From positions 28,086,001 through 28,150,000 of the forward strand of contig OZ249446.1 in assembly GCA_965235115.1 (NCBI GenBank): a stretch of 64,000 nt of DNA, read 5' to 3'. Below are positions 1-64,000 of this stretch, piece by piece (within the stretch, counting starts at the first letter, position 1; the number at the start of each line of letters is the position of its first letter). Origin of the DNA: Laetmonice hystrix (lineage: Eukaryota). Below the pieces are notes generated by a model that saw only the letters and a list, made by a program, of their open reading frames with translations, did not search any database and was not told the DNA's origin. A program made the position numbers and the translations under genes.

Positions 1-716
1 GTCAATCTTGAGTTATCGTTATGACCTCGATTTTTTGGTTTTTTACGTCTTAAAAACATTCATAATAAGACATAATTTCGGCGTCATTTTTAAAACATCT
101 TTTATTTGATCATCCAGTTACATCGTTTTTATGTCAAGATGGATATATCTTTTATACATCATGAGGCTAGGTGGTGAATTGTTTTTACACAAAAGTTGCT
201 GTGCCTGTCAAAAGAAGATTGAAATTATCAAAGAAACGCTTATTTCCATATACAATAACTATGACTCAGTAATAGTATTGTAGTGAAATACGCTTTCCGT
301 AAATTTAATTAATCCTGTACCTTATTTACCGGTAAGTTCTTAATCATACTTCGCTCGTACCTTAGTGCATGGTGTAGCCTACCACTAAAAACCTATTCTA
401 AGATGCACGATTCAAAGACATACGAATGCCATGTCTAATGGGCCCGATAAAAACTGTGATAAAAAAGGTCCTGAGACTTATTCTGGTTCCGTAAATGTAG
501 GCCTACTTAATCCTATATCCTGTACCTTATTCTTAATCATACATCTGTATGGTGTAGGCCTAACACTAAAAATCTAAGATTCCTAATGACATTTCTAATA
601 GGTCTGATAAAAACTGTGATGAAAAAGGTCCTGTGATTTAAAAGCAAACTCGGAGTCAATTTTGCAGATGAGAGATAGAAGTAACATCACCTTATCTCCT
701 TTCGTGTAGGCCTACT

Positions 717-1475
717 TCATACGAAACATGCCCCCTTTTCTCTTGCTGCGTAACGCATGAATGTGGCAATTTTACCTTTCACATCTGTGACAGTGCTTTC
801 TAAGCTGTCTACAAAACAATCTGATGATGGACTTTTTTTCATAATTCTGCTTTGTAGTCACTCTAACTGTGCAAACAATAAGGTGTACACAGTATCCATA
901 TCTGTCTGTCGATTATAAACCATTTGAAGGGATACATTGAGGCTAATTGGGGATAGTCAGTGTTACCTTTTCGAGTAGGAACTTTTATATAGGAAATGCT
1001 ACGACAGTTACACATTTACCTTCAATCACCTTGCAGAGGGCAGTCTTGCCAAATGCCATCTTGGTCCTATTCTGCCCCTTCATGTTAAAGTGCTTCTGGA
1101 GTGAAGCAGTCATCAGCCTGTTAAACATAGCGATGGTAACACTCATGATTGATAAAGACAACAAGAAATTTACCAAGCAAGGCAATTTAAAATGCTGGGA
1201 ACAGTTTTTTCTTTCATAAGTCAAAAGATTAGAGTAGCCAAATGAAAGGCAATGAATAAAATGATTTAATTTTAACAAAATTACTGTTACCATAAAATAA
1301 CATATTACTGGCAGCAAGTCGTAACGTCGTAAAGGCCTTTTGAAGAAAGGCCAAGTTTATGGTCAGACATGTGTCATGACAAAGTTCTACATTTGTACTC
1401 TTTATACCTACCTTGTAATCACGTTTTCCACCATGTTCCGCAGTCTGTTCCTCCGATTCTGGTGCAGAAGGCAAG
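717..1475 (-). pseudogene. Three 3' exons (1412-1475, 1020-1117, 717-820) of a DUF4806-like gene, with a 1-nt frameshift in the first of them
   Basis: AG/GT-bounded exons splice in frame to ...RNMVENVITRLMTASLQKHFNMKGQNRTKMAFGKTALCKVIEDCFVDSLESTVTDVKGKIATFMRYAAREKGACFV*. The upstream LAFCTRIGGTD lies one frame off. The IGG...LMT...FNxKG...K.AF..T.L..VI...IA.F.R.A pattern matches my recollection of DUF4806. Confidence 0.6.
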
Positions 1476-1958
1476 CTTGAATGAAAAAAAGAAATATTAT
1501 TAACTTTATCAGTCCTATGCACATCTATTGCACTTTGGGGCACCACCGAGAGCAATAATAATAGTCAGGAAGAAGTGGATGGAAGAGCAACTTATACGAA
1601 ACCAGGCGATTAGAGGGGGAGGGGTAAAAAGAAACTAGATATTTTTGGTAGTATTACTATTAGCTCAGATTATACTTAAATCTTTATTACAGCAGAACCC
1701 CACATAGGCTATACTTTGAGTCAGACCTCGTTTGTCCGATCAGCTTGGTGTCCATTAAATGCGATTGTGAAACATACGGATCACTGAATCATTTTAAATA
1801 AGGGCCTAGGCCGAGAAAATGGTAGAGGTTACCAGATTGTGTGTTCGGATTGTGAGGTAGGATAGGATTAAAACAGGACGGTAACGAGGACTGACTGAAT
1901 AACATTCATTTCAACTTAAATAGAGTATTGTTTATGTTTGTGTATAAAAGTGGTATAT

Positions 1959-2146
1959 CCCCTGTGGTAACTTAAAACCCACGAAATCTGGTCAGAAGTG
2001 AGGATCCCCAACACTGACCTTATCTTTAACCCCTAACCCCGGTCCCTACACATCCCCAAAACATATCCCTATTCTATCCCTTTCCATATCCCTGACCTTA
2101 ACTCGAACCCCTACCCAAAAATTTTGTCTGGAAGTTACCACGGGGG
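1959..2146. mobile_element. Short MITE-like element with 14-bp imperfect TIRs
   Basis: cccctgtggtaact (1959-1972) versus agttaccacggggg (2133-2146), 13/14 complementary. A related inverted sequence lies at about 52685-52815. No TSD seen. Confidence 0.4.
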
Positions 2147-5100
2147 AACAACCATAAAAGTGTGAGGGATAGATCTTATAAGGTCAGACCCACATTCAGT
2201 AATAGTATGTTGGCTTACTTCTCCTTCGTATACACTCAGCTATGTACCCGCACACTGTACATAATATCAATCATCAGAAGGCACTTTGTACGTAGTTTCG
2301 TTTCGACAGAAATAGTCTACTATAGCCTAATTAATTACATGTACACAATAATTTAGATGACTGTTACTATTAACCCTATTCATAGGCGGCGGAAGCTGAG
2401 GGCACTCCCCCTAATAACTTTACTGGGGGTATACCCCCCAATAATCCTGGATTTTGTATATTTTTTATGGCATATTATTAAATATTTTTGTATCTAGATG
2501 GATCCGTTTTTGTATATAGGCCTATGATACAACCATCTTCCACTATACCTCAAGCAAACACCCCCCCCCCCCTAAATATGGACCCCCTATCTGTTCCGCC
2601 GCTACTGCTATGGTATAGATCATAGTTTTATAGCCTAGACAACATTTTTTTTGGTTTTATATAAAGGATTTAGAGAATTATAATGGAGCAAAATCGTTAT
2701 TCGGCCTACGTTAGATAGCATAGGCCTACTTAAGATTAATTTTAATTAATTAAGTTTGAAATACAGTCCAGTCTACTTACCACTGGTGGTGCACAGTTGG
2801 AGTTGGAGCTTCCTGCTTGTGCTCGAGTCTGTAATGGAGTGGGCAGCATGCAGGTTCACGTTTTGTCAGGGAGGGGGAAAACGCGCGAAACTTTGACAGA
2901 GTAGGCTAATGAGGAGCAGCTGCGGGTCAGTCAGCGTGCGACCAAGTACGGCGGCGATGTTGTGACCTCATAAAACGACATAACATTATGCGCCCTGAAC
3001 AAAACTTCATGGCCAGTGATAGCCAAAGAATTCGGCTCTGTGCTCTGTACAGAGCCGAAGATCGCTGTTCAGAATTTCCGAGCGTACCCGGACAAATCTT
3101 CTGTCTGCCATGAAAAGCCCTCCCTTGTCTCTATATGTTGATGAAAAAGTGATGAATAAACTCAAAATAACTTATCTCTCATATCTGCAAGCTGGAAAAG
3201 CACGATGCGACAAAATAAAGACAGTCACATCTCTTGAACCGAGAAATTTCAATGCTCGTTGAGTGCCGCCATTACCGTCGGAGACACCCTCCAACGCAGA
3301 GCTACTTCCGCTTCGCTTTCGCTTCACACAGTAGTAAGCGAGACTCTGCTTAGGAGAGTGCGTCGGAGAGATGCATGCTGGGATCAAAGGCAACATGGCG
3401 GCCGGTAAAACGCCGTTAAACGGGTGATCTAGACATGAATTTGACGTTGTACTATTAAAAACACTGCTTCATGACCCCACACACTTACTGTCGAGATAAA
3501 TGGATGCCGGTGAGTTGATCAGTGCAAGCGGTGGTGGTCTGGCCTGGGTGTGGTCTGGCCCGCCAGGAATTTAAGCCATTGCCTGTAAGCCTTGTTGGCT
3601 CGGCACAAGGCTTACTACGTAGGCTAGGCCAGTGACAACTTTGCTAGTGTGGTTGGGGAAATCTAAACTAATGTACGATTGGTACGTGCCTTACAGTTTT
3701 ATAACTGTCATAAACTGTGCAAACAGAGGCTGTGGTCAGTATAGGGAGAGGATGCAGTGAGGTGAAGATGTCAATTCAACATTGAATCCCCCGATTATTC
3801 GGATGGCGCGCATTATCGGCGACCACCCTCGGGTAGGGGTCTCGGGTTACAGACAGGGCGCATCTGCAGGACGCTCACACGTTAACGTATCATCCTGGGG
3901 TGGGTGCTTATAGCTAGTTTGCCTCAGGCATTTTCATGAATGTATGGCCACAAGTTGAGACTTTGCAGAAACTCACAGGACGGAATGCGGAAAGAGTTAG
4001 CCTTTCATTTTCTGTGGGTTCCGTCGTGCCTCTATTAGAAAAAAGTTTACTGAGCTGCTAAATCTCGAGGGTCCTGTTTGAGTCTGGTCGGACCCACTGG
4101 GGCCGGAAAATTCTCATTCTGGCCATTCTTGCTATATACCAGCATGAATAGTGGGGGAGTGATGACCTGAGCTGACCCCAGCTGTCCCAAACTGCAGTGA
4201 CTGCTGATTAGGTGGAAGTAGAGATGACATTATAATTGGTTTCTTGCCTGCCACCAACCCTCACACTTGGCTGTGATATCTTAATGTCTCCCTACACGAG
4301 GACCACCTGTTATTCGGGTGACTGAGTTGTTTAATAAATAGCGATCCATAGGACATTCTGAGTTGCGTCCGACTCCTGAAAAGGATTTTTGACGGGAATT
4401 AGTAGATCCCTATATCTCAGAGGTTGCACGCTAACATTCTGCCCGCTTATTTTCTAACTTTTTTTAATTCGGGAATTTTTGACTTTACTGTTCATACATG
4501 ATGTAGCCTCTCTATTCCTATATCAGTCGCAGCTGCATACCACAACGTTAATTATACTTGGTTAAGCTGTTACCCAATACCTCAACCAGAACTGCTAGGG
4601 TAAATAAGGTCACCCAGATTACTCCAGATGTCCATCCCCAGGCGCAGATTCACGATGTCGGGAAGAATACCAATGTCAAAAACCACCAGAGGTTCAGTAA
4701 GGTTTTAGGCAGGGTCGGATCCAGAATTATATAAAGGAGGAAGTTTACGGAGGAAAATTTAGCTAAGGGGAAGTTCAGCAGGGTCAATTAATACATTTCT
4801 ATATGGGGGAACCCGGAAAAGAGCAATTGCCAAATCAACTGGAACCCCCTGCTTCGTCATTTTGACGAATTAGTCAGTCAGTTTGGACTCGCATATAAAA
4901 CAATATTAGTCATTTTGACAAACCCACATTAGTCATTTACTTGACCACTAGGTGGCAATATCAACATCACGTCTTGGAGTGAACTTGTGAAACAGATGTT
5001 TTGGTGTATTTGGTGTAGTTATACTTCAGGATGTTATATATTCGTAGAAAGTATAATACTGATTTCATGATATCTGTTATACATTGTTAAAAAAATCGCC

Positions 5101-7083
5101 GAAAAGTGCTGTAAAGTTACAGCAACAGTTGTCGGCAGCTGAGTGTACAGTACACTTATGCTGTTTCTTAACAGCATAAATTGCTGTTAAGAAACAAGCA
5201 TGTTCCTGTAAATTTACATTAATATAAAACATGAAATACTAATGTAATTTAATTGTACACTGAACAGTTACTCGTGAAAATTATGATAAGCGAGAAACAA
5301 ACATCTTGCTTTTTAATTTAAATTCGTATGGCCTGATGATTTCAGACAGGTCCATTCGAGGAAAATTCAAACGTCTGCAACCTAAGAGGCTACTCCGCAT
5401 GATAATGTCGACTGCTTTTAGAAAGGAGTTAAGATTATGTTCTCTAACGTCCAAAGATGGTGTTTCCATGAGCAATATTAACAACTTCCACTTATAATTA
5501 GGCCCCTGTTTGACATTATGATTAACTCTACTTACCATCACAAAGGGTGTATTCATATTATTGTTGCATTAACCAACTATCACAGGTATACTTATATATG
5601 ACAATTCGGGGTATAGACACAGAAAGGGGCAGGTGAGAGTCATCACGTGACCACTCTGATGGTTATCCAGTCATAGATGTGTAGTGAGATCTCACTACAC
5701 ATTTATGATCCAGTAACGTCTTACGTCCTGTAAAATTACAGTTAGCTTATTTTACTGATGGAATACAGCAAGAGTAACTGTCAAACTACAGTAACATTGG
5801 CGGTAATTTCCAATAACAGCACCATGCGCTGTTCCTTTTACAGCTTTATATCTTGTAAATTCACAATTTTTTCGAGTTTTCCCACCCCACCCCCATTTTC
5901 GTGTTCAAAGTAAGTCGGATATTTGTCTATTTGACTCGTATAGGTTGGTCACTTTGACTAATTCTATTAGTACTCACAGTGACAAATCTGAGGTTGACGA
6001 ACACGTTAGTTACAATGACTAACAAAGTTTGTCGTCTCAGAGATGGACCAATGAGAAACCTTTATTTTCAGTTTTTCAGTGCAAACATAAACAAAGGCCT
6101 AACAACTATGCCGGCCACAGAGAACTTGATTTAGGGATTTTGTTTAGGGACACCAAAACAGAATATTTAAAAAAATGCTATTAGTATATTGCTGACAAGA
6201 ACTATTATACTAATATACATTGTTATAGAATCAGACACAGGTGAGACACATGGGGAATATAATGATTCAGTCTACAGTCACAACATACGGCTCGATTTTT
6301 GTTTTGCTGCTGTTGCTTTTTGGTGGTTTTCAAATTGAAATTTTGGAAATTATATTGAGTTATATTGAGTTCCATATTGAGTTATATGGAAATTATTGCA
6401 TTAGACTGTAAAATGTCTCACCCATAATTACGAGAGGGACCATTAATGTATTTTAAAATCGAGCCTTGCAGGAGGGTCTGTATCCACGGAAGACCTTTGA
6501 AACATAGGCCTACAGGAACCGAGCATATAGGCATGTAAGTGGATACGTGTACATTATCCGTAGTTAAATACCAAGACTTGGACCCTTTGATCACCCTATG
6601 AGATTGTCTGCAGACAGTTAAACTATATTTAGCCTCCGACAGGGCAGGGCCGTAGGCCTATCAATGGTCTCGTCTGTCATTTCCCAGATTGTTTAGTTGT
6701 TTGCGTGCGTGCCCCTGGGCAGACAATGAGAGAAAAAGCTTCTAACTTTTTATCCAAAAGGTAGGCCTATATCTATAGGCCCATTCGGTCTCGAATAGGT
6801 TGTCATAATAGGAGCCACTAGAATCTATAGAAATGATGTGCGGGCGGGCACGTAATCGGCACTTTGAATATATATATAGGCCTATGTTAATCGGATCCAA
6901 CTTACATTGATGTCCAAAAGGCGCGGACGTTTTGGCCACATCATTGCGTAGGCCTAGGCCTATACCAAATTGTCCGCAAAGCCCAAAACGCCCACGACCC
7001 TTAGAGGATCCAATCTAGTAGGCCTAATAGTAATAGCAATAGGCCTACTAGCCCCCGGAACTAGGTATAACTACAAGGCCCCC

Positions 7084-7084
<1 letters not shown>

Positions 7085-7125
<41 letters not shown>

Positions 7126-7212
7126 GGCCTACTACTACTACTACTACTACTAGGCTACTACTACTACTACTAGCTACTACTCCTATAGGCCTACTACTAC
7201 CACTACTACTAT
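7085..7212. repeat. (CTA)n / (TAC)n microsatellite
   Basis: Direct reading; it explains the poly-Leu/poly-Tyr ORF at 6970-7173. Confidence 0.95.
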
Positions 7213-7449
7213 TTTGTAAAGGAGTGTAAAAGGTGCATTATTTTAAACCAAAAGAAATCTTCATATCCAAACAAGTTCTGAGATTGCATCATTTAATCAT
7301 AGACCTAAACTATGATTTAATGTCTGTTTTTAAATTTCCCGGAGCAGCATGGCTTAAGGCCATCTCTGAAGTAGGCCTATCTAAACTTAGGACACCCCCT
7401 CCCCCCCCGAAGATTTCGCAAAGTTGCTGAAGCATCAAAGGATTGATAT

Positions 7450-8132
7450 TGTAACACTATTACTAGCCTACCATAGACGTGCTATTACCAATACTTGACA
7501 ACTACCGCCGACCAGTCCAAACGTGGCAACAGCCGGTGTTACGGCTAGGGGCGGCGAGGCCTAGCCCAGCCGCTGTCACAGACTCCCGTGAGGTTCTCCC
7601 CTGGGACCCGGGAAACGCCCCAAACGAGGGGGGGGGGGGCGGCTTAATGCCCTACAACTTGTACAAAGTATGGGGTCTATCCCTGATAGGCCTAGACTAC
7701 GGCTGCGAGGTGGGTGGCCCGGCCAACCCCTTCCCACTCCCTGAGTGGGGACACAAAATGGCGGCCGCAGATGGCAAGAACAACACGAGGCCTACTCACG
7801 TTTAACACAAGTCGTGTTGACCAAAGTGAGGCACCCGGACGCCTACAGACGGGTCAGACTCCACTACCACACTAGGCCTAACTACCCCCTACTGCACGCG
7901 GAACCTGGCAGGTCTTCCTATGAGTGGGGGTGACACGTAGATCCACGAGACTTCGTCCCCGGGCACAGATGGGCAAAGCTAGCCAAACACGTCCGTGCTC
8001 ATGGAGGGATCTGTGAAGTCTGCCTCTCCCTCGTCGGACGGCCCAGGTCACCCGCCAACGCGCATGCGCGGGCGGGTCACTGGGTCACCGGAATGCCAAT
8101 CGTCAGAAGACGAGGGAAATACAAACGCCACA
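7450..8132 (-). repeat. Gypsy-A 3' LTR (683 bp)
   Basis: By eye it differs from 16581-17261 only by one A/G substitution and a G-run length (12 vs 10). Preceded on the - strand by the PPT aggggtgggg (8133-8142). Confidence 0.97.
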
Positions 8133-9367
8133 CCCCACCCCTGGTTAAATTGAGTCTAAGTCGAAGACGAGACTCACTAAGGACCCGTCTAGACTGTTAC
8201 TAACTCCCTACTTTACAAACAAAACTGACCCGACACCAGGCGCCACGGGTAAAAGTACAATATGGGTTGCAAAGAGTACACACACTCTACCCACACAAGG
8301 AGTACACAACACGGCAAGACGGCTTGCCACGCAAAAAGTTATATAAAAATCCCAAGGGGGGGTACCCTGGTCCTACCCTACTTTAACTACCAAGTACAGT
8401 GTTAAAGCTAAGAGCTCTCCGAACGCCACCACTAAAACTACTACAGCGCCCCAGCCACCCGCGATGTCATGGAAGCCAAGCTTCTAAGGGTGAGTCCAAC
8501 CACCACATGTCCAGCCATGCACAAGTGTCCGTCAATATTAAATGTTAACCACCACGTTAAAGTTCAGTTGTGATCCATGCAGCAACCTAAAGTTCTACGG
8601 CACACGCTCTGATGGCCACGGTGCGGTCTAGCACAGAAACGCACAAAGCTGGTATATGTTCATAGGCCTGCAGCTCAAGCACTGGTGTTAAAAAGCGTCC
8701 AGCATACAAAAGATGGCTGTAGGTCCTGCAGGTGTTGACGTGCACGGGTCAGTTGATCAGGAGCAGTCACTGCACGGGGAAGGCGGACTCAGGCTCAGTC
8801 CACGTGAACGGGTGCAGCTCGTGGTGGAAGCGGATGGATGCTGTTGGGTGCCTGGTAACCAGGGAACCGGAGCCCCGACCGAGAACAGCTCAGTGGCAGA
8901 CCATCGAGGCGGGGCGTGGTGGCGCCAGAAAGCCCAGCCCGGATAGATGAGTACACTGCACCATACTGCAGGTGCGCCCGGGGTCCATCCAGGATCTAAA
9001 ACACTCCACTAAAAGACATGATATCACACCAGACTACGCTGTCTGCAAGTGTATACAAAAAAAAACTGTCCCACTAGGCAAACCTCTGGCCCCAGGGAGT
9101 CCCCATTAACTGTGTGTCAAACTTTTGGGATACTTTAATAAAAGAAAATCCCCATGAAGGGCGTCAGCTGACGCCCTTAATGATGGCCACATCAAGAAAA
9201 ATTACCCCTCTACAAAAGTTAACCCGTGGCCTGTTTTAATGGTAAGCTGTAGAAAAATAGCGTCGCAGACGCACCCCTCCCCTGCTAAGGGTAGAAAAGA
9301 AAAAGGGGGCCACCCAGGAGGGCAGGGCAGCAGGGGACGAACCGGGCCCCCCCAAAAAAGGGTGGGA

Positions 9368-12300
9368 CTACGAGTAGAGGTCCAACATACGCCATCCAGG
9401 GAGCCGGCGGTGCCTCTGGGGGCGTCGGGCAGGTGAGGGAGGGCCGGGGCCCTGGGGAGTGTCGGCATCAGGCGACACAGGAGGGCCGTCAGGTGTGGTG
9501 GACACAACCCCAGGCGACTGGGGGTGGGGGGGCGGGTGGGGTGTCGCGGGTGGGTCAGGGTCCGGGCTCGGAGGGGCCGGTTTGAGCAGGTCAACATGGA
9601 GACACCGGCGGCCAGTGGTCCCCATGGCGATAACATAGACAAGGTCATTTACCCTTTCGATGACCAGGTAAGGGCCAGCCCAGGGGGCACCCAGCTTGGT
9701 GTTGGCACGGGGAACGTCTAGGACCATCACCGCATCCCCAACCTGGAACGTACGGGGTTTGAGGGCGCGATCATACTGGCGCTTCTGGCGGCGTGCAGCG
9801 CGACCCACGTGGGCCCGGACGAAGGCATGAGCCGCCCAGTGGGCTTGGAGGACACGCTCAACGTACGCAACTGGGCATGGGCGATCCAAGGCGACGTGAA
9901 CGGCACCAAACATGATGGCGGCCGGAACGTTGACCTCGCGGCCCAGCATCAGAAAGTTGGGCGTACAGCCAGTCGAGTCGTGAACGGTGGCACGGTAGGC
10001 GGCAGCACAGTAGAAGATACGCGTGTCCCAGTCGGTGGGATCACCGTCAACAAATGTCCGCAACATTTGTAGGATCGTGCGGTTAAACCGCTCGACAAGA
10101 CCATCGCTTTGAGGCCTGTACGGAGTAGTCCGAGTCTTGTCGATGTTGTAGCCTCGGCAGAGCGCTGCAATGAGCCGGGACTCGAATTCGCGGCCTTGAT
10201 CTGAGTGCAGCTGGGTCGGGGCACCAAAGGGTAGAAACAGGTCTGTTACCAAGGCCTGAGCCACAGTTGGGGCGCGGTGGTCTGGTAGCGGCCAGACTTG
10301 AACCCATTTGGTGAAATAGTCGCAGGCAACCAGGACGTACTCATTGCCAGCAGGGGTCTCTCTGAGGGGGCCGAGTATATCCACCGCCACCCTCTCCATG
10401 GGGGCCGAGACGGAATCCTGGCGAAGAGGGGCCCTGCCCTTGCCCGGACCCGGTTTGGCCCGTGCGCAGGGCACACATTCCAGACACCAACGCCTGATGG
10501 CCGCGGAGCACCCAGGCCAGTAGAAGCGCTGCGTGATCAGGTTGTATGTGCGCGTACCACCCAGGTGGCAAGCCTGGGGCGATGCATGTAGGGCCTGAAA
10601 GATCAGGTGACGAATGGACTGGGGAGCCACAACCTGGAGCCGCGTGTGAGGGTGGGGGGTTTGAACTTTGTACTCACGCACCAAAATGCCATCATGAAGA
10701 TGGACGGAGGGCCACTGTGCCAGTAGAGACCGAGTTTCAGCGGCGGCATCGCGGGTCACCTCGGGCGGAGGCCGGACATCGCCGTCCAGCAGGATGCATG
10801 CCCTACCCACGTGTGGGTCTGCACGCTGCGTCGCACGCAGGTCGGACAGGGACATGACTGGCAGCCACCATTCACTGGAATGGTCGGACGTGTCAGGGAG
10901 AGAAGCCGCACGCACGGCAGGCTCGGCTGCCGAAGGGGTTGCACAGCAGTCGCGACAGCCATTTCGATGGCAACGAATGGGTTTGGTGTCCAGGGGGTAC
11001 CGGGACAGGGCATCGGCATTGCCGTGGCGGATGCCGGGGCGGTGTTGGATGTCCCAGTCATACGTATACAGGTAGGCAAGCCAGCGAGCCAGCATGTCGT
11101 CAGAGTCCCGGAAACGGGCGAGCCACACGAGTGAGGCATGGTCGGTGCGGATGGTAAACTGCCGGCCGTACAGGTACTTCCGAAACTTGCGGACGAACGT
11201 CACTACTGCCGCCAACTCTCGCAGAGTGGTGCAATACCGGCGTTGGGACTTGTGAAACATTTTGGCGGCATACGCGATCACTCGCTCCTGGCCATCGACG
11301 GTCTGACTGAGGACTGCACCCATGGCGCCGCCACTGGCGTCAGTGTCGAGGATGTATCGGGCGGTAGGGTGGGGAAAGGCCAGGACTGGGGCAGACACAA
11401 GGTCGGACTTCAAGCGGTCGAAGTTCCGCTGGCATTCATCAGTCCAAAGGAAAGGCACATTCTTGCCCACAAGACGGTAGAGTGGGGCTGCCTTGGCGGC
11501 ATAGTCGGGCACAAAACGCTGATAGTAGGCTGCGAGGCCGAGAAACGAGCGCACCTGCTTCTGTGAGCGGGGGGTGGGCCAGTTTGCAACGCGGGCAATC
11601 TTGTCGGGTTGGGTGTGAATCCCCTCTGAGGAGACAACGTGGCCGAGAAACTCAACACGGCGCCGAAACAGGACACACTTTTTCGGCTTCAAAGTCAGGC
11701 CTGCGTTGTAGAGCCTGCTAAAAAGTTGGTCGAGGCGGTCAAAGACGGATGAGATCCCAGTTCCACAGACCGTTACGTCGTCGACGAATGGGGCCAGGCC
11801 ATCCCCAATGATGCCCTGCAACAGCGAGTCAATAAGGCGTTCGAAGGTTGCAGGTGCGTTACAAAGGCCATATGGCATGACGGTGAACTCGTAAAGACCG
11901 CGATCCGTGGAGAAAGCAGTCTTCTCACGGGAGGCCGGGTCGAGGGGGATTTGCCAGAAACCACTGGCAAGATCAACGGAGCAGAACCATGAGTTGCCGC
12001 CCAGTACCTCGAGGCAGTCCTCCGTGCGGGGCATGGGGTAGCTGTCCTTGACGGTGACCGCGTTAAGCTCGCGGTAGTCGATACAAAATCGCAGACCACC
12101 GTCCTTCTTTTTAGCCATGACGATCGGGGCAGACCATGGGCTACTGCTGGGAGTGATGATGCCATCTGCCAGCATATCCTCAAGCTGCTGGGCACAGGCC
12201 TCCCTCATGGCTGAAGGGACCGGGCGAGGGCGGACCTTGATAGGGCGGGCATCCTGGGTGTCGATGACGTGAACTGCTCTGTCAGTCCGTCCAAGAGGGG

Positions 12301-15300
12301 CATTAGGCCGGACAAACACATCCTGCCACCGGGAAATGAACTTGGCCAGGTCAGTCAGGTCTGCGCCAGCCAGCTCAGCGCCCTGTACCATGTCGGCCAG
12401 GTGAGCTGGCAGTGACACGCCGGCAACGACAACAGGCAAATCGCAGGTACGGGGGTCGAAGTCGCCGCGCCAGTCGAACGGGGCATCACCCACAATGTCA
12501 GGGGTGGGGTTAGCGGGGTCCTCCGGCTCCCATGGCTCGCGGGGCACAGGGGCAGACAAGTCGGCCACCACGAACGCGGGGGCGCCGGCGTCAGGGGGCC
12601 AGGGCAGAGAAACACTGCCGCTCGGCTCGACGACTGCGAGGTGGTCAGATGACAGTTTACCCCGACGGACGGTGACGGCGGTGAGGGAACCCGGAGGGAG
12701 GATGGCAGGATCACACTCGACGGTGAACCCAGGTAGGGAGCCATCTGACACGAGGGCAACAGAGAGCACTGTGTGGTTCGATGGAGCGGGTGTGAGGGAG
12801 CGACGACCAGTCAACGGGAAAGGGCGGCCCTGAAGGTGAAGGACACCCGCAAGCCAATCAAGGCGTGCCCCGTAAGTGGCGAAAAAGTCGGCGCCCAACA
12901 GGCCGTGGGGCCCACCAAGGTCACAGACCAGGGCACAAACGGGGAAAACGGAGCTGTCAACAGTCAGTAGGCAGTCCCACTGCCCATGGACGTTCAGTCG
13001 ATCACCACCGGCCGAATGCAGGTGGATAACATGGTTAGTGTCCAGTTCACCGGGGGGTATGCGGCCCTCAAGGACCGCCGCGGGGAGACACGTGCGCATG
13101 GCACCAGTGTCAACCAACATTAAGATCGTGACATCTCCCACAGTGGCGCTGAGGTACCACTCGCAGGGGCCCGACACGCGGGCAACAACGCTGTCAGGAA
13201 CGGGTGAACCGGCCGGCGGGACGCATTGGAGATCAGTAGGGTCCCACCCGACATGAAACGCGGAGTAGGGTGGGCTGTCCGAGTCAAGGGAGTCGCTGTC
13301 CGCCGGTTGGGGATCGTCAGATGAGTCCCGACAGGCCCCATCTGCTGGGCCTGAGGGGGGCTCTGTCACAGCGCTCACTTTCGCGAAGTTCACCTTGCGC
13401 TGGTGCTGCTTGCTCGTGGGGCACTCCCGGGCCCAGTGACCTGGCTGGTGACATCTGAAGCATGGGCCATCGGGTGAAGGTTTGGGGGCAGGCCCTGCGG
13501 GGCCGCGAGGGTCTGCAGCCCTGGGCGGCGTAACGGGTGCCCTACCTCTGCGAGAGTGGAGGGCCAATCCATCTACTTTGCGGCCAAGACTGGCCATCAT
13601 CGTTTCCAGTCTCTGGACTCGGTGGAGCAGGTCCGACTGGTGTGGGGCTGACGGAGGCGGGTCGTCAGGCCGGTGCTGGTCAGCAACAGGATGAGGAGCG
13701 GGGCGTGGGGGCTTGCCTTGCAAGTGGCGGCTGCCCTCCTGCGGGGGGCGCTGGGTGCGCCTGTCCACCCAGGCTTGCTCGATAGCCTGGGGTTGAGGAT
13801 CATTGCCGGAGTCAGTGGACGCAGGGTTGGCCACGTGGCCAACTAGCCCCTCACGGCTCTTACGTCGCACCATAATGCGGTTTAAACGCGATGCCTCCTC
13901 GGCGGCAGCGAGCAACGTCGGGGGGTTTAGTTCTGCCAGTCGCTGTCCAAGTTCTTGGTTACGCAGGCCATCACAGAACTGGGTGACCAACCAGGAGGCT
14001 GAATCTGGGTCACCACCATGCACTCTAATGGCTAAAGTGCACAACGCATCCCGGAACTGCATGAAGGTCTCGCCTTTTTCCTGGCGCCGGTCATGCAGCT
14101 CAGTGATGCACTCGTCCAGCTGGCGGTGAGGTGCATAAGTTCCGCGCAAGCGGTCGATGCATGCGGAGTAGGTACGGCGGGCACTCGGGATGGCCATCAA
14201 GGTGGTGCGGGCCTTGCCCTGGACAAGGGACTGCAACCGATCACAACGGACCTGGTCAGACCAGCCATTGTTGTCAGCTGCCTCCTGAAAATGGGCGAAC
14301 CATGTCCGCCAGGACTCGACATCCGGGTTAAACGGGCGGACGTCCATGCGTGTACGGAGAAGAGAGGCCGCGGGAAGGGCATTGGTTAACGCTGGGGGGC
14401 CATCCTCCATCAAGTCAGGTGACCGGTTCTGCACTGCTGCAGTGATAGGGTCAGATGGCCAGGAAGGCGCACCTCCCTGTCGTGGGGGAGCACGGGGCCA
14501 TGTCTCCGGGCCAACAAGGGCAGGTGGGCCGTCCGCAGGGTGGCGCAAATACGGGGAGTAGCGGCCGGCATGTACATGGCCAAGTGTGTACCCGCTATCG
14601 GTCTCGCGCGGTGGGGGAGCAAACATGCTCTCACCTGCCAGTCGCGGGTGTATGGACCGGGTCACGGGCGGCGGCGGCGGCGGCTGGTGGGCAGGGCCCA
14701 CCCACTCCGGGCGGCGCGAGGGCGTGTGGAAGGCCGGCTGATCCTGGCGATCAGGCGGGGCCGGGGGGCGTGTACGGACGAGTTGGTCCAGCCAGGCCAC
14801 GGAATGCGTAGGGGGGCGGGGCCGGTCCCAAGTACCAACATCATCAGCAGGGCCCAACCCGGTCGGGGGTGGGACAGCCCTGGTGAGGAGTGGAGGGGGG
14901 TGGGCACGGTCCCAAGTACCGACGTCATCAGCAGGGCCCAACCCGGTTGGGGGTGGGACAGCCCTGGTGAGGAGTGGAGGGGGGTGGGCACGGTCCCAAG
15001 TACCGACGTCATCAGCAGGGCCCAACCCGGTTGGGGGTGGGACAGCCCTGGTGAGGAGTGGAGGGGGGTGGGCACGGTCCCAAGTACCGACGTCATCAGC
15101 AGGGCCCAACCCGGTTGGGGGTGGGACAGCCCTGGTGAGGAGTGGAGGGGGGTGGGCACGGTCCCAAGTACCGACTTCATCAGCAGGGCCCAACCCGGTC
15201 GGGGGTGGGACAGCCCTGGTGAGGGGTGTAGGGGGGTGGGCCCCGACAGTGGGCGGGGAATCATGCGAGGTGGCCCCTGCAGTGCCCCGTAAAGGGGGGT

Positions 15301-15730
15301 TGTGGACGAGACGAGTGAGGGTCAACTGCAGTTGGTCCAACTGTGCGCGTTGGAGTTCGTCACGCTGACGCTCCCGCTCGCGTTGCAGGTTGTCACGCTC
15401 ATCCATGCGCGACAGCACCTGAGCCAGGTAGTGAGCAAGGGGGTCGCCACCCCCGGCCGGCCGTTGGGCGGTGGGGGCTGGCGGTGCGACGGCAGAACGA
15501 TAGACGGGGTCGGAGGGCGGGTCAGGAGGGCCGGGCCCAGGGGAACCCCAATAGTGTGAGCGGGTGCGGTGGGCAACGGCGGCGTCGTCGACGCCCTGCG
15601 GTGGTCCGGCATCGGGCCGCGGCGAGACAGGTCGCCCCCCACCCCCCGCGGCAGCGAGTGGCGGGGGCGGGGAACCCGGACGGGGGGGACCCGGGGCGGC
15701 ACTGCCGAGCGGCAGAGGCGGGTGAGACAT
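9368..15730 (-). CDS. gag-pol: Gypsy-A fused Gag-Pol polyprotein (2120 aa)
   Basis: Gag core (FNPDVESWRTWFAHF), CCHC knuckle CFRCHQPGHWAREC, protease LVDTGA, RT (LRFCIDYR...FVDD), RNase H LDTDASGG, IN zinc-binding region HASPQACH...CLECVPC, DDE core (VDILGP / HSDQGREFES / VERFNRT), GPY/F motif GPYLV. No stops. Confidence 0.97.
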   Translation of the reverse strand: MSHPPLPLGSAAPGPPRPGSPPPPLAAAGGGGRPVSPRPDAGPPQGVDDAAVAHRTRSHYWGSPGPGPPDPPSDPVYRSAVAPPAPTAQRPAGGGDPLAHYLAQVLSRMDERDNLQRERERQRDELQRAQLDQLQLTLTRLVHNPPLRGTAGATSHDSPPTVGAHPPTPLTRAVPPPTGLGPADEVGTWDRAHPPPLLTRAVPPPTGLGPADDVGTWDRAHPPPLLTRAVPPPTGLGPADDVGTWDRAHPPPLLTRAVPPPTGLGPADDVGTWDRAHPPPLLTRAVPPPTGLGPADDVGTWDRPRPPTHSVAWLDQLVRTRPPAPPDRQDQPAFHTPSRRPEWVGPAHQPPPPPPVTRSIHPRLAGESMFAPPPRETDSGYTLGHVHAGRYSPYLRHPADGPPALVGPETWPRAPPRQGGAPSWPSDPITAAVQNRSPDLMEDGPPALTNALPAASLLRTRMDVRPFNPDVESWRTWFAHFQEAADNNGWSDQVRCDRLQSLVQGKARTTLMAIPSARRTYSACIDRLRGTYAPHRQLDECITELHDRRQEKGETFMQFRDALCTLAIRVHGGDPDSASWLVTQFCDGLRNQELGQRLAELNPPTLLAAAEEASRLNRIMVRRKSREGLVGHVANPASTDSGNDPQPQAIEQAWVDRRTQRPPQEGSRHLQGKPPRPAPHPVADQHRPDDPPPSAPHQSDLLHRVQRLETMMASLGRKVDGLALHSRRGRAPVTPPRAADPRGPAGPAPKPSPDGPCFRCHQPGHWARECPTSKQHQRKVNFAKVSAVTEPPSGPADGACRDSSDDPQPADSDSLDSDSPPYSAFHVGWDPTDLQCVPPAGSPVPDSVVARVSGPCEWYLSATVGDVTILMLVDTGAMRTCLPAAVLEGRIPPGELDTNHVIHLHSAGGDRLNVHGQWDCLLTVDSSVFPVCALVCDLGGPHGLLGADFFATYGARLDWLAGVLHLQGRPFPLTGRRSLTPAPSNHTVLSVALVSDGSLPGFTVECDPAILPPGSLTAVTVRRGKLSSDHLAVVEPSGSVSLPWPPDAGAPAFVVADLSAPVPREPWEPEDPANPTPDIVGDAPFDWRGDFDPRTCDLPVVVAGVSLPAHLADMVQGAELAGADLTDLAKFISRWQDVFVRPNAPLGRTDRAVHVIDTQDARPIKVRPRPVPSAMREACAQQLEDMLADGIITPSSSPWSAPIVMAKKKDGGLRFCIDYRELNAVTVKDSYPMPRTEDCLEVLGGNSWFCSVDLASGFWQIPLDPASREKTAFSTDRGLYEFTVMPYGLCNAPATFERLIDSLLQGIIGDGLAPFVDDVTVCGTGISSVFDRLDQLFSRLYNAGLTLKPKKCVLFRRRVEFLGHVVSSEGIHTQPDKIARVANWPTPRSQKQVRSFLGLAAYYQRFVPDYAAKAAPLYRLVGKNVPFLWTDECQRNFDRLKSDLVSAPVLAFPHPTARYILDTDASGGAMGAVLSQTVDGQERVIAYAAKMFHKSQRRYCTTLRELAAVVTFVRKFRKYLYGRQFTIRTDHASLVWLARFRDSDDMLARWLAYLYTYDWDIQHRPGIRHGNADALSRYPLDTKPIRCHRNGCRDCCATPSAAEPAVRAASLPDTSDHSSEWWLPVMSLSDLRATQRADPHVGRACILLDGDVRPPPEVTRDAAAETRSLLAQWPSVHLHDGILVREYKVQTPHPHTRLQVVAPQSIRHLIFQALHASPQACHLGGTRTYNLITQRFYWPGCSAAIRRWCLECVPCARAKPGPGKGRAPLRQDSVSAPMERVAVDILGPLRETPAGNEYVLVACDYFTKWVQVWPLPDHRAPTVAQALVTDLFLPFGAPTQLHSDQGREFESRLIAALCRGYNIDKTRTTPYRPQSDGLVERFNRTILQMLRTFVDGDPTDWDTRIFYCAAAYRATVHDSTGCTPNFLMLGREVNVPAAIMFGAVHVALDRPCPVAYVERVLQAHWAAHAFVRAHVGRAARRQKRQYDRALKPRTFQVGDAVMVLDVPRANTKLGAPWAGPYLVIERVNDLVYVIAMGTTGRRCLHVDLLKPAPPSPDPDPPATPHPPPHPQSPGVVSTTPDGPPVSPDADTPQGPGPPSPARRPQRHRRLPGWRMLDLYS
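14815..15245 (-). repeat. 84-bp tandem repeat (about 5 units) in the Gypsy-A gag N-terminal region
   Basis: Encodes repeated TRAVPPPTGLGPAD(D/E)VGTWDRAHPPPLL (28 aa); ggtcccaagtacc recurs about every 84 nt. Confidence 0.95.
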
Positions 15731-16561
15731 GGCCCAGTAGCGACACTAAGTCACAGTCACGAACAGTACCAACGGTAAACGCACAATAAAATCCCACCGG
15801 GGGGGGGGGGGGGGGGAAATTGGCCAAGCCAAAGGCGAGCAGCCACAAAAAAAACGGCTGCCTCACAGTCACAGGATAGCAAGCGAAAATGAGGGTTGAC
15901 TCTAAAGTCTAGTATTAAACTCCAGTCGACAGCAAACAGCCACCCGGCCAGGTCTACAGCTAGACCAGACCAGTCTAGAACTACTAAACTAGTATAAGGG
16001 CCAGTCAGCACGACAACAGCAAGCACACAGCAAGCAACCACCCGACCGGGCCTAGGCCCAGATTCATCTACGACCAGAAAATACAATGTAGCAAATGTTT
16101 GCAATGAGGTCACACCACTCACAACAACAACAGGGAGGGGGGGATGGGCTCTACCTGTATATTATACTATCTAGAGAACCAGTGCCGGCGACACGACTGA
16201 ACCCACAAGAGAAAAAAATATATAATGACAGCGTCAGGCACACGGACAGATCATAACCAAATCACCCTGACAAAACTAAGGGTCCAGTCTAGACCGTACA
16301 CACATAGGTACACAGTGTCACAGGCTAAACCAACACGCACACTGCCACTACGACACTAGGCCCAAGCGGGGAGCCAGACCTGAGGCGGAGCCGGGGCTAG
16401 GCTCACCCGGCAACGGGGGAGCCCCAGGCGGGCACCGGGGCGAGAGGGGGGGGGGGGGGGGGCGGGGCGGCCACACAAGCAGCCTGCAAAAAAAACGGGC
16501 AAAAAGACGGAAAAACAAGACAGGTCTAAACAAGACAGCGGGGGAGAAAGTCACCGGACGA

Positions 16562-16579
16562 CAACGGGTTGCGGGACCA
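16562..16579 (-). promoter_or_regulatory. Gypsy-A primer binding site (tRNA not assigned)
   Basis: TGGTCCCGCAACCCG begins 1 nt inside the 5' LTR end. TGGTCC fits a tRNA with A73 and C1:G72 (Tyr-type), but the rest could not be matched from memory. Confidence 0.7.
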
Positions 16580-16580
16580 A

Positions 16581-17261
16581 TGTAACACTATTACTAGCCT
16601 ACCATAGACGTGCTATTACCAATACTTGACAACTACCGCCGACCAGTCCAAACGTGGCAGCAGCCGGTGTTACGGCTAGGGGCGGCGAGGCCTAGCCCAG
16701 CCGCTGTCACAGACTCCCGTGAGGTTCTCCCCTGGGACCCGGGAAACGCCCCAAACGAGGGGGGGGGGCGGCTTAATGCCCTACAACTTGTACAAAGTAT
16801 GGGGTCTATCCCTGATAGGCCTAGACTACGGCTGCGAGGTGGGTGGCCCGGCCAACCCCTTCCCACTCCCTGAGTGGGGACACAAAATGGCGGCCGCAGA
16901 TGGCAAGAACAACACGAGGCCTACTCACGTTTAACACAAGTCGTGTTGACCAAAGTGAGGCACCCGGACGCCTACAGACGGGTCAGACTCCACTACCACA
17001 CTAGGCCTAACTACCCCCTACTGCACGCGGAACCTGGCAGGTCTTCCTATGAGTGGGGGTGACACGTAGATCCACGAGACTTCGTCCCCGGGCACAGATG
17101 GGCAAAGCTAGCCAAACACGTCCGTGCTCATGGAGGGATCTGTGAAGTCTGCCTCTCCCTCGTCGGACGGCCCAGGTCACCCGCCAACGCGCATGCGCGG
17201 GCGGGTCACTGGGTCACCGGAATGCCAATCGTCAGAAGACGAGGGAAATACAAACGCCACA
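16581..17261 (-). repeat. Gypsy-A 5' LTR (681 bp)
   Basis: Near-identical to 7450-8132; adjacent to the PBS. Confidence 0.97.
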
Positions 17262-17694
17262 ATATATAGGCATATGTAACTTTTCTGGCAAACTTTATCC
17301 GTCGTTGGAAAGATGTGTAATAGACGTAATTTTTTTAACGATATATGCGTCGAAGAAAAGACGTCTAATAGGCTAGATGTGAAAATGTTTGCATTATTTT
17401 GGGGTCTAGGAAAAAGACAGCTAATAGACGTCGTTTTCACAAAGATCTTGCAAGGTTGTTGAAGCATCAAAGGATTGATGCATAATAGATGTAACTTTCG
17501 TGGCATACATTAGACGTCGTCGAAAAGATGTGTAATAAACGTAATTTTTTTAATGATATAGGCGTCGAAGAAAAGACGTCTAATAGATGTGAAAATGTTT
17601 GCATTATTTTGGGATCTAGGAAAAAAAGACATCTAATAGACGTCGTTTTCACAAAGATCTCGCAAGGTTGTTGAAGCATCAAAGGATTGATGTA
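17262..17694. repeat. About 212-216-bp tandem repeat, split by Gypsy-A (left remainder at about 7405-7449)
   Basis: gaagcatcaaaggattgat occurs at about 7429, 17461 and 17673. Removing Gypsy-A restores the periodicity. Confidence 0.85.
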
Positions 17695-17697
17695 TTA

Positions 17698-17771
17698 GGC
17701 CAAAAAAAAAAAGTTTCGTTTCTTGTCCTTTCATATAAAAAAAATGGTGCGGTGACGCGGTTTTTTTTTTT
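17698..17771 (+). mobile_element. Truncated left end of the same Harbinger-type MITE found at 48336-48725
   Basis: tta followed by ggccaaaaaaaaaaagtttcgtttcttgtcctttcatataaaaaaaatggtgcggtgacgcgg matches the start of the 48336 copy, then breaks off. Confidence 0.85.
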
Positions 17772-17840
17772 GACTTAGGAAGGACTTCGAGAACTAGGTA
17801 ACTTTGAACTAGGAGGGACATTGAGAAGTAGATTTCCAGA

Positions 17841-18788
17841 GTGAAGATGGCGGTTGATTTTGATACTTTTGTTATACAGTTCAGCATTTGCCTTTGGACT
17901 TCGATTGTTCTGTTGCATTTGGTGTCGAACTGTGTTAGGCGAGTCTGTAAAGATTCTGGTAGGAGTAAGAGGGAGAATACCTCACAAACGGGTAGTGAGC
18001 AGATTGACAGCACACACAGTCGGGACACACCTGACCTGGGCGCTGTGTTGACACCTGGTGGCAGACAACAGTGCCATTCAGGAAGGGTCACACGACCAGA
18101 GGTGCACAATCAGACATGGTGGTACAACGGCACTGCCCCACCCACTAACACTGCACATTGCATGCCCAGACCCGAGTGTTGCGGATATTGGGATGAACGG
18201 CAAAAGCTCATAGGCAATGACTACGTTGTTGACCCGCTTTTAGTTAGAGGATACAATGACCTTAGATACCGTTCACCTGTGGATGAATATCATCACCAGT
18301 ATGTGCCATACCAGAGCGCACCTGTCAGTAACAGATGTATGTGTGACAGATATCAAATCCCTGTGCTAGGAAGGTATACAGACAACAGGCCTTATGAGTA
18401 TGAAAACAATTTTATGGCAGAATCAGGGTACCCCTGCATGTACTCAGAGGATAGGTTCCAGACACAGAGGACTAGAGGCAGACAGGCACAACCTAGGCTA
18501 GGACAGATGTATGACTGGTTCCCCGTTAATAGGCCCCCAGTGTGCCGGGTCGACCAGCGTACAGGCTGGCAACAGCCGGCCGACTATCAGTTGCCCATGG
18601 CTATGCCAGATAATTTTAGGACTAGCAGACTACCGGCTGCTGAACTGAGTAGATATGCTAACCCGCAAGCATACGAGAATGAAAGAGGACAAGTAGATTT
18701 AAACGCTACAGGGCTGGATACGTGCCCCAGTTTCCAGCCAATATATACTATGACAATGGGTAAACGTTTGATAAGTTTCGTACTGTGA
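17841..18788 (+). CDS. Orphan ORF (315 aa): N-terminal hydrophobic segment, then a Y/P/Q/R-rich region
   Basis: Long stop-free frame in AT-rich DNA; FVIQFSICLWTSIVLLHLV near the N terminus. No family recognised. Confidence 0.5.
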   Translation: MKMAVDFDTFVIQFSICLWTSIVLLHLVSNCVRRVCKDSGRSKRENTSQTGSEQIDSTHSRDTPDLGAVLTPGGRQQCHSGRVTRPEVHNQTWWYNGTAPPTNTAHCMPRPECCGYWDERQKLIGNDYVVDPLLVRGYNDLRYRSPVDEYHHQYVPYQSAPVSNRCMCDRYQIPVLGRYTDNRPYEYENNFMAESGYPCMYSEDRFQTQRTRGRQAQPRLGQMYDWFPVNRPPVCRVDQRTGWQQPADYQLPMAMPDNFRTSRLPAAELSRYANPQAYENERGQVDLNATGLDTCPSFQPIYTMTMGKRLISFVL

Positions 18789-20407
18789 GATTAGCAGATG
18801 AAGCACATGAGTTTAGATGTCAGGACAATGACAGTTTCGTGGACGGTGATGATTTTCCACCTGAGAATAGTCGTGCTCATTTCGATGACTGCACACTTGT
18901 GACTGAACTTGAGACGGAGGTTCAAGGGTATGACTGTCCGGAGGATGTTAGTAGTGTCAGTCCGGGAGGTGACTGTCCACTTGGTATTTTCTGTCAGAGT
19001 TGTCGTCAGTTGGATGAGTTTAGTAGTGATAGTCAAGGTGATGACTGTCCAGTGGATGTTTTTAACGGTCAAAGTGGTGACCAGTTGAATAAGTTTAGTA
19101 GTGATAGTCAAGGTGATGACTGTCCGGTTGATGCTTTTAACGGTCAAAGTTGTGACCAGTTGGATGAGTTTAGTAGTGATAGTCAGGGTGATGACTGTCC
19201 AGTTGCTTTTAACGGTCAAAGTTGTGACCAGTTAGATGAGTTTAGTAGTGATAGTCAGGGTGATGACTGTCCAGTTGCTTTTAACGGTCAAAGTTGTGAC
19301 CAGTTGGATGAGTTTAGTAGTGATAGTCAGGGTGATGACTGTCCAGTTGCTTTTAACGGTCAAAGTTGTGACCAGTTGGATGAGTTTAGTAGTGATAGTC
19401 AGGGTGATGACTGTCCAGTTGATGTTTTTAACGGTCAGAGTTGGGACCAGTTAGTTGAGGAGCCTAGTAATAGTGAGATTGATGATTTGTCGGATTATCA
19501 TGGCGACGATCAAAGTAACTGCACCGTAGGTGGTAGTGAGATTCAGGTAACGGATAGGAACATATTTGTACCGAAAACCTATGCGAGATTTGAAGTGTTC
19601 AGTGGTGTAATTCCAAAGTTACGGTATGCACAGAAAAGGGTTGTGTTGTGCATGAGTAGCACATTGTTCACTCTGCAACGGTATTTAGGTCTTACGTGGC
19701 AGAAACTTGTGGGTTTGTTTGTGTTTCTTGAACACATGACGTCTTTATTTTGTGTCAGGTCAAAGATGTGGATGGCCCATAGTTTATTGAGATACCTGTC
19801 AAGTCTAGAGAAGGCTGTAAGCTTTGAAGTGCAGAATTTTGGAAGGTTGTTGGCCTGGAAGTTGAGTAGACCAAGAGAGCGTCCATTGAGGCCAAGGAAT
19901 GGGTCCGGGACCCAAGGTCAGGGATATGGAGCTGGTTCTATGGAGGAGCTTCAGGCAACAGGTGAACCTTCGTGTGATGATAGGGATGAGGCTGTTCAGT
20001 ATGGCACCCTAGTTACTTACATAGCGTCAGGTTTTTTAGCGTACAGAGTCGCAGGCCTAAAGGTGAACATGACATTGACAAGACGTATTGAACCAAAGAT
20101 CCTTGCTACACGTAATCTCAGATTGTTTGTTAGATGTAACACAGACTGTGCGGGGACCCCCACTGATCACCGGGCCCCAGTGATAATGATGGCTGACCAT
20201 CATGGTGGCCGTCCACCTGATGACATTCGCCACTTGGACGATGTTGGCTGCCTGGCTATCCTGCAGAGAGGAGAGGCCACCAATAACACAAACACAGGTG
20301 AGATACCTGTAAAACCACATTGGGAGGTCATGACCGTGACCGACCAGAACGGAGGCCGCCCACCTGACGATGGTGATGTAAGAGATGGAAAGCGCCACTA
20401 CACGTAG
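18785..20407 (+). CDS. Orphan ORF (540 aa) with acidic Cys-containing 24-25-aa repeats and two GGRPPDD motifs
   Basis: About six DDCPV(D)xFNGQSCDQLDEFSSDSQG units at about 18950-19460. Starts at a GTG overlapping the previous stop, so it is probably the continuation of the upstream ORF. Confidence 0.5.
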   Translation: MRLADEAHEFRCQDNDSFVDGDDFPPENSRAHFDDCTLVTELETEVQGYDCPEDVSSVSPGGDCPLGIFCQSCRQLDEFSSDSQGDDCPVDVFNGQSGDQLNKFSSDSQGDDCPVDAFNGQSCDQLDEFSSDSQGDDCPVAFNGQSCDQLDEFSSDSQGDDCPVAFNGQSCDQLDEFSSDSQGDDCPVAFNGQSCDQLDEFSSDSQGDDCPVDVFNGQSWDQLVEEPSNSEIDDLSDYHGDDQSNCTVGGSEIQVTDRNIFVPKTYARFEVFSGVIPKLRYAQKRVVLCMSSTLFTLQRYLGLTWQKLVGLFVFLEHMTSLFCVRSKMWMAHSLLRYLSSLEKAVSFEVQNFGRLLAWKLSRPRERPLRPRNGSGTQGQGYGAGSMEELQATGEPSCDDRDEAVQYGTLVTYIASGFLAYRVAGLKVNMTLTRRIEPKILATRNLRLFVRCNTDCAGTPTDHRAPVIMMADHHGGRPPDDIRHLDDVGCLAILQRGEATNNTNTGEIPVKPHWEVMTVTDQNGGRPPDDGDVRDGKRHYT

Positions 20408-20511
20408 AGGACCAACAGAAGAGAGATGGAAGGGAACTTCAGGCCTACCCCATACCCTCGTCGCCATGCAACGCCACCGCAAGGATGACGTTGGAGATGT
20501 GGTAACTACTG

Positions 20512-20655
20512 GAGTAAGATGTTGGTGTCCATGCCGCACGCTTACTTTTCTCTATCCACACTTTGCGGAGCTTGGGATCCTCAGGAAAGTTGAAAAAACT
20601 TCTTCCAGAGGACGACCTATTGCTGCAGCCAATTGCAGCATAAAAACCATCGCGG
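20512..20655 (-). pseudogene. Truncated, degenerate THAP domain (DNA-transposon remnant)
   Basis: Manual translation gives GFYAAIGCSNRSSSGRSFFNFPEDPKLRKVWIEKSKRAAWTPTSYS, matching the THAP C-x4-C...FP...R..W...W.P pattern. The first Cys is changed to Tyr and the sequence ends before C-x2-H. Confidence 0.7.
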
Positions 20656-21000
20656 TAAACTCAAAAATTTGTGGTAGAAAGAAAAATAAACGAGGTAAGG
20701 GGGTGACAGCCAAGTTGAGCCAAGCATAAAGCCTATAGAGAACTAACTGATGCCAGGGCGGCTGCTGCTGCCGGTGGAACTTTTGACGTCATGACCCAGT
20801 TGCAATCTGAAACGCCCCAGATGGAGGTTGGAGGAATTTTTATGGCCCTGCTAGGTTATAAAAGTCGCTTTTACAGGAAACTTCTAAATGTAGTCAGACT
20901 GAAACAATCGGGGACTGTTACAATCAGGGTCAGAGTATGTAGTCATCCAGGTTTTAAAAGGTTGGAATATGATCTTTAAGTGGTGCGTGCAGGCTGGGCA

Positions 21001-21369
21001 GTCTTTCCCAGCCATTTTGGTCGCGTGACAGAAACGATGTTCAATCCCTAGTTTAGTGGCGAAATCATATGCGAGACGACGAACGTCAATGATGGTCAGT
21101 CCAAATAGAGATTTCTCCATCGCCTGGATTTGCTCAACTAGCATGGACTCGTATTCAGCATGAAAGTCAGGCCTAAAACGACCAAGTTTTAGAGTTCCGG
21201 GTTTAGCAACTTTACTGTCACGGTGTCGCCTAAGCGTTTTACGTGGTATGCCATATCGTTTGGACACGGCCTTGAGTGACTCGCCCATCTCAACTGAGTG
21301 AAGTGCCTCTACCAACGCCTGCTCCCCATAAGACGCACGTTGTGTCTTTCTCTTGTATGTTCTCGGCAT
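21001..21369 (-). pseudogene. 5' fragment of a pogo/Tigger-type transposase (pipsqueak HTH plus CENP-B-type HTH)
   Basis: MPRTYKRKT...YGIPRKTLRRH...FGLTIIDVRRLAYDFA...KMAGKD; similarity stops at AGKD and there is no DDE domain. Confidence 0.85.
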
Positions 21370-21879
21370 ACCTATCAAATATGGAATAGGCCTATTAAAT
21401 GACAAATGCCTAGGTCTAAGCATAAACTAATAGAGCCTATGTCACGAAAGAGAATTACATGCTGTTTGCTCCACCAATGATATTGGGTTGTCTAGAATGA
21501 GGGTTGGGGTAAAAGGCCCACTGGTGGGCCTTTTACCCCAAGAGTGGGGGGCCTTTTACCCCGGCGGCCATATTGTTTTCAAAACCATGACGCGCCTCCC
21601 GCCCTACCAACGGTGTGAATAAAACATTTTGTTGTGTAAACTAGCATGGATAGCAACCTTTAAACACGACAGGAAGATTCTAGCTGCTCTTAATTTTCGC
21701 TAGGATCTCAAGAAACTTTATGTATACTTACATGAAATTGCAAAAATATCGAAAAAGCGTGCTGCTTACTGTCACTACCGCGACACGTCACAAACTGTTG
21801 TTGTTGTTCGTTCCCGATAGATGTCGCTTTGACCTAACTGTTTGCAATTTGGCGGGAACGCGCTTGTTCAGGATATACA

Positions 21880-24420
21880 GGCAGGGGCGCCGCTGCCGGG
21901 GGGGGGGGACATGCCCCCCCCCCACTTTTGCTGGCGACCTAAAAGGGTCAAAGGCTCCTTGAAGTTGAAGCTAGGCCTAATAGATCTACAGATCTTCTTA
22001 TACTCCCTATGCCTGCTTTTTAAGGTCAATGGCCCATGGGAGGCAAATTTAAGATAGATTTTGATCATTTTCAATCTTGGCTTTCGCCTATATAGGCCTA
22101 TAGGCCTATGTGTTCAGGAGATAGGTCTATGCTTTGCTCTTCTATAATTAATATAGGTCTAACCGCGGCCCAGGCCCCCTGCAGCTTCCCTGTGTACCTC
22201 AGTCCTACCACACTGGCGGATCCAGGGGAGGGGGTCACATAGGGTCTGGACCCCCCTAACGTTTCATGGCGCCCCTCCTGCCGTTAATGGCGCCTCACGC
22301 GCATTGTAGGGCTACATAAGACTTTTGACATCATTGGTCTTTAAATAGCTTATTTTGTGCTCCAAAATGCATCAGATTTCACTAAATTACACCTTGAATT
22401 TGAAAATTTTCCGGGGGGGCATGCCCCCGGACCCCTTAGCAACGCTTTGTGTCTTCGGTGCTCGTACAGTCACTCCGGTTGCGCCCCTAAAAACGTTGGA
22501 CCCCCCCCCCCTACTTGAAAAAGCTGGATCCGCCCCTGTACCGTCTCTTGCTAGCTCATAGATCTGAATATTCAGGTCTATGTTTAGCGCTAGGAAATCT
22601 AGGCCACGCTTTAATTATTGTCTGACAGCGTTAGGCCTGCGGCCGTCAACATCCCCCCCCCCCCCATGTTGGGCCTTCCTATTTGATTTTGAAGAAAAAG
22701 ACCTCATGCGTGAATGTATTCATTTATTATTAATGAGTGAGGTATACCAATTTTTTACTAGGCCTAGTGTGGTAGAGAGTGGCAAGTAGGATGGGGACGG
22801 TCTCTATTTTATTTGGTAAAAGTGTGTTTTAGGCTTAATCGTCAACTGTTTTTGCTTCTGATAAATATTGCTTGATACTGTTTCTTGTGATGTCAAGGGC
22901 CAGGTGGGGCCCACCTAAAAAACATTTTTAGCCTCGCTACGCTCGGCATGATTTCATTGTAACTGTACTAATAGTAATACATCTTCATACAAAAAAAGGA
23001 AGATCTAAGGGGGGCAAGCCCCCTGAATCTTTCACTGATTAATACATTAATTTTGAGCAAAAGGTCGGCACCGAAAGCTCTTTAGTTTGATGCTAAGAAG
23101 CCGGGAAATAGCATCTATGGCCTTTTATATTCCTAAACATTTTCAGTCGGAGCCCCCCCCCCTCTCGGCGCGGGCACCTTCTGACCCCCCCCCCTGCAAA
23201 AAAAAAATCCTGGATCCGCCCCGGGGCGGGGTGAATATACTGTTATTTTGCAATTCTTATGGTACATAAATCTGGGGGGAAAAGGTCAATCACACCAAGA
23301 GTGTCCCCCCCCACTTTGAAACAGGCAGCGGCGCCCCTGTACAGGGGGTGCGCCTCTTACCCGCAGTGGGCGTTTTACCGCACCTTACCCTACATAGCAG
23401 TGTCGTAGTCCTGAAGCTGGCAACTCAGGCAGCTGCTGCCCCCCCTCAATATTTATCAAATGACCAGAGACTCAACGTAGCCTACGTCAATGTTACGTCA
23501 CTTACCCCCCCCCCCATATTTTCTTCCTTCTATTACCACTTTACAGGGATTTTCGAGGGGCCAACTTGGAATGGTGAGGCGGGCCGTAGCTAAAAATTTC
23601 TCAGTGGGGGGGGGGGGGCAGTCATGGGTGGATCGAGGAATTTGGGAGAGGGGGCCCTCCTCCAGAAACAAATGGAAATTACAGGGCCAAATACGCGTTC
23701 TCCTGGCATGTGCGAAATAAGCAGGGGGTCGGGGGGGGGCATGGGTGGATCCAGGAATTTTGGAGAGGGCGTGTCCTCGTACAAGCGCCGAAGGCATGAG
23801 CGCGGAGTCTTGGGGCCCTCCCCCAGAAAAAAAAATTGGAAATTACAGGGCCAAATACGCGTTTTCCTGGCATCTCGGAAATAAAGCCAAGGTTTCCCAG
23901 GGGGGGAGTTGTCCCCTACCCCCCCCCCTCCCGCTAGCTTAATTGTGGAGCTTGTGGAGAATAAGGAAGCAGATATAATAATATCATAAGCATATCATGC
24001 TTACAATATTTTGTGAGTCCTAACGGTTCCAAGATCGCAATGACAGCGAGCTAACTGCATCAGTGTCAACCCCCGATGTATAGGCCTACAAAGATTCCGG
24101 CTGTAAAGGAGAGCATCTTGGACACATGGTGCACAGAATGGTGAGGTTATAGTTGTAACTTTTTCACTATGCCGAGAAAAAAAGTTCCATAGATAAGCTT
24201 AAGGAGTGAGGGGGCCAAACCTGAGGATATTTATAGGACCATTTTAGTGGGGGGGGGGGGGGGGGGGGGGGGCAAAACATACTTTGCCTCCCCCCCACAC
24301 TTTCTTTGGTGAGGGGACCATGGCCCCTGTGCCCCCCTGTTCCTACATCCCTGCTTTATAGCCATCGCCCCCCCCCCCGACACACACACACACACACCCG
24401 CACACCCCAACACACACTGC
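21880..24420. repeat. Cluster of short G/C-run-rich non-autonomous repeats
   Basis: ggcggatccag...ctggatccgcccctg ends at about 22216-22538, with an inverted relative at about 51811-52110; a local duplication at about 23620-23875. Boundaries are approximate. Confidence 0.5.
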
Positions 24421-26004
24421 CCCCCTCGGGGGGGGGGGGTCTATGGCTATCTATTACCCAAAACTGATATAGACGAGGACAATGACTTTGTCGCATTCAT
24501 TCGAATGTTAATGAGGAGTACAAAAGATTTAAATAGATCTATCGTTCAAAAATAAATCTGGACGAGGGGTGACAGTGGTTATGTATGGCCGGACAAAAAC
24601 ATGGATGCGGGGGACGAGGGCTAAATATTGCTCTGTAGGAATGTTACTTAGCGCGGCAGTTACTAACTGGGGGTTATAGGACACATGGGCGAAGGGGTTA
24701 GCCTATGGCCCACTGGAAATATACAGTGTTTTATAGACCAGGAGGACAATGGAATGTTCCTGAGGAGCGCAATAGATCGTTCAAAAAGTAATGTGGACTA
24801 GGGGACAGTCGTTAAATATGACCCTATCCAAACAAATGGGGGTTAAAGGAAATATGGACCAAGGTTGCATGGGCCCCATTCAAATATAGGCCTAGACGAC
24901 GAGGACAATCGAATGTTGACGACCAGGGCAATTACTAAATATGGAGGAGGGGGTCAGTCGTTCAATATGGCCCCACAGGAACATCTCCGCGGGGGGGGGG
25001 GGGGGGGCTATGGCTATCTATGACCCAAAAGAAATCAGGAGGACAATCGATAAATATCGTTTAAAAAGTAATATGGACGAGGGGGGGGGGCAGTCGTTGA
25101 ATATGGCCCCACAGGAATTGGAATGTTCATGAGGAGGACAGTGGATTAATATTGTTGTAAAAGTAATATGGACGAGGGGGCTGTGGTTAAATAAGGCCCG
25201 ACCGAAACATGGATGAGGGGAACAATAGCTAAATATTGCTCTGTTGGAAATTGACCAGGAGGACAATGGCCAAGTTGCATTCATTGGAATGTTCATGAGG
25301 AGGGCTATGGATAAATATAGTTCAAAACGTAATATCGCCTAGGGGGCAGTTGTTAAATATGACCCTACCGAAACATCGACGCGGGGGACTAGGCCTATGG
25401 CCAATGGAATGTTCACGACGAGGGCAATGACTAAATATGGTAACATGGAGGAAGGGGGGGGGGGCTGTCGTTGAATATGGGCCCACAGGAACATTTACGC
25501 GGGGGGAGGGGCTATGGCTATCTTTTACTCAAAATAAATATAGACCAGGAGGACAATTGCTAAGTGGCATTCATTCGAATGTTCACGAGGAGGGCAGTGG
25601 ATAAATATAGTCGTGAAAGTAATATGGACGAGGGGGCAGTCGTTAAATAAAGCCCGACAGAAACATGGATGAGGGGCACGATGGCTAAATATTACTCTGT
25701 TGAAATGTGAGAGGGGCAGTGACTCAATCGGGGTTATAGGAAAAATGCACGAAGGGGTTGTGGCTCACTGCAAATATGAACCAGGAAGACAATGGAATGT
25801 TCATGAGGAGGGCAATGACTTAATATTTTGTAAAATGTAACATGGACTAGGGGGCAGTCGTTAAATATGGCCCCACAGAAACATCGACACGGGGGGGGGG
25901 GGGGCTATGGCTATCTATGACCCAAAAGAAATATGGACCAGGAGGACAATTATTGCTAAGTAGCATTCATTTGAATGTTCATGAGGAGGGCAATAAATAA
26001 ATAT

Positions 26005-26783
26005 TGTAACGTCCCTGGCCTCGTTGCCAGGTTAGCTACTGGGCTCCCAAGTCCCTTAATATGTGACACTGGATGAAAAGAACACAAACACACATATTGG
26101 AGTTGAGAAAGAAATGGTTTTATTCAAATACGGGTAGTGATAAACCTATCCTGCCTCTGGTCTAAAATAGGGTTAGTACTTCTCGTTGTATTCCTGTCGT
26201 AAAAATGAATATAATGAATATACAAGACTCAAGTCTTGTCTGAGATCCGAATATTCCCGGCGGAGAACTAACCTAAAAGATCTAACATCTTGTTTATAAT
26301 GAATTGGATCTGAATGTTCACATTCAGCTTTTTGGCCTAAATAATCAGAAAAACCCTTACTCTGGCCTTAGGCTTATAGCCATATCTGACGAACAGACCT
26401 TACACGTATTTCCTATACGTTTCAAGCTCTGACGACAGCTTGGCATAAATTGCTGGTACAAGCATTCTAATACATGCCTATTGGCACGTCTACCGTACAT
26501 ACCTGGACTTAGAGGTAGCCATTTCAGTGGTTTCGGCTTGTAAGTTACTCAGGGCAGTATTCCGTCCCTTCTTAGCTGGAGGTTTAACGACACTCCCAGA
26601 CTTATTGCAGAGACCGGGCTTTTATATCAGAGGGATATGCATATGCATGCCAGGGGAGCCAATGAGAATACGCTGGCTGACGGCGCCACTGGGCCCTGGT
26701 CAGCTGGGGGTGCATCGCCGGGGTAGCGACGTGCTTAGTGCACATGCACTTGACACAGACGTTGGGCCAGCCCAATCGTCACA
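26005..26783 (-). repeat. Gypsy-B 3' LTR (779 bp)
   Basis: Differs from the 5' LTR by about 4 substitutions, a 3-nt indel and replacement of 42 nt by CATC at about 26713. Confidence 0.96.
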
Positions 26784-27077
26784 CACCTCCCTTTCCAAAA
26801 AGACATATGTTACACATATAACAATAGTTACTATCCTACACTAAGTTCTAGACCTACGGGTACAATAAAGGAGCAGCATGGGTTAGGGACGACCCACTGT
26901 CTTTGACGATAATCTGAAATCAAGACAAGAGTCAACAATACAAGTCAAACAAAATGATCCAGGTTCAAATTTTAATAGGCAATATGCACAGGGTGCTCCA
27001 GACAACTCTAATTAGTCCTTTAAATGTCCCGATAAATGTTCCTGTTTGGTTGAGACACAGACAGTTAAGCCTACAAG

Positions 27078-28184
27078 TTACAACATCTCGGATGCCTGTG
27101 CCTGGCTGCGACCCTGCAGGGAGAGGGACCGGACGTCGGACGTCGTAAGTGGAAACACTTGTGTTTGTGTCAGATGGGGGTACAGCACATATCCCCTGCT
27201 AATCCTGACGTTCCTGAGGTCGGCAACTATGGATGGTCGACCCGCCCTGGACTGCTCCAGTTCGTTGTTCCTTTCTTGTAGCTCCCGGCTTTTCTGTTCC
27301 AGGCGTGTTATCTTCTCCTGGAGCTCTTGGACTTCCAAAGTCTTTAGCTTTCTCTTAAGATCGTCCCTCATCGTCCTCATCTCATGTTCCTTCCTCTCCA
27401 GGCCCCCTATGACGGTGGTGAGGACCCGTTGATCCTGGGTGTCAGGTTGATGTCCCTGGATGGCCTCCTCCAACTCCCTCTCTCCGGGTCTGGTTGATGG
27501 GACAAGGGGTCCGCCTTTCCACACGGTGGATCTTTGTTCCGGGGGCAGTGCTCCTGCTGGCAGCTTTGTCGGAAACTGGCACGTGGTGTGTCCGGAAAAG
27601 GGGTCACGATGTGGGGTGACTGAGCCTGTTGCCTGGTACCTCACGTTTTCCCTCAAAGAACAAAACCAAACCTTGTCCTTCAGTTCCAGGGCCCTCTTGG
27701 CTTGTGCTTCATGGGCCGTGGTGATGTGCCGTTTCAAGGAACCTCGTTCTGGTGACAGGAAGCCACAGTCCGGCACTGGACACCAGTGAAGGATTATCTC
27801 TGGTTGGTGAAGATTACGCCAATGCTTGGCGAAGGCCGCATACTGCCGACTGTCTTGGCAGAGGTTCATCTGCCGGCATACTTCCACTGGACAAGGGAAG
27901 ATAACTGGCTTCCCTGTCACGGTGCTCGGAAGTCGTTGACACTTTTGAGCAGTGCCTTTCGGGTTGGGAATGGGTACGGTAGCCTGGCACACTTTAGCAG
28001 TGCCTTTAGCTTTAAGAGGGGTGGCCTGACACGTTAAATTCGTGCCTTTATTGCCAGGGGAATGTGGTAGGGGACTCAAGGGTGGAAAAAGGGCGCCATC
28101 ATCTTCATTTAACTCATCATAATCTAATTCGACCTCCAGGGCGTCCAGTTCGGTCAGATCATGGCTAAAAAGGGAAGAGGACAT
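27078..28184 (-). CDS. Gypsy-B ORF3 (368 aa): two C2H2-like zinc fingers plus a coiled coil; not an envelope protein
   Basis: ATG lies 16 nt after the pol stop. Motifs CPVEVC...KHWRNLH and CPVPDC...KRHITTAH; heptad region LERKEHEMRTMRDDLKRKLKTLEVQELQEKITRLEQKSRELQERNNELEQ. No signal peptide or TM segment seen. Confidence 0.85.
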   Translation of the reverse strand: MSSSLFSHDLTELDALEVELDYDELNEDDGALFPPLSPLPHSPGNKGTNLTCQATPLKAKGTAKVCQATVPIPNPKGTAQKCQRLPSTVTGKPVIFPCPVEVCRQMNLCQDSRQYAAFAKHWRNLHQPEIILHWCPVPDCGFLSPERGSLKRHITTAHEAQAKRALELKDKVWFCSLRENVRYQATGSVTPHRDPFSGHTTCQFPTKLPAGALPPEQRSTVWKGGPLVPSTRPGERELEEAIQGHQPDTQDQRVLTTVIGGLERKEHEMRTMRDDLKRKLKTLEVQELQEKITRLEQKSRELQERNNELEQSRAGRPSIVADLRNVRISRGYVLYPHLTQTQVFPLTTSDVRSLSLQGRSQAQASEML

Positions 28185-28200
28185 CTTTGTTTTATTTCAG

Positions 28201-31200
28201 TTAAAGGTCCATCCGAACTGGTGGTTTCCTGACCCTGGTGCCTCGTCTTAACGTCGTGCCGTCTGTAGTGACAGTTTTTGGGTCGGAAGGAGAGGTATTA
28301 TTCCTGTTTGATTCAGGATTTAGGCTCTCCTCTGACTCACTGTCATCGGTTATTAGGAATGATGCATCATGCCTGTCAGGTGCTGACTCATTAACAGTCT
28401 CCTTAACTTCTAACCAACTTTGTGGTGCATTGATGCCTTGGTATGGTTTCAAGGCATCCACATGCACAGTGATTACTTTACTGTGCTCTGCTTGTTGGAT
28501 TTGGTAGGTGACATTAGTTAATTTCTTAACAACTAGGAATGGTCCACGCCAGCCCTTTCCCAACTTTTCCTTAGCCTGAGGGGGGTAGTAGTGCCATACC
28601 CAGTCACCTTCTTTGAATGTACCCAAACCCGAGTCTCTATCATACAGACGTTTCTGCCTTACTGCACTTTTCTGTAGAAAAATGCGTACATATGTGAACG
28701 CTTCTTCTGTGGCCCGTCGAACCCACTGCACATACTCGATAGGGCACCTAGTCTGCTTGCTATTAGGAGGCTGCCCTACCATGACATCTAATGGTACATT
28801 AGTCTCCCTACCCAACATAAGAAGGTTTGGAGTGCAGTTTGTGCTCTCGTGTACAGAGGCTCGGTATGCCATCATGACATACATAAGATGATTGTCCCAA
28901 TCATCCCGGTTCTCATTCACATACATGGCAAGCATCTGTTGGAGGGTTCTATTAAATCGTTCTACAAGGCCATCGGACTGGGGTCTGTATGAAGTCGTTC
29001 GAGTTTTGTGCACTTGCATGAGGTCACAGATCTGTTTGAATAGATCAGATTCAAAATTTCTACCCTGATCTGAATGTAATTGTCGGGGACATCCTAAACG
29101 ACAATAGCCACTTTTTCTAATGGAATGCCAACTGCTTCTTGGGTGAGTTTAGCACGCCACCTTTTTGGACGGTTTTCTACGGGCACAGATGTCACATTTC
29201 TGACACCAACTGATGATGTCTCTCTTGTAACTTGGCCAATAAAACCTTTGCCTAATGTTCTTAGTCAAGCGTGTGACCCCTAAGTGACCTGCAGTACGGC
29301 TAGAGTGGAGGGAATGCAGAACCTTCTCTCGTAGTTCTGTAGGAGCTACCAGCTGCATCACTGGAATGCTACTCCCATCGGGATACCATTCTCTGTATAA
29401 CAGTCCATCCCGTACATGGAGTACCTTCCATTGTGCCCAATAAGATTTAGTAACTGCATCATATGGGGCAACCTCAGCCCATCTTGGCTTTTCGTGAGAT
29501 TGCTCCTTCCACTTTAGTACCACCTGAATACAAGGATCGGCCTGTTGCCATTGTTTCAGCTGCGCCTGATCATACTGCAACAACCATTGGCCTTCACCAT
29601 TCTTTACATCAGATTGACCAGCCTTACTGGGTACCTGCAAGTTCTGTTTTCTAGATGAATCTTTAGTTCGTTTGCCGGCATGAACAACGTTCATCTTGTG
29701 TACAGAACAATCTGGACAGTCAACACGTCTACAACTGCGAGTTGTGGGCAATCGTGAAAGGGCATCAGCATTGGCATGTTTGGAGCCTTTACGGTGAGTA
29801 ATTTGGTAATCATATGTCTCAAGTATGGTTAACCATCTAGATGTTACCTCATCATGATTAGTAAAGTTCTTTAGCCAAACCAGAGAGGCATGGTCAGTTC
29901 GGATTATAAACTTCTGACCATATAAGTAATGCCTAAAATGCTTTACAAACTCAACTACAGCATATAGTTCTTTCTTTGTAGTGCAATAGTTCCTGCGTGA
30001 CTTATCAAGGGATTTGCTGGCATATGCAATGGCACGTTCAGTACCATCCTGTACCTGATGTAACACGGCGCCGATGCCATCATTGCTGGCGTCTGTATCT
30101 AAAATAAACGTGCCCTCTTGAGTTGGATAGGCTAACACCTCAGCTGAGATTAGGCTCTGTTTTAATTTATCGAATGCTCCTTCACACTCCTCTGTCCATT
30201 CAAATTTTACCCCTTTTCTCATCAGGTTACGTAGAGGAGCAGAAATAGTGGAAAAGTTATCTATGAACTGTCTATAATAGGAGGCGAAACCATGGAAACT
30301 ACGGACTTCTCGAGCATTACAAGGTCGAGGCCAAGTGGAGACAGCTTTGATCTTCTCAGGATCACAACTTACACCTTCTGCAGAAACGACATGACCCAGA
30401 AATTGCAACTGTCGTTTGAACAATTTGCATTTCTTGGCCTTTAGCTTAAGACCAGCATCTCTAAACCTATCAAATACCACAGAAAGGTTAGCTAGGGTAT
30501 CTTCAAATGTCTTTCCAAAACAGATTACGTCGTCCAAATATACTAGGCATAATTGCCATTGCAAGCCACGTAGTACAAGTTCTATTAGACGCTCAAATGT
30601 AGCAGGTGCGTTTGTTAAACCGAAGGGCATGACATTAAATTGAAACAAACCCTTTCTAGTCGCAAAGGCAGTTTTTTCTTTATCCGCCTTATCCATAGGG
30701 ACCTGCCAATAGCCACTGGCACAATCGATTGTACAAAACCATTCAGCGCCTGCTAATGTATCTATGGTTTCGTCGATGCGTGGTAGTGGATAAGCATCCT
30801 TTTGAGTAACCTGGTTAAGTTTCCTATAGTCGACACAAAACCTAATTGTCCCGTCCTTCTTGGTTACTAGGACGATGGGTGATGCCCAGGGACTAGTGCT
30901 AGGTTTGATAACTCCCTGCTTCAGCATCTTATCAACTTCCTCATCAGCAACACTACGGCGTTGAATCGGCAAACGCCGAACCGGTTGCTTGATAGGCCTG
31001 CTATCTCCTGTATTAATTTTATGAGTAACTAGATTAGTACCTCCTAGTTCACCACCAGGTTCAGCAAAAATGTCTGCATAAGACGAAACCAACTTATGTA
31101 CAAGTGCAGTCTGAGCTGCAGTCAAATCCCGACTACTGTCATCTACCAATGCCTGCAGATGTTCAGGTAATACTCTACCACTGGCATCTGTAGCCAATTG

Positions 31201-31989
31201 TTCCTTATCTGGAGTGCACTCCAATTCTGTGAAATGTGATATGGGTTGTAGTAATGCCACAGCTACACCTTTCTTAAGAGTTACTGGTTCATTTCGGAGA
31301 TTGATAACGGTTAAAGGTACGGTTTTATTGGCTGCATTCACTAAAGCCTTACCAAAGATCACGCCTGACCTATGAGTTATGGATGCCAATCCTTCTACAG
31401 CTCCTAACCCTCGAGGTATTGGCTTCCTAGAATGTTTAGCCTGAGCAATGCCTTCTACCATCATCTGACTGTCAGCTGGTATATGTATGGTGTTAGCTAA
31501 ATGTACCCTGCAACAACCTTCATTGTCCTCCCTTTGCAATTGAATCTTTTGAGATCCTATCTCTAAGATACCTTTAGAGAAATCAAGCTTTGGTTGAAGC
31601 ATGTCAATGAAATCTAATCCAAGCAAACCTTCCAAACTTCCTAGGTTTGAAACTAATACAGGATGTTTATATGACACATTGCCAAGTCGGATTATAGCCA
31701 TGAATTCACCTAACACATCCATTGAACTTCCATCAGCTAAGGTAAAGTTCATATTACATGGATGTAGCTGTACATCAGTCATTTTGATTTTCTTGTAAAT
31801 CGACTGATTAATTATCGTGCAAGACGCGCCAGTATCAACAAGAAATTTAACTTTGTGCCCGTTCACTGGAACACTCATATACCATCCATTTTGACTGTGT
31901 ATCTGAAGCATTTGTTTCTGAATATTTGGCCCTTTAATCTGTCGACTGGCTGAGCTGACGGCCTCCAGGTCAGCCAATTTTAGTTTTCC
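28201..31989 (-). pseudogene. pol: Gypsy-B pol (PR-RT-RH-IN), disrupted in integrase
   Basis: FLVDTGAS, YLDD, LDTDASND, HHCC. A 1-nt frameshift occurs at about 29162. EKVAI is then joined directly to RLGCPRQLHSDQG at about 29101, deleting the first catalytic Asp region. pol is in the -1 frame relative to gag at GGAAAAC-TAA (31983-31989). Confidence 0.93.
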
Positions 31990-33257
31990 GAATTAGAGGC
32001 TTCAGCTTGCTCTTTATACTTTGTACAGTTTCTTTGAACATGACCTAGTTCCTTACAGTACCAGCATCTAAGATTGCGATGCCTATTGCCTAAACCAGAC
32101 CTCTGCTGTTGACTCATTGCCAGTACTGGAGGTTTCTTAGCATATGTGCTACATTCATTGACCACTTCAAAATCTACTGCTAGAGTGATGGCATCATTCA
32201 TTGTCTTTGGATGGTGGAAATGTACATGTTGCCTCATTGAGTGACTCAATCCGGTTTTAAATTGATCGAGCAACCACTCTTCTTGGGCCTCTGTGCTCTG
32301 ATTGGGAAATGCCCTTTTAACCAATCTTCTCAATTCATAACCATAGTCAATTAGTTTCTCATTTGGTTTTCTGAACCGTTTTCTGAATTCGGATTTATAC
32401 ACATCTTCCCTGCCAGATGGGTTAAACCTATGTGTTAGTGCTTCCACCATAGCAGCATAACTTAATTGTAAGGCTCTGGGCAAGTTGGTTATAGTGCTTC
32501 TAGCCTCTTTTGTCATGCTCATACCCAGTTGAATACCCTTTTCACTTTCAGACCACTCGTTCCATTGGCTTACTTTCTCAAAATAGTCTAAGTATTCCTG
32601 CAAATCACTTTCACCAGTATACATCTCAGGGTCTTTCTGACGCCTCTTGATGTGTTGCTGAGATTGTGATTGCACAGGAAAATAAGACTCAACCCTTTGT
32701 GGTTGATTCTGAATAGGTAGTAAATACGCCATTGGACTTGTGGGTTGAGTGTGGATAGGTGTTGAATACACCATTGGACCTGCTGATTGGGTGTGGATGG
32801 GTGTTGAATACACCCTTTGGCCTGTTGGTGTTTGCACACTTGTAGGATGTGCACTGTACCATCCGGCAATGGGAGGTGGTGGAGTGATCCAGGGACTGGT
32901 GTAATTAGTGGCTTGACCTGTATTAGGCATTTGACTGGGAGTTCCAGTACTACACACTGGACCTTTGTTACTGTATGTGGGCGTGGTTACTGTGTAAGTC
33001 TCATGAAGAGTGCCAGCTGAGTAACTGTACGCAGGTATGTGATTCTCGTGAATTGATTGGTAAGTGGGTACGGGTGCACTTGTTATTGGTAAAACTGTTT
33101 GTGCTCTCAACAGTGTTGAGTCTTCTAGGTCAGATTTTCTAACCACCCGTTCTTCCTTGTGCACAGTTAAAGGATCCCTGAGTGTATCGCTGTCAGTACT
33201 GTTTTATACGTGAAACCATTGTGAAACCGTTTCGTGTAATGATCTCCACCAAGACAT
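31980..33257 (-). pseudogene. gag: Gypsy-B gag with a premature stop near the N terminus
   Basis: KDPEMYTGESDLQEYLDYFE capsid-like motif; CWYCKELGHVQRNC knuckle. An in-frame ATG at 33257 (MSWWRSL...) is separated from the 394-codon ORF by one TAA at 33204-33206. Confidence 0.88.
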
Positions 33258-33381
33258 CTTGACAGTATTTTCAATTATTAAATACAGTAAATATCAATTT
33301 AATTCAAACTGATTACTCAGCTAAATATATGAACTCAGTTAAATGCAGGATAATAACAAAATAGCCTGTAAACCAATTATT

Positions 33382-33578
33382 GATCACAGTACCAATTTGT
33401 GTAATTCTCCACATTTGGGCATAGTACTAAATTGTGTTTCAGTTGTGTCTCTCCATCCAGAATTAGTCACGGTACCAAACTGTGTAATTCTTCGGAATTA
33501 CTTCAAAATTGGTCGCGGCACCAAATTGTGTAATTCTTCAGAATTACTTTAAAATGGTCACGGCACCAAATTGTGTAA
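33382..33578 (-). promoter_or_regulatory. Tandem tRNA-His-type PBS cassettes (45-nt period)
   Basis: TGGTGCCGTGACC (33556-33568), TGGTGCCGCGACC (33511-33523), TGGTACCGTGACT (33465-33477) and degenerate TGGTACTGTGATC (33382-33394). Each is preceded on the - strand by TTACA-CA(A/G)(T/A)T. Confidence 0.88.
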
Positions 33579-34387
33579 CGTCCCTGGCCTCGTTGCCAGG
33601 TTAGCTACTGGGCTCCCAAGTCCCTTAATATGTGACACTGGATGAAAAGAACACAAACACACATATTGGAGTTGAGAAAGAAATGGTTTTATTCAAATAC
33701 GGGTAGTGATAAACCTATCCTGCCTCTGGTCTAAAATAGGGTTAGTACTTCTCGTTGTATTCCTGTCGTAAAAATGAATATAATGAATATACAAGACTCA
33801 AGTCTTGTCTGAGATCCGAATATTCCCGGCGGAGAACTAACCTAAAAGATCTAACATCTTGTTTATAATGAATTGGATCTGAATGTTCACATTCAGCTTT
33901 TTGGCCTAAATAATCAGAAAAACCCTTACTCTGGCCTTAGGCTTATAGCCATATCTGACGAGCAGACCTTACACGTATTTCCTATACGTTTCAAGCTCTG
34001 ACGACAGCTTGGCATAAATTGCTGGTACAAGCATTCTTATACATGCCTATTGGCACGTCTACCGCACATACCTGGACTTAGAGGTAGCCATTTCAGTGGT
34101 TTCGGCTTGTAAGTTACTCAGGGCAGTATTCCGTCCCTTCTTAGCTGGAGGTTTAACGACACTCCCAGACTTATTGCAGAGACCGGGCTTTTATATCAGA
34201 GGGATATGCATATGCATGCCAGGGGAGCCAATGAGAATACGCTGGCTGACGGCACTGGGCCCTGGTCAGCTGGGGGTGGGATACTTAGTCATGGGTGGCT
34301 GCACACACAGGCGATGTGTGGCCGGGGTAGCGACGTGCTTAGTGCACATGCACTTGACACAGACTTTGGGCCAGCCCAATCGTCACA
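33574..34387 (-). repeat. Gypsy-B 5' LTR (814 bp)
   Basis: Direct repeat of 26005-26783; adjacent to the PBS. Confidence 0.96.
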
Positions 34388-34494
34388 ATATCGTTGAGAA
34401 AGTCATATGGACGAGGGGGGGGGCAGTTCTTGAATATGGCCCCACAGGAACATCTACGCGCCGTGGGGGTGGGCTATGGCTATCTTTGATCCAA

Positions 34495-35284
34495 CACTGC
34501 AAAAAGGACCGTCTGCCTGCGAGACGTTTTGAGAGACGCTGTTCTTGTCACACCTGGGGAGACGGTCTAAAGTGTTTAGTGTTTACAAAATGTACACCGT
34601 CTCATGAAATGTCCACCGTCTACAATAATGTCGGAAAAAGGAAGTGTATACAGAATGTCAATCGTCTCACAAAATGTATACTGAGAGGGATATTCACCTA
34701 GATTCTCCGTGGTAGAGAATATTAAAAAAATAAATAAAAAAAAAGTATGCCAGTGTGGGATTCGAACCCAATACCCTTGTCACTAAATTCCTACGCTCTA
34801 CCACTGAGCCAACCTTGCACGTGAGTAAGTTTTAGAGTGTTGCTGTAAATGAATGACCACAGTGGTAAAGAACTATGCATGACGTCATACCACGGTTACG
34901 TCACGGCAGGCTTATAAAGGATAATAATCAGTCGCAGAGTTGGCCCAGTTTCGACTGAACCAACTGAACCGTTTCATTTCATACGCGAGTCCGGTGACAG
35001 TTGACACAATTTCTTATTAACGTTAGACACTGAACAATTAGGAGACCATCCTGTACCATGAGACAGTTGACAATTGGAGGACACTTTAGTTTAGAACTTT
35101 GTCTCTGAATCGTTTTTTTGTGTTATTTAGTGCTATTTGGTGTACTCAAAACGTGTGTACTCATAAAATAGCGTCTCAAAAAAACGTTCAAAAAAGGTTA
35201 CCGTCTATATCTGGACATTCAGTAAACATTAACGTTTTTTCGGCGTCTAAATTTCGACGTTCTGTAGACATCTTTTTTGCAGTG
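34495..35284. mobile_element. 790-bp non-autonomous CMC/EnSpm-like element
   Basis: TIRs cactgcaaaaag / cttttttgcagtg; 2-bp TSD AA (34493-34494, 35285-35286). Removing it restores the satellite sequence tatctttgatccaaaataaatatagac. Confidence 0.88.
34747..34820 (-). pseudogene. tRNA-derived sequence (SINE-head-like) inside the CACTG element
   Basis: The - strand reads gtgcaaggTTGGCTCAGTGGTAGAGcgtagg...GGGTTCGAATCCcacactggca, with A and B boxes. The anticodon and acceptor stems do not pair. Confidence 0.7.
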
Positions 35285-36338
35285 AAAATAAATATAGACG
35301 AGGAGGACAATGGCTAAGTGGCATTCATTCGAATGTTCATGAGGAGGGCAGTGGATAAATATCGTCGTGAAAGTAATATGGACGAGGGGGCAGTCGTTAA
35401 AGAAGGCCCGACAGAAACATGGATGAGGGGCACGATGGCTAAATATTACTCTGTAGGAATATTACTGAGAGAAGCAGTGACTCAATGGGGGTTATAGGAA
35501 AAATGCACGAAGGGGTTGTGGCTCACTGCAAATATGAACCAGGAAGACAATGGAATGTTCATGAGGAGGGCAATGACTTAATATTTGGTAAAATGTAACA
35601 TGGAAGAGGGGGCAGTCGTTAAATATGGCCCCACAGAAACATCGACGCGGCGGGGGGGGGGGGGGGGGGGGGCTATGGCTATCTATGACCCAAAAGAAAT
35701 ATGGACCAGGAGGACAATGGCTAAGTAGCATTCATTTGAATGTTCATGAGGAGGGAAATCGATAAATATCGTTGAGAAAGTCATATGGACGAGGGGGGGG
35801 GGCAGTCGTTGAATATGGCCCACAGGAACATCTCCGCGCCGTTGGGGGTGGGCTATGTCTATCTTTGACCCAAAATAAATATAGACCAGGAGGACAATGG
35901 CTAAGTGGCATTCATTCGAATGTTCATGAGGAGGGCAGTTAATAAATATCGTTGTAAAAGCAATATGTACTAGGGGGCAGTCGTTAACTAAGGCCAGACA
36001 GAAACATGGATGAGGGGCAAGATGGCTAAATATTACTCTGTAGGAATGTTACTGAGAGGGGCAGTGACTCAATCGGGGTTATAGGAAATATGCATGAAGG
36101 GGTTATGGTCCACTTCAAATATGAACTAGGAGGACAATGGAATGTTCATGAGGAGGGCAATGACTTTGTAATATGTAACATGGAAGAGGGGGCAGTCGTT
36201 AAATACAGCCCCACAGAAACATCGACGCGGGGGGGGGGGGGGGGGGCTATGGCTGTCTATGACCCGGAAGAAATATGGAACAGGTACTCGCGGCGGGGGG
36301 GGGGGGGCTATCCATGACCCAAAATATTCAAAATATTC

Positions 36339-37050
36339 AAGATGGCCACCAAATCCAAGATGGCCGTCATCTAAACGGGAAATGGCCATGTTTCAGCTGC
36401 AAGTGGAACTATATTGATCAAGTTTGAGCTGATTTCCCGTTTAGATGACGGCCATCTTGGATTTGGTGGCCATCTTGAATTTTGGAAATGTCAGAAATGT
36501 ATTCAGCATCTAGATAAACTTCGGAAGCGACTCAAATTTTATCAAAATCAGGCCGCTGGCAGCTGAAATCCAGAAATCCAGCTATTTCAGTTAAATTGCT
36601 GCCATCTTGGATTTTTCGGCCATCTTGAATTTTGAAAATGTAAGAAATGGAATCAGCATGTCACAAATGGATTTAGCCTCTGTATAAACCTCGAAATCAG
36701 CTCAAACTTGATCAATATAGCTCCACTTCCCGTTTAGATGGCGGCCATCCTGGATTTGGTGGCCATCTTGAATTTTGGAAATGTCAGAAATGTATTCAGC
36801 ATTTAGATAAACTTCGGAATCGACTAAAATTTCATCAAAATCGGGCCGCTGGGAGCTGAAATCCAGAAATCCAGCTATTTCCAGTTAAATTGCCGCCATC
36901 TTGGATTTTTCGGCCATCTTGAATTTTGAAAATGTAAGAAATGGATTCAGCATCTGGATAAACCTCAGAATTGTCTCAAATTCTATCAAAATCTGTCCGC
37001 TGGGACCTGAAATATGGCCCGGTTCCAGTTAAATGGCGGCCATCTTTGAT
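36339..37050. repeat. Fold-back / tandem block rich in GCCATCTTG
   Basis: 36339-36385 is the inverse of about 36433-36478; about 36402-36436 is the inverse of about 36694-36727; a roughly 290-bp direct duplication covers 36440-37020. Confidence 0.8.
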
Positions 37051-39905
37051 TTTGGGCTGTTACTCACTTATGCAATATGATAGAAACCTACACCCGGGCT
37101 CATTTTGCCCCTGAAATATCATACTTTTAGAAAAAATAGGGTGTACAATGTTGCCAGGGGGTGCAACAAAACCAAAATTTTAGGACGCTGGCTCCCAGAC
37201 TATTATCACTGGCTACACACTGATCATCGTAACGCGCGTTACGCTGATCCAAGATGGAGGAAGGCAGGTCTCGCTTCAACTAAAACCAGGCGTATTTCAA
37301 GCAGTTCCGTGTCTCTGATTCATCTATAAGACGTCCTAGTTGTTTATTGCAATGGCGGCATCATGTTTGGTGAACCTCGGCGCCTGAGATTGCCTAGAAA
37401 TCTCAAAAAACGCTCCGAAAATTTTCGCTGTGATACCCGTAACGCGGACAAGGCATGTTGACAAATGATACCCGTAACGCGAATTATTGATACCCGTAAC
37501 GCGACTCATTGCTGGTTAGCCTGCCATTCACTCGTAAGCTGTACTGCCTTTATTCTTCATCTTTCAAGTAGGAAAACCATTCTCACCAATTTTCGTTTGA
37601 AGGAAATTTAATTGTTTGTGTTACTTGAAATCTTGTGCAGGTTGTGGCAGAGTTTTGACAGTTCAACTTCATGTAGAACGGAGTACGTTAGCGGTAGCCA
37701 CGCTCGCAAACGCGAATACTTCCAGCCTGTGGCGAGTTCCACTGCCAAAATAAACCACCAAATTCGCCACGCCTGCAAATTCCAGCTGTCTCCAGTTTAT
37801 AGCCCAGGTCCCCCCCCCCATGCACACCTGATCCACCACTGATTGTGGTTGGAGCACGTGTGTCGGTGTGACATGTGGGTGGTCAGAGACCAGGGTGACC
37901 GACCCACCCGACCCGGTCACTTCGCCAGGCCTAGCCTCTAACATAGGCCGTGTGTATACACGGCCTATCCTCTAGCGAACGGGCTACGAGACCAAACGTT
38001 CAACCCGCAAAATGAATGTGCGCCCGCACCTCTTCCATCACCTCAAATAAAAGATTGCCTTTACCTTCAGCTACTGAGCCCAATGAACTTACTTGGTGTT
38101 CCTCTAAGCAACAGATTCGGCCAATTTTCCAAACCAAGCGACCACTTTCCATAGTCTTACAACCGGCGCCATTTCTGTAAACCCACATCCGGGGTCAAGC
38201 TCACGAAGGGAGCAGTCATTTCAGACGTTGGCTATTAGTTTGGCGCCATAATGGAGGAATTGTTGTTTGGTCTAGAATAATGAGTGCTCCCCTGCTGGTC
38301 GCCAGTGTGTACGTTTTGAACATGCGCAGTAGAACAAACAGTATGGCGGCTAACGGCAGTGAACCAGCGCGATTCGGAATTTGGAAAGTCTGATTTATTA
38401 AAACTTTGGGCAAAAATCCTCGGAAAAGTGTGCAGCAGAGGAACAGAAGATGGGCTGCGTTAGAATTGACACCTCAACTGGCAGTAGTTACGATGGATTT
38501 TGCACAGCGAGTGATTGACATAGGAGGTAGGGTTTTTCGCGTTAACGCTGTCTGTCCCTACACTGGGACGATACTCCGTCTACGCCAGGCCATGCCAGCC
38601 GCCCGTAGGTATGCATCTGTTCCCCCTAGTCTACTACGGACTACCCCAGGTCAGGCCGGCCCTCAGTACTGGTCCGTCTCCCCTGGGTCCAGTCCATCTG
38701 GGGTGAGTTTATGACAGATGCCAGTCAGCCTGTAGGAGTAATATAGGCCTAAATGATATCCCGATTACCTGGCAGGCTGAGTGTGCCAGGAGAGGACAGG
38801 CGACACATAGCATGGCTGAGGTCACATGGCATGAAGGTGGGGAGGCAGCTCGGCCGCTCAGTACGGGGGTCGGGGGTGTGAGGGGTGGGGGCTGTCAGGG
38901 GTGGGGGGTCGCTGTGATGAGAGGGTATATAGCCTAGGTACCCGTCAATTTGGGCCAGGCCTCCTCTGAGACATCTTCATCGTATGTAGGTGTAGATCTA
39001 CTGTACTGGATCCCAATATTCTTGCTGTTTAAGAGGGCCATGCACTTGTGTAGAGTTATCCTCGAGATATAGGACAGCTTATTCCCCCCCAAAAAGTTCA
39101 CTACACACAGCTGGCAAATGAAAGTACATGTACTTTCATTTATACAGAGAAATTAAGACTGTATAATACATGTATAATGAACTCTGGTTACCTAAATAAA
39201 AAACATTAAAACAACTGTGGCTAAAACTTTTTCCTTGTGGCTAGTTCTTTTCCTCAGTTGTTAGCCACTGTGGCTAATACCCAAAATTCACTAGCGTACT
39301 CCCTACTCGGAGGAGTCAGGGTGCTCTACCCCGGGGTACTGGGGAAGGACAAAGCATCTCGATCTCTCATGGTGCCTGCCAGGCATGTCTTAGATTCGTG
39401 TCCCCGCCCTGGGGTCCACACACACTCTGTATGGTAACACCTATAGTATAGTATAGTATCACACACGCTGTTAATCCGGGCCCTATTATATACGTGTACC
39501 TCATGGTTTTACCTTCATACTGAAGTAGATAATGCTCATTACAAAGTTGAGATTCATTATCAGATCACGAGCCGATGTTGAAAGTCGTCTACTCGTCTAC
39601 GTAAAAACCTTTAGGCTCAGTGAAAAGTTTAGGTGCCGCGTTACGCCTATCCTGTCACCAAATTAAACTTGCGTTATGGGGATCAGCGCTGCGCGTTACG
39701 GGTATCATCGCTAAATCTTCTGCGTCCATTTTCTCTTAATCTACGCCCCTCTAGGACCCCAAACTGAGACAAACGGCAGGCACACATTGTTATCATGATA
39801 TTCAGATGTTGTTTTATGTTATTGATGCACCGTAGCCCTTGTAACTTGAACAAAAACACGCGAAGCGAGCATCGGGATCCTCCATCTTGGATCAGCGTAA
39901 CGCGC

Positions 39906-41024
39906 TGTAAAGTCTACCAACTTTTTGAATTTCCCACCCTCTCAGATATTTGAAGTTTTGCCACCTCTCACTAGAGGGCAGTGGGCGGTCATAGCCGTCC
40001 TTGCAGGAAGATGGCGCTACACGTTTATTGAGTATCTTTTAATAATTATAACCTAATTATAATTATGTAGGTAATACATTTATATAGGTAGTTCTGGCAC
40101 CGTGTGTTTTAATAGGTATGTTTATGAAAGTAATACATGTATAATTATGTTGGTGTAGGTACAAGTGGTCAGGGTGAAGCTGAAGTTAGATTTCTCAAAT
40201 ATACGAGTAGTATTTTGTAAAGCTTCACATTTATTGTTATTATATTTTACAAGAACAGTGCTGCATGTACAATTATGTTTGTGTAGGTACAAGTGGTCAG
40301 GGTGAAGCGTTCCTGGCAGAAAGTGATATATTTTAAACTATAGTAATAATATAGAAAGCCTGACATTGTTGTAAGGTACAACTAGAGTATGAACCTTGGT
40401 ACACTATCTATATGTTATCAGGAAGGGTCAGTCACTGGACAGTCCAGCTGGCCAGCTTCACGCGACAATAGGTTATCTGGAAGGAACGGTCAGAGTCCAC
40501 CTAAGGGTTTGAGACCATGTTCACATTTTACTCTTTATATTTACCATAGAGGGCGCTGTTGCTATTATAGTTAACCCTTGGATATTACCAGGTTTAAGCC
40601 ACTAGATGGCACTGTTGTTCACAATATGAACACACCTTAACTTCCAGTGATCATGAGTGATTTGTATCTCAGTATCAAGGTCCAGTATTGATAGGCAGGG
40701 ATACTGGACCCAAGTTGTATAAATAGGGAGAAGAAATAAAGCTTATTAGACTCGACTTCACCACCACCTCGGTCTCATCGTTCTCCTTTGACGCTACAGC
40801 ACCGTTAGGATGCGGTTGGGCTCTCCACCTTCAGGCTCATGGTGAAGCCAGGTAACTAGCCTACTTAGTATACTACATTCATTCGGCCCTTTAGGCACTA
40901 AGTAGGCACGAGTATGAAATGCTCATCTAAATTCCAAATTTATTAATTGTGTTTGTTAGTTGTCACGAAACACAACTAGCTGGTGACCACAAGTTAAACA
41001 AAGAATCGGGTCACAATCTTTACA
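39906..41024 (+). repeat. Gypsy-C 5' LTR (1119 bp)
   Basis: TGTAAAG...CTTTACA ends; TATAAATA at 40718-40725; AATAAA at 40735-40740; an internal direct repeat of about 43 bp at about 40138 and 40266. Confidence 0.97.
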
Positions 41025-41025
41025 T

Positions 41026-41043
41026 TGGTGACCACGATGGGAC
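41026..41043 (+). promoter_or_regulatory. Gypsy-C primer binding site, tRNA-Trp-like
   Basis: TGGTGACCACGATGGGAC begins 1 nt after the LTR. The first 8 nt match the tRNA-Trp complement TGGTGACC(CCGACGTGA); there are mismatches after that. Confidence 0.7.
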
Positions 41044-41156
41044 TCTATTGATGTAAGTGTGGACCGACAGGACGCAGCCCACTGAGTAGAAGGAAGTCAG
41101 CTACGTGGTTCCCCATTCAAAAGTAGTAGGACGAAGTACAAAGTAGAAGTACAAAG

Positions 41157-41214
41157 ATGGATGAACAACAACAGCAACAACTGCAACAGCAACAACTGCA
41201 ACAGCAGCAACTGC

Positions 41215-41251
<37 letters not shown>

Positions 41252-42266
41252 GGAAGAGGCGCCACTCACAGCGGCAGAGATGCAACGGCTACAACAGCAC
41301 CGCTTCAATCTAGAAGCCACTAGACAAGTTCGACATCGACTAGAACAGCACGCAAAGAGGATTGGAGTGGCAGATGGTGCGAACCGGGAAGGCCTAAGAG
41401 AATGGATCCGTGGAATTGACAACGCGAGTGCATGGGTAAATGCTAGCGACAGCATGCTCCTAGAAATGGTAGGCTACCTCGTCACGGGAAGCTTGGCAAC
41501 AATGGTAAGAAATTATATTGTTGAATCCTTGCCCGATGAACGCTCCTGGGAACATATAAAAACGGCAATCGTAAAAGCTTTCCTGGATGAAGATGAGAAA
41601 GAATACCTTCGCGCTAAGGTAGAGAAAATAGTGCAAAATCCGTATGAGGATTCCAGGGAATACGGTAGACGTTATAAGGAAGCAGTGACAAGGGCTTACG
41701 ATGCTGAAGAGTTGGCGCTACCGCTAGTAAAGGATCGGCTTATTAAACAGTACATCCAAGGATTACAAAATAGGACAGCACGCACCCAAGTGCACTTCCA
41801 ACGACCATCCACCTTAGATGGCGCCATAGATTCTGCCAACTCAGCCGCACGAGCAGTGGGTCTAGCAGAGGTAGCAGAACGCTATGAAGAACCGATGGAT
41901 ATAGGGACCTTCCCCAACATGAAGCCAGCAGCAAGAGAAAAGAAAGAAAATGAAGAGTACACCCAACTCTTGAAGACAGTACAGGGAGAAATGAAATCAA
42001 TTCGAAAACTACTGGAGAAGCGTGGTATCAGTGAAACGGGAAGAGCTTCACAAGAGACAGGATATTCTGAAGTGAGAAGAGCACCAAGACAGACAGGATA
42101 TTCTAAACCAGTGCGCACACCCGTTCAAAGAACCGAGGACAGGAGCAATAAGAAGTGTTATCACTGCCAGGAGCTGGGCCACTTCGCTCGTGATTGCCGG
42201 AAGAGACTGGAGACTGCCGTGCAAGCAGCAGTGGAGTCACAGATAAAACGTCTTGATTTAAACTAG
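41157..42266 (+). CDS. gag: Gypsy-C Gag (369 aa) with N-terminal polyQ
   Basis: LREWIRGID...YLVTGSL capsid-like region, EEPMDIG motif, CYHCQELGHFARDC knuckle. Confidence 0.95.
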
Positions 42267-45200
42267 GACGGGCACCGGATCGCCGCATATGTATTTTCAT
42301 TGTGCTAGCAGGAGTCAGAATGAACATCTTACTAGATACCGGTGCCAGTAAATCATTGATCAAGGCGGACAAATGGATTGCTATCTGTAGAAATAGTCAT
42401 CGAGTACCACTGACAACCCCGGGAGTGAAGCTGCGAGGATTAGGAGGTGCAGACATCCCCACGAGAGGGAAAACTGAAATACCTATCTACGGTAGGAACG
42501 TAGAATTTCAAGTCACTGATACATTGCAGCATGATGCACTATTTGGTACAGATATTTTGGAAGCTCTGGAAGCAGAAATAAGCTATAAGAAGCGTAAGGT
42601 GTTCTTTCAAGGAAAGGCCCACAGATACAAGACAGCAGGAGATGGAGACTCAGATGTAGCGGCAGTATATTCCGAAATGGATAAATGGATACAGGCGTAT
42701 CCCACCGTCTTTGCCACCGAAGGAACAGCTTTGGGATGCACTGATGCCGTGAAGATGTCCATAGACACAGGTGAGAACCCCCCAGTCAAACAACGACCTT
42801 ACCGGCTCCCATTGGCAAAACGCCGAGTAGTAGATGAGGAAATCAAAAAAATGTTAGAAGAGGATATAATCGAACCCAGCAGCTCCCCCTGGGCATCACC
42901 ACTGCTACTGGTACCGAAAAAGGATGGCACCATGCGATTCTGTGTCGACTATCGCAGGTTAAACTCGGTCACCAAAAAGGACGCCCACCCCCTCCCACTC
43001 ATTCAAGACATCTTCGATACCTTGGCAGGCAGTAAGATCTTCAGCACATTAGATTTAAAAAGTGGTTACTGGCAAATCAAGATGGCGGAGGACAGTGTAG
43101 AAAAAACAGCCTTTGCTTGCCATCGGGGATTATTTCAGTTTAAACGGATGCCCTTCGGATTAACCAATGCACCGTCAGTATTTCAACGTTTAATGAACAA
43201 AGTCCTCGCACCATACCTCGGCCAATTTGTGTTAGTTTTTATCGACGATGTCGTTATATTCAGCCGCACGGAGGAAGAACATGAGGAACATCTTAAATTA
43301 GTACTCGAGGCACTGAAATCATATAGACTAAAGGTAAAACCTTCCAAGTGCACCATTGGAGCCCAGGAGCTTCGCCTTTTAGGCTACATCATTACGGCAA
43401 ATGGAATCAGTGCTGACCCAGACAAGACAAATGCAATACGCAAAATGGCGCCACCACAAACTGTAAAAGGGGTTCGGTCATTCTTAGGAATGACCGGATA
43501 CTATCGACAATGCATACCTAATTATGCCAAGGTATCCCACCCTCTAGTCCAACTCACGAAAAAGAATGTGCGTTTTGAGTGGGCTAAGGAACACCAGGAT
43601 GCCTGGGTGCACCTACGCCAACTCCTCACGTCGGATCACGTAATGGCTTACCCACAGCTGAATAGACCATACAAACTCTATACCGACGCTTGTGAGTACG
43701 CCATTGGTGCTATATTGGTGCAAGAAGACGACATGGGCGTCGAACGTCCCATTCAATACATCTCCAAGCAACTCTCGGGAGCTCAACTCCGTTGGGCAAC
43801 AATAGAAAAAGAAGCCTATGCTGTTGTTTATGCTTTGAAGAAACTCCGCCCATATCTCTATTCCTCTGAGTTCACCATCTTCACGGACCATAAGCCATTA
43901 AAATCATTATTTCTCTCAGAAATCAATAACACCAAGATACAACGATGGGCTGTGTTGCTAGCAGAGTATGGAGCACCGATACAATACAGGAAGGGCCCAA
44001 ACAACATCCGGGCAGATATGTTGTCGAGGATAAAACCGCAAGTGGATCAGGATGGAGAACCGGAACAGGCGCTCGACCTTTGTGCGATTGCAGGTGAAGA
44101 GGTCCTGTGGGAGTTTGACCAATTGGAAAAGGAGGAAATCCGGAAGGAACAAGAAACTATGCCAGAGTACACCCAGGGTACAGAAGATGACAGCAACTAT
44201 GTTCTGCATGACGGACTGCTCTATACTCTAAAACCCCCACCAGGAAAAGCGGAATACCCTCGCCTTGTTCTACCCCCAAGTACACGATTCCGGGTAATAC
44301 GAAGAGCACATGCAGAAGTAGGACACCAAGGCATGAGGAAAACCTTGGACAGGCTCCAAGAAGCCTATTGGTGGTCAGGACAACGGAATGACACCTATCA
44401 CCTCCTATCACGTTGCGCAAAATGTAGTGTCAACAGAAACACTACAGAAAAGCCACCCCCTACGGAGATGCCGGTAGCTCAATATCCATGCCAAATAGTG
44501 GGAATGGACATGTGTGGTCCATTTCCTATTTCCCCAGAAGGGAATAGATACATGTTGACACTAATTGATCACGCGACTGGATGGGTAGAGGTGAAACCAC
44601 TACCACAAAAAACTGCTGCAAATATCTTGAAATATCTGGAAACTGAGTACATCCCTCGTTACGGGCCACCGGAAGTACTAATCACAGACCGTGGCCTTGA
44701 GTTTCGTAATGAACTAGTCGTTGGCTACCTTAAACGACTGGGAGTGGATGTACGGCACACAACACCCTACCACCCTCAGACGAATGGAAAGATAGAACGC
44801 TTTCATCGGACCCTTAAGGACTTACTGCGTAAACTTGTGAATGCGCGAAGTACGGAGTGGGAACAATGCCTAGGACCAGCACTATGGGCTCACAGGGTTA
44901 GCACATCCGTGGTAACTGGCTACTCACCGTACTTTCTCGCATACGGACGACAACCCCCAGTACCATACCAGAAACTGCTGAGACGAACAGAAGGGACGGA
45001 AACAGATATCCTAGCAGACCGACTAGACGAATTAAGTAAAGCTTTCAAGGAGGCTGCGAGGAGGACAGAAGAAAGCCGAAAATACAACAGAGAACGTCTA
45101 CAAAAACAGGCACGGGCCGATGTTTTATCAATTGGAGACCACGTGGTAGTTTTAGCACAGGAAGGGTCACCGTTGGACCCGAAGTGGGACCATGGATACG

Positions 45201-45628
45201 TGATAACTCGGATACAAGGTCCTGTTATCTCAGTGGTTGGACGGCAAAACAAAAGGCGCACTATCAATCGTGATAAGGTCAGATTGGCTGACCCTGACGC
45301 GGACTGGGATGGCCTACGACCTCGTCTGACTCGAACACAGCGAAAGAACGTTGCACTGGGACGAGTCAATATCCCTATCAGTGTTCCGGGTCAAACCGGA
45401 CCACCAGTTGATGATAATCCCCCGCACTATCATAGACGGGCCATTAAAAGGAGGCTGTTCAGCGAAGACGACGCCATTCCTGCGAAGTCTCCCTTCCACA
45501 TGAGGTTACGTCCCCAGAAACGGCCCAGCTCGGAAGAACAGTTAGAAGCAAAAAGAAGATGCATCGCCACGGTTGCAGCATTCTGTGGTGCACCCTCGTC
45601 TACCTCGTCTCCAGGGGGAGACCGGTGA
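42257..45628 (+). CDS. pol: Gypsy-C Pol (PR-RT-RH-IN), reached by a predicted -1 frameshift
   Basis: Slippery heptamer T TTA AAC (42257-42263) directly precedes the gag TAG, and the -1 frame is open into LLDTGAS. Motifs FIDD, YTDACEY, HAEVGH...CAKC, DMCGP / TDRGLEF / IERFHRT. Confidence 0.96.
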   Translation, partial: FKLGRAPDRRICIFIVLAGVRMNILLDTGASKSLIKADKWIAICRNSHRVPLTTPGVKLRGLGGADIPTRGKTEIPIYGRNVEFQVTDTLQHDALFGTDILEALEAEISYKKRKVFFQGKAHRYKTAGDGDSDVAAVYSEMDKWIQAYPTVFATEGTALGCTDAVKMSIDTGENPPVKQRPYRLPLAKRRVVDEEIKKMLEEDIIEPSSSPWASPLLLVPKKDGTMRFCVDYRRLNSVTKKDAHPLPLIQDIFDTLAGSKIFSTLDLKSGYWQIKMAEDSVEKTAFACHRGLFQFKRMPFGLTNAPSVFQRLMNKVLAPYLGQFVLVFIDDVVIFSRTEEEHEEHLKLVLEALKSYRLKVKPSKCTIGAQELRLLGYIITANGISADPDKTNAIRKMAPPQTVKGVRSFLGMTGYYRQCIPNYAKVSHPLVQLTKKNVRFEWAKEHQDAWVHLRQLLTSDHVMAYPQLNRPYKLYTDACEYAIGAILVQEDDMGVERPIQYISKQLSGAQLRWATIEKEAYAVVYALKKLRPYLYSSEFTIFTDHKPLKSLFLSEINNTKIQRWAVLLAEYGAPIQYRKGPNNIRADMLSRIKPQVDQDGEPEQALDLCAIAGEEVLWEFDQLEKEEIRKEQETMPEYTQGTEDDSNYVLHDGLLYTLKPPPGKAEYPRLVLPPSTRFRVIRRAHAEVGHQGMRKTLDRLQEAYWWSGQRNDTYHLLSRCAKCSVNRNTTEKPPPTEMPVAQYPCQIVGMDMCGPFPISPEGNRYMLTLIDHATGWVEVKPLPQKTAANILKYLETEYIPRYGPPEVLITDRGLEFRNELVVGYLKRLGVDVRHTTPYHPQTNGKIERFHRTLKDLLRKLVNARSTEWEQCLGPALWAHRVSTSVVTGYSPYFLAYGRQPPVPYQKLLRRTEGTETDILADRLDELSKAFKEAARRTEESRKYNRERLQKQARADVLSIGDHVVVLAQEGSPLDPKWDHGYVITRIQGPVISVVGRQNKRRTINRDKVRLADPDADWDGLRPRLTRTQRKNVALGRVNIPISVPGQTGPPVDDNPPHYHRRAIKRRLFSEDDAIPAKSPFHMRLRPQKRPSSEEQLEAKRRCIATVAAFCGAPSSTSSPGGDR

Positions 45629-47394
45629 CTGCCGATTTGTTTACGGAAGATGGCGTTCTCGTGGAGGAGGGCGGAGAAACAAGAATAGTGTCAGCCTTAT
45701 GGACAGCTGTTATCGTGGTACATCCTCCATGCCGCCCAAATATCTCGGAATGGTCGACAGACGTAAAACGTGCCATCTCAAAAGCCGGAACCCAAGTGAC
45801 TGATAACGACAAATCTAACTGGTATTTCCGTTTAAATTCATTACATATAAAGCGGGATCTCGATGTCGGAACAAGCGTCCGGCTCGGTGGTGTGACCCCC
45901 CCGACAAGTCGCCCCACTCGAGTCAGACGTGGCTTGATCAACTTTGTCGGGAAGTTGAGTAAGGCATTGTTCGGCACCGCTACCGTTGATGATATTAACA
46001 TTTTAAAAACAGCTCTTGATAAAACTCGCAAGAAAATGACCATCCTTCATCATGAAAGTGCACATATGTTGAGTGTTATCAACCAAACTAGAAGATATAT
46101 TCAAGAAAATAGACAAGATTTACGAGAGTTACAATCCGAAACAAGTAAACTTTATACATTGGCCAGTACAAATGCCCGAAAGGTTCAGGCTTTGCAGCTA
46201 TATATGGGAAAATTAACTTTACAGAGGCAGATTGACCAGACCATTGAACAAATGGAATTTGCAATCAGAGATTTTCATACACAAAAACGTATTTTTGACG
46301 ATCAGGTTTTTCAATTGCAACAAGGTTGGTTAACGGAAAATGTGTTACCTCCACGGTACTTAATGGAGATTATTAATGAACTTAACCAGCAGGGACATCA
46401 AACGCTCAGTTTGAACTGGTATTATCAATTTATCCATACAAATTTACTATGGCACACTAACGGAGAGTTTGCGTTCCGCGTGGTAATCCCAGGAGTGACA
46501 AATGGGAAGTATTTACGGTTTTTCTTAAAATATTTTAAGGTCCCCCATGATGACAATCATGTGCGGAGTTTTACAGGTCAAAATAGTATTGTGGTCAGCA
46601 CGACCTCTTCTACGTCGTTTGCTCCGGACTCATGTGCTGGACATGATCCGTTGGTATGTCAACCAGAGAAGGAATATTTTACTTCTTCATGTGAGGATGC
46701 TCTTGTAAACGGGTTAATATCACCCAATTGTACAATATTAATCTCGAAACGGTCCAATCATACCGTGGATATACTCCGAAATGCTGATAATCCAAACTCG
46801 GTTGTCATTGTGACTTATACACCTACTAAGGCAGTGTTGCGATGTAGCGGCCGGCTGGCACGACATTTGGACATTATGGGTCCCCAACGGACTGAGGTGC
46901 CAGGCGGATGTGTGTTAGAAGGACCGAATTGGAGAACTCGTGGTTTTCAACTTGGACAAAGCACCATGCATGTACGTCCACCAGTGGTTCCTCTATTCCC
47001 TCGTATTAATCTTACCTGGCCAACGTTTGTGACGCCAGAAGTGCGCGATAAACTGTCGTTTCGCAAACGGGTGGAAGTGCCACTCCTATCCATGAAAGAC
47101 TGGACGGCAGAAGAAACGGACTCATCCGAATGGATTCTTCCTAATCCTCATATTTGGCTTCCAACTGGTGGAATTGTAGTTGTAGTGATTATTTTACTTA
47201 TTATTTTTATCATTTATTGGTTTACTTGTAAAACCAAGAAGTCTGTATCAGGAAACGTCGTAAATGTACCGAATATAATTCCGATGTCTGCACCGGATAC
47301 TATTAATGTTGTACAGACGCCTATTAAATTAAATGACATGGATATCAAGTATCCTTATCGTACGGCCTCCATGGCTCTCCAATCATTGTCTTAA
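45559..47394 (+). CDS. env: Envelope glycoprotein (611 aa), errantivirus / baculovirus-F-like class I fusion protein
   Basis: Signal-peptide-like N terminus; furin site RVRR followed by the fusion peptide GLINFVGKLSKALFGTAT; heptad repeats; Cys-containing ectodomain; sequons NIS, NQT, NCT, NHT and NLT; TM IVVVVIILLIIFIIYWF plus a cytoplasmic tail. Confidence 0.93.
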   Translation: MHRHGCSILWCTLVYLVSRGRPVTADLFTEDGVLVEEGGETRIVSALWTAVIVVHPPCRPNISEWSTDVKRAISKAGTQVTDNDKSNWYFRLNSLHIKRDLDVGTSVRLGGVTPPTSRPTRVRRGLINFVGKLSKALFGTATVDDINILKTALDKTRKKMTILHHESAHMLSVINQTRRYIQENRQDLRELQSETSKLYTLASTNARKVQALQLYMGKLTLQRQIDQTIEQMEFAIRDFHTQKRIFDDQVFQLQQGWLTENVLPPRYLMEIINELNQQGHQTLSLNWYYQFIHTNLLWHTNGEFAFRVVIPGVTNGKYLRFFLKYFKVPHDDNHVRSFTGQNSIVVSTTSSTSFAPDSCAGHDPLVCQPEKEYFTSSCEDALVNGLISPNCTILISKRSNHTVDILRNADNPNSVVIVTYTPTKAVLRCSGRLARHLDIMGPQRTEVPGGCVLEGPNWRTRGFQLGQSTMHVRPPVVPLFPRINLTWPTFVTPEVRDKLSFRKRVEVPLLSMKDWTAEETDSSEWILPNPHIWLPTGGIVVVVIILLIIFIIYWFTCKTKKSVSGNVVNVPNIIPMSAPDTINVVQTPIKLNDMDIKYPYRTASMALQSLS

Positions 47395-47433
47395 GTTTGA
47401 TAGTATGTATCAAACTAATGAGTGGGGAAGGTA

Positions 47434-48945
47434 TGTAAAGTCTACCAACTTTTTGAATTTCCCACCCTCTCAGATATTTGAAGTTTTGCCACCTCTCACT
47501 AGAGGGCAGTGGGCGGTCATAGCCGTCCTTGCAGGAAGATGGCGCTACACGTTTATTGAGTATCTTTTAATAATTATAACCTAATTATAATTATGTAGGT
47601 AATACATTTATATAGGTAGTTCTGGCACCGTGTGTTTTAATAGGTATGTTTATGAAAGTAATACATGTATAATTATGTTGGTGTAGGTACAAGTGGTCAG
47701 GGTGAAGCTGAAGTTAGATTTCTCAAATATACGAGTAGTATTTTGTAAAGCTTCACATTTATTGTTATTATATTTTACAAGAACAGTGCTGCATGTACAA
47801 TTATGTTTGTGTAGGTACAAGTGGTCAGGGTGAAGCGTTCCTGGCAGAAAGTGATATATTTTAAACTATAGTAATAATATAGAAAGCCTGACATTGTTGT
47901 AAGGTACAACTAGAGTATGAACCTTGGTACACTATCTATATGTTATCAGGAAGGGTCAGTCACTGGACAGTCCAGCTGGCCAGCTTCACGCGACAATAGG
48001 TTATCTGGAAGGAACGGTCAGAGTCCACCTAAGGGTTTGAGACCATGTTCACATTTTACTCTTTATATTTACCATAGAGAGCGCTGTTGCTATTATAGTT
48101 AACCCTTGGATATTACCAGGTTTAAGCCACTAGATGGCACTGTTGTTCACAATATGAACACACCTTAACTTCCAGTGATCATGAGTGATTTGTATCTCAG
48201 TATCAAGGTCCAGTATTGATAGGCAGGGATACTGGACCCAAGTTGTATAAATAGGGAGAAGAAATAAAGCTTATTAGACTCGACTTCACCACCACCTCGG
48301 TCTCATCGTTCTCCTTTGACGCTACAGCACCGTTAGGCCAAAAAAAAAAAAGTTTCGTTTCTTGTCCTTTCATATAAAAAAAATGGTGCGGTGACGCGGC
48401 TTTTTTTTTTTTTTCATCTTTCTTTTTTTTTTTTGGATGCAACTAGACAACGGCCGATTCTTCGAATGCAATTGCTGTTGGGTACATAAATCTTGAAGAA
48501 AAGACTAATGCAATGATGTTCAATGTTTTAGAATGTGTAAAACTCGCATAAAAAGCAATAAGACTAACAGAAAGGCGCCAACGCCAAAGAACCGTTGCAA
48601 CGTTCTGTCCCAGCGCTACACTGCCCACCATATGAAGCAGTCGGATTTGAAAAAAAAGACTTGACGCGGGGGTTTTTAGGTGACGCGCGCGGGGACAAGA
48701 AACGAATCTATTTTTTTTTTTGGCCTTAGGATGCGGTTGGGCTCTTCACCTTCAGGCTCATGGTGAAGCCAGGTAACTAGCCTACTTAGTATACTACATT
48801 CATTCGGCCCTTTAGGCACTAAGTAGGCACGAGTACGAAATGCTCATCTAAATTCCAAATTTATTAATTGTGTTTGTTAGTTGTCACGAAACACAACTAG
48901 CTGGTGACCACAAGTTAAACAAAGAATCGGGTCACAATCTTTACA
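47434..48945 (+). repeat. Gypsy-C 3' LTR (1512 bp including a 390-bp MITE and its TSD)
   Basis: 1119 + 390 + 3 = 1512; about 3 substitutions relative to the 5' LTR by eye. Confidence 0.96.
48336..48725. mobile_element. PIF/Harbinger-type (Tourist-like) MITE, 390 bp
   Basis: TIRs ggccaaaaaa...gtttcgtttcttgtcc / ggacaagaaacgaatc...ttttttggcc; TTA TSD (48333-48335, 48726-48728). The empty site accgttaggatgcgg is present in the 5' LTR at 40801. Confidence 0.95.
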
Positions 48946-50339
48946 GCGCGTTACGATGATCAGTGTGTAGCCAGTGATTATAGGAAAAATGCACGAAGAG
49001 GTTGTGGCCCACTGCAAATATGAACCAGGAAGACAATGGAATGTTCATGAGGAGGGCAATGACTTAATATTTGGTAAAATGTAACATGGAAGAGGGGGCA
49101 GTCGTTAAATACGGTCCCATAGAAACATCGACGCGGGGGGGGGGGGGCTATGGCTGTCGATGACCCAAAAGAAATATGGAACAGGTACGCGCGGCGGGGA
49201 GGGGGGGGGGGGGCTATCCATGACCCAAAATAAATATAGACCAGGAGGACAATGGCTCAGTTGCATTCACCAGAATTTTCATGAAGAGGGCAATAGATAA
49301 ATATAGTTCAAAATGTAATATCGACTAGGGGGCAGTTGTTAAATATGACCCTATCCAAACATTGATTCGAGATACTATGGCTAAATATTGCTTTCTATGA
49401 ATTCCGCTAAGTGGGACAGTCATTAAATGGGGGTTACAGGAAACATAGACGAGGAGGACAATGGAATGTTCACGACGAGGGCAATCACTAAATATGGTAA
49501 CATGGAGGAGGGGGGGGGGCTGTCGTTGAATATGGGCCCACAGGAACATCTACGCGGGGGGAGGGACTATGGCTATCTTTCACCCAAAATAAATATAGAC
49601 CAGGAGGACAATTGCTAAGTGGCATTCATTCGAATGTTCATGAGGAGGGCAGTTTATAAATATCGTTGTAGAAGTAATATGTACGAGGTGGCAGTCGTTA
49701 AATAAGGCCCGACAGAAAGATGGATCAGCGGGACGATGGCTAAATATTACTCTGTAGGAATGTTACTGAGAGGAGCAGTGACTCAATGGGGGTTATAGGA
49801 AAAATACACGAAGGGGTTGTGGCCCACTGCAAATATGAACCAGGAAGACAATGGAACGTTCATGAGTAGGGCAATGACTTAATAATATGTACTAGGGGGC
49901 AGTCGGTAAATAAGGCCAGACAGAAACATGGACACGATGGCTAAATATTACTCTGTAGGAATGTTGATCTATGACCCAAGATAAATATGGAACAGGTACG
50001 CGCGGCGGGAGTATGCAAAACGGCGTATGAAAATATAAATAAAAGCTGAGAAATGGCGAAAACCCTTTATAACAACGTGAAAACCTAAGTAAAACCTTGA
50101 AAAAGCAAAACATTTTTTTTTTTTTTTTATTGAGCATTTTTATCCAGGATATCCAACTCGGCTACTTCACCGTCACAAATGTCGGATCCTGCTTACAGTT
50201 AAACGGTACAAATGAAGTAAAACGTATCATACAGGTGCACACGTCCCCTAACTCCAGATTACATTAACTTTTTTATTACATTAATCAATATAGATTATCT
50301 AAAAGTAATTGTCACTAATCATTGTTCATGTCCCTAATG

Positions 50340-50880
50340 GGCCACCGTGCTACTGGCTCTTTGAAGTTTTTCAGCCAGCGCAGGCCCGCCTGGTCAGCAC
50401 CAACTTTAAATTTACTACCCCACAAGAAATTTCTGAAGGCTTTAATTAATTTCCCAACTATAGCAGCAATTGTTCAAACTGAAACTTTCTGAAACATTTA
50501 CTATCATAGCAAATTACTTTTTCGCCTGATCCCTTATCCTGACCTGCGCTGATTCCAAAACCACTGGCATCTACGTCCAGGATGAATTTATCAGCCGAAG
50601 TGGGATACGCCGATATCTGACTGCTGGTGAGGTAGTGCTTTAGTTGTTGGAATGCTGCCTCGCACCTGTTATGCCAGTTGAACATACAGCCCTTCTCCGT
50701 GAGGCCATCAGTGGAGGGGGGGGGGGCTGCAAAGCTGACGCAAAGTTGGTCATAAACTTCCTGTTGCAGGACGCCAGACCGAGGAAGCTGCGCTCGTCTG
50801 AGACATGCACAGGGGTGGGCCAGTCTGCCACAACTCCCACGTTTCGTGGGTCAATGACACTTGGCCGCCTGGGCGCTTTC
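50340..50880 (-). pseudogene. pol: Old gypsy pol fragment (RT thumb to RNase H)
   Basis: DWPTPVHVSDERSFLGLAS, then CEAAFQQLK...FILDVDASGFG, in shifted frames. Confidence 0.85.
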
Positions 50881-51230
50881 GTCATCTATCAGGTCCAGCG
50901 GGAGGTTATCCAGGCTGCAGGTGGGACGGAAGTGGGGCGGGGTTGGGGGTGGGGGTGGGAGTCGGGGTGGGGGTGTCCACCGTCTGACCGGACGCATGGA
51001 GCGGACCCTTATATATGTATTGACACTTTTCCTTTTCCAACTCCGAGATTACTTCTGACAATTTACTGCGCACCTTGAGCTAGCCCATTGGTCTCCTAAC
51101 TAGCTGTTGTATTCCCTTCTTCTTGGCATCATTCAATTTTGAGATGATCCCTTGAGAAGTAGCGGGACAGGCAACACATCCCACATGGCCAAGTAGAAGT
51201 CTCGAAGAAGCATCCTTTTAGGTTTCGACC

Positions 51231-51426
51231 ATGTCGTTTCCAGTTGTTTGTGCTAAATGGGATCAGCTCTTATCCACCCTATCACGATGTCATAACTGCT
51301 GTGAAGGAGGATACAACTCGTACCACTGTCCCCTATGTCCACCATCATTATTCAAACCAACGAGGTTCGATAAGGTTGTTCGTCACTTGAAAGTCCACTG
51401 GCGAGCCAGCGTCAATTGCCCTGATG
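51231..51426 (+). CDS. Putative exon encoding a C2H2-like finger; parent gene or transposon unidentified
   Basis: ATG...CHNCCEGGYNSYHCPLCPPSLFKPTRFDKVVRHLKVHW, ending at a G|GTAAGT donor. Downstream exons were not established. Confidence 0.45.
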
Positions 51427-51469
51427 GTAAGTAAATAATTGTATTATAGGTAACAGTGCCAAATATTGG

Positions 51470-51625
51470 GCATGGATGTCGACACCTTATGCTATGCGAA
51501 TGGGTGCAGTAATCTTAGGGCCTGGGTTCGATTCCTGTAGAGGACTATACAACTTTTCTCTTTAGGGACATTGTCAAAGTAATTGGGTTACCCCTGATGC
51601 CCGTGCATTTCAAAAAAAGAAAAAT
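51470..51625 (+). mobile_element. Possible degenerate tRNA-derived SINE
   Basis: B box gggttcgattcc at about 51524, then a short body and an A-rich tail. The A box is not clear. Confidence 0.3.
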
Positions 51626-53620
51626 ACAGCTCGTATATATGGGAATATCCACTGAGATGCACGGCTTCAGAATCTGTGCAACAAATCTGGATATTTGTGT
51701 ATCGTGACTGTTGTAAAGTTTCAGGCAATTACTATATCCATTAGTCTTTATGCTACGCGCCCTTGATAACGAGACTTATTAGGGATTGGAGGACAACCAT
51801 GGACAATACACAGGCAGCGGAGGATCCAGCTTTTTCAAGTAGGGGGGTGTCCAACGTTTTAGGGGCGTCACAGGCGTGAATGTACCAGCGCCCAAGGCGC
51901 GAAGTCTGCAAGCACCGAAGGCGCGGAGCCTTACTCGGGGGTCGGGGGCATGCTCCCCCCCTGAAAGTTTGCAAGTTGATAGTGTTATTTGGTTAGATCC
52001 TATGCATTTTGGAGAAAAAATAAGCTATTAAATGACCAATGTCAAAAGTCCTAAGTCGGCATCAGTGGCAGATCCAGGATTTGGTTAAGGGGGGACAGAC
52101 ATATTCATTTCCTACATTGAAAAGGTATAGCTCACATGACCTGCCCCCCACACCAGGATTCAAACAAAATTATTTTAAAAAGCCTTCTGTACGTAATATT
52201 AGTAGGCTAACATGGGGCCCCCAAGAAAGGGCCGCCTGTTTCCGCCACTGGGCCTACAATGCTGTCGCTTTTAGATCCGTTTAGAATTTGCTGTGGGTGT
52301 GGGGTCCTAATTCTTGATCGGCACGAGGGGCGCCATGAAATTTTAGGGGGGGGGGCCCGACCCCATGTCACCCCCCCAGATCCGCCTGTGACACGGACAA
52401 TTACATAAGGGACAACCCACATTACTTTTAATTGTCTGTCGATGACTATGAGGTAACATTTAATTAGGCCGACATCATTGACTGCAGCCTGTCGCACTAA
52501 CGTGAACGTCCCGCATACGTGCAGTCAAAAGGTCACGTACACGTTTAGTGCACGCGCGGCAACTGAAACACACGTGTAGAGGTGTCCCGTGCAGGTACAT
52601 TTTGAATGGGTGCCGACTTTCTCCATGTTTAAAGTTTTGTCATGTCGCTCAAGTCAGTACTTGTTTGATACCATGGTGACCATGGGTTATTCCCCCATCT
52701 TAACTTCGAGACAAAATTTTGTGTAGGGGTTCGGGTAAAGGTGAGCGATGGGGATGGGATAATATAGGGATATGTTTTGGGAGGGGTAGGGACGTGGGTT
52801 GGGGGTTAGGGATAATGCGTGAGCTCCACTTGGCCGCATCTCGGCCGCATCTCATGTGCTGCATCTCACTTGCGGCCCAGCCTCAAGGACCTCAAGCACT
52901 GCAACACTTAGCTCCATCAGTGCAGCTATTGTGAGGCAGGGTTCTTGCAGTTCACACAATCCCCTTCATCTAGTTCCTTCTATCATAATTGTATATTTGT
53001 GCTATCTTTTGAATTGATATTGCCAAATTTAAAAATCATACCTGCAAGACAGGGTGATAGGGGATAACATAGATATACATGTACTGGGTACAGATTCTGC
53101 ATGTAATGAGAGAGAGGATGAATACAAATTCAGAGTATATGTTCTGATTTATAGGTGCTTTTTGACCCTTGGCAATATTGAGGGGCCTCGTGTGTGTCTA
53201 TTTAAGGTTGTCTTCAGAACCTATAGGCAATTTTGCTAAATTTAAGTCAATGTTTTAGGGGTACTTTTTCAGCATAGGTTAGCATTTATAGGGGGTACCT
53301 GTTTTCATAATCTTAGGTCTGTGGTTACCGTATACATACCAAATTACGTCTGATGTCCACACATTATGTGACTTCAACTTCGTCTCTGATTGGATGATGC
53401 ATTTTCCCGTCATTGCGCCGCCGCAATGTTCTTGCATGAATGCTGCTCCACAATACCTGCAACAGTTGCAAGAGGCGCAAGCTGCATGATTCCTTGCGGC
53501 AATATCTATTTTGTTATATTCTAGCGGCCGGCCGCTGGCCGCTATAGAAACCCCCTTGTGCCTCTAGCGATTCGGAGGTTTTATAGCTCCACTACGGCAA
53601 AGTTCTTGCGACCTATCGAC

Positions 53621-54003
53621 CTAAACAGTAAATAGAAATTTAGTTAAAAACAGTTTAAATCAAACAAACTTGTGTTTCAAGCACCCTGGTCTACCTTGAG
53701 AAACACCATTTCTTTCTTTCATTCTTTTGTTAAAAAAAGGGACCGGCTATAATGTCATCTAAGTTTCAGGGCCCCATAATCACACATGGCGTCATATAGA
53801 AAGGACATGATTACAAAAAGAATGAAAAATAAAGAAATACATATGTATTTAAACAGTAAATAGAAATTTAGTTAAAAACAGTTTAAATCAAACAAACTTG
53901 TGTTTCAAGCACCCTGGTCTACCTTGAGAAACACCATTTCTTTCTTTGATTCTTTTGTAAAAAAAAGGGACCGACTATAATGTCATCTAAGTTTCAGGGC
54001 CCC
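53621..54003. repeat. Direct duplication of about 153 bp (period about 229)
   Basis: taaacagtaaatagaaatttag...aagtttcagggcccc occurs at about 53621 and 53850. Confidence 0.9.
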
Positions 54004-54189
54004 GTTTCTAGGTGAAAATAACAAAGAGAAATCGCAGCAAACCAATCACTACTTGTTCCCTGCCATTGGCTAAAACACAACTATGATATATTTGTTTACG
54101 GGTTTTCTTCCTCTACATCATAAACAATCCTGTCAATCTGTATTTTCAGTCTTTCTGTGGCTCGTGCTGGCAAATTTCGTAGTTTGTTT

Positions 54190-55054
54190 TGTGATGTGTG
54201 TGAGGTAGAATTCCTCAGTGCAGATTAGTTCTAGTCCGCCAGGTGGCGCTGTGGTCTGGTCTGTTAGTTACATGTCCCGCCAGAGGGAGCTTGAGTAGAA
54301 GGTTCCGGGACCAGAAACTTCCCGTAATAGTTGGAAATTCGAAGCTTCTCAAACAACTAGAATTATCCAGTGACAGTCGAACATTCTACAACGAGAAGGT
54401 TCTTAAACTGAAGGTATATAAGCTGGTAGAACTGATGATGCGGGGAGACTTGCGTTGAGATCTAACAGAGAGTGTAGTTTAACGTTAGTGACTACGTTGG
54501 AACAAGACCTGATTGACGATTGTGAGATTGTGTATTATCGCTCAGTGTGGGATTACGAAAGCTGTCGTATTTGGGGCCTGGAGCAGTTTGTGGACAGTAG
54601 ACTATAGCCTAGAGCTACGAGTCTTCAATTTGTGTGCTACTGAAGTTGGCGACTTCAATAGGAAGGTTCATTCACGGATTCTTGGAGTACGTATCTGAAC
54701 TTGTGCTGTGGACATTGTGCTTGTGACAACCACGGAGGAAAACCACTGAGACTATAGTATAGTATATGTGAACTTTGGATTTACGTGTGGACATTGGGCT
54801 TGTGAAATCCACGGAGGAAATCAACTAGAACTTTATTCGAACTCTGATTTGGATGGACTGAGAACGTTCTGGAATTGCAGACGGGACAATAGACCACAAT
54901 AGATGGTAGGAACATTCCAGAAGGTAAAACACTGAGTTTTATGATTGTGAATCAGACCGTATTTTGTCATCATTGTATAACTGTGAGGATTCATTAAATT
55001 GTTTTAAAATTAAATTCTGGGTGTTTGTTATCTACTGCCGTTGGCCACGTAACA
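54190..55054 (+). mobile_element. Solo LTR (865 bp)
   Basis: TGTGATG...CGTAACA termini; 4-bp TSD GTTT (54186-54189, 55055-55058); non-coding; short internal repeats. Orientation is tentative. Confidence 0.65.
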
Positions 55055-55401
55055 GTTTTCAGCACAATAACTCACACTCCCAATTTGTAGAATCTTTATT
55101 CCACTAAACATTGCAGTTTCTCGCTGTTGAATATTAATCCATGTTACACATTGTCTTGTCCCCCCCGAAACTTCGGGAAAGGGTAAACCGATGCGGGAAA
55201 TCTGCTCAAGTGATTTAATGTCAATGTCCTTCTCGCCCTCCCGTGGCTATGGAAAAGGGCCAGGATATAACTTTCTTGTCCATAACGTAAGTCTTCTTAG
55301 TTCTAGTTCCCCGTGGCTACGGGCAGAACCGAGAACCATCATTATTTGTTGGGCCCTACGGCCAAACAGGTGACCAAAGGAACCTGGGCCCAACCCAACC
55401 C

Positions 55402-55715
55402 CTAAAACAGAAGGCGAATGTATTTACGAAAAGCGTCTGACCGCCATCTACCCAACAGACTGATCTGAGCATCTGAGTACCCCGCCCTGGCCGGTTCAGA
55501 GGCGGGTCCTATCCTGAAACTATGGCCCTTGAAATGAGTGGTGTCCATCCCACATGCCATAAAAGGCTTAAATAAGGCAACAACCCGGAAGTATGTATAC
55601 CGAACCCCTGACACTCAAAAAACTCAGTCAACAATCTAACAGGACACATCACGTGATATGAACCCAAGGCCAACTGAATCCGCCGGGGAACTGACGGGGT
55701 ATCCATGGACACCAA
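55402..55715 (-). pseudogene. Tyrosine recombinase C-terminal part
   Basis: CPVRLL...FKGHSFRIGPAS...GYSDAQISLLGRWRSDAFRKYIR contains the H-x-x-R and catalytic Tyr motifs of DIRS-group YRs. Confidence 0.9.
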
Positions 55716-55989
55716 CCCTAAACTGTATCACTGGAACACCAAACCGTACACTCGGATACCAACCCTAACTGCATCACTGGAACACTAACCCGTAAACCGG
55801 GACACCAACCCCAACCTGTATCACATATATTAGGGTTGTTAAACGCCAATATTATACTTATCCAATCCACAAGAGCTACCTTACAGTACGTTACAATCCA
55901 TATTGACGCTCATCACCTGCTCTCCACGTCTCGCGACGGACCAACGGTAGAATTAACATAAACTTCACCTAGCAAGTTCATTTAATTGA

Positions 55990-56500
55990 AAATCATCATC
56001 CATAATCATTTATAATAGCTACGGCATCACCCAACGTAGCATATTACACAGTCTTCTCCTCAAAAGGTATGTTATAAATCACTCTCACTGACTCCCCAAA
56101 CGGATGGGACAATTTATGGATAAAGCAATACTCCCTATGGAACTTTCTTCGGATCGAGACGAACGAGAGAAACATGGAATTTAGGTAACTGTGGATGAGA
56201 AAATGGGCCCGCAACACGGGACACTGCCAATTCCTTTTTTCCACTTTCAGGGTCATCATCGTCATCTGCTGTTGATCCATTTTAGGGTTGGAACTTCTAT
56301 ATCGAAACCCTAGGCTAAATCCCAGTTCAAAATACAAAACTTTATCGGGGCAATAACCCGCTCTTAATAATGACTCCTTGAGTCTAGAACCCACAACTGG
56401 AGTCGGAAGTGCCAAGTTAACCGGAGCAATTTCTTTCTGAGCCTGCAACTGCAGGGACTCAGTTGGCGCCACCACGTGCATCTCCCCTGGACTTCCCGGT
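55990..56500 (-). pseudogene. DIRS/Ngaro RT N-terminal fragment
   Basis: YCPDKVLYFELGFSLGFR...EYCFIHKLSHPFGESV...TV*YATLGDAVAII. Confidence 0.75.
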
Positions 56501-56599
56501 ATCACCAAGGACACTTCATCATCATCTTCACCGCCGTGATATGACCCTGGCTGTTGCAAGGCGTAAAACCCCAAATACTCACCTACCCACTTCATGTGC

Positions 56600-57573
56600 C
56601 ACCACCGGACAACCTTTGGGGACCACTTGATGTCTGCTGCCGTCGCTGCCGTCGCTGCCGTTCCTGCTGGAGCCCTCCACGAAAGCTCCCTCAACGAAAT
56701 GCTGGGTGAGCCGCGCCACATAGCGGACAATTTATGGGAACATCTGCAGTCTTTAACCGCACACGTTCCCACGATGGAATTGAAAACAGTGGCCTATTGG
56801 GATCCTGGGATTACCAGTCGCCACCAGACGCCGCCAACTTTTTGACATACTGAGCATGGGCGATCAGAGATCATGACAAGTGTAGGTGGACCTTAATCAA
56901 AATGGCATGGAATCGAGCAAACGCTTGGTCCCACTCCCCCACATTCATAGCCAGTCTGGGAGCGTCTTCACCAGCTTCAACGTTGGACGAACCCATCGCC
57001 TACGGCCTTGACAACAACGAGGATAGTTCCACATATTGATTCTCCTAAATCTTATTTTTAAGGGAGGCTGAGACACCGGAAACCAGTGACGTTGATATTG
57101 TATTTCACTCACTATGGATTGAGCTCCCCCCATGTACCAGCAAACCAGTCAACGTTGACGCTGATGATGGACCTTGAGGTGGAATCGTCGCAGCAACCGA
57201 CGGTGGCCCCGATGCTGAAGCTGAAGCTGCCTGTAGCCGATGGATGAGTCGTTGGTAACAGCACTTGCTGGGCGTGAAGATTCTGCGACTGAACCGGATG
57301 TCTACCCCCCTGCACGCCTGCAGCTGCAGGAACGACAAGGGGATTTGGCGTATTGCGTTCCAACACCGGCCTCCGCTGGTGCCCAAAGGCCATCATCGCC
57401 TCAGTCACGTCCTTCTCCACCGACTGAGACACTCCTAGCATAATGGTTTCCACCGAATTGTCATGACGGCCTGCCTGACGCGAAGCCCCGGGGGATGATG
57501 ACTGAGACGGCGTACGGGGCACTACTACAGGAGCTGGACCCACACGATTCCGCGCACGCTCCCGTCTATTCAC
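56600..57573 (-). pseudogene. gag: DIRS/Ngaro gag-like ORF with stops
   Basis: SLKNKI*ENQYVELSSLL...VGEWDQAFARFHAIL...AHAQYVKKLAASGGDW matches the recalled DIRS gag pattern K.KIW..EYV.L..LL / W..AF / GGDW. Confidence 0.8.
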
Positions 57574-57780
57574 CGGCAGAGGACCTTGTGGTGGGCCACG
57601 CCCCCTCCGACCTCTTACTACACCCCTATGAGGAGGTCGCTTCTTCTAGTCAGTGCCGGCCGAATCCTTAACAAAATCAAGAACATTCATTAACCATTGC
57701 ATTAATCTTTTATATATATATCACACACCACATAGGTAACAACACCTGGCCTACACCCCAACCTCAAGCACATCACCAAC

Positions 57781-58337
57781 TCAATTCGCCCTAATCAAGG
57801 CTTTCACCGATCTAATAAATACAGATCTAATACTGGTAAACAACTTAGCGTTCCCATGGCTATTTAGATGCACACCCTCACGGAACATAAAGCCACCTGC
57901 CCCTATCGTACGAGGATGACGCCAACACCTTCCTTCACCCGGGCTTTAAAATGGTCTATTCTCTCTGAGTAATCAGGGACAGACCTCGGGTAGGTCCTCC
58001 GTCAAAAAGCGGTACACACACAACCCTGCACACACTAAATTCCCCGTGGCTCTTCTCACCACTACTAATAACCTCTCCCCCAATAGTCGCAGATGCACTT
58101 CGCTGTCGTTCGCCCCCATCATCAGGATGAGTATGTGGGGTTGATAGTCGTCCATACAGTCCCACAGGGTTGGCGACCTTCTAGGTGGGCCACCGCCCCT
58201 CCTCTGACTTCTTGGAAAGTCACGTCCACATCCGCCAACCCAAAGTTCTGTGAACGGTGTGACTCATCGATTTAGGTAGCTAACCAGCGAACATACAAAT
58301 CGCCCATCAGCAGCGCCCGCAACTTGAACTCCGTCAT
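57781..58337 (-). pseudogene. SGNH/GDSL hydrolase (esterase) pseudogene
   Basis: Blocks in the expected order: LLMGDLYVRWL (GDS-like), VRGGAV, PHILILMMGAND and FREGVHLNSHGNAKLFTSIR (DGVHL-like), with stops and frameshifts. Confidence 0.8.
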
Positions 58338-58460
58338 GACGAAACTAGCCCAGTATCGCAAGGAATAATATTATAGTCACCTAACATAATTACAGTCATA
58401 CATGTTAACGATTTACTGGAACCGGAGGGCGGGCAGGGCAGGGCAGGGCAAGGCCAGGGA

Positions 58461-59620
58461 GGAATTCCAAGTGCTGTCCCAAACCTCACCGACATGACAA
58501 GCACTGGCAACCAACAAGGACAAGTGGAACGCCATCTCATGCACTGAGGCCATCTTGATGAGCGCGGAAACGGGAGGCGTCAACTCAAGCACATTGCCAT
58601 CATCGCTAAACGCAATTACATCCGAGTGCTGTCCCAAACCTCACCGACATGACAAGCACCGGTGACGACCAATAAGGACAAGTGGAACGCCATCTCATGC
58701 ACGTAGGCCATCTTGATGAGCGCGATTAAGGAAACGGGACGCGTCACCTCAAGCACATTGCCATCGTTGATGAACGCAATTACATCCGAGTGCTGTCCCA
58801 AACCTCACCGACATGACAAGCACCGGTGACGACCAATAAGGACAAGTGGAACGCCATCTCATGCACGTAGGCCATCTTGATGAGTGCGATTAAGGAAACG
58901 GGACGCGTCACCTCAAGCACATTGCCATCGTTGATGAACGCAATTACATCCGAGTGCTGTCCCAAACCTCACTGACATGACAAGCACCGGTGACGACCAA
59001 TAAGGACAAGTGGAACGCCATCTCATGCACGTAGGCCATCTTGATGAGTGCGATTAAGGAAACGGGACGCGTCACCTCAAGCACATTGCCATCGTTGATG
59101 AACGCAATTACATCCGAGTGCTGTCCCAAACCTCACTGACATGACAAGCACCGGTGACGACCAATAAGGACAAGTGGAACGCCATCTCATGCACGTAGGC
59201 CATCTTGATGAGTGCGATTAAGGAAACGGGACGCGTCACCTCAAGCACATTGCCATCGTTGATGAACGCAATTACATCCGAGTGCTGTCCCAAACCTCAC
59301 TGACATGACAAGCACCGGTGACGACCAATAAGGACAAGTGGAACGCAATTACATCCGAGTGCTGTCCCAAACCTCACCAACATGACAAGCACCGGTGACG
59401 ACCAATAAGGACAAGTGGAACGCCATCTCATGCACGTAGGCCATCTTGATGAGCGCGATTAAGGAAACGGGACGCGTCACCTCAAGCACATTGCCATCGT
59501 TGATGAACGCAATTACATCCGAGTGCTGTCCCAAACCTCACCGACATGACAAGCACCGGTGACGACCAATAAGGACAAGTGGAACGCCATCTTATGCATG
59601 TAGACATTTTGATGAGCGCG
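58461..59620. repeat. 164-bp tandem array (about 7 units)
   Basis: Near-identical units produce the repeated ORFs at 58616, 58780, 58944, 59108 and 59349. There is one 77-nt shortened unit and diverged edge units. Confidence 0.96.
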
Positions 59621-60503
59621 GGCAGGAAGTGGTGGACCATAATACACAGCATACACATACACTAAGCTTTAACATATGCAAACAGGCCTGCTAACATATA
59701 TTCAGTCCTATCACGGGCATTATTAAATTCATGAAGATCAACTGTCAGTACCAACTTTAACAAATTACTATACTAATAAGTAATGAATAACATAGGTGAC
59801 AGGCACAAAGAACAGAATCAGTTATTTCCCTTTAAATTCACACACAAAGGGCTAGCACCGGCCGACCTTCATCGAGGCCACCCCTTCCCATGAACGACCA
59901 GTATAAAGACCACCCGGGAGCTCACTACCATACTCGACTCGAACGAAAACCTCCCGCACAGTACACCGTCATAACATACGCAAAAGTGTGGGTTGAGGAA
60001 CCGGACTTCCAGTAACCTGACTTCACTACACAGGCCTTTCCGGCCAATACCATACGTAATTGCGAGGGCTTAGCACGCGCCACACAACGTGGCACCCGCA
60101 CCGCTGAGTCGAGCAGGTCATTCAGCGTCCTTGACAACCAGTACAACAAAGAGCTAACTCTCGCTGCAATTTTTCACCACGGACCGGGAGCTTACTAGGC
60201 CTATGACCGAATTAACTGTGAAATGAAATACTTATCCGCATTTGTTCGTTGAGCAGATCCTATGAAGGCCACCGCAAATTCACTCCAAATAAAACGGCTT
60301 GGACTACCACTGCAGCTTGGCTCCCGCTCCACTCACAACAACCTGTTTACGTGCCTTCTCAACTCAAACTGGATTTCAAACTTTGCCCCTTAGCAACATC
60401 CCGCGCCAGTCTGCGCACGCACCTTATCCAGACTGGCGTACCTTATCCAGTTCCGGCTAAGACACACTCAATTCCGCGCTCCTTGTTGTGCTGAAAATCT
60501 ATT

Positions 60504-60956
60504 TTGTGTCACGAAATTCCTCTTGTGATCATCCGGCCCCACAGGTCATGGTTATCTTCCTGGACTTTTGAGGGCGTTTTCTGCTGTTTATCAGTGTATG
60601 CCTTTGCCATGCTGGAGATGGATGTTGATATCTCTCCTAGCAATTCCAAGGCAACATCATCATCCATTTCGTTTCTTTTTCTTTTTTGGCATGTTGTGAT
60701 AACTGGAAGCAACGCTGATAACACTGAGATCATCTTCCTCATCCGTCTCATTTATGAGCCTCCTTCTGGCCTTGGACGGAGTTACATCCAAACTTGTTGA
60801 CGTACTTGGTCTCACAAAGTTATCACCACCACTGTCAGTCAGAGAATGCCCAATATTACTGTTCTTGGAAGTAGCACCTTCATGTGGAAAGGTGGCACGA
60901 GCTGCAGTCTTAAAAAATAAAAGACATTTTCTCAATGTTTCGTTCTTGTAATTCAT
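60504..60956 (-). pseudogene. Degenerate ORF piece with a BESS-like C-terminal motif (possibly a MADF/Myb-type Harbinger accessory gene)
   Basis: Ser/acidic linker, KRKR and VQEDNHDLWGRMITRGI, spread over two frames. The resemblance is from memory only. Confidence 0.3.
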
Positions 60957-62021
60957 TTAGAGTCGATTCATTTAGGATTCAGGGGGATTACCATTGGAGG
61001 GTGATATATGACCCCCTCAGATTTGCCTGAAATTTTTTTTGGTGGAAGGCCTATTGGTAGATAGAAAAATCCTCAATTTCTAGATCCCTAAAACAAAAAG
61101 TTTTTTCTCTAGGCCCTCTAGAAGGGTAAGTTTTTTGAGGGCCAAAATTTGACTTCTTACAAAATTAGCTTTTGAAATTGAAATATATCAATGCGCCAAT
61201 GATTGCCCAGCTTTATTTTGATTGATGTCAATCTGCAATGGAAGGAGTTCCGGAAAATTGTAAAATTTTGGTGGGCAGTTGAGGGCGTCACCTATAGGGG
61301 GCGCTGCAAAACGCTACTTTTTGCTGAATTCACGCTTATATTTACACTTCTGGACTGCGCCCTCAACATCCCAAGCTAGTTTATGCATGATATGATTCCA
61401 TTAGCAAGCCCAATACTATGCAACTGGAAATTAATGTGGGATAATAAAGGCGCGAGAGTATAGGTGGCACTCAAGTTGGTCAAAACGCAAAATTCGGTGT
61501 TTTTGGGGGTCACATTTCTCAATGCCCTCTCATCAGATTTGAACGAAATATTTTTTATCAGGCAGCCCTGTATGTCTACTAACTGTCATATAAAGATTAT
61601 AGTGGGGTTCAGCTGTATTAACCCTTTTCTGATCATCGCAATGTGGTTAAGTTTACAAACACGAATTTGTGCCAAGCGGCCATTTTGAAGAATATCAAAA
61701 ATCTGTTTGACGTGCACCATCCTCAGATCATCCCAGATCATTGTGTGAAGTTTCAAAGAAATCGACCCATACACTTCTGAGTAATCGCTGTCAATGGACA
61801 TAGTATGTGACACTGTGCACAGTCATCTCTTTTTAGCCCCGAATTTGACCTCTGTCCGTCTGTCTGTACGTCCACGTACGTCGCGCCATACGTATGTTCA
61901 TTGACAAAGCCGTATGTAAGACTTACAAGCAGAGCCGTAAACTATGCTGCCGTAATCGAGCTTCGACCGGATTAAAGCTCTGTACAGTTGTAAAAGGACT
62001 GTACTGTCTGTTACTATTGTT

Positions 62022-62415
62022 TTTACTCGATGCAGAGTTGGTCATTCTAGATTAACTCTTGTGTTTTTATTGAAGGGGGAGCCACCTCCAGAATGTTATG
62101 GCTGTCAGTGTCCTTTGACACTGAAGCATCTTTTACTCGAATGTGGTGATTTTACTCTCATCAGACAAAGGTTTTATAATGAGACGAGTCTTAAGGATCT
62201 TTTTAGCAATATCAGACCAGGAGTGATTTTAGAGTTCTTGTCGGAAGCTGGACTTCTGACTCTTTTATAGATGTGTTTTGGTGGTGTTCCCGTTGGGACC
62301 CAGGATAAAATAGGTTCCTTTGGTTTTATGGTCTTATAACTCTGTTTTCGCCATGAAGATGGCCCCGGATGCCGACACGGCGCAAAACCACCACTACTCA
62401 CTCACTCACTCACTC
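62022..62415 (+). mobile_element. 5'-truncated LINE 3' end (I/Nimb-like group)
   Basis: RCRVGHSRLT...PPPECYGCQCPLTLKHLLLEC C-terminal CCHC domain, stop at 62270, 3' UTR and a (CTCA)n tail at 62397-62415. Confidence 0.88.
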
Positions 62416-64000
62416 CCCAGCCAGTTTTTCGAAATAATTCCATACTATTGTAGCGTTTCTTCTCACTACTTAACTAGGGGTAAGGGGCATAAATCGTACT
62501 TCTCGTTGTGTTCTTTAAGTACTTTACTCTTAAGCGGGGGACAAGGGGGAGGTTCAATCACTGGATGACATTAACACTTCGAGAGACCAAAACTCAAAGA
62601 CAGAGGTACAAAAATATGTGCTTTAATAACCGTGAATAAATATACAGCCAACAAAACATGGCAAGAACTGGACGGCGACGAAATACTTTAAACAAACCAA
62701 TTAGAAAAATACCTTTCACAAAGTTACAGCCGTATAGATCTTAAGACAAGTTAAGTTAACTTACACATGACATGACAGATCTCACCAAAATACCCATGCA
62801 CTGATACCGGCACAGACCTCTGGCAAACATAGCCATATTATATGATACAGGGACTAAGTCAGTAGTACAAATAGTAACATATAAGTATAACAAGAAGACA
62901 ATTCAAGCCCTCACTACTGGACTCTGGACGGATATTATAAGTACAGTACAGCACTTACAGTACCCAAGTGACCCGCATCTGGCTGGTCGGACCCGCAAAC
63001 TGGCACCAAAACCCACTGACCAGCGAGGACAGCCATGGGACCCGCCTGAATGATAAATCTAGGCCTAAAACGCCCAGCCCTAGTGTTAGGCCCATCCTTC
63101 CTACTTTGTATCGTTGGTTGAGGATAATCTGCGGCTTCATCACACGTAAATTAGTAAAATTAGCTCAAAATACCTGCGCCAGGCACTTTCTTTGCTTAAC
63201 CACATCAAGTGGCCTAGATCTAGCCATATCCGATAGATGGCGATTGTTGCCCCACCCTTATTTTTGCAGACTGAGTTTTTAACAAATTGTTAATGAAAAA
63301 AACGTTATTTTCTGCTAACTCTAAGACCTTGGATTTTGTTCCCAGATGCCAGGAAAACGCATATTTGGCACTTTAGATCTAATCTTCAAATGTTTCAGGG
63401 GGAGGGCCCCCAGACCCCTGGCTCGAGACTTGGCGCGCTCTCATTACCAGCATTTAAAAACTTGGAACTTGGGACCTATGGTACAGAGTTAGAAAACTAC
63501 ATACTGTCTTAACAGCACCGTACTAGTATATATAGTGAAGTTAAGCATTACAGCATCCGAATCAGGGTTACAGTATATGTCGGTCATACCAGAACTTTGC
63601 ATATATTATAGGCCTAGGCTACCCTCATACCTGCGGGAGTGGAGACTGATCGGGAGGGGATGGTTATCTGTTGGGAGTCGGGGAGGACCGCCGGTCGGGC
63701 AGGGTCGGTCGTCGGTCGGGGGTCGCGTGTTTAGTAAGGCGGTTGCTGATTGGATCTAAGGGTTTAACGTTTCCTTTGTCTAATGTAATTGGTCAATCAG
63801 TGACCTTAATCTTTCTGAAATAAAGAACAATCATCAGAAGTGGAGGAGTATTACTCCTGCTATAAAAATATAAACAGTGGGTATAATTAAACTGGGCCTA
63901 CTGGCTTTGAAAATATATCAAGGAGGATCACGGGTCAACAGATCAAGCACTGACCCCCAGATCAAAACAAACATGGCGGACCTAGATCACAACCTCGCAA

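What the first reader, a model, noticed from the sequence alone, without database searches (positions are those of the whole stretch)
27078..28184. Gypsy accessory ORF3 encoding tandem C2H2-like fingers and a coiled coil in the env position
Seen: an intact 368-codon sense ORF starts 16 nt after the pol stop and ends before the PPT. It has an acidic N terminus, two C-x4-C...H-x3/4-H fingers and a roughly 50-aa coiled coil, with no signal peptide or TM. It stays open while gag and pol each carry lesions. Knowledge: a third gypsy ORF is normally env, and I recognise no characterised family with this architecture. Inference: an element-encoded nucleic-acid-binding oligomeric regulator (transactivator, RNA chaperone or anti-silencing factor).
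Basis: partly seen in the sequence, partly recalled or inferred. Interest (0 to 1): 0.72.

Follow-up and report, generated by a model that had tools for sequence, protein, structure and literature searches.

The report
Retrotransposon protein mimics mRNA export helicase
A jumping gene in an invertebrate carries, where retroviruses keep their envelope gene, a conserved zinc-finger gene that is predicted to be spliced from a tiny exon inside its terminal repeat and that shares a five-residue motif with the host's mRNA-export helicase, so it likely helps the element's own unspliced RNA leave the nucleus.

Summary
Confirmed: a 368-codon ORF (minus strand, 28184-27078) starts 16 nt after the pol stop of a young 8.4-kb Ty3/gypsy element. 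It is a real gene. At least six subfamilies in this genome keep it (synonymous sites saturated, pN 0.30-0.38), a second gypsy lineage carries a remote version in the same slot, and 23 database proteins share both its domains; no Pfam family fits. Corrections: its ATG is not conserved. A splice acceptor is, and it matches in phase an ATG-plus-donor exon inside the 5' LTR, so the gene is probably spliced (no RNA was available). Its staying open while gag and pol are broken is not evidence (p about 0.68). New lead: its N-terminal LDYDE equals the core of the host UAP56/DDX39 N-terminal motif that docks on PCID2 complexes (TREX-2, LENG8); L-D-Y-x-E is invariant in 10 of 10 aligned N-termini from two lineages. 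Best reading (0.45): a dimeric Rev/CERV-like adaptor for unspliced genomic RNA; LTR transactivator 0.25. Binding and function are untested. The scan earlier noted a different zinc-finger ORF3 in a sea-urchin gypsy.

The parts
26005..34387 (-). Full-length Ty3/gypsy element, 8383 bp, 4-bp target-site duplication ATAT
   Evidence: PR-RT-RH-IN order by Pfam
33574..34387 (-). 5' LTR (TATA box at 34195, AATAAA at 33693); 5 substitutions in 775 aligned bases against the 3' LTR
34072..34091 (-). Predicted coding part of ORF3 exon 1 inside the 5' LTR: ATG, six codons and two bases, then a GTATGT donor (phase 2)
   Evidence: inferred from conservation, no RNA seen
28165..34071 (-). Predicted 5907-nt intron removing the rest of the LTR, primer-binding site, gag and pol
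   Evidence: inferred
33390..33570 (-). tRNA-His primer-binding site, with three further degenerate repeats
   Evidence: a sister locus reads through into a tRNA-His(GTG) copy
31980..33257 (-). gag (capsid-like domain, CCHC knuckle); in-frame stop at codon 18 in this copy
28201..31992 (-). pol; deletion of about 135 nt in the integrase and a stop at 29149-29151 in this copy
28165..28181 (-). Polypyrimidine tract and AG: predicted splice acceptor of ORF3, conserved across subfamilies
27078..28184 (-). ORF3, 368 codons (predicted exon 2 starts at 28164)
28113..28127 (-). LDYDE motif (residues 20-24), same five residues as in the N-terminal motif of this genome's UAP56/DDX39
27519..27905 (-). Two-finger domain (residues 94-222): two C2H2-type fingers plus a conserved strand and N..[FY]..PG extension
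27249..27431 (-). Coiled coil (residues 252-312); predicted dimer interface 241-287
27081..27239 (-). C-terminal beta-hairpin/helix domain (residues 316-368), family-specific
26870..26930 (-). Conserved 3' UTR block: second pyrimidine tract and CAG (AG ends 26914) followed by a conserved hairpin; role unknown
   Evidence: no Rfam match
26784..26796 (-). Polypurine tract
26005..26783 (-). 3' LTR

Best explanation
ORF3 is a conserved accessory gene of a Ty3/gypsy lineage, predicted to be spliced from a short ATG exon in the 5' LTR, and its product is likely a dimeric nuclear adaptor that would bind the element's unspliced genomic RNA through its zinc fingers and would dock on host PCID2 complexes through a UAP56-like LDYDE motif, so that this RNA would be exported rather than retained and degraded. 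Shown: the gene, its position, purifying selection, the domain layout, the phase-matched donor and acceptor sequences, the identity of the motif with the host helicase's. Predicted: splicing, dimer. Inferred and untested: nuclear location, RNA binding, PCID2-complex binding, effect on export. The logic is that of Rev and CERV: a strong donor about 120 nt after the TATA box makes the spliced ORF3 message the default product, and the genome-length RNA that encodes Gag and Pol then needs a way out.
For: Position: 19 of 25 distinct sites among the 30 loci fetched (of 43 matches) have integrase upstream on the same strand, the other 6 are deleted or truncated copies; in a second lineage (RT 54-56% identical) 16 of 17 fetched loci have pol upstream. 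Selection: 10 of 10 between-subfamily pairs have pS 0.78-0.88 against pN 0.30-0.38; H121, W122, H126, C135, C140, H153, H158 invariant and C98 nearly so in 26 sequences at 20-55% identity. Splicing: ATG absent from most subfamilies but pyrimidine tract plus AG kept in the same phase; LTR ATG-to-donor distances of 20, 17, 17, 17, 11 and 11 (or 23) nt in six subfamilies are all phase 2; in the second lineage an acceptor directly precedes the ATG. Motif: L-D-Y-x-E invariant in 10 of 10 N-termini from two lineages (shuffle frequency 0.0003-0.003 each); strict motif in 7 of 46 database homologue N-termini against 0.01 expected and 0 of 90 other hits; host UAP56 reads DLLDYDEEE; a genome-wide scan for LLDYE[DE][DE] gave 3 matches (1 control), the only one in an open frame being the start of an ORF3 with a different zinc finger in another gypsy family. 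Human UAP56 residues 9-16 bind the GANP/LENG8-PCID2 groove, D12, Y13, D15 are critical, the peptide alone binds, and export by tethered UAP56 needs the motif but not ATPase activity (PMC12216326, PMC12823420, PMC13322074, passages). Dimer: score 0.32 against best control 0.11, runs agree in at least 86% of contacts, pLDDT at least 53; the mark was reached by 21 of 30 solved pairs and 0 of 23 single chains (animals 7 of 16; 0 of 30 singles).
Against: The motif is five residues; a profile of the ten N-termini did not retrieve UAP56 from PDB sequences (1 unrelated hit), and 39 of 46 database N-termini lack the strict motif (many look truncated; the pattern also skipped some family members). An acidic stretch with a central Tyr also fits a transcriptional activation motif. 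The fingers score best against TFIIIA, YY1 and GLI (E 1.4e-6 to 5e-4), which are mainly DNA binders. In human cells losing UAP56 residues 1-28 lowers TREX-2 affinity only about 2.5-fold and RecA1 contacts also matter (PMC12823420), so the motif alone may be weak. Subfamily D's acceptor is one base out of phase with the D-type donor in both copies read (L008, L028), though an in-frame ATG follows it. The dimer score sits exactly at the mark. In the third ORF3 type the motif is missing from the open frames of two sublineages (10 loci). A related gypsy in this window has no ORF3.
Confidence: 0.45

Rival explanations
1. ORF3 is a transactivator of the element's own LTR: the fingers bind U3 DNA as a dimer and the acidic N-terminus activates transcription (like foamy virus Tas/Bel1; comparison recalled).
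For: Tandem C2H2 fingers closest to DNA-binding TFIIIA, YY1, GLI, CTCF and, weakly, Tramtrack (E 1.4); acidic disordered N-terminus; ORF3, 3' UTR and U3-R travel as one cassette onto nearly identical gag-pol backbones; several U3 motifs are conserved in six subfamilies; basic NLS-like stretches precede finger 1 in many homologues (by eye).
Against: U3 type does not track ORF3 type: subfamilies A and F have 89% and B and C 85% identical U3 but ORF3s about 45-50% alike. Activation domains rarely keep an exact motif at 25% overall identity, whereas L-D-Y-x-E is invariant. The cassette swap also follows from template switching at R and the pol end.
Confidence: 0.25
2. ORF3 is a decoy rather than an adaptor: the same motif plugs the LENG8-PCID2-SEM1 module of PAXT and so weakens nuclear retention and decay of intron-containing element RNA, without a hand-over at the pore.
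For: The UAP56 motif is the main attachment to LENG8-PCID2 as well as GANP-PCID2 (PMC13322074 passages; PMC13391367 abstract and passages); PAXT targets are enriched for retained introns; this genome has GANP-, LENG8- and SAC3D1-like genes (names assigned by recall).
Against: A general block would also hit host export and be costly; the conserved finger domain argues for targeting to a specific nucleic acid.
Confidence: 0.15
3. ORF3 is a particle or integration factor (RNA chaperone in the particle, or a tether that steers integration).
For: Zinc fingers plus coiled coil could bind genomic RNA or chromatin; this copy sits in a dispersed AT-rich repeat.
Against: Gag already has a CCHC knuckle and integrase its own C-terminal domain; separate expression from a spliced message and the UAP56-like motif are not explained.
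Confidence: 0.1
4. ORF3 is a captured host zinc-finger gene carried passively.
For: The two-finger domain also occurs, sometimes repeated, in bivalve proteins annotated as host genes; the genomic context of the distant database homologues is unknown.
Against: Purifying selection across subfamilies; intronless body in the same slot in two lineages; no host locus among the loci read.
Confidence: 0.03

Closest known systems
CERV of Cer1, C. elegans Ty3/gypsy element (PMC10309623; abstract and sections 9 and 15 read)
   Same: Element-encoded accessory protein from a spliced mRNA, with a leucine zipper and Cys-rich finger, predicted to multimerise, needed for export of unspliced genomic RNA.
   Different: CERV is 517 aa from five exons overlapping gag, with H, M and G-protein-like domains and a C4 loop; no homology outside nematodes by its authors. 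ORF3 lies 3' of pol, has two C2H2 fingers, a first exon inside the LTR and a UAP56-like motif. Export function is shown for CERV, only inferred here.
HIV-1 Rev and Rev-like proteins of complex retroviruses (as described in PMC10309623 section 15; otherwise recalled)
   Same: Regulator made from spliced RNA that would license export of the unspliced genome; oligomeric.
   Different: Rev uses an arginine-rich RNA-binding helix and a CRM1 export signal; ORF3 has zinc fingers and would use PCID2 complexes. No sequence or fold match found.
UAP56/DDX39B N-terminal motif (residues 9-16) binding TREX-2 and LENG8-PCID2-SEM1 (PMC12216326, PMC12823420, PMC13322074; passages read)
   Same: L-D-Y-[DE]-[DE] core in an acidic, disordered N-terminus; identical five residues to this genome's UAP56.
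   Different: ORF3 has no helicase domains or second contact segment; binding is not tested.
Env ORF3 of errantiviruses and env-bearing gypsy elements
   Same: Same slot between pol and 3' LTR; spliced message (general statement in PMC5408684, passage read).
   Different: No hydrophobic segment, no fusion-protein match; the neighbouring element at 39906-48337 has a real Baculo_F env for contrast.
Non-env extra ORFs of bdelloid rotifer and plant LTR retrotransposons (PMC5408684 passages; PMC7264820 listing only)
   Same: Captured or extra third ORFs with proposed auxiliary roles.
   Different: The words 'zinc' and 'finger' do not occur in the main text of PMC5408684; those ORFs are env-like, esterase, exonuclease and other types.
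TFIIIA-type C2H2 finger pairs
   Same: C-x4-C spacing; best PDB sequence match (1tf6 residues 70-125, E 1.4e-6).
   Different: Finger 1 has a 17-residue loop and an invariant HW; a conserved extension folds with the fingers into one domain.

Membership tests
Ty3/gypsy (Metaviridae) LTR retrotransposon | LTRs, TSD, PBS, PPT, gag, pol in PR-RT-RH-IN order | tested here: met
Env (fusion glycoprotein) ORF3 | Signal peptide and transmembrane anchor | tested here: not met
   maximum 19-residue hydropathy 0.87; hydropathy only, no dedicated predictor
Env (fusion glycoprotein) ORF3 | Match to a viral fusion-protein family | tested here: not met
   no such Pfam hit for any of 26 members; no BFVD match at E<=0.001
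C2H2 zinc fingers | Conserved Cys2-His2 ligands and beta-beta-alpha fold | tested here: met
   ligands conserved; model pLDDT 88-98 over residues 91-220; PDB profile hits to TFIIIA, YY1, GLI; below every Pfam cut-off
Cer1 CERV family | H, M and G domains; exons shared with gag | tested here: not met
   architecture in PMC10309623 section 9; no direct sequence comparison was made
Rev/CERV-like export regulators (functional class) | Made from a spliced message of the element | tested here: inconclusive
   phase-matched conserved donor and acceptor; no RNA run available
Rev/CERV-like export regulators (functional class) | Binds the element's unspliced RNA | not testable with these tools
   candidate site: 3' UTR hairpin
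Rev/CERV-like export regulators (functional class) | Recruits a host export factor | tested here: inconclusive
   motif identity with host UAP56; profile search negative; host PCID2 not located, so no complex model
Rev/CERV-like export regulators (functional class) | Oligomerises | tested here: inconclusive
   model supports a dimer at the mark, 0.32 against 0.11
Rev/CERV-like export regulators (functional class) | Required for cytoplasmic genomic RNA and Gag | not testable with these tools
   needs experiment
UAP56 N-terminal-motif ligands of PCID2 complexes | D-Y-x-[DE] core preceded by Leu in a disordered acidic segment | tested here: met
   residues 20-24 LDYDE; pLDDT under 56 there; critical residues
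UAP56 N-terminal-motif ligands of PCID2 complexes | Physical binding to GANP/LENG8-PCID2-SEM1 | not testable with these tools
   host PCID2 exon not found
LTR transactivators (Tas/Tax/Tat-like) | Cognate DNA element or TAR-like RNA in the LTR | tested here: inconclusive
   U3 type does not follow ORF3 type; 5' R hairpins no more stable than shuffles, z -1.4 to +0.9 in 16 stretches

The most novel reading that the evidence does not exclude
Invertebrate gypsy retrotransposons have evolved a class of spliced zinc-finger accessory proteins that copy the UAP56/DDX39 N-terminal motif to hijack or jam the PCID2 switch (TREX-2 export versus LENG8-PAXT decay) for their unspliced genomes; the motif recurs on two unrelated finger types, which would make it a repeated solution and a third route of retroelement RNA export beside NXF1-binding elements and CRM1 adaptors.
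Probability: 0.45. Interest if true: 0.9.

Novelty: new variant of a known kind. Interest (0 to 1): 0.8.

Why it matters
How LTR retrotransposons that splice still export their unspliced genome is known for few elements. The UAP56-PCID2 switch that sorts nuclear RNA into export or decay was only recently solved, and none of the searches made here showed a mobile-element protein that imitates its docking motif. If ORF3 does, it gives a directly testable mechanism (a five-residue motif, a known pocket, an existing tethering assay), shows that 'complex' retroelements with regulatory genes are common in marine invertebrates, and names a protein family with no Pfam entry. Even if the function differs, a first coding exon inside the LTR and the swapping of an ORF3-U3-R cassette between subfamilies are solid and unusual features.

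Tried and rejected
RNA evidence: no RNA holder listed; three contig sets of one sample cover the element evenly and show no joint at the predicted splice; neither is evidence. Genomic retrocopies of a spliced message: all 18 LTR-exon matches run on into the intron side and all 15 hairpin matches lie beside ORF3 loci. Fold searches: PDB Foldseek none at E<=0.001 (first model), BFVD none, VIA-align rows all on the coiled coil, so the finger and C-terminal domains were barely tested. ESM Atlas gave no answer. Context of distant homologues: two metagenome scans found no locus; word-index protein searches reached only 1-2 hits. dN/dS within the young subfamily: 1-5 synonymous and 2-11 nonsynonymous changes per pair, ratios 0.23-1.55, uninformative. 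TAR-like hairpins at the start of R: not more stable than shuffles. The 3' UTR block as a coding exon: frame not conserved across subfamilies; no Rfam match; hairpin support is modest (2 of 13 pairs with a two-sided change). Host PCID2 was not among 7 PCI matches. A text search for the motif's letters returned only noise. 'ORF3 open while gag and pol are broken' rejected as evidence. Env reading rejected.

Full report
Observation. The ORF is real: minus strand, ATG 28184 to stop 27078, 368 codons, 16 nt after the pol stop. It lies in an 8383-bp Ty3/gypsy element (26005-34387) with an ATAT target duplication, LTRs differing by 5 substitutions in 775 aligned bases, a tRNA-His primer site and a polypurine tract at 26784-26796. 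The fingers are C98-x4-C103-x17-H121-x4-H126 and C135-x4-C140-x12-H153-x4-H158; there is no hydrophobic segment. This copy's gag has a stop at codon 18 and its integrase a deletion of about 135 nt, but two random lesions would miss ORF3 with probability 0.68 and a sister copy has all three frames open, so that argument is empty.

It is a selected gene of the element. The own genome (627 Mb; probably an annelid according to earlier AI notes, not tested here) gave 43 matches. The 30 loci fetched collapse to 25 sites; 19 have integrase upstream on the same strand and the other 6 are deleted or truncated copies. Besides near-identical copies there are at least five further subfamilies at about 45-55% protein identity. 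In all 10 pairs among five subfamilies synonymous sites are saturated (pS 0.78-0.88) while pN is 0.30-0.38; the linker is the least constrained part. Within the young subfamily changes are too few to judge. Subfamilies B and C have gag-pol 95-99% identical to this element yet a different ORF3, 3' UTR, U3 and R, with breakpoints at the pol end and at U5: the 3' cassette has been swapped by recombination.

It belongs to a wide, unnamed family. A profile search of 1.84 billion representatives gave 246 hits at E<=0.001; of the 150 listed, 23 carry both the finger domain and the C-terminal domain, 15 the C-terminal domain only and 38 the finger domain only (the profiles were built from 20 of these proteins, so those match by construction). 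Seven finger residues are invariant in 26 aligned sequences. In Pfam no family is matched by more than 2 of the 26 members at E<=0.05, and none of the window protein's hits reaches its cut-off. Of 20 representatives looked up, two carry names, both bivalve hypothetical proteins with the finger domain only. The genomic context of the database proteins could not be obtained. Searching the own genome with the scallop protein uncovered a second gypsy lineage (RT 54-56% identical) with a remote ORF3 in the same slot: 16 of 17 loci fetched (of 38 matches, many being lineage 1) have pol upstream on the same strand. The structure model (mean pLDDT 77.5) has a disordered N-terminus, a confident finger domain at about 91-222, a helix at 252-312 and a small C-terminal domain. 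By sequence the fingers are closest to TFIIIA, YY1 and GLI; fold searches found nothing significant. A two-copy model supports a dimer through residues 241-287, at the mark only: 0.32 against 0.11 for the best control, at least 86% agreement, pLDDT at least 53 (calibration counts in the For line).

The gene is probably spliced from the LTR. The ATG at 28184 is confined to this subfamily; what the subfamilies share is a pyrimidine tract and AG ending at 28165, in phase 2. In the LTR, about 120 nt after the TATA box, an ATG is followed by a GTATGT donor (34072/34071). In six subfamilies with poorly alignable first exons the ATG-to-donor distance is 20, 17, 17, 17, 11 and 11 (or 23) nt, always phase 2; B, C and F share descent, so there are three or four independent lengths. 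The exception is subfamily D, whose donor is GTATTC, with a second ATG in another phase, and whose acceptor is one base off in both copies read, with an in-frame ATG just after it. In the second lineage an acceptor directly precedes the ATG. The predicted intron (5907 nt) removes the primer site, gag and pol. No RNA data were available, so splicing is inferred.

The motif. The only part of the N-terminus kept between the two lineages is L-D-Y-x-E, invariant in 10 of 10 aligned sequences (an eleventh, L129, was dropped for a coordinate slip and reads ELDYDE; the two loci of one sublineage, L121 and L131, lack it). It occurs in 7 of 46 database N-termini against 0.01 expected by shuffling, and in 0 of 90 other hits. 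I recalled its likeness to UAP56 and then checked it. Human UAP56 residues 9-16 (E9 L10 L11 D12 Y13 E14 D15 D16) bind the winged-helix groove of GANP-PCID2 and LENG8-PCID2; D12, Y13 and D15 are critical; the isolated peptide binds; tethered UAP56 promotes export of a reporter pre-mRNA, which needs the motif but not ATP hydrolysis (PMC12216326, PMC12823420, PMC13322074; passages). LENG8-PCID2-SEM1 feeds nuclear decay while TREX-2 feeds export (PMC13391367; abstract and passages). This genome's UAP56 reads DLLDYDEEE (9 pattern matches, 2 control; one is UAP56, six are one tandem repeat), against ELDYDEL in ORF3. A scan for LLDYE[DE][DE] gave 3 matches (1 control); the one in an open frame starts an ORF3 with an unrelated zinc finger in another gypsy family, in which the motif is kept in one sublineage and absent from the open frames of two others. 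Against: the N-terminal profile did not retrieve UAP56 from the PDB, the motif is short, and host PCID2 could not be located for a binding model.

Mechanism. Most likely (0.45): transcription from the LTR yields by default a spliced ORF3 message; the protein enters the nucleus, dimerises, binds the unspliced genomic RNA with its fingers (candidate site: the conserved 3' UTR hairpin at 26870-26914, modest covariation) and presents two UAP56-like motifs to PCID2 complexes, so the genome is exported. Every step after the gene structure is inferred. Rivals: LTR transactivator (0.25; but U3 type does not follow ORF3 type, and the R hairpins are unremarkable), decoy of LENG8-PAXT surveillance (0.15), particle or integration factor (0.10), passive capture (0.03).

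Comparison and novelty. It works like CERV of Cer1 or Rev if the reading holds, but is not a member of the CERV family by architecture (PMC10309623; abstract, sections 9 and 15) and is not env; a true Baculo_F env in the neighbouring element is the contrast. Paper searches listed no description of this family or of a UAP56-motif mimic in a mobile element; I judged most from listings and abstract starts. Term look-ups in PMC13524379, PMC8220671, PMC8556966 and PMC5408684 found no zinc-finger ORF. No supplements were opened, and Repbase or Dfam annotations and subscription journals were out of reach; an unnamed extra ORF of this family may be recorded there. Verdict: real, new variant of the known kind 'spliced accessory regulator of an LTR retroelement', with a specific and testable mimicry hypothesis; interest 0.8.

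Noticed in passing
L148/L159-L181 (e.g. G000:C5:35435745, C10:20507052, C12:7495726): A third kind of gypsy ORF3 with a different zinc finger (C-x2-C...H-x4-H followed by H[FL]PW...AC..C), no Pfam match. One sublineage starts with LLDYEEDE or PDY[EN]EE after an acceptor; another has long RG repeats; 17 of 20 loci read have a pol match nearby.
   Followed up: partly
L115-L131 (e.g. G000:C2:36150413): Second gypsy lineage with the same two-finger domain and LDYDE motif but a different C-terminal tail (SPLSRWGRSRF-like) and the ATG just after the acceptor.
   Followed up: partly
L064-L067 against the window element: Subfamilies B and C share gag-pol at 95-99% DNA identity with this element but carry ORF3-3'UTR-U3-R cassettes that barely align; breakpoints lie at the pol end and at the poly(A) signal/U5.
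   Followed up: yes
window 33390-33570: The tRNA-His primer-binding unit is repeated four times, three at about 45-nt spacing; copy number differs between copies.
   Followed up: no
window 33739-33758 and 26170-26189: A 20-nt stretch in R looks complementary to the D-arm/anticodon stem of the tRNA-His found in L013, and a similar stretch recurs in other subfamilies: possibly a second primer-pairing site (seen by eye).
   Followed up: no
window 26870-26930: Second conserved acceptor-like signal and hairpin in the 3' UTR with no matching conserved donor found.
   Followed up: partly
window 39906-48337 (+): Young gypsy element (LTRs 99.9% identical) with open gag, pol and an env-like ORF at 45448-47394 matching Baculo_F.
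   Followed up: partly
window 7450-17261 (-): GC-rich gypsy element with a single 2125-codon gag-pol frame, 84-nt tandem repeats in gag and about 1.2 kb without a long ORF before the 3' LTR.
   Followed up: no
L013 3588-3662: A deleted copy whose LTR is followed by a whole tRNA-His reverse complement and an inverted LTR piece: an aberrant reverse-transcription product.
   Followed up: partly
P0004, P0023, P0030: The two-finger domain occurs once or in tandem arrays (up to 10) in proteins named from the bivalves Sinanodonta woodiana and Mizuhopecten yessoensis: possible host source or domestication.
   Followed up: partly
L151 (G000:C8:16713591, -): Host UAP56/DDX39 gene; GANP-, LENG8- and SAC3D1-like genes at C13:25.52 Mb, C1:46.88 Mb and C2:48.79 Mb (names by recall).
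   Followed up: partly
window 24430-26004, 34388-36330, 48950-50010: A dispersed family of short degenerate repeats; the element is inserted into one block of it.
   Followed up: no

Follow-up and report, generated by a model that had tools for sequence, protein, structure and literature searches.

Among invertebrates, the counterpart of endogenous retroviruses is found in gypsy elements that carry env, and in Drosophila it is their envelope that permits transfer from soma to germ cells. Drosophila errantiviruses have the gene order gag-pol-env, a -1 frameshift, a 4-bp target duplication and an Env protein thought to be made from spliced RNA. For ZAM in particular, a baculovirus-F-like Env has been described and is thought to be translated from spliced RNA (PMC10541861). 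Outside this classical group, intact and multicopy gag-pol-env gypsy elements with Env of either F type or gB type are known from most metazoan phyla (PMC13524379; preprint 2023); the same survey found no env-carrying Ty3/gypsy in Echinodermata or Porifera (PMC13524379). The two groups are told apart by the bridge between RNase H and integrase. In "ancient errantiviruses" it consists of RNase H and a mini domain, in which helices are followed by three short strands (Chary & Hayashi, eLife 2026, PMC13524379), whereas nearly all elements of the insect group carry a duplicated "pseudo" RNase H in this region (PMC13524379). Hosts of the "ancient" group are mostly non-insect, although some insects carry it as well (PMC13524379).

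We analysed a 64-kb stretch of DNA (the window) that contains an element of this kind. It is very probably an endogenous provirus of an env-carrying Ty3/gypsy retroelement, an "errantivirus" in the broad sense and of the "ancient" group, recently inserted into an inverted repeat of a DNA transposon. Its boundaries, terminal repeats and putative control signals are as follows.

39906..48945, plus strand: whole LTR retroelement, 9040 bp including a nested insertion in the 3' LTR
39902..39905, no strand: left copy of the target-site duplication, GCGC, 4 bp
39906..41024, plus strand: 5' LTR, 1119 bp, with TG...CA termini
40136-40180 and 40264-40308, plus strand: 45-bp direct repeat within the 5' LTR
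40718..40740, plus strand: TATAAATA at 40718-40725, then AATAAA at 40735-40740, in the LTR; read from sequence, function putative
41026..41043, plus strand: PBS-like 18-mer starting with TGG, one base past the 5' LTR
41053..41058, plus strand: GTAAGT in the leader ahead of gag, its sole occurrence within the element; candidate splice donor
47420..47431, plus strand: polypurine-tract-like run, two bases ahead of the 3' LTR
47434..48945, plus strand: 3' LTR, 1512 bp, made up of the 1119 bp common with the 5' LTR and a nested MITE-like insertion
48946..48949, no strand: right copy of the target-site duplication, GCGC, 4 bp

Paired LTRs that begin with TG and end in CA, together with a short duplication of the target site, are what is expected of a Ty3/gypsy element. 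LTR pairs so long and so alike cannot originate by chance, and the divergence of about 3 in 1119 sites given by the first-pass annotation of this DNA was recovered exactly, as 3 substitutions across the 1119 shared positions. The extra length of the 3' LTR is due to a single MITE-like insertion, about 0.39 kb long. It has inverted ends, comes with a duplication of 3 bp and belongs to a repeat family that occurs again elsewhere in the 64-kb window. Because of this nested insertion the element is not strictly intact. The word "intact", used for it earlier, fits gag, pol and env, which are all open, and does not fit the 3' LTR. Primer binding site and polypurine tract had also been claimed, and stretches of the right form do lie at the expected places; no tRNA gene was found in the window or in the retrieved loci. 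Within the LTR, TATAAATA may represent the promoter TATA box and AATAAA a polyadenylation signal at or before the transcription start. GTAAGT could be the donor for a subgenomic env mRNA, the splice signals being of consensus-like form.

The surroundings of the element are themselves informative.

37207..48976, no strand: CACTG...CAGTG DNA transposon with 55-bp terminal inverted repeats; its length is about 2.7 kb when the LTR element is left out
37205-37206 and 48977-48978, no strand: 2-bp AT duplication of the CACTG transposon

The LTR element is inserted inside the right inverted repeat of this transposon, and the partner inverted repeat, which is uninterrupted, displays GCGC in the single-copy state. 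The target-site duplication reported earlier could thus be checked against a sequence resembling the empty site, and it held on both flanks. This bears on the reading that the element is an assembly artefact or contamination by an exogenous virus. In its favour, a protein identical to Env is nowhere else on record (exact look-up). The duplication, however, agrees with the partner inverted repeat, the 3' LTR has been invaded by a repeat family found elsewhere in the window, and host repeats lie on both flanks, so we regard artefact or contamination as extremely improbable.

Two neighbours had served the first-pass annotation as clues to a non-insect host. One of them, the CACTG element, was confirmed along with its 2-bp duplication, AT, and its 55-bp inverted repeats. 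The SGNH-bearing YR element was not found in Pfam scans of the 30 ORFs outside the LTR elements. The CpG observed/expected ratio of 0.72 makes a vertebrate host unlikely. Also present in these 64 kb are two further LTR elements, likewise young, and a family of MITE-like repeats that has inserted since. In one neighbouring gypsy element, LTR-B, the third ORF was considered as a second Env and rejected, as it has neither similarity nor a membrane segment.

The internal region of the provirus carries three genes, of which gag and pol are listed here.

41157..42266, plus strand: gag, 369 aa, with a poly-Gln N-terminus, a Retrotrans_gag capsid-like domain and one CCHC zinc knuckle (ORF, Pfam)
42257..42263, plus strand: slippery heptamer T TTA AAC immediately ahead of the gag stop, with the -1 (pol) frame open from the heptamer's first base
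42268..42349, plus strand: predicted stem-loop 4 nt past the slippery site, -28.7 kcal/mol, z -2.6
42257..45628, plus strand: pol frame, -1 relative to gag, 1123 codons, stop-free; protease, RT, RNase H, mini domain, integrase
42911..43393, plus strand: reverse transcriptase domain (Pfam RVT_1, E 1e-40)
43580..43969, plus strand: RNase H domain (Pfam RT_RNaseH / RT_RNaseH_2; fold match to Ty3 RT-RNase H)
44129..44269, plus strand: small "mini" domain that separates RNase H from integrase; the model shows two helices and three short strands
44273..44833, plus strand: integrase, HHCC zinc-binding domain and D,D35E catalytic core

Matches above the curated Pfam cutoffs were obtained for Retrotrans_gag, zf-CCHC, RVT_1, RT_RNaseH, Integrase_H2C2, rve and Baculo_F. 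Their positions, together with the motifs, give the Pol order protease - RT - RNase H - integrase that defines Ty3/gypsy. The frames 41157-42266, 42257-45628 and 45559-47394 have no internal stops, so that gag, pol and env are complete as had been stated. The canonical -1 slippery site was likewise borne out: an X XXY YYZ heptamer, TTTAAAC at 42257-42263, lies in the gag frame, the -1 frame opens exactly there and a predicted stem lies downstream, as would suit -1 frameshifting. In two relatives (L001 and L004), only the A AAC-stop portion of the slippery site is retained.

This copy has the protease D-T-G, both RT aspartates, the RNase H D-E-D-D residues (invariant across 50 sequences) and the integrase HHCC and D,D35E. 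The earlier statement that all catalytic motifs are present is right for the catalytic residues of the four enzymes; the RT motif itself is in variant form. Because the aromatic residue of this copy in the RT active-site motif is common to 0 of 49 relatives, the copy may not be fully functional, although the change is a conservative aromatic exchange.

Protein searches were run with Env, pol and the neighbouring GC-rich gag-pol, and contigs of relatives were examined from ERZ26222911, ERZ25767047, SRR31167957, GCA_044240325.1 and GCA_046766235.1. The closest database relatives are distant, with 63-64% identity in pol and 40-44% in Env, and therefore the element constitutes a distinct family. 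The bridge region was modelled with pLDDT 88.9 as a canonical RNase H with a C-terminal mini domain. A second RNase H fold was not found there; the model contains a single RNase H and lacks the duplicated "pseudo" RNase H that marks the genus Errantivirus in the strict sense in this region. The predicted structure thus matches the published description of the "ancient errantivirus" architecture, as opposed to the insect type; the match is one of structure to description, not of phylogeny. The likeness to "ancient errantiviruses" with F-type Env (PMC13524379) extends to gag-pol-env within LTRs, to an Env that has a furin site, an anchor and both a signal and a fusion peptide, and to the youth of the copies, while the nearest sequences found differ from our element to the degree given above.

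One might nevertheless suppose that the element resides in an insect genome and belongs, as an ordinary member, to the gypsy/ZAM/17.6 group, the insect genus Errantivirus. It shares with Drosophila gypsy, ZAM, Idefix and 17.6 (genus Errantivirus, Metaviridae) a Ty3/gypsy pol, gag-pol-env order, the -1 gag-pol frameshift, a baculovirus-F-like Env, here one that matches Baculo_F, and the 4-bp duplication. The bridge speaks against this, having a mini domain in place of the duplicated "pseudo" RNase H of the insect group (compared by description, not by sequence). Moreover, no named insect protein occurs among the best 120 pol matches; the sole named animal among them is a pseudoscorpion, whose protein is 38% identical. 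We therefore consider membership in the insect genus very unlikely. With RNase H and mini domain in the bridge and the CpG ratio of 0.72, a non-insect host is plausible.

The third gene lies behind pol and within the LTRs.

45559..47394, plus strand: env, 611 aa, with a 70-nt overlap with the end of pol; predicted F-type class I fusion glycoprotein
45919..45930, plus strand: furin-like cleavage motif R-V-R-R at Env residues 121-124, behind which lies a hydrophobic stretch resembling a fusion peptide
47173..47229, plus strand: Env transmembrane anchor, residues 539-557, at the hydropathy maximum; a helix in the model

By sequence, Env matches Pfam Baculo_F with 27.2 bits against a cutoff of 24.1, over about 80 residues only; 13 of the 14 Env family members match Baculo_F, the best with E 1.2e-12. 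A single-sequence search of PDB with Env gave no match, and a profile search of PDB gave a marginal one to a "fusion protein" entry; the class of Env was settled by the fold search. The Env model, of moderate confidence (mean pLDDT 67.5; core 85-90), matched RSV and PIV3 F in PDB with E about 1e-12 and baculovirus F in BFVD with E 2e-21, and the match to viral F proteins extends over about 500 columns. Besides the F-like fold, Env has a basic cleavage site that precedes a predicted hydrophobic fusion peptide, as in F-type proteins. On its predicted structure, Env belongs to the class I fusion glycoproteins of F type. Encoded by a third ORF that follows pol within the LTRs, and equipped with a signal peptide, an ectodomain and an anchor, it is what one expects of an env-carrying gypsy.

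Might the third ORF have arisen by chance, or be a host gene caught between the LTRs, and not the element's own envelope? The Baculo_F match, weak and short as it is, would leave room for that. However, the same ORF follows pol, in gag-pol-env order, in relatives from four other sources. The Env family comprises 766 clusters at E <= 1e-3, and 112 clusters match at E <= 1e-30. The membrane anchor, the furin-like site and six cysteines of the ectodomain are conserved. Together with the long fold match to viral F, the evidence at hand already contradicts this reading of the ORF, to which we assign next to no probability.

Baculovirus F (Ld130) and the F proteins of pneumo- and paramyxoviruses share with this Env the class I fusion fold, a long central helix, a furin-type site before the fusion peptide and an anchor at the C-terminus, although sequence identity is 10-16%; their genes belong to a DNA or negative-strand RNA virus, whereas env here is part of a retroelement. 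Other invertebrate LTR retroelements with an acquired viral fusogen are the nematode Cer/Tas elements and Atlas virus (PMC9094657). They differ in that their envelopes are phlebovirus Gn-Gc-like (class II) or herpesvirus gB-like (class III), in contrast to the class I F-type found here, and in that some of them are BEL/Pao, not gypsy.

With the anatomy and the domains directly observed, and the copy evidently young, the earlier description of an env-bearing Ty3/gypsy element with three structurally complete genes agrees with the LTR, ORF and domain evidence. There is another way to look at the same facts: the family is active now or was recently, and this particular copy is a non-functional relic whose frames are still open as stops need more time to appear. 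As only 3 LTR differences have accumulated, open frames say little about whether this copy is under constraint. The insertion nested in the 3' LTR, the RT-motif residue shared with none of the 49 relatives and the lack of a second copy of the element in the 64-kb window all point the same way. Against it, catalytic aspartates, zinc ligands and Env landmarks are all in place, the RT variant is a conservative aromatic exchange, and the nested insertion, confined to the 3' LTR, affects none of the genes. We take a relic to be a serious possibility, though short of probable.

For the preferred reading, a recently inserted endogenous provirus, transcription, frameshifting, splicing and cleavage are inferred, as would be any present activity or cell-to-cell transfer, along the following lines. 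The 5' LTR would drive a full-length RNA, from which Gag (capsid and zinc knuckle) would be translated directly. Gag-Pol would arise by -1 ribosomal frameshifting at U UUA AAC, aided by the downstream stem. Reverse transcription would be primed by a host tRNA at the site adjoining the 5' LTR, and the plus strand by the purine run ahead of the 3' LTR; integrase would then insert the DNA copy with a 4-bp duplication. Env is probably produced from a spliced subgenomic RNA as a type I membrane protein bearing a signal peptide. Cleavage at the furin-like site would expose its fusion peptide, and Env, as a class I (F-type) fusogen, could let particles move from cell to cell.

The first-pass annotation suggested that this may be an active retrovirus-like lineage in a poorly studied phylum. 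The novelty implied by this is not supported, for elements of the kind are already catalogued across most metazoan phyla (PMC13524379). As such elements have been described across most animal phyla, ours is a new example and not a new kind, and since the general phenomenon is published, the copy adds a data point and not a concept. If its host belonged to a phylum without reported env-gypsies, the value of this copy would rise; that the host falls into one of the survey-negative phyla (Echinodermata or Porifera), or is itself a lineage outside the survey, so that the known host range would be extended, is unlikely in our opinion. What a young copy with three open genes does indicate is that such a lineage was mobile recently in this genome.

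The env element, an env-bearing Ty3/gypsy LTR retroelement on the + strand at 39906-48945, is real. Its two LTRs (39906-41024, 1119 bp, and 47434-48945) each start with TG and end with CA, and the four bases GCGC stand directly before and directly after it. It lies within the right terminal inverted repeat of a CACTG...CAGTG transposon (37207-48976, AT 2-bp duplication), the partner repeat of which (37207-37261) is unbroken. When the flanks were aligned to this partner separately, the left one matched at 28 of 28 positions and the right one at 37 of 38, the alignments overlapping by exactly the four GCGC bases. Because the uninterrupted partner contains a single GCGC, the duplication is more than a 1-in-256 coincidence. 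The CACTG element with a 2-bp duplication mentioned in the first-pass annotation is likewise real. Without the LTR element the transposon measures ~2.7 kb and has inverted repeats of 55 bp; the insertion point is in a near-palindromic part of the right one. No transposase is recognisable in 37207-48976, so the transposon is probably non-autonomous.

The features of the env element discussed below are as follows.

40718, + strand: TATAAATA, sequence motif in the LTR
40735, + strand: AATAAA, sequence motif in the LTR
41026-41043, + strand: 18-mer resembling a primer-binding site, starting with TGG, 1 base past the 5' LTR
41053, + strand: GTAAGT in the leader, sole occurrence within the element
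41157-42266, + strand: gag, 369 aa, with poly-glutamine N-terminus, Retrotrans_gag domain and one CCHC knuckle
42257-42263, + strand: slippery heptamer T TTA AAC, in the final codons of gag
45559-47394, + strand: env, 611 aa, overlapping the end of pol by 70 nt
47420-47431, + strand: purine run, 2 bases upstream of the 3' LTR

The LTRs differ by three substitutions in 1119 common positions (one mismatch in 904 bp and two in 220 bp), as had been estimated. The resulting divergence (K = 0.0027) places the insertion roughly 0.1-1.3 million years ago if the host's substitution rate is assumed to lie between 1e-9 and 1e-8 per site and year. The description of the element as intact holds for gag, pol and env, all of which are open, but not for the 3' LTR, which reaches 1512 bp owing to one nested insertion of ~0.39 kb. 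This insertion has inverted ends of ~33 bp with GGCC termini and duplicated a 3-bp target (TTA), and implies that some time has elapsed since the env element integrated. A partial copy at 17695-17771 (79-bp fragment, 97% identical) marks the nested repeat as a MITE-like family that was mobile after the env element's arrival.

The 18-mer at 41026-41043 resembles a tRNA primer-binding site in form and position. By analogy with Drosophila gypsy, TATAAATA in the LTR may act as promoter and AATAAA as polyadenylation signal. On the same analogy, GTAAGT and a pyrimidine-rich tract with terminal AG just upstream of the env start are candidate sites for the splicing of a subgenomic env RNA.

The proposed canonical -1 slippery site is present at the end of gag. 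In the -1 frame a stop directly precedes the heptamer, and 1123 codons are open from the first heptamer base onward. Folding predicts a stem-loop 4 nt 3' of the heptamer (-28.7 kcal/mol, z -2.6; one of 200 shuffles was equally stable). Two relatives share the -1 arrangement but keep only the A-AAC-stop portion, so the canonical heptamer is specific to the env element. At the other end of gag, the N-terminal glutamine run of ~30 residues (41157-41260), encoded by CAA/CAG repeats, represents an in-frame microsatellite in a capsid protein.

Pol comprises a protease (D-T-G), RT, RNase H and an integrase with HHCC and D,D35E. All 49 aligned relatives share the Asp/Glu residues that form the catalytic sites of RT and integrase, 37 of 37 share the protease Asp and Gly, and the RNase H D-E-D-D and integrase HHCC ligands are invariant. 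The claim that all catalytic motifs are present therefore stands for the catalytic residues; the aromatic residue that this copy has in the RT active-site motif, however, occurs in none of the 49 relatives. In the model of the bridge between RNase H and integrase (pLDDT 88.9), one canonical RNase H is followed by a disordered linker, two helices, three short strands and then the HHCC. A fold search of the bridge returned a single RNase H fold only, with Ty3 nearest.

Env is complete, as had been claimed: its 611-aa frame matches Pfam Baculo_F and shows F-type features, and only 39 nt, purine run included, separate its end from the 3' LTR. The match is weak (27.2 bits, curated cutoff 24.1), and 13 of 14 Env family members also match, with a best E of 1.2e-12. 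The N-terminus is hydrophobic, and R-V-R-R at residues 121-124, basic at its first position in 11 of 12 relatives and at its last in 12 of 12, precedes a hydrophobic stretch. The sequence holds five N-glycosylation sequons, six cysteines of the ectodomain are conserved, and residues 539-557 are strongly hydrophobic. An AlphaFold model built from 14 sequences is of moderate overall confidence (mean pLDDT 67.5), with a confident core at residues 30-100 and 190-460 (pLDDT 85-93). Foldseek matched it in the PDB to the fusion proteins of RSV and PIV3 (E about 1e-12, probability 1.0). Among predicted viral structures, baculovirus F / Ld130 came first (E 2e-21), followed by chuvirus-like, arlivirus-like and paramyxovirus F0 proteins. 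The Env of insect errantiviruses was reportedly linked to baculovirus F by Malik, Henikoff and Eickbush in 2000, a study to which PMC13524379 also refers. The published description of errantivirus F-type Env (PMC13524379) is the same as that of the Env found here.

The window is almost entirely repeats: three young LTR elements, the CACTG transposon, MITE-like copies and satellite-like arrays. Rfam and tRNA scans, and Pfam scans of 30 ORFs outside the LTR elements, recognised no host genes in it. Its CpG observed/expected ratio is 0.72, unlike vertebrate genomes, which are strongly depleted. The second young LTR element (7450-17261, - strand; LTRs 683 bp, 99.56% identical) has 61% G+C in surroundings of 40-47% and one fused gag-pol ORF of 2120 aa (9368-15730) with an 84-bp in-frame tandem repeat (14726-15325). 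The third, LTR-B (25999-34387, - strand; LTRs about 98.9% identical), is a gypsy with one in-frame stop interrupting pol. Past its integrase lies an additional ORF of 368 aa that encodes a C2H2-like finger and a coiled coil and in which neither a membrane segment nor similarity to the F-type Env was found. LTR-B and the env element are bordered by a satellite-like family with ~180-360 bp units. The arrays (24445-26004, 35201-36326, 48978-50009, also 58566-59598 and 36434-37032) include a tandem array whose 164-bp unit recurs at least five times at 88-97% identity, together with a ~150-bp repeat. Two neighbouring ORFs at 17841-20404 (+ strand; 315 and 540 aa) have no Pfam match; in the longer, the second, an acidic repeat of ~25 aa that contains cysteine occurs about eight times. 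A degraded RT-RNase H fragment at 50461-50850 (- strand; Pfam RT_RNaseH_2, E 2e-10) is the remnant of another, older retroelement. Among window ORFs of at least 95 aa, the SGNH/tyrosine-recombinase neighbour proposed earlier was not found.

An exhaustive HMMER search of 1.8 billion representatives returned 766 Env clusters at E <= 1e-3, of which 112 reach E <= 1e-30; no cluster exceeds 43% identity. The best pol matches have 63-64% identity. By this distance in sequence, the env element is probably a new family. Relatives with known context share the gag-pol-Env order, and several clusters hold 17-27 members. The closest relatives of the env element and of the unrelated GC-rich gypsy 25 kb away (62% identity for the latter) both come from ENA assembly ERZ26222911, which suggests that an organism related to the host is represented in this assembly.

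The novelty implied by the first-pass annotation is not sustained, since Chary & Hayashi (preprint 2023, eLife 2026; PMC13524379) have already reported, for most metazoan phyla, intact gypsy elements that carry gag, pol and an env of F type or gB type and are often multicopy. According to these authors, RNase H plus a mini domain is the form of "ancient errantiviruses", whereas a duplicated pseudo-RNase H is that of the insect group (Errantivirus in the strict sense). As modelled, the bridge of the env element has the former arrangement. The env element belongs to this known kind of env-carrying gypsy, because it matches it in every feature tested; for the insect group a single structural feature was tested, and the env element lacks it. 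As the 3' LTR is interrupted and the RT-motif residue is private, we remain cautious about activity or transmissibility of this copy. Chary & Hayashi found no such elements in Echinodermata and Porifera (PMC13524379). It is improbable that the host belongs to a phylum without reported elements of this kind; if it did, the interest of the env element would be higher.

Follow-up and report, generated by a model that had tools for sequence, protein, structure and literature searches.

A predicted F-type fusogen gene with its own start codon in the integrase tail of a probable ancient errantivirus from Laetmonice hystrix

The best explanation we have for the env gene described here, and one which we hold with slightly better than even confidence, is that it belongs to an ancient errantivirus, that it encodes a predicted F-type fusogen from an ATG of its own placed in a dual-coded tail of pol, and that it is likely expressed from a spliced subgenomic RNA, the RNA route being the least certain of these parts. 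The gene was found in a 64,000-nt stretch of the Laetmonice hystrix genome (contig OZ249446.1, positions 28,086,001 to 28,150,000, forward strand; hereafter the window), within a Ty3/gypsy element which is young, its LTRs mutually differing at 3 of 1119 positions. The features of the element, with positions counted from the first letter of the window, are:

39902-39905, and again 48946-48949: target duplication GCGC, 4 bp, flanking the element
39906..41024, + strand: 5' LTR, 1119 nt, with TG...CA ends
41026..41043, + strand: PBS complementary to host tRNA-Arg(TCG); a 16-nt pattern matches a tRNA-Arg(tcg) gene array
41053..41058, + strand: predicted candidate splice donor GAT/GTAAGT, 29 nt past the LTR, score 9.6
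41157..42266, + strand: gag, with a poly-Q N-terminus, Retrotrans_gag and a CCHC knuckle
42257..42263, + strand: slippery heptamer TTTAAAC, just 5' of the gag stop, read from the sequence
42257..45628, + strand: pol, 1123 open codons, with protease, RT, RNase H, "mini" bridge domain and integrase
45527..45586, + strand: integrase-tail motif EQxxAKRxC-hydrophobic-...-FC in the pol frame; its second half is also read in the env frame, as signal peptide
45559..47394, + strand: env, 611 aa, starting at an ATG of its own, with A at -3 and a 70-nt overlap with pol
45559..45633, + strand: predicted signal peptide, aa 1-25, from hydropathy, the first helix of the model and a "signal + DLF" start common to relatives
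45919..45984, + strand: RVRR furin motif at aa 121-124, followed by the predicted fusion peptide at aa 125-142 (RVRR/GLINFVG at aa 121-131)
45985..46320, + strand: heptad region, aa 143-254, with a long helix at 177-254 in the model
47164..47391, + strand: predicted TM helix at about aa 536-557 (core 539-557) and 54-aa tail, aa 558-611
47420..47431, + strand: polypurine tract
47434..48945, + strand: 3' LTR, broken by a 390-bp MITE-like insert
48336-48725: the MITE-like insert, 390 bp (inverted ends, TTA duplication)

The gag and pol domain order is that of Ty3/gypsy (PR-RT-RH-IN), followed by env, and the ORFs are uninterrupted and flanked by the LTRs. The pol frame, which is -1 relative to gag, would be reached by frameshifting at TTTAAAC. 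In a structural model of this part of pol (mean pLDDT 74.4) we found a "mini" domain after RNase H and before the zinc-binding domain, read from secondary structure only, with helices at 178-201 and strands at 209-212, 215-218 and 230-232. By its operational features (LTR-flanked gag-pol-env and mini domain) the element would count as an "ancient errantivirus" of Ty3/gypsy. The ancient errantiviruses described by Chary and Hayashi (eLife 2026, PMC13524379) are likewise LTR gag-pol-env Ty3/gypsy elements with several near-identical copies, share the mini domain after RNase H and include lophotrochozoan hosts, and the table in that paper lists Arg(UCG)-type PBSs for several polychaete elements. 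The present host is itself assigned to the lophotrochozoans by its Hox cluster, in which a Lox5-type gene encodes the KLTGP peptide and Lox2/Lox4-type genes are present. Insect elements, in contrast, are described there as mostly having a pseudo-RNase H bridge. Three further copies of this env were found in the genome at 99%, with at least 77 env matches in total, and in our own tree 17 env-bearing lineages were separated from two env-less neighbours with support of 100/100.

The sequence-only reading had described env as encoding a divergent F-like class I fusogen, with signal-like residues after the ATG, a furin site and fusion peptide, heptads, five sequons, a transmembrane segment and a tail. 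This description was confirmed: the N-terminal hydrophobic stretch lies at aa 7-17, and the a/d register of the heptads contains 16 hydrophobic residues vs 3-12 in the other registers. Pfam Baculo_F matches Env above the cut-off (E = 1.9e-6). Searching solved structures with the single Env sequence gave no match under E = 0.9; we found 765 related proteins at E ≤ 0.001 in a representative library, and a profile of the 118 which were aligned matched PDB 9w4d and 9w4c, titled "fusion protein" (E = 1.4e-12 for 9w4d). Three fold searches with the AlphaFold model of the Env monomer (mean pLDDT 79.7) matched RSV/HMPV F and baculovirus F, with Foldseek values of 7e-13 for RSV F and 8e-22 for baculovirus F, and a Z score of 11.8 against the RSV F head 4ccf (VIA), at an rmsd of 4.3 over 243 residues. 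The whole-chain rmsd values of the model are large because the stalk is positioned differently, and confidence is poor over aa 107-180, which hold the fusion peptide and first heptads and have pLDDT mostly below 50.

The aligned relatives share many of these features. The furin motif is found at the same site in 110 of the 118, the six F1 cysteines are retained in 115-118 of the 118 and the FG of the fusion peptide is conserved. We looked for a conserved cysteine in F2 and found none, 92 of 109 relatives having no F2 cysteine at all, and an F2-F1 disulfide is therefore likely absent from Env. Paramyxovirus F carries such a disulfide. All five sequons are present in Env (positions 61, 175, 390, 400 and 484), but shuffled sequences are expected to contain 4.0 (P = 0.36) and conservation is limited to N175, in 107 of 118 rows, and N484, in 65 of 115, so that we rejected the sequon count as evidence. 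Compared with a sister lineage at 84% identity, env has a dN/dS of 0.16, indicating purifying selection. Based on the Pfam, profile and fold matches, the conserved features and the dN/dS, Env is predicted to be an F-type class I fusion glycoprotein under selection. Baculovirus F (Ld130) and the pneumo- and paramyxovirus F proteins have the same predicted fold, the same order of furin site and then fusion peptide, and heptads; Env differs from them in lacking the conserved F2 cysteine and is only 10-16% identical to them.

F-type env genes in such elements are not new. In all, 1,512 Ty3/gypsy elements with F-type env have been published from annelids, molluscs and most animal phyla, and the ancient errantiviruses among them likewise have an F-type Env in which a signal, a furin site, a fusion peptide and a TM are present (PMC13524379). 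The Drosophila iERVs (gypsy, ZAM, idefix and springer) have an F-type Env as third ORF, again with furin site, fusion peptide, cysteines and TM (PMC12992720), and TelKA env of bdelloid rotifers, likened here by its description, is an ORF3 of ~600 aa resembling paramyxovirus F in a non-insect LTR element (PMC5408684). The relevance which had been claimed for the spread of F-type env genes among invertebrates is therefore small, since such Ty3/gypsy env genes are already published for most phyla (PMC13524379). As a fusogen gene this extends by one element a set of which some 1,500 are already published, and it is the pol/env junction that is the part useful to specialists.

As had been noticed from the letters, the env ATG at 45559 lies 70 nt inside pol, which stops at 45628. 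The frame of env is -1 with respect to that of pol. Several observations support this ATG as the real start of env. In pol the A of the ATG falls on a synonymous third position, and it was retained in 9 of the 9 lineages tested (P ~ 3e-5 from codon usage), although these lineages are related and not fully independent. A purine was present at -3 in 18 of 18 lineages (P = 0.03 for the 10 tested). Over 17 lineages, ATGs were depleted in the 100 nt before the env start (12 vs 19.4 in shuffles, P = 0.04). Two observations weigh against the preferred reading. ATGs were enriched 100-200 nt upstream of the env start (27 vs 16), and the element in the window has three ATGs within 250 nt upstream of it, two of them in weak context and one which opens the frame of the pol tail and runs across the env start.

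We surveyed the junction in 18 env-bearing lineages or sub-lineages of this genome, with one copy each hand-picked from 60 10-kb loci and the window; the loci left out were near-duplicates, or had no junction or no env. Env identities were 22-43% among the first 11 lineages, four closer pairs aside. All 18 have an ATG of their own followed by a signal-like stretch, and in 15 of them env overlaps pol, by 1-88 nt and always in the -1 frame. Fourteen of the overlaps are 70, 70, 49, 88, 49, 43, 49, 46, 34, 40, 22, 13, 22 and 40 nt long and the fifteenth (L062-L066) is a TAATG stop-start; in two of the 15 copies pol has an earlier stop, and the overlap was measured to the next stop in the pol frame. 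Two other lineages have non-coding gaps of 105 and 119 nt between pol and env, and one further lineage was not measurable. In trees of RT (19 rows) and env (16 rows), from which short or broken rows were excluded, the gap forms fall in one derived RT branch and the two trees are broadly concordant, so the overlap is probably ancestral among the lineages of this genome.

The constant -1 frame of the 15 overlapping lineages is what would be expected if a second -1 frameshift fused pol and env into one polyprotein. We rejected this as extremely improbable, on the grounds that no slippery heptamer was found near the junction in any of the 18 lineages, that in 8 of them the open env frame reaches back just 3-8 codons from the ATG and that the env ATG is conserved. 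The spacing of the two genes bears on another route, in which env would be translated from genome-length RNA by termination and reinitiation after pol or by internal ribosome entry. The TAATG pentamer, which is known in reinitiating viruses, occurs in one lineage, and the ATG lies within 88 nt of the pol stop in 15 of the 18. However, overlaps of 70 and 88 nt and gaps of 105 and 119 nt are on the long side for reinitiation, and the full range, from an 88-nt overlap to a 119-nt gap, is not what coupling with the pol stop would give. The yield would also be expected to be low, because pol is itself reached only by frameshifting, and we found no stable RNA structure around the start (z = 0.23) and no Rfam match. 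We consider this route distinctly unlikely.

We instead propose that the likely template for Env is a subgenomic RNA whose short leader is non-coding; such an RNA would probably be made by splicing, as in gammaretroviruses. The matrices used to score candidate splice sites came from host homeobox introns, with only 40 donors and 25 acceptors to train on. On these matrices the score of the strong donor after the PBS was reached by 0 of 8 pol windows. Of 10 lineages compared, there were 4 in which the window at the LTR end outscored every one of its 8 background windows and 7 in which no more than 1 of the 8 matched it; the donor after the PBS is not kept in the 84% sister lineage. No strong acceptor was found in the element itself, the best within 300 nt scoring 3.2 against a host-intron median of 9.2, with 7 of 10 background windows reaching 3.2 as well. 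A pyrimidine-rich CAG 41 nt 5' of the ATG has a score of 1.2 and is missing from near-identical copies. In the first 11 lineages there was no acceptor above background. Among the later seven, two have moderate acceptors (7.2 and 6.8), and in L206/L192, which has the 119-nt gap, a branch-point-like sequence and a pyrimidine-rich CAG acceptor lie 99 nt 5' of the ATG, with a score of 9.3-9.6 which 0 of 10 background windows match. Retroviral splice acceptors are often weak, and for this reason we still lean, if mildly, towards an env RNA with a spliced non-coding leader.

The same fusogen and the same ATG could also be served by a short, unspliced env RNA transcribed from a promoter within the 3' end of pol. 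Such a promoter would be compatible with overlap and gap forms alike and with the depletion of ATGs being limited to the last 100 nt, and in 15 of the 18 lineages there is no strong acceptor within 150 nt 5' of the ATG. On the other hand, a textbook acceptor is present where there is non-coding space for one (L206/L192), and all Drosophila iERV env RNAs tested in PMC12992720 are spliced. We therefore regard the promoter as unlikely, though as an alternative to be taken seriously. Copies with splice-like GT...AG deletions were sought among 20 partial or rearranged loci, 22 loci of the LTR family and 10 junctions, and none were found, the deletion joins in those loci being microhomology or filler. 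Likewise, three contig runs of one sample over 40700-47430 contained six joints, none with GT..AG ends; these have no bearing on expression.

The possibility had also been raised that this env is expressed by a route different from that of Drosophila gypsy. One part of this holds, as the Drosophila iERVs take their env start from an upstream exon (PMC12992720), whereas here the ATG and the whole signal peptide are contiguous. The overlap as such is no argument for a different route. MLV has the same overlap and its env is made from a spliced RNA, and by this analogy an env ATG of its own within pol does not speak against splicing. We also weighed whether the start codon or a leader peptide might nevertheless come from an upstream exon, as in Drosophila, with the ATG in pol being incidental. 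The candidate donor is preceded by an exon with AT at its end, which the springer subclade has too (PMC12992720), and an AG/G at env codon 19 scores 4.8 here and 7.1 in the sister lineage. However, joining at codon 19 would remove the signal peptide, a 98% copy (L053) has AC in place of the AT, in the remaining 16 lineages no site of this kind scores, and the env ATG and its -3 purine are conserved. An upstream start of this kind is accordingly very doubtful, and we rejected an AT/G start made by splicing on the change in L053, the lost signal peptide and the conserved ATG. Under the preferred reading, with Env made from its own ATG on a spliced subgenomic RNA, the signal peptide would take Env into the secretory path, furin would cut after RVRR, and Env trimers on Gag-budded particles would drive membrane fusion via the heptads; particles would thereby pass between host cells and, by analogy to Drosophila, might enter the germline.

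The overlap is dual-coded, with the integrase-tail motif held at positions which are silent for Env. Env codons 2, 8 and 9 end in T (7 of 7 lineages), T (7 of 7) and G (6 of 7), and the third bases of codons 11 and 12 likewise reach 6 of 7, whereas in control codons 31-45 the third base is fixed in just 3-5 of 7. Of the nine substitutions in the overlap relative to the 84% sister lineage, 6 are silent in pol and 2 in env. In L189 and L191, where the ATG is further down, a similar basic-plus-helix tail is still found in pol. This tail, a basic cluster and short helix, is likely to be a nuclear-import or chromatin-binding tail, and the overlap would persist because the final integrase residues and the start of Env are both selected. 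In MLV, too, the C-terminal tail of integrase and the Env signal peptide are encoded over one another in different frames, and codon usage is biased towards the integrase frame (PMC6974304). MLV differs in belonging to Retroviridae, with an unrelated Env, and in having a tail motif, W(X7)PLK(I/L)R, which binds BET proteins (PMC6974304); this motif was absent from the integrase tails that were read. A joint reading can be built from these likenesses, in which ancient errantiviruses independently arrived at the MLV design, with a conserved integrase helix that would tether integration to a host chromatin factor encoded over the signal peptide, pol and env locked together and env expressed without a Drosophila-type splice, by an internal promoter or reinitiation, but we think it rather improbable as a whole.

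The dual-coded overlap of integrase tail and signal peptide is a modest addition which is based on one genome. The staying together of env and pol in evolution has been reported with no cause given (PMC13524379), and a dual-coded junction would provide a mechanical reason for it; the junction also points to an integrase-tail motif with a putative host partner. The series of junctions within this genome (overlaps of 1-88 nt, a stop-start and gaps of 105-119 nt), with named candidate splice sites, could be used to study how env is expressed outside insects. In the main text of PMC13524379 the strings "splic" and "overlap" are absent, and the position of the ATG, dual coding and the integrase-tail motif are not treated there. 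Our literature search, in which subscription papers were thinly covered, turned up no paper about env start codons, or about overlap of pol and env, for errantiviruses outside insects, and nothing was gained from PMC13172572 or PMC5009743. Junctions from other hosts were sought in two metagenome scans and one viral scan, which gave no confirmed relative. Among the Env relatives, several begin with M-Y or M-H, matching the prediction made by the overlap.

We compared the silent divergence of pol and env between the focal element and its sister lineage L054, and found values of about 2.9 for pol and 0.54 for env. This disparity hints that the two sister lineages have recombined.

The junction between pol and env was found in other forms elsewhere in the host genome. 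In a multi-copy lineage (L062-L066, on host contigs C21, C5, C8 and C29) the pol stop and the env start are joined in TAATG, and in a further lineage (L192/L206) 119 nt lie between the pol stop and the env ATG. This gap contains a branch-point-like motif overlying the pol stop, a candidate strong acceptor, as judged from its sequence, and an upstream ORF of 5 codons which ends just 5' of the env ATG.

Five non-autonomous units of about 2.5 kb (L071-L074 and L076) have their LTR and leader in common with the focal element and retain two small env scraps in an otherwise unrelated interior. Env pieces lacking both the ATG and pol (L044 and L045) are arranged in tandem with periods of about 9.3 kb and 13 kb, at the following host loci:

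C10:28.05-28.07 Mb, tandem env pieces
C12:27.67-27.71 Mb, tandem env pieces

At L203 (C30:9.8-10.4 Mb) a fragment of the integrase tail is present in dozens of tandem copies which retain the EQ..AKRRC..FC motif, and no env match was found in this locus. Two copies lying head-to-tail (L051 and L052, C7:22.11-22.13 Mb) share their middle LTR and both have the same insert of about 680 bp in the integrase.

The window contains further LTR elements and an insertion:

7630-17058, LTR element
about 25999-34380 (minus strand), LTR element
27078-28196, third ORF of the preceding element, 372 codons
48336-48725, MITE-like insert of 390 bp inside the focal 3' LTR, with inverted ends (GGCC plus an A-run) and a TTA duplication

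F-type env was absent from both further LTR elements, and the third ORF could not be assigned clearly to a Pfam family. The insert is presumably PIF/Harbinger-like. The focal element itself is centred in a 16-bp palindromic target (39896-39905 and 48946-48955), and the target duplications of the env-bearing families are 4 bp long and often of alternating purine-pyrimidine sequence (ACGT, ATAT, ACAT, ATGT). Its Gag opens with a poly-glutamine tract (41160-41250), the length of which differs among copies.
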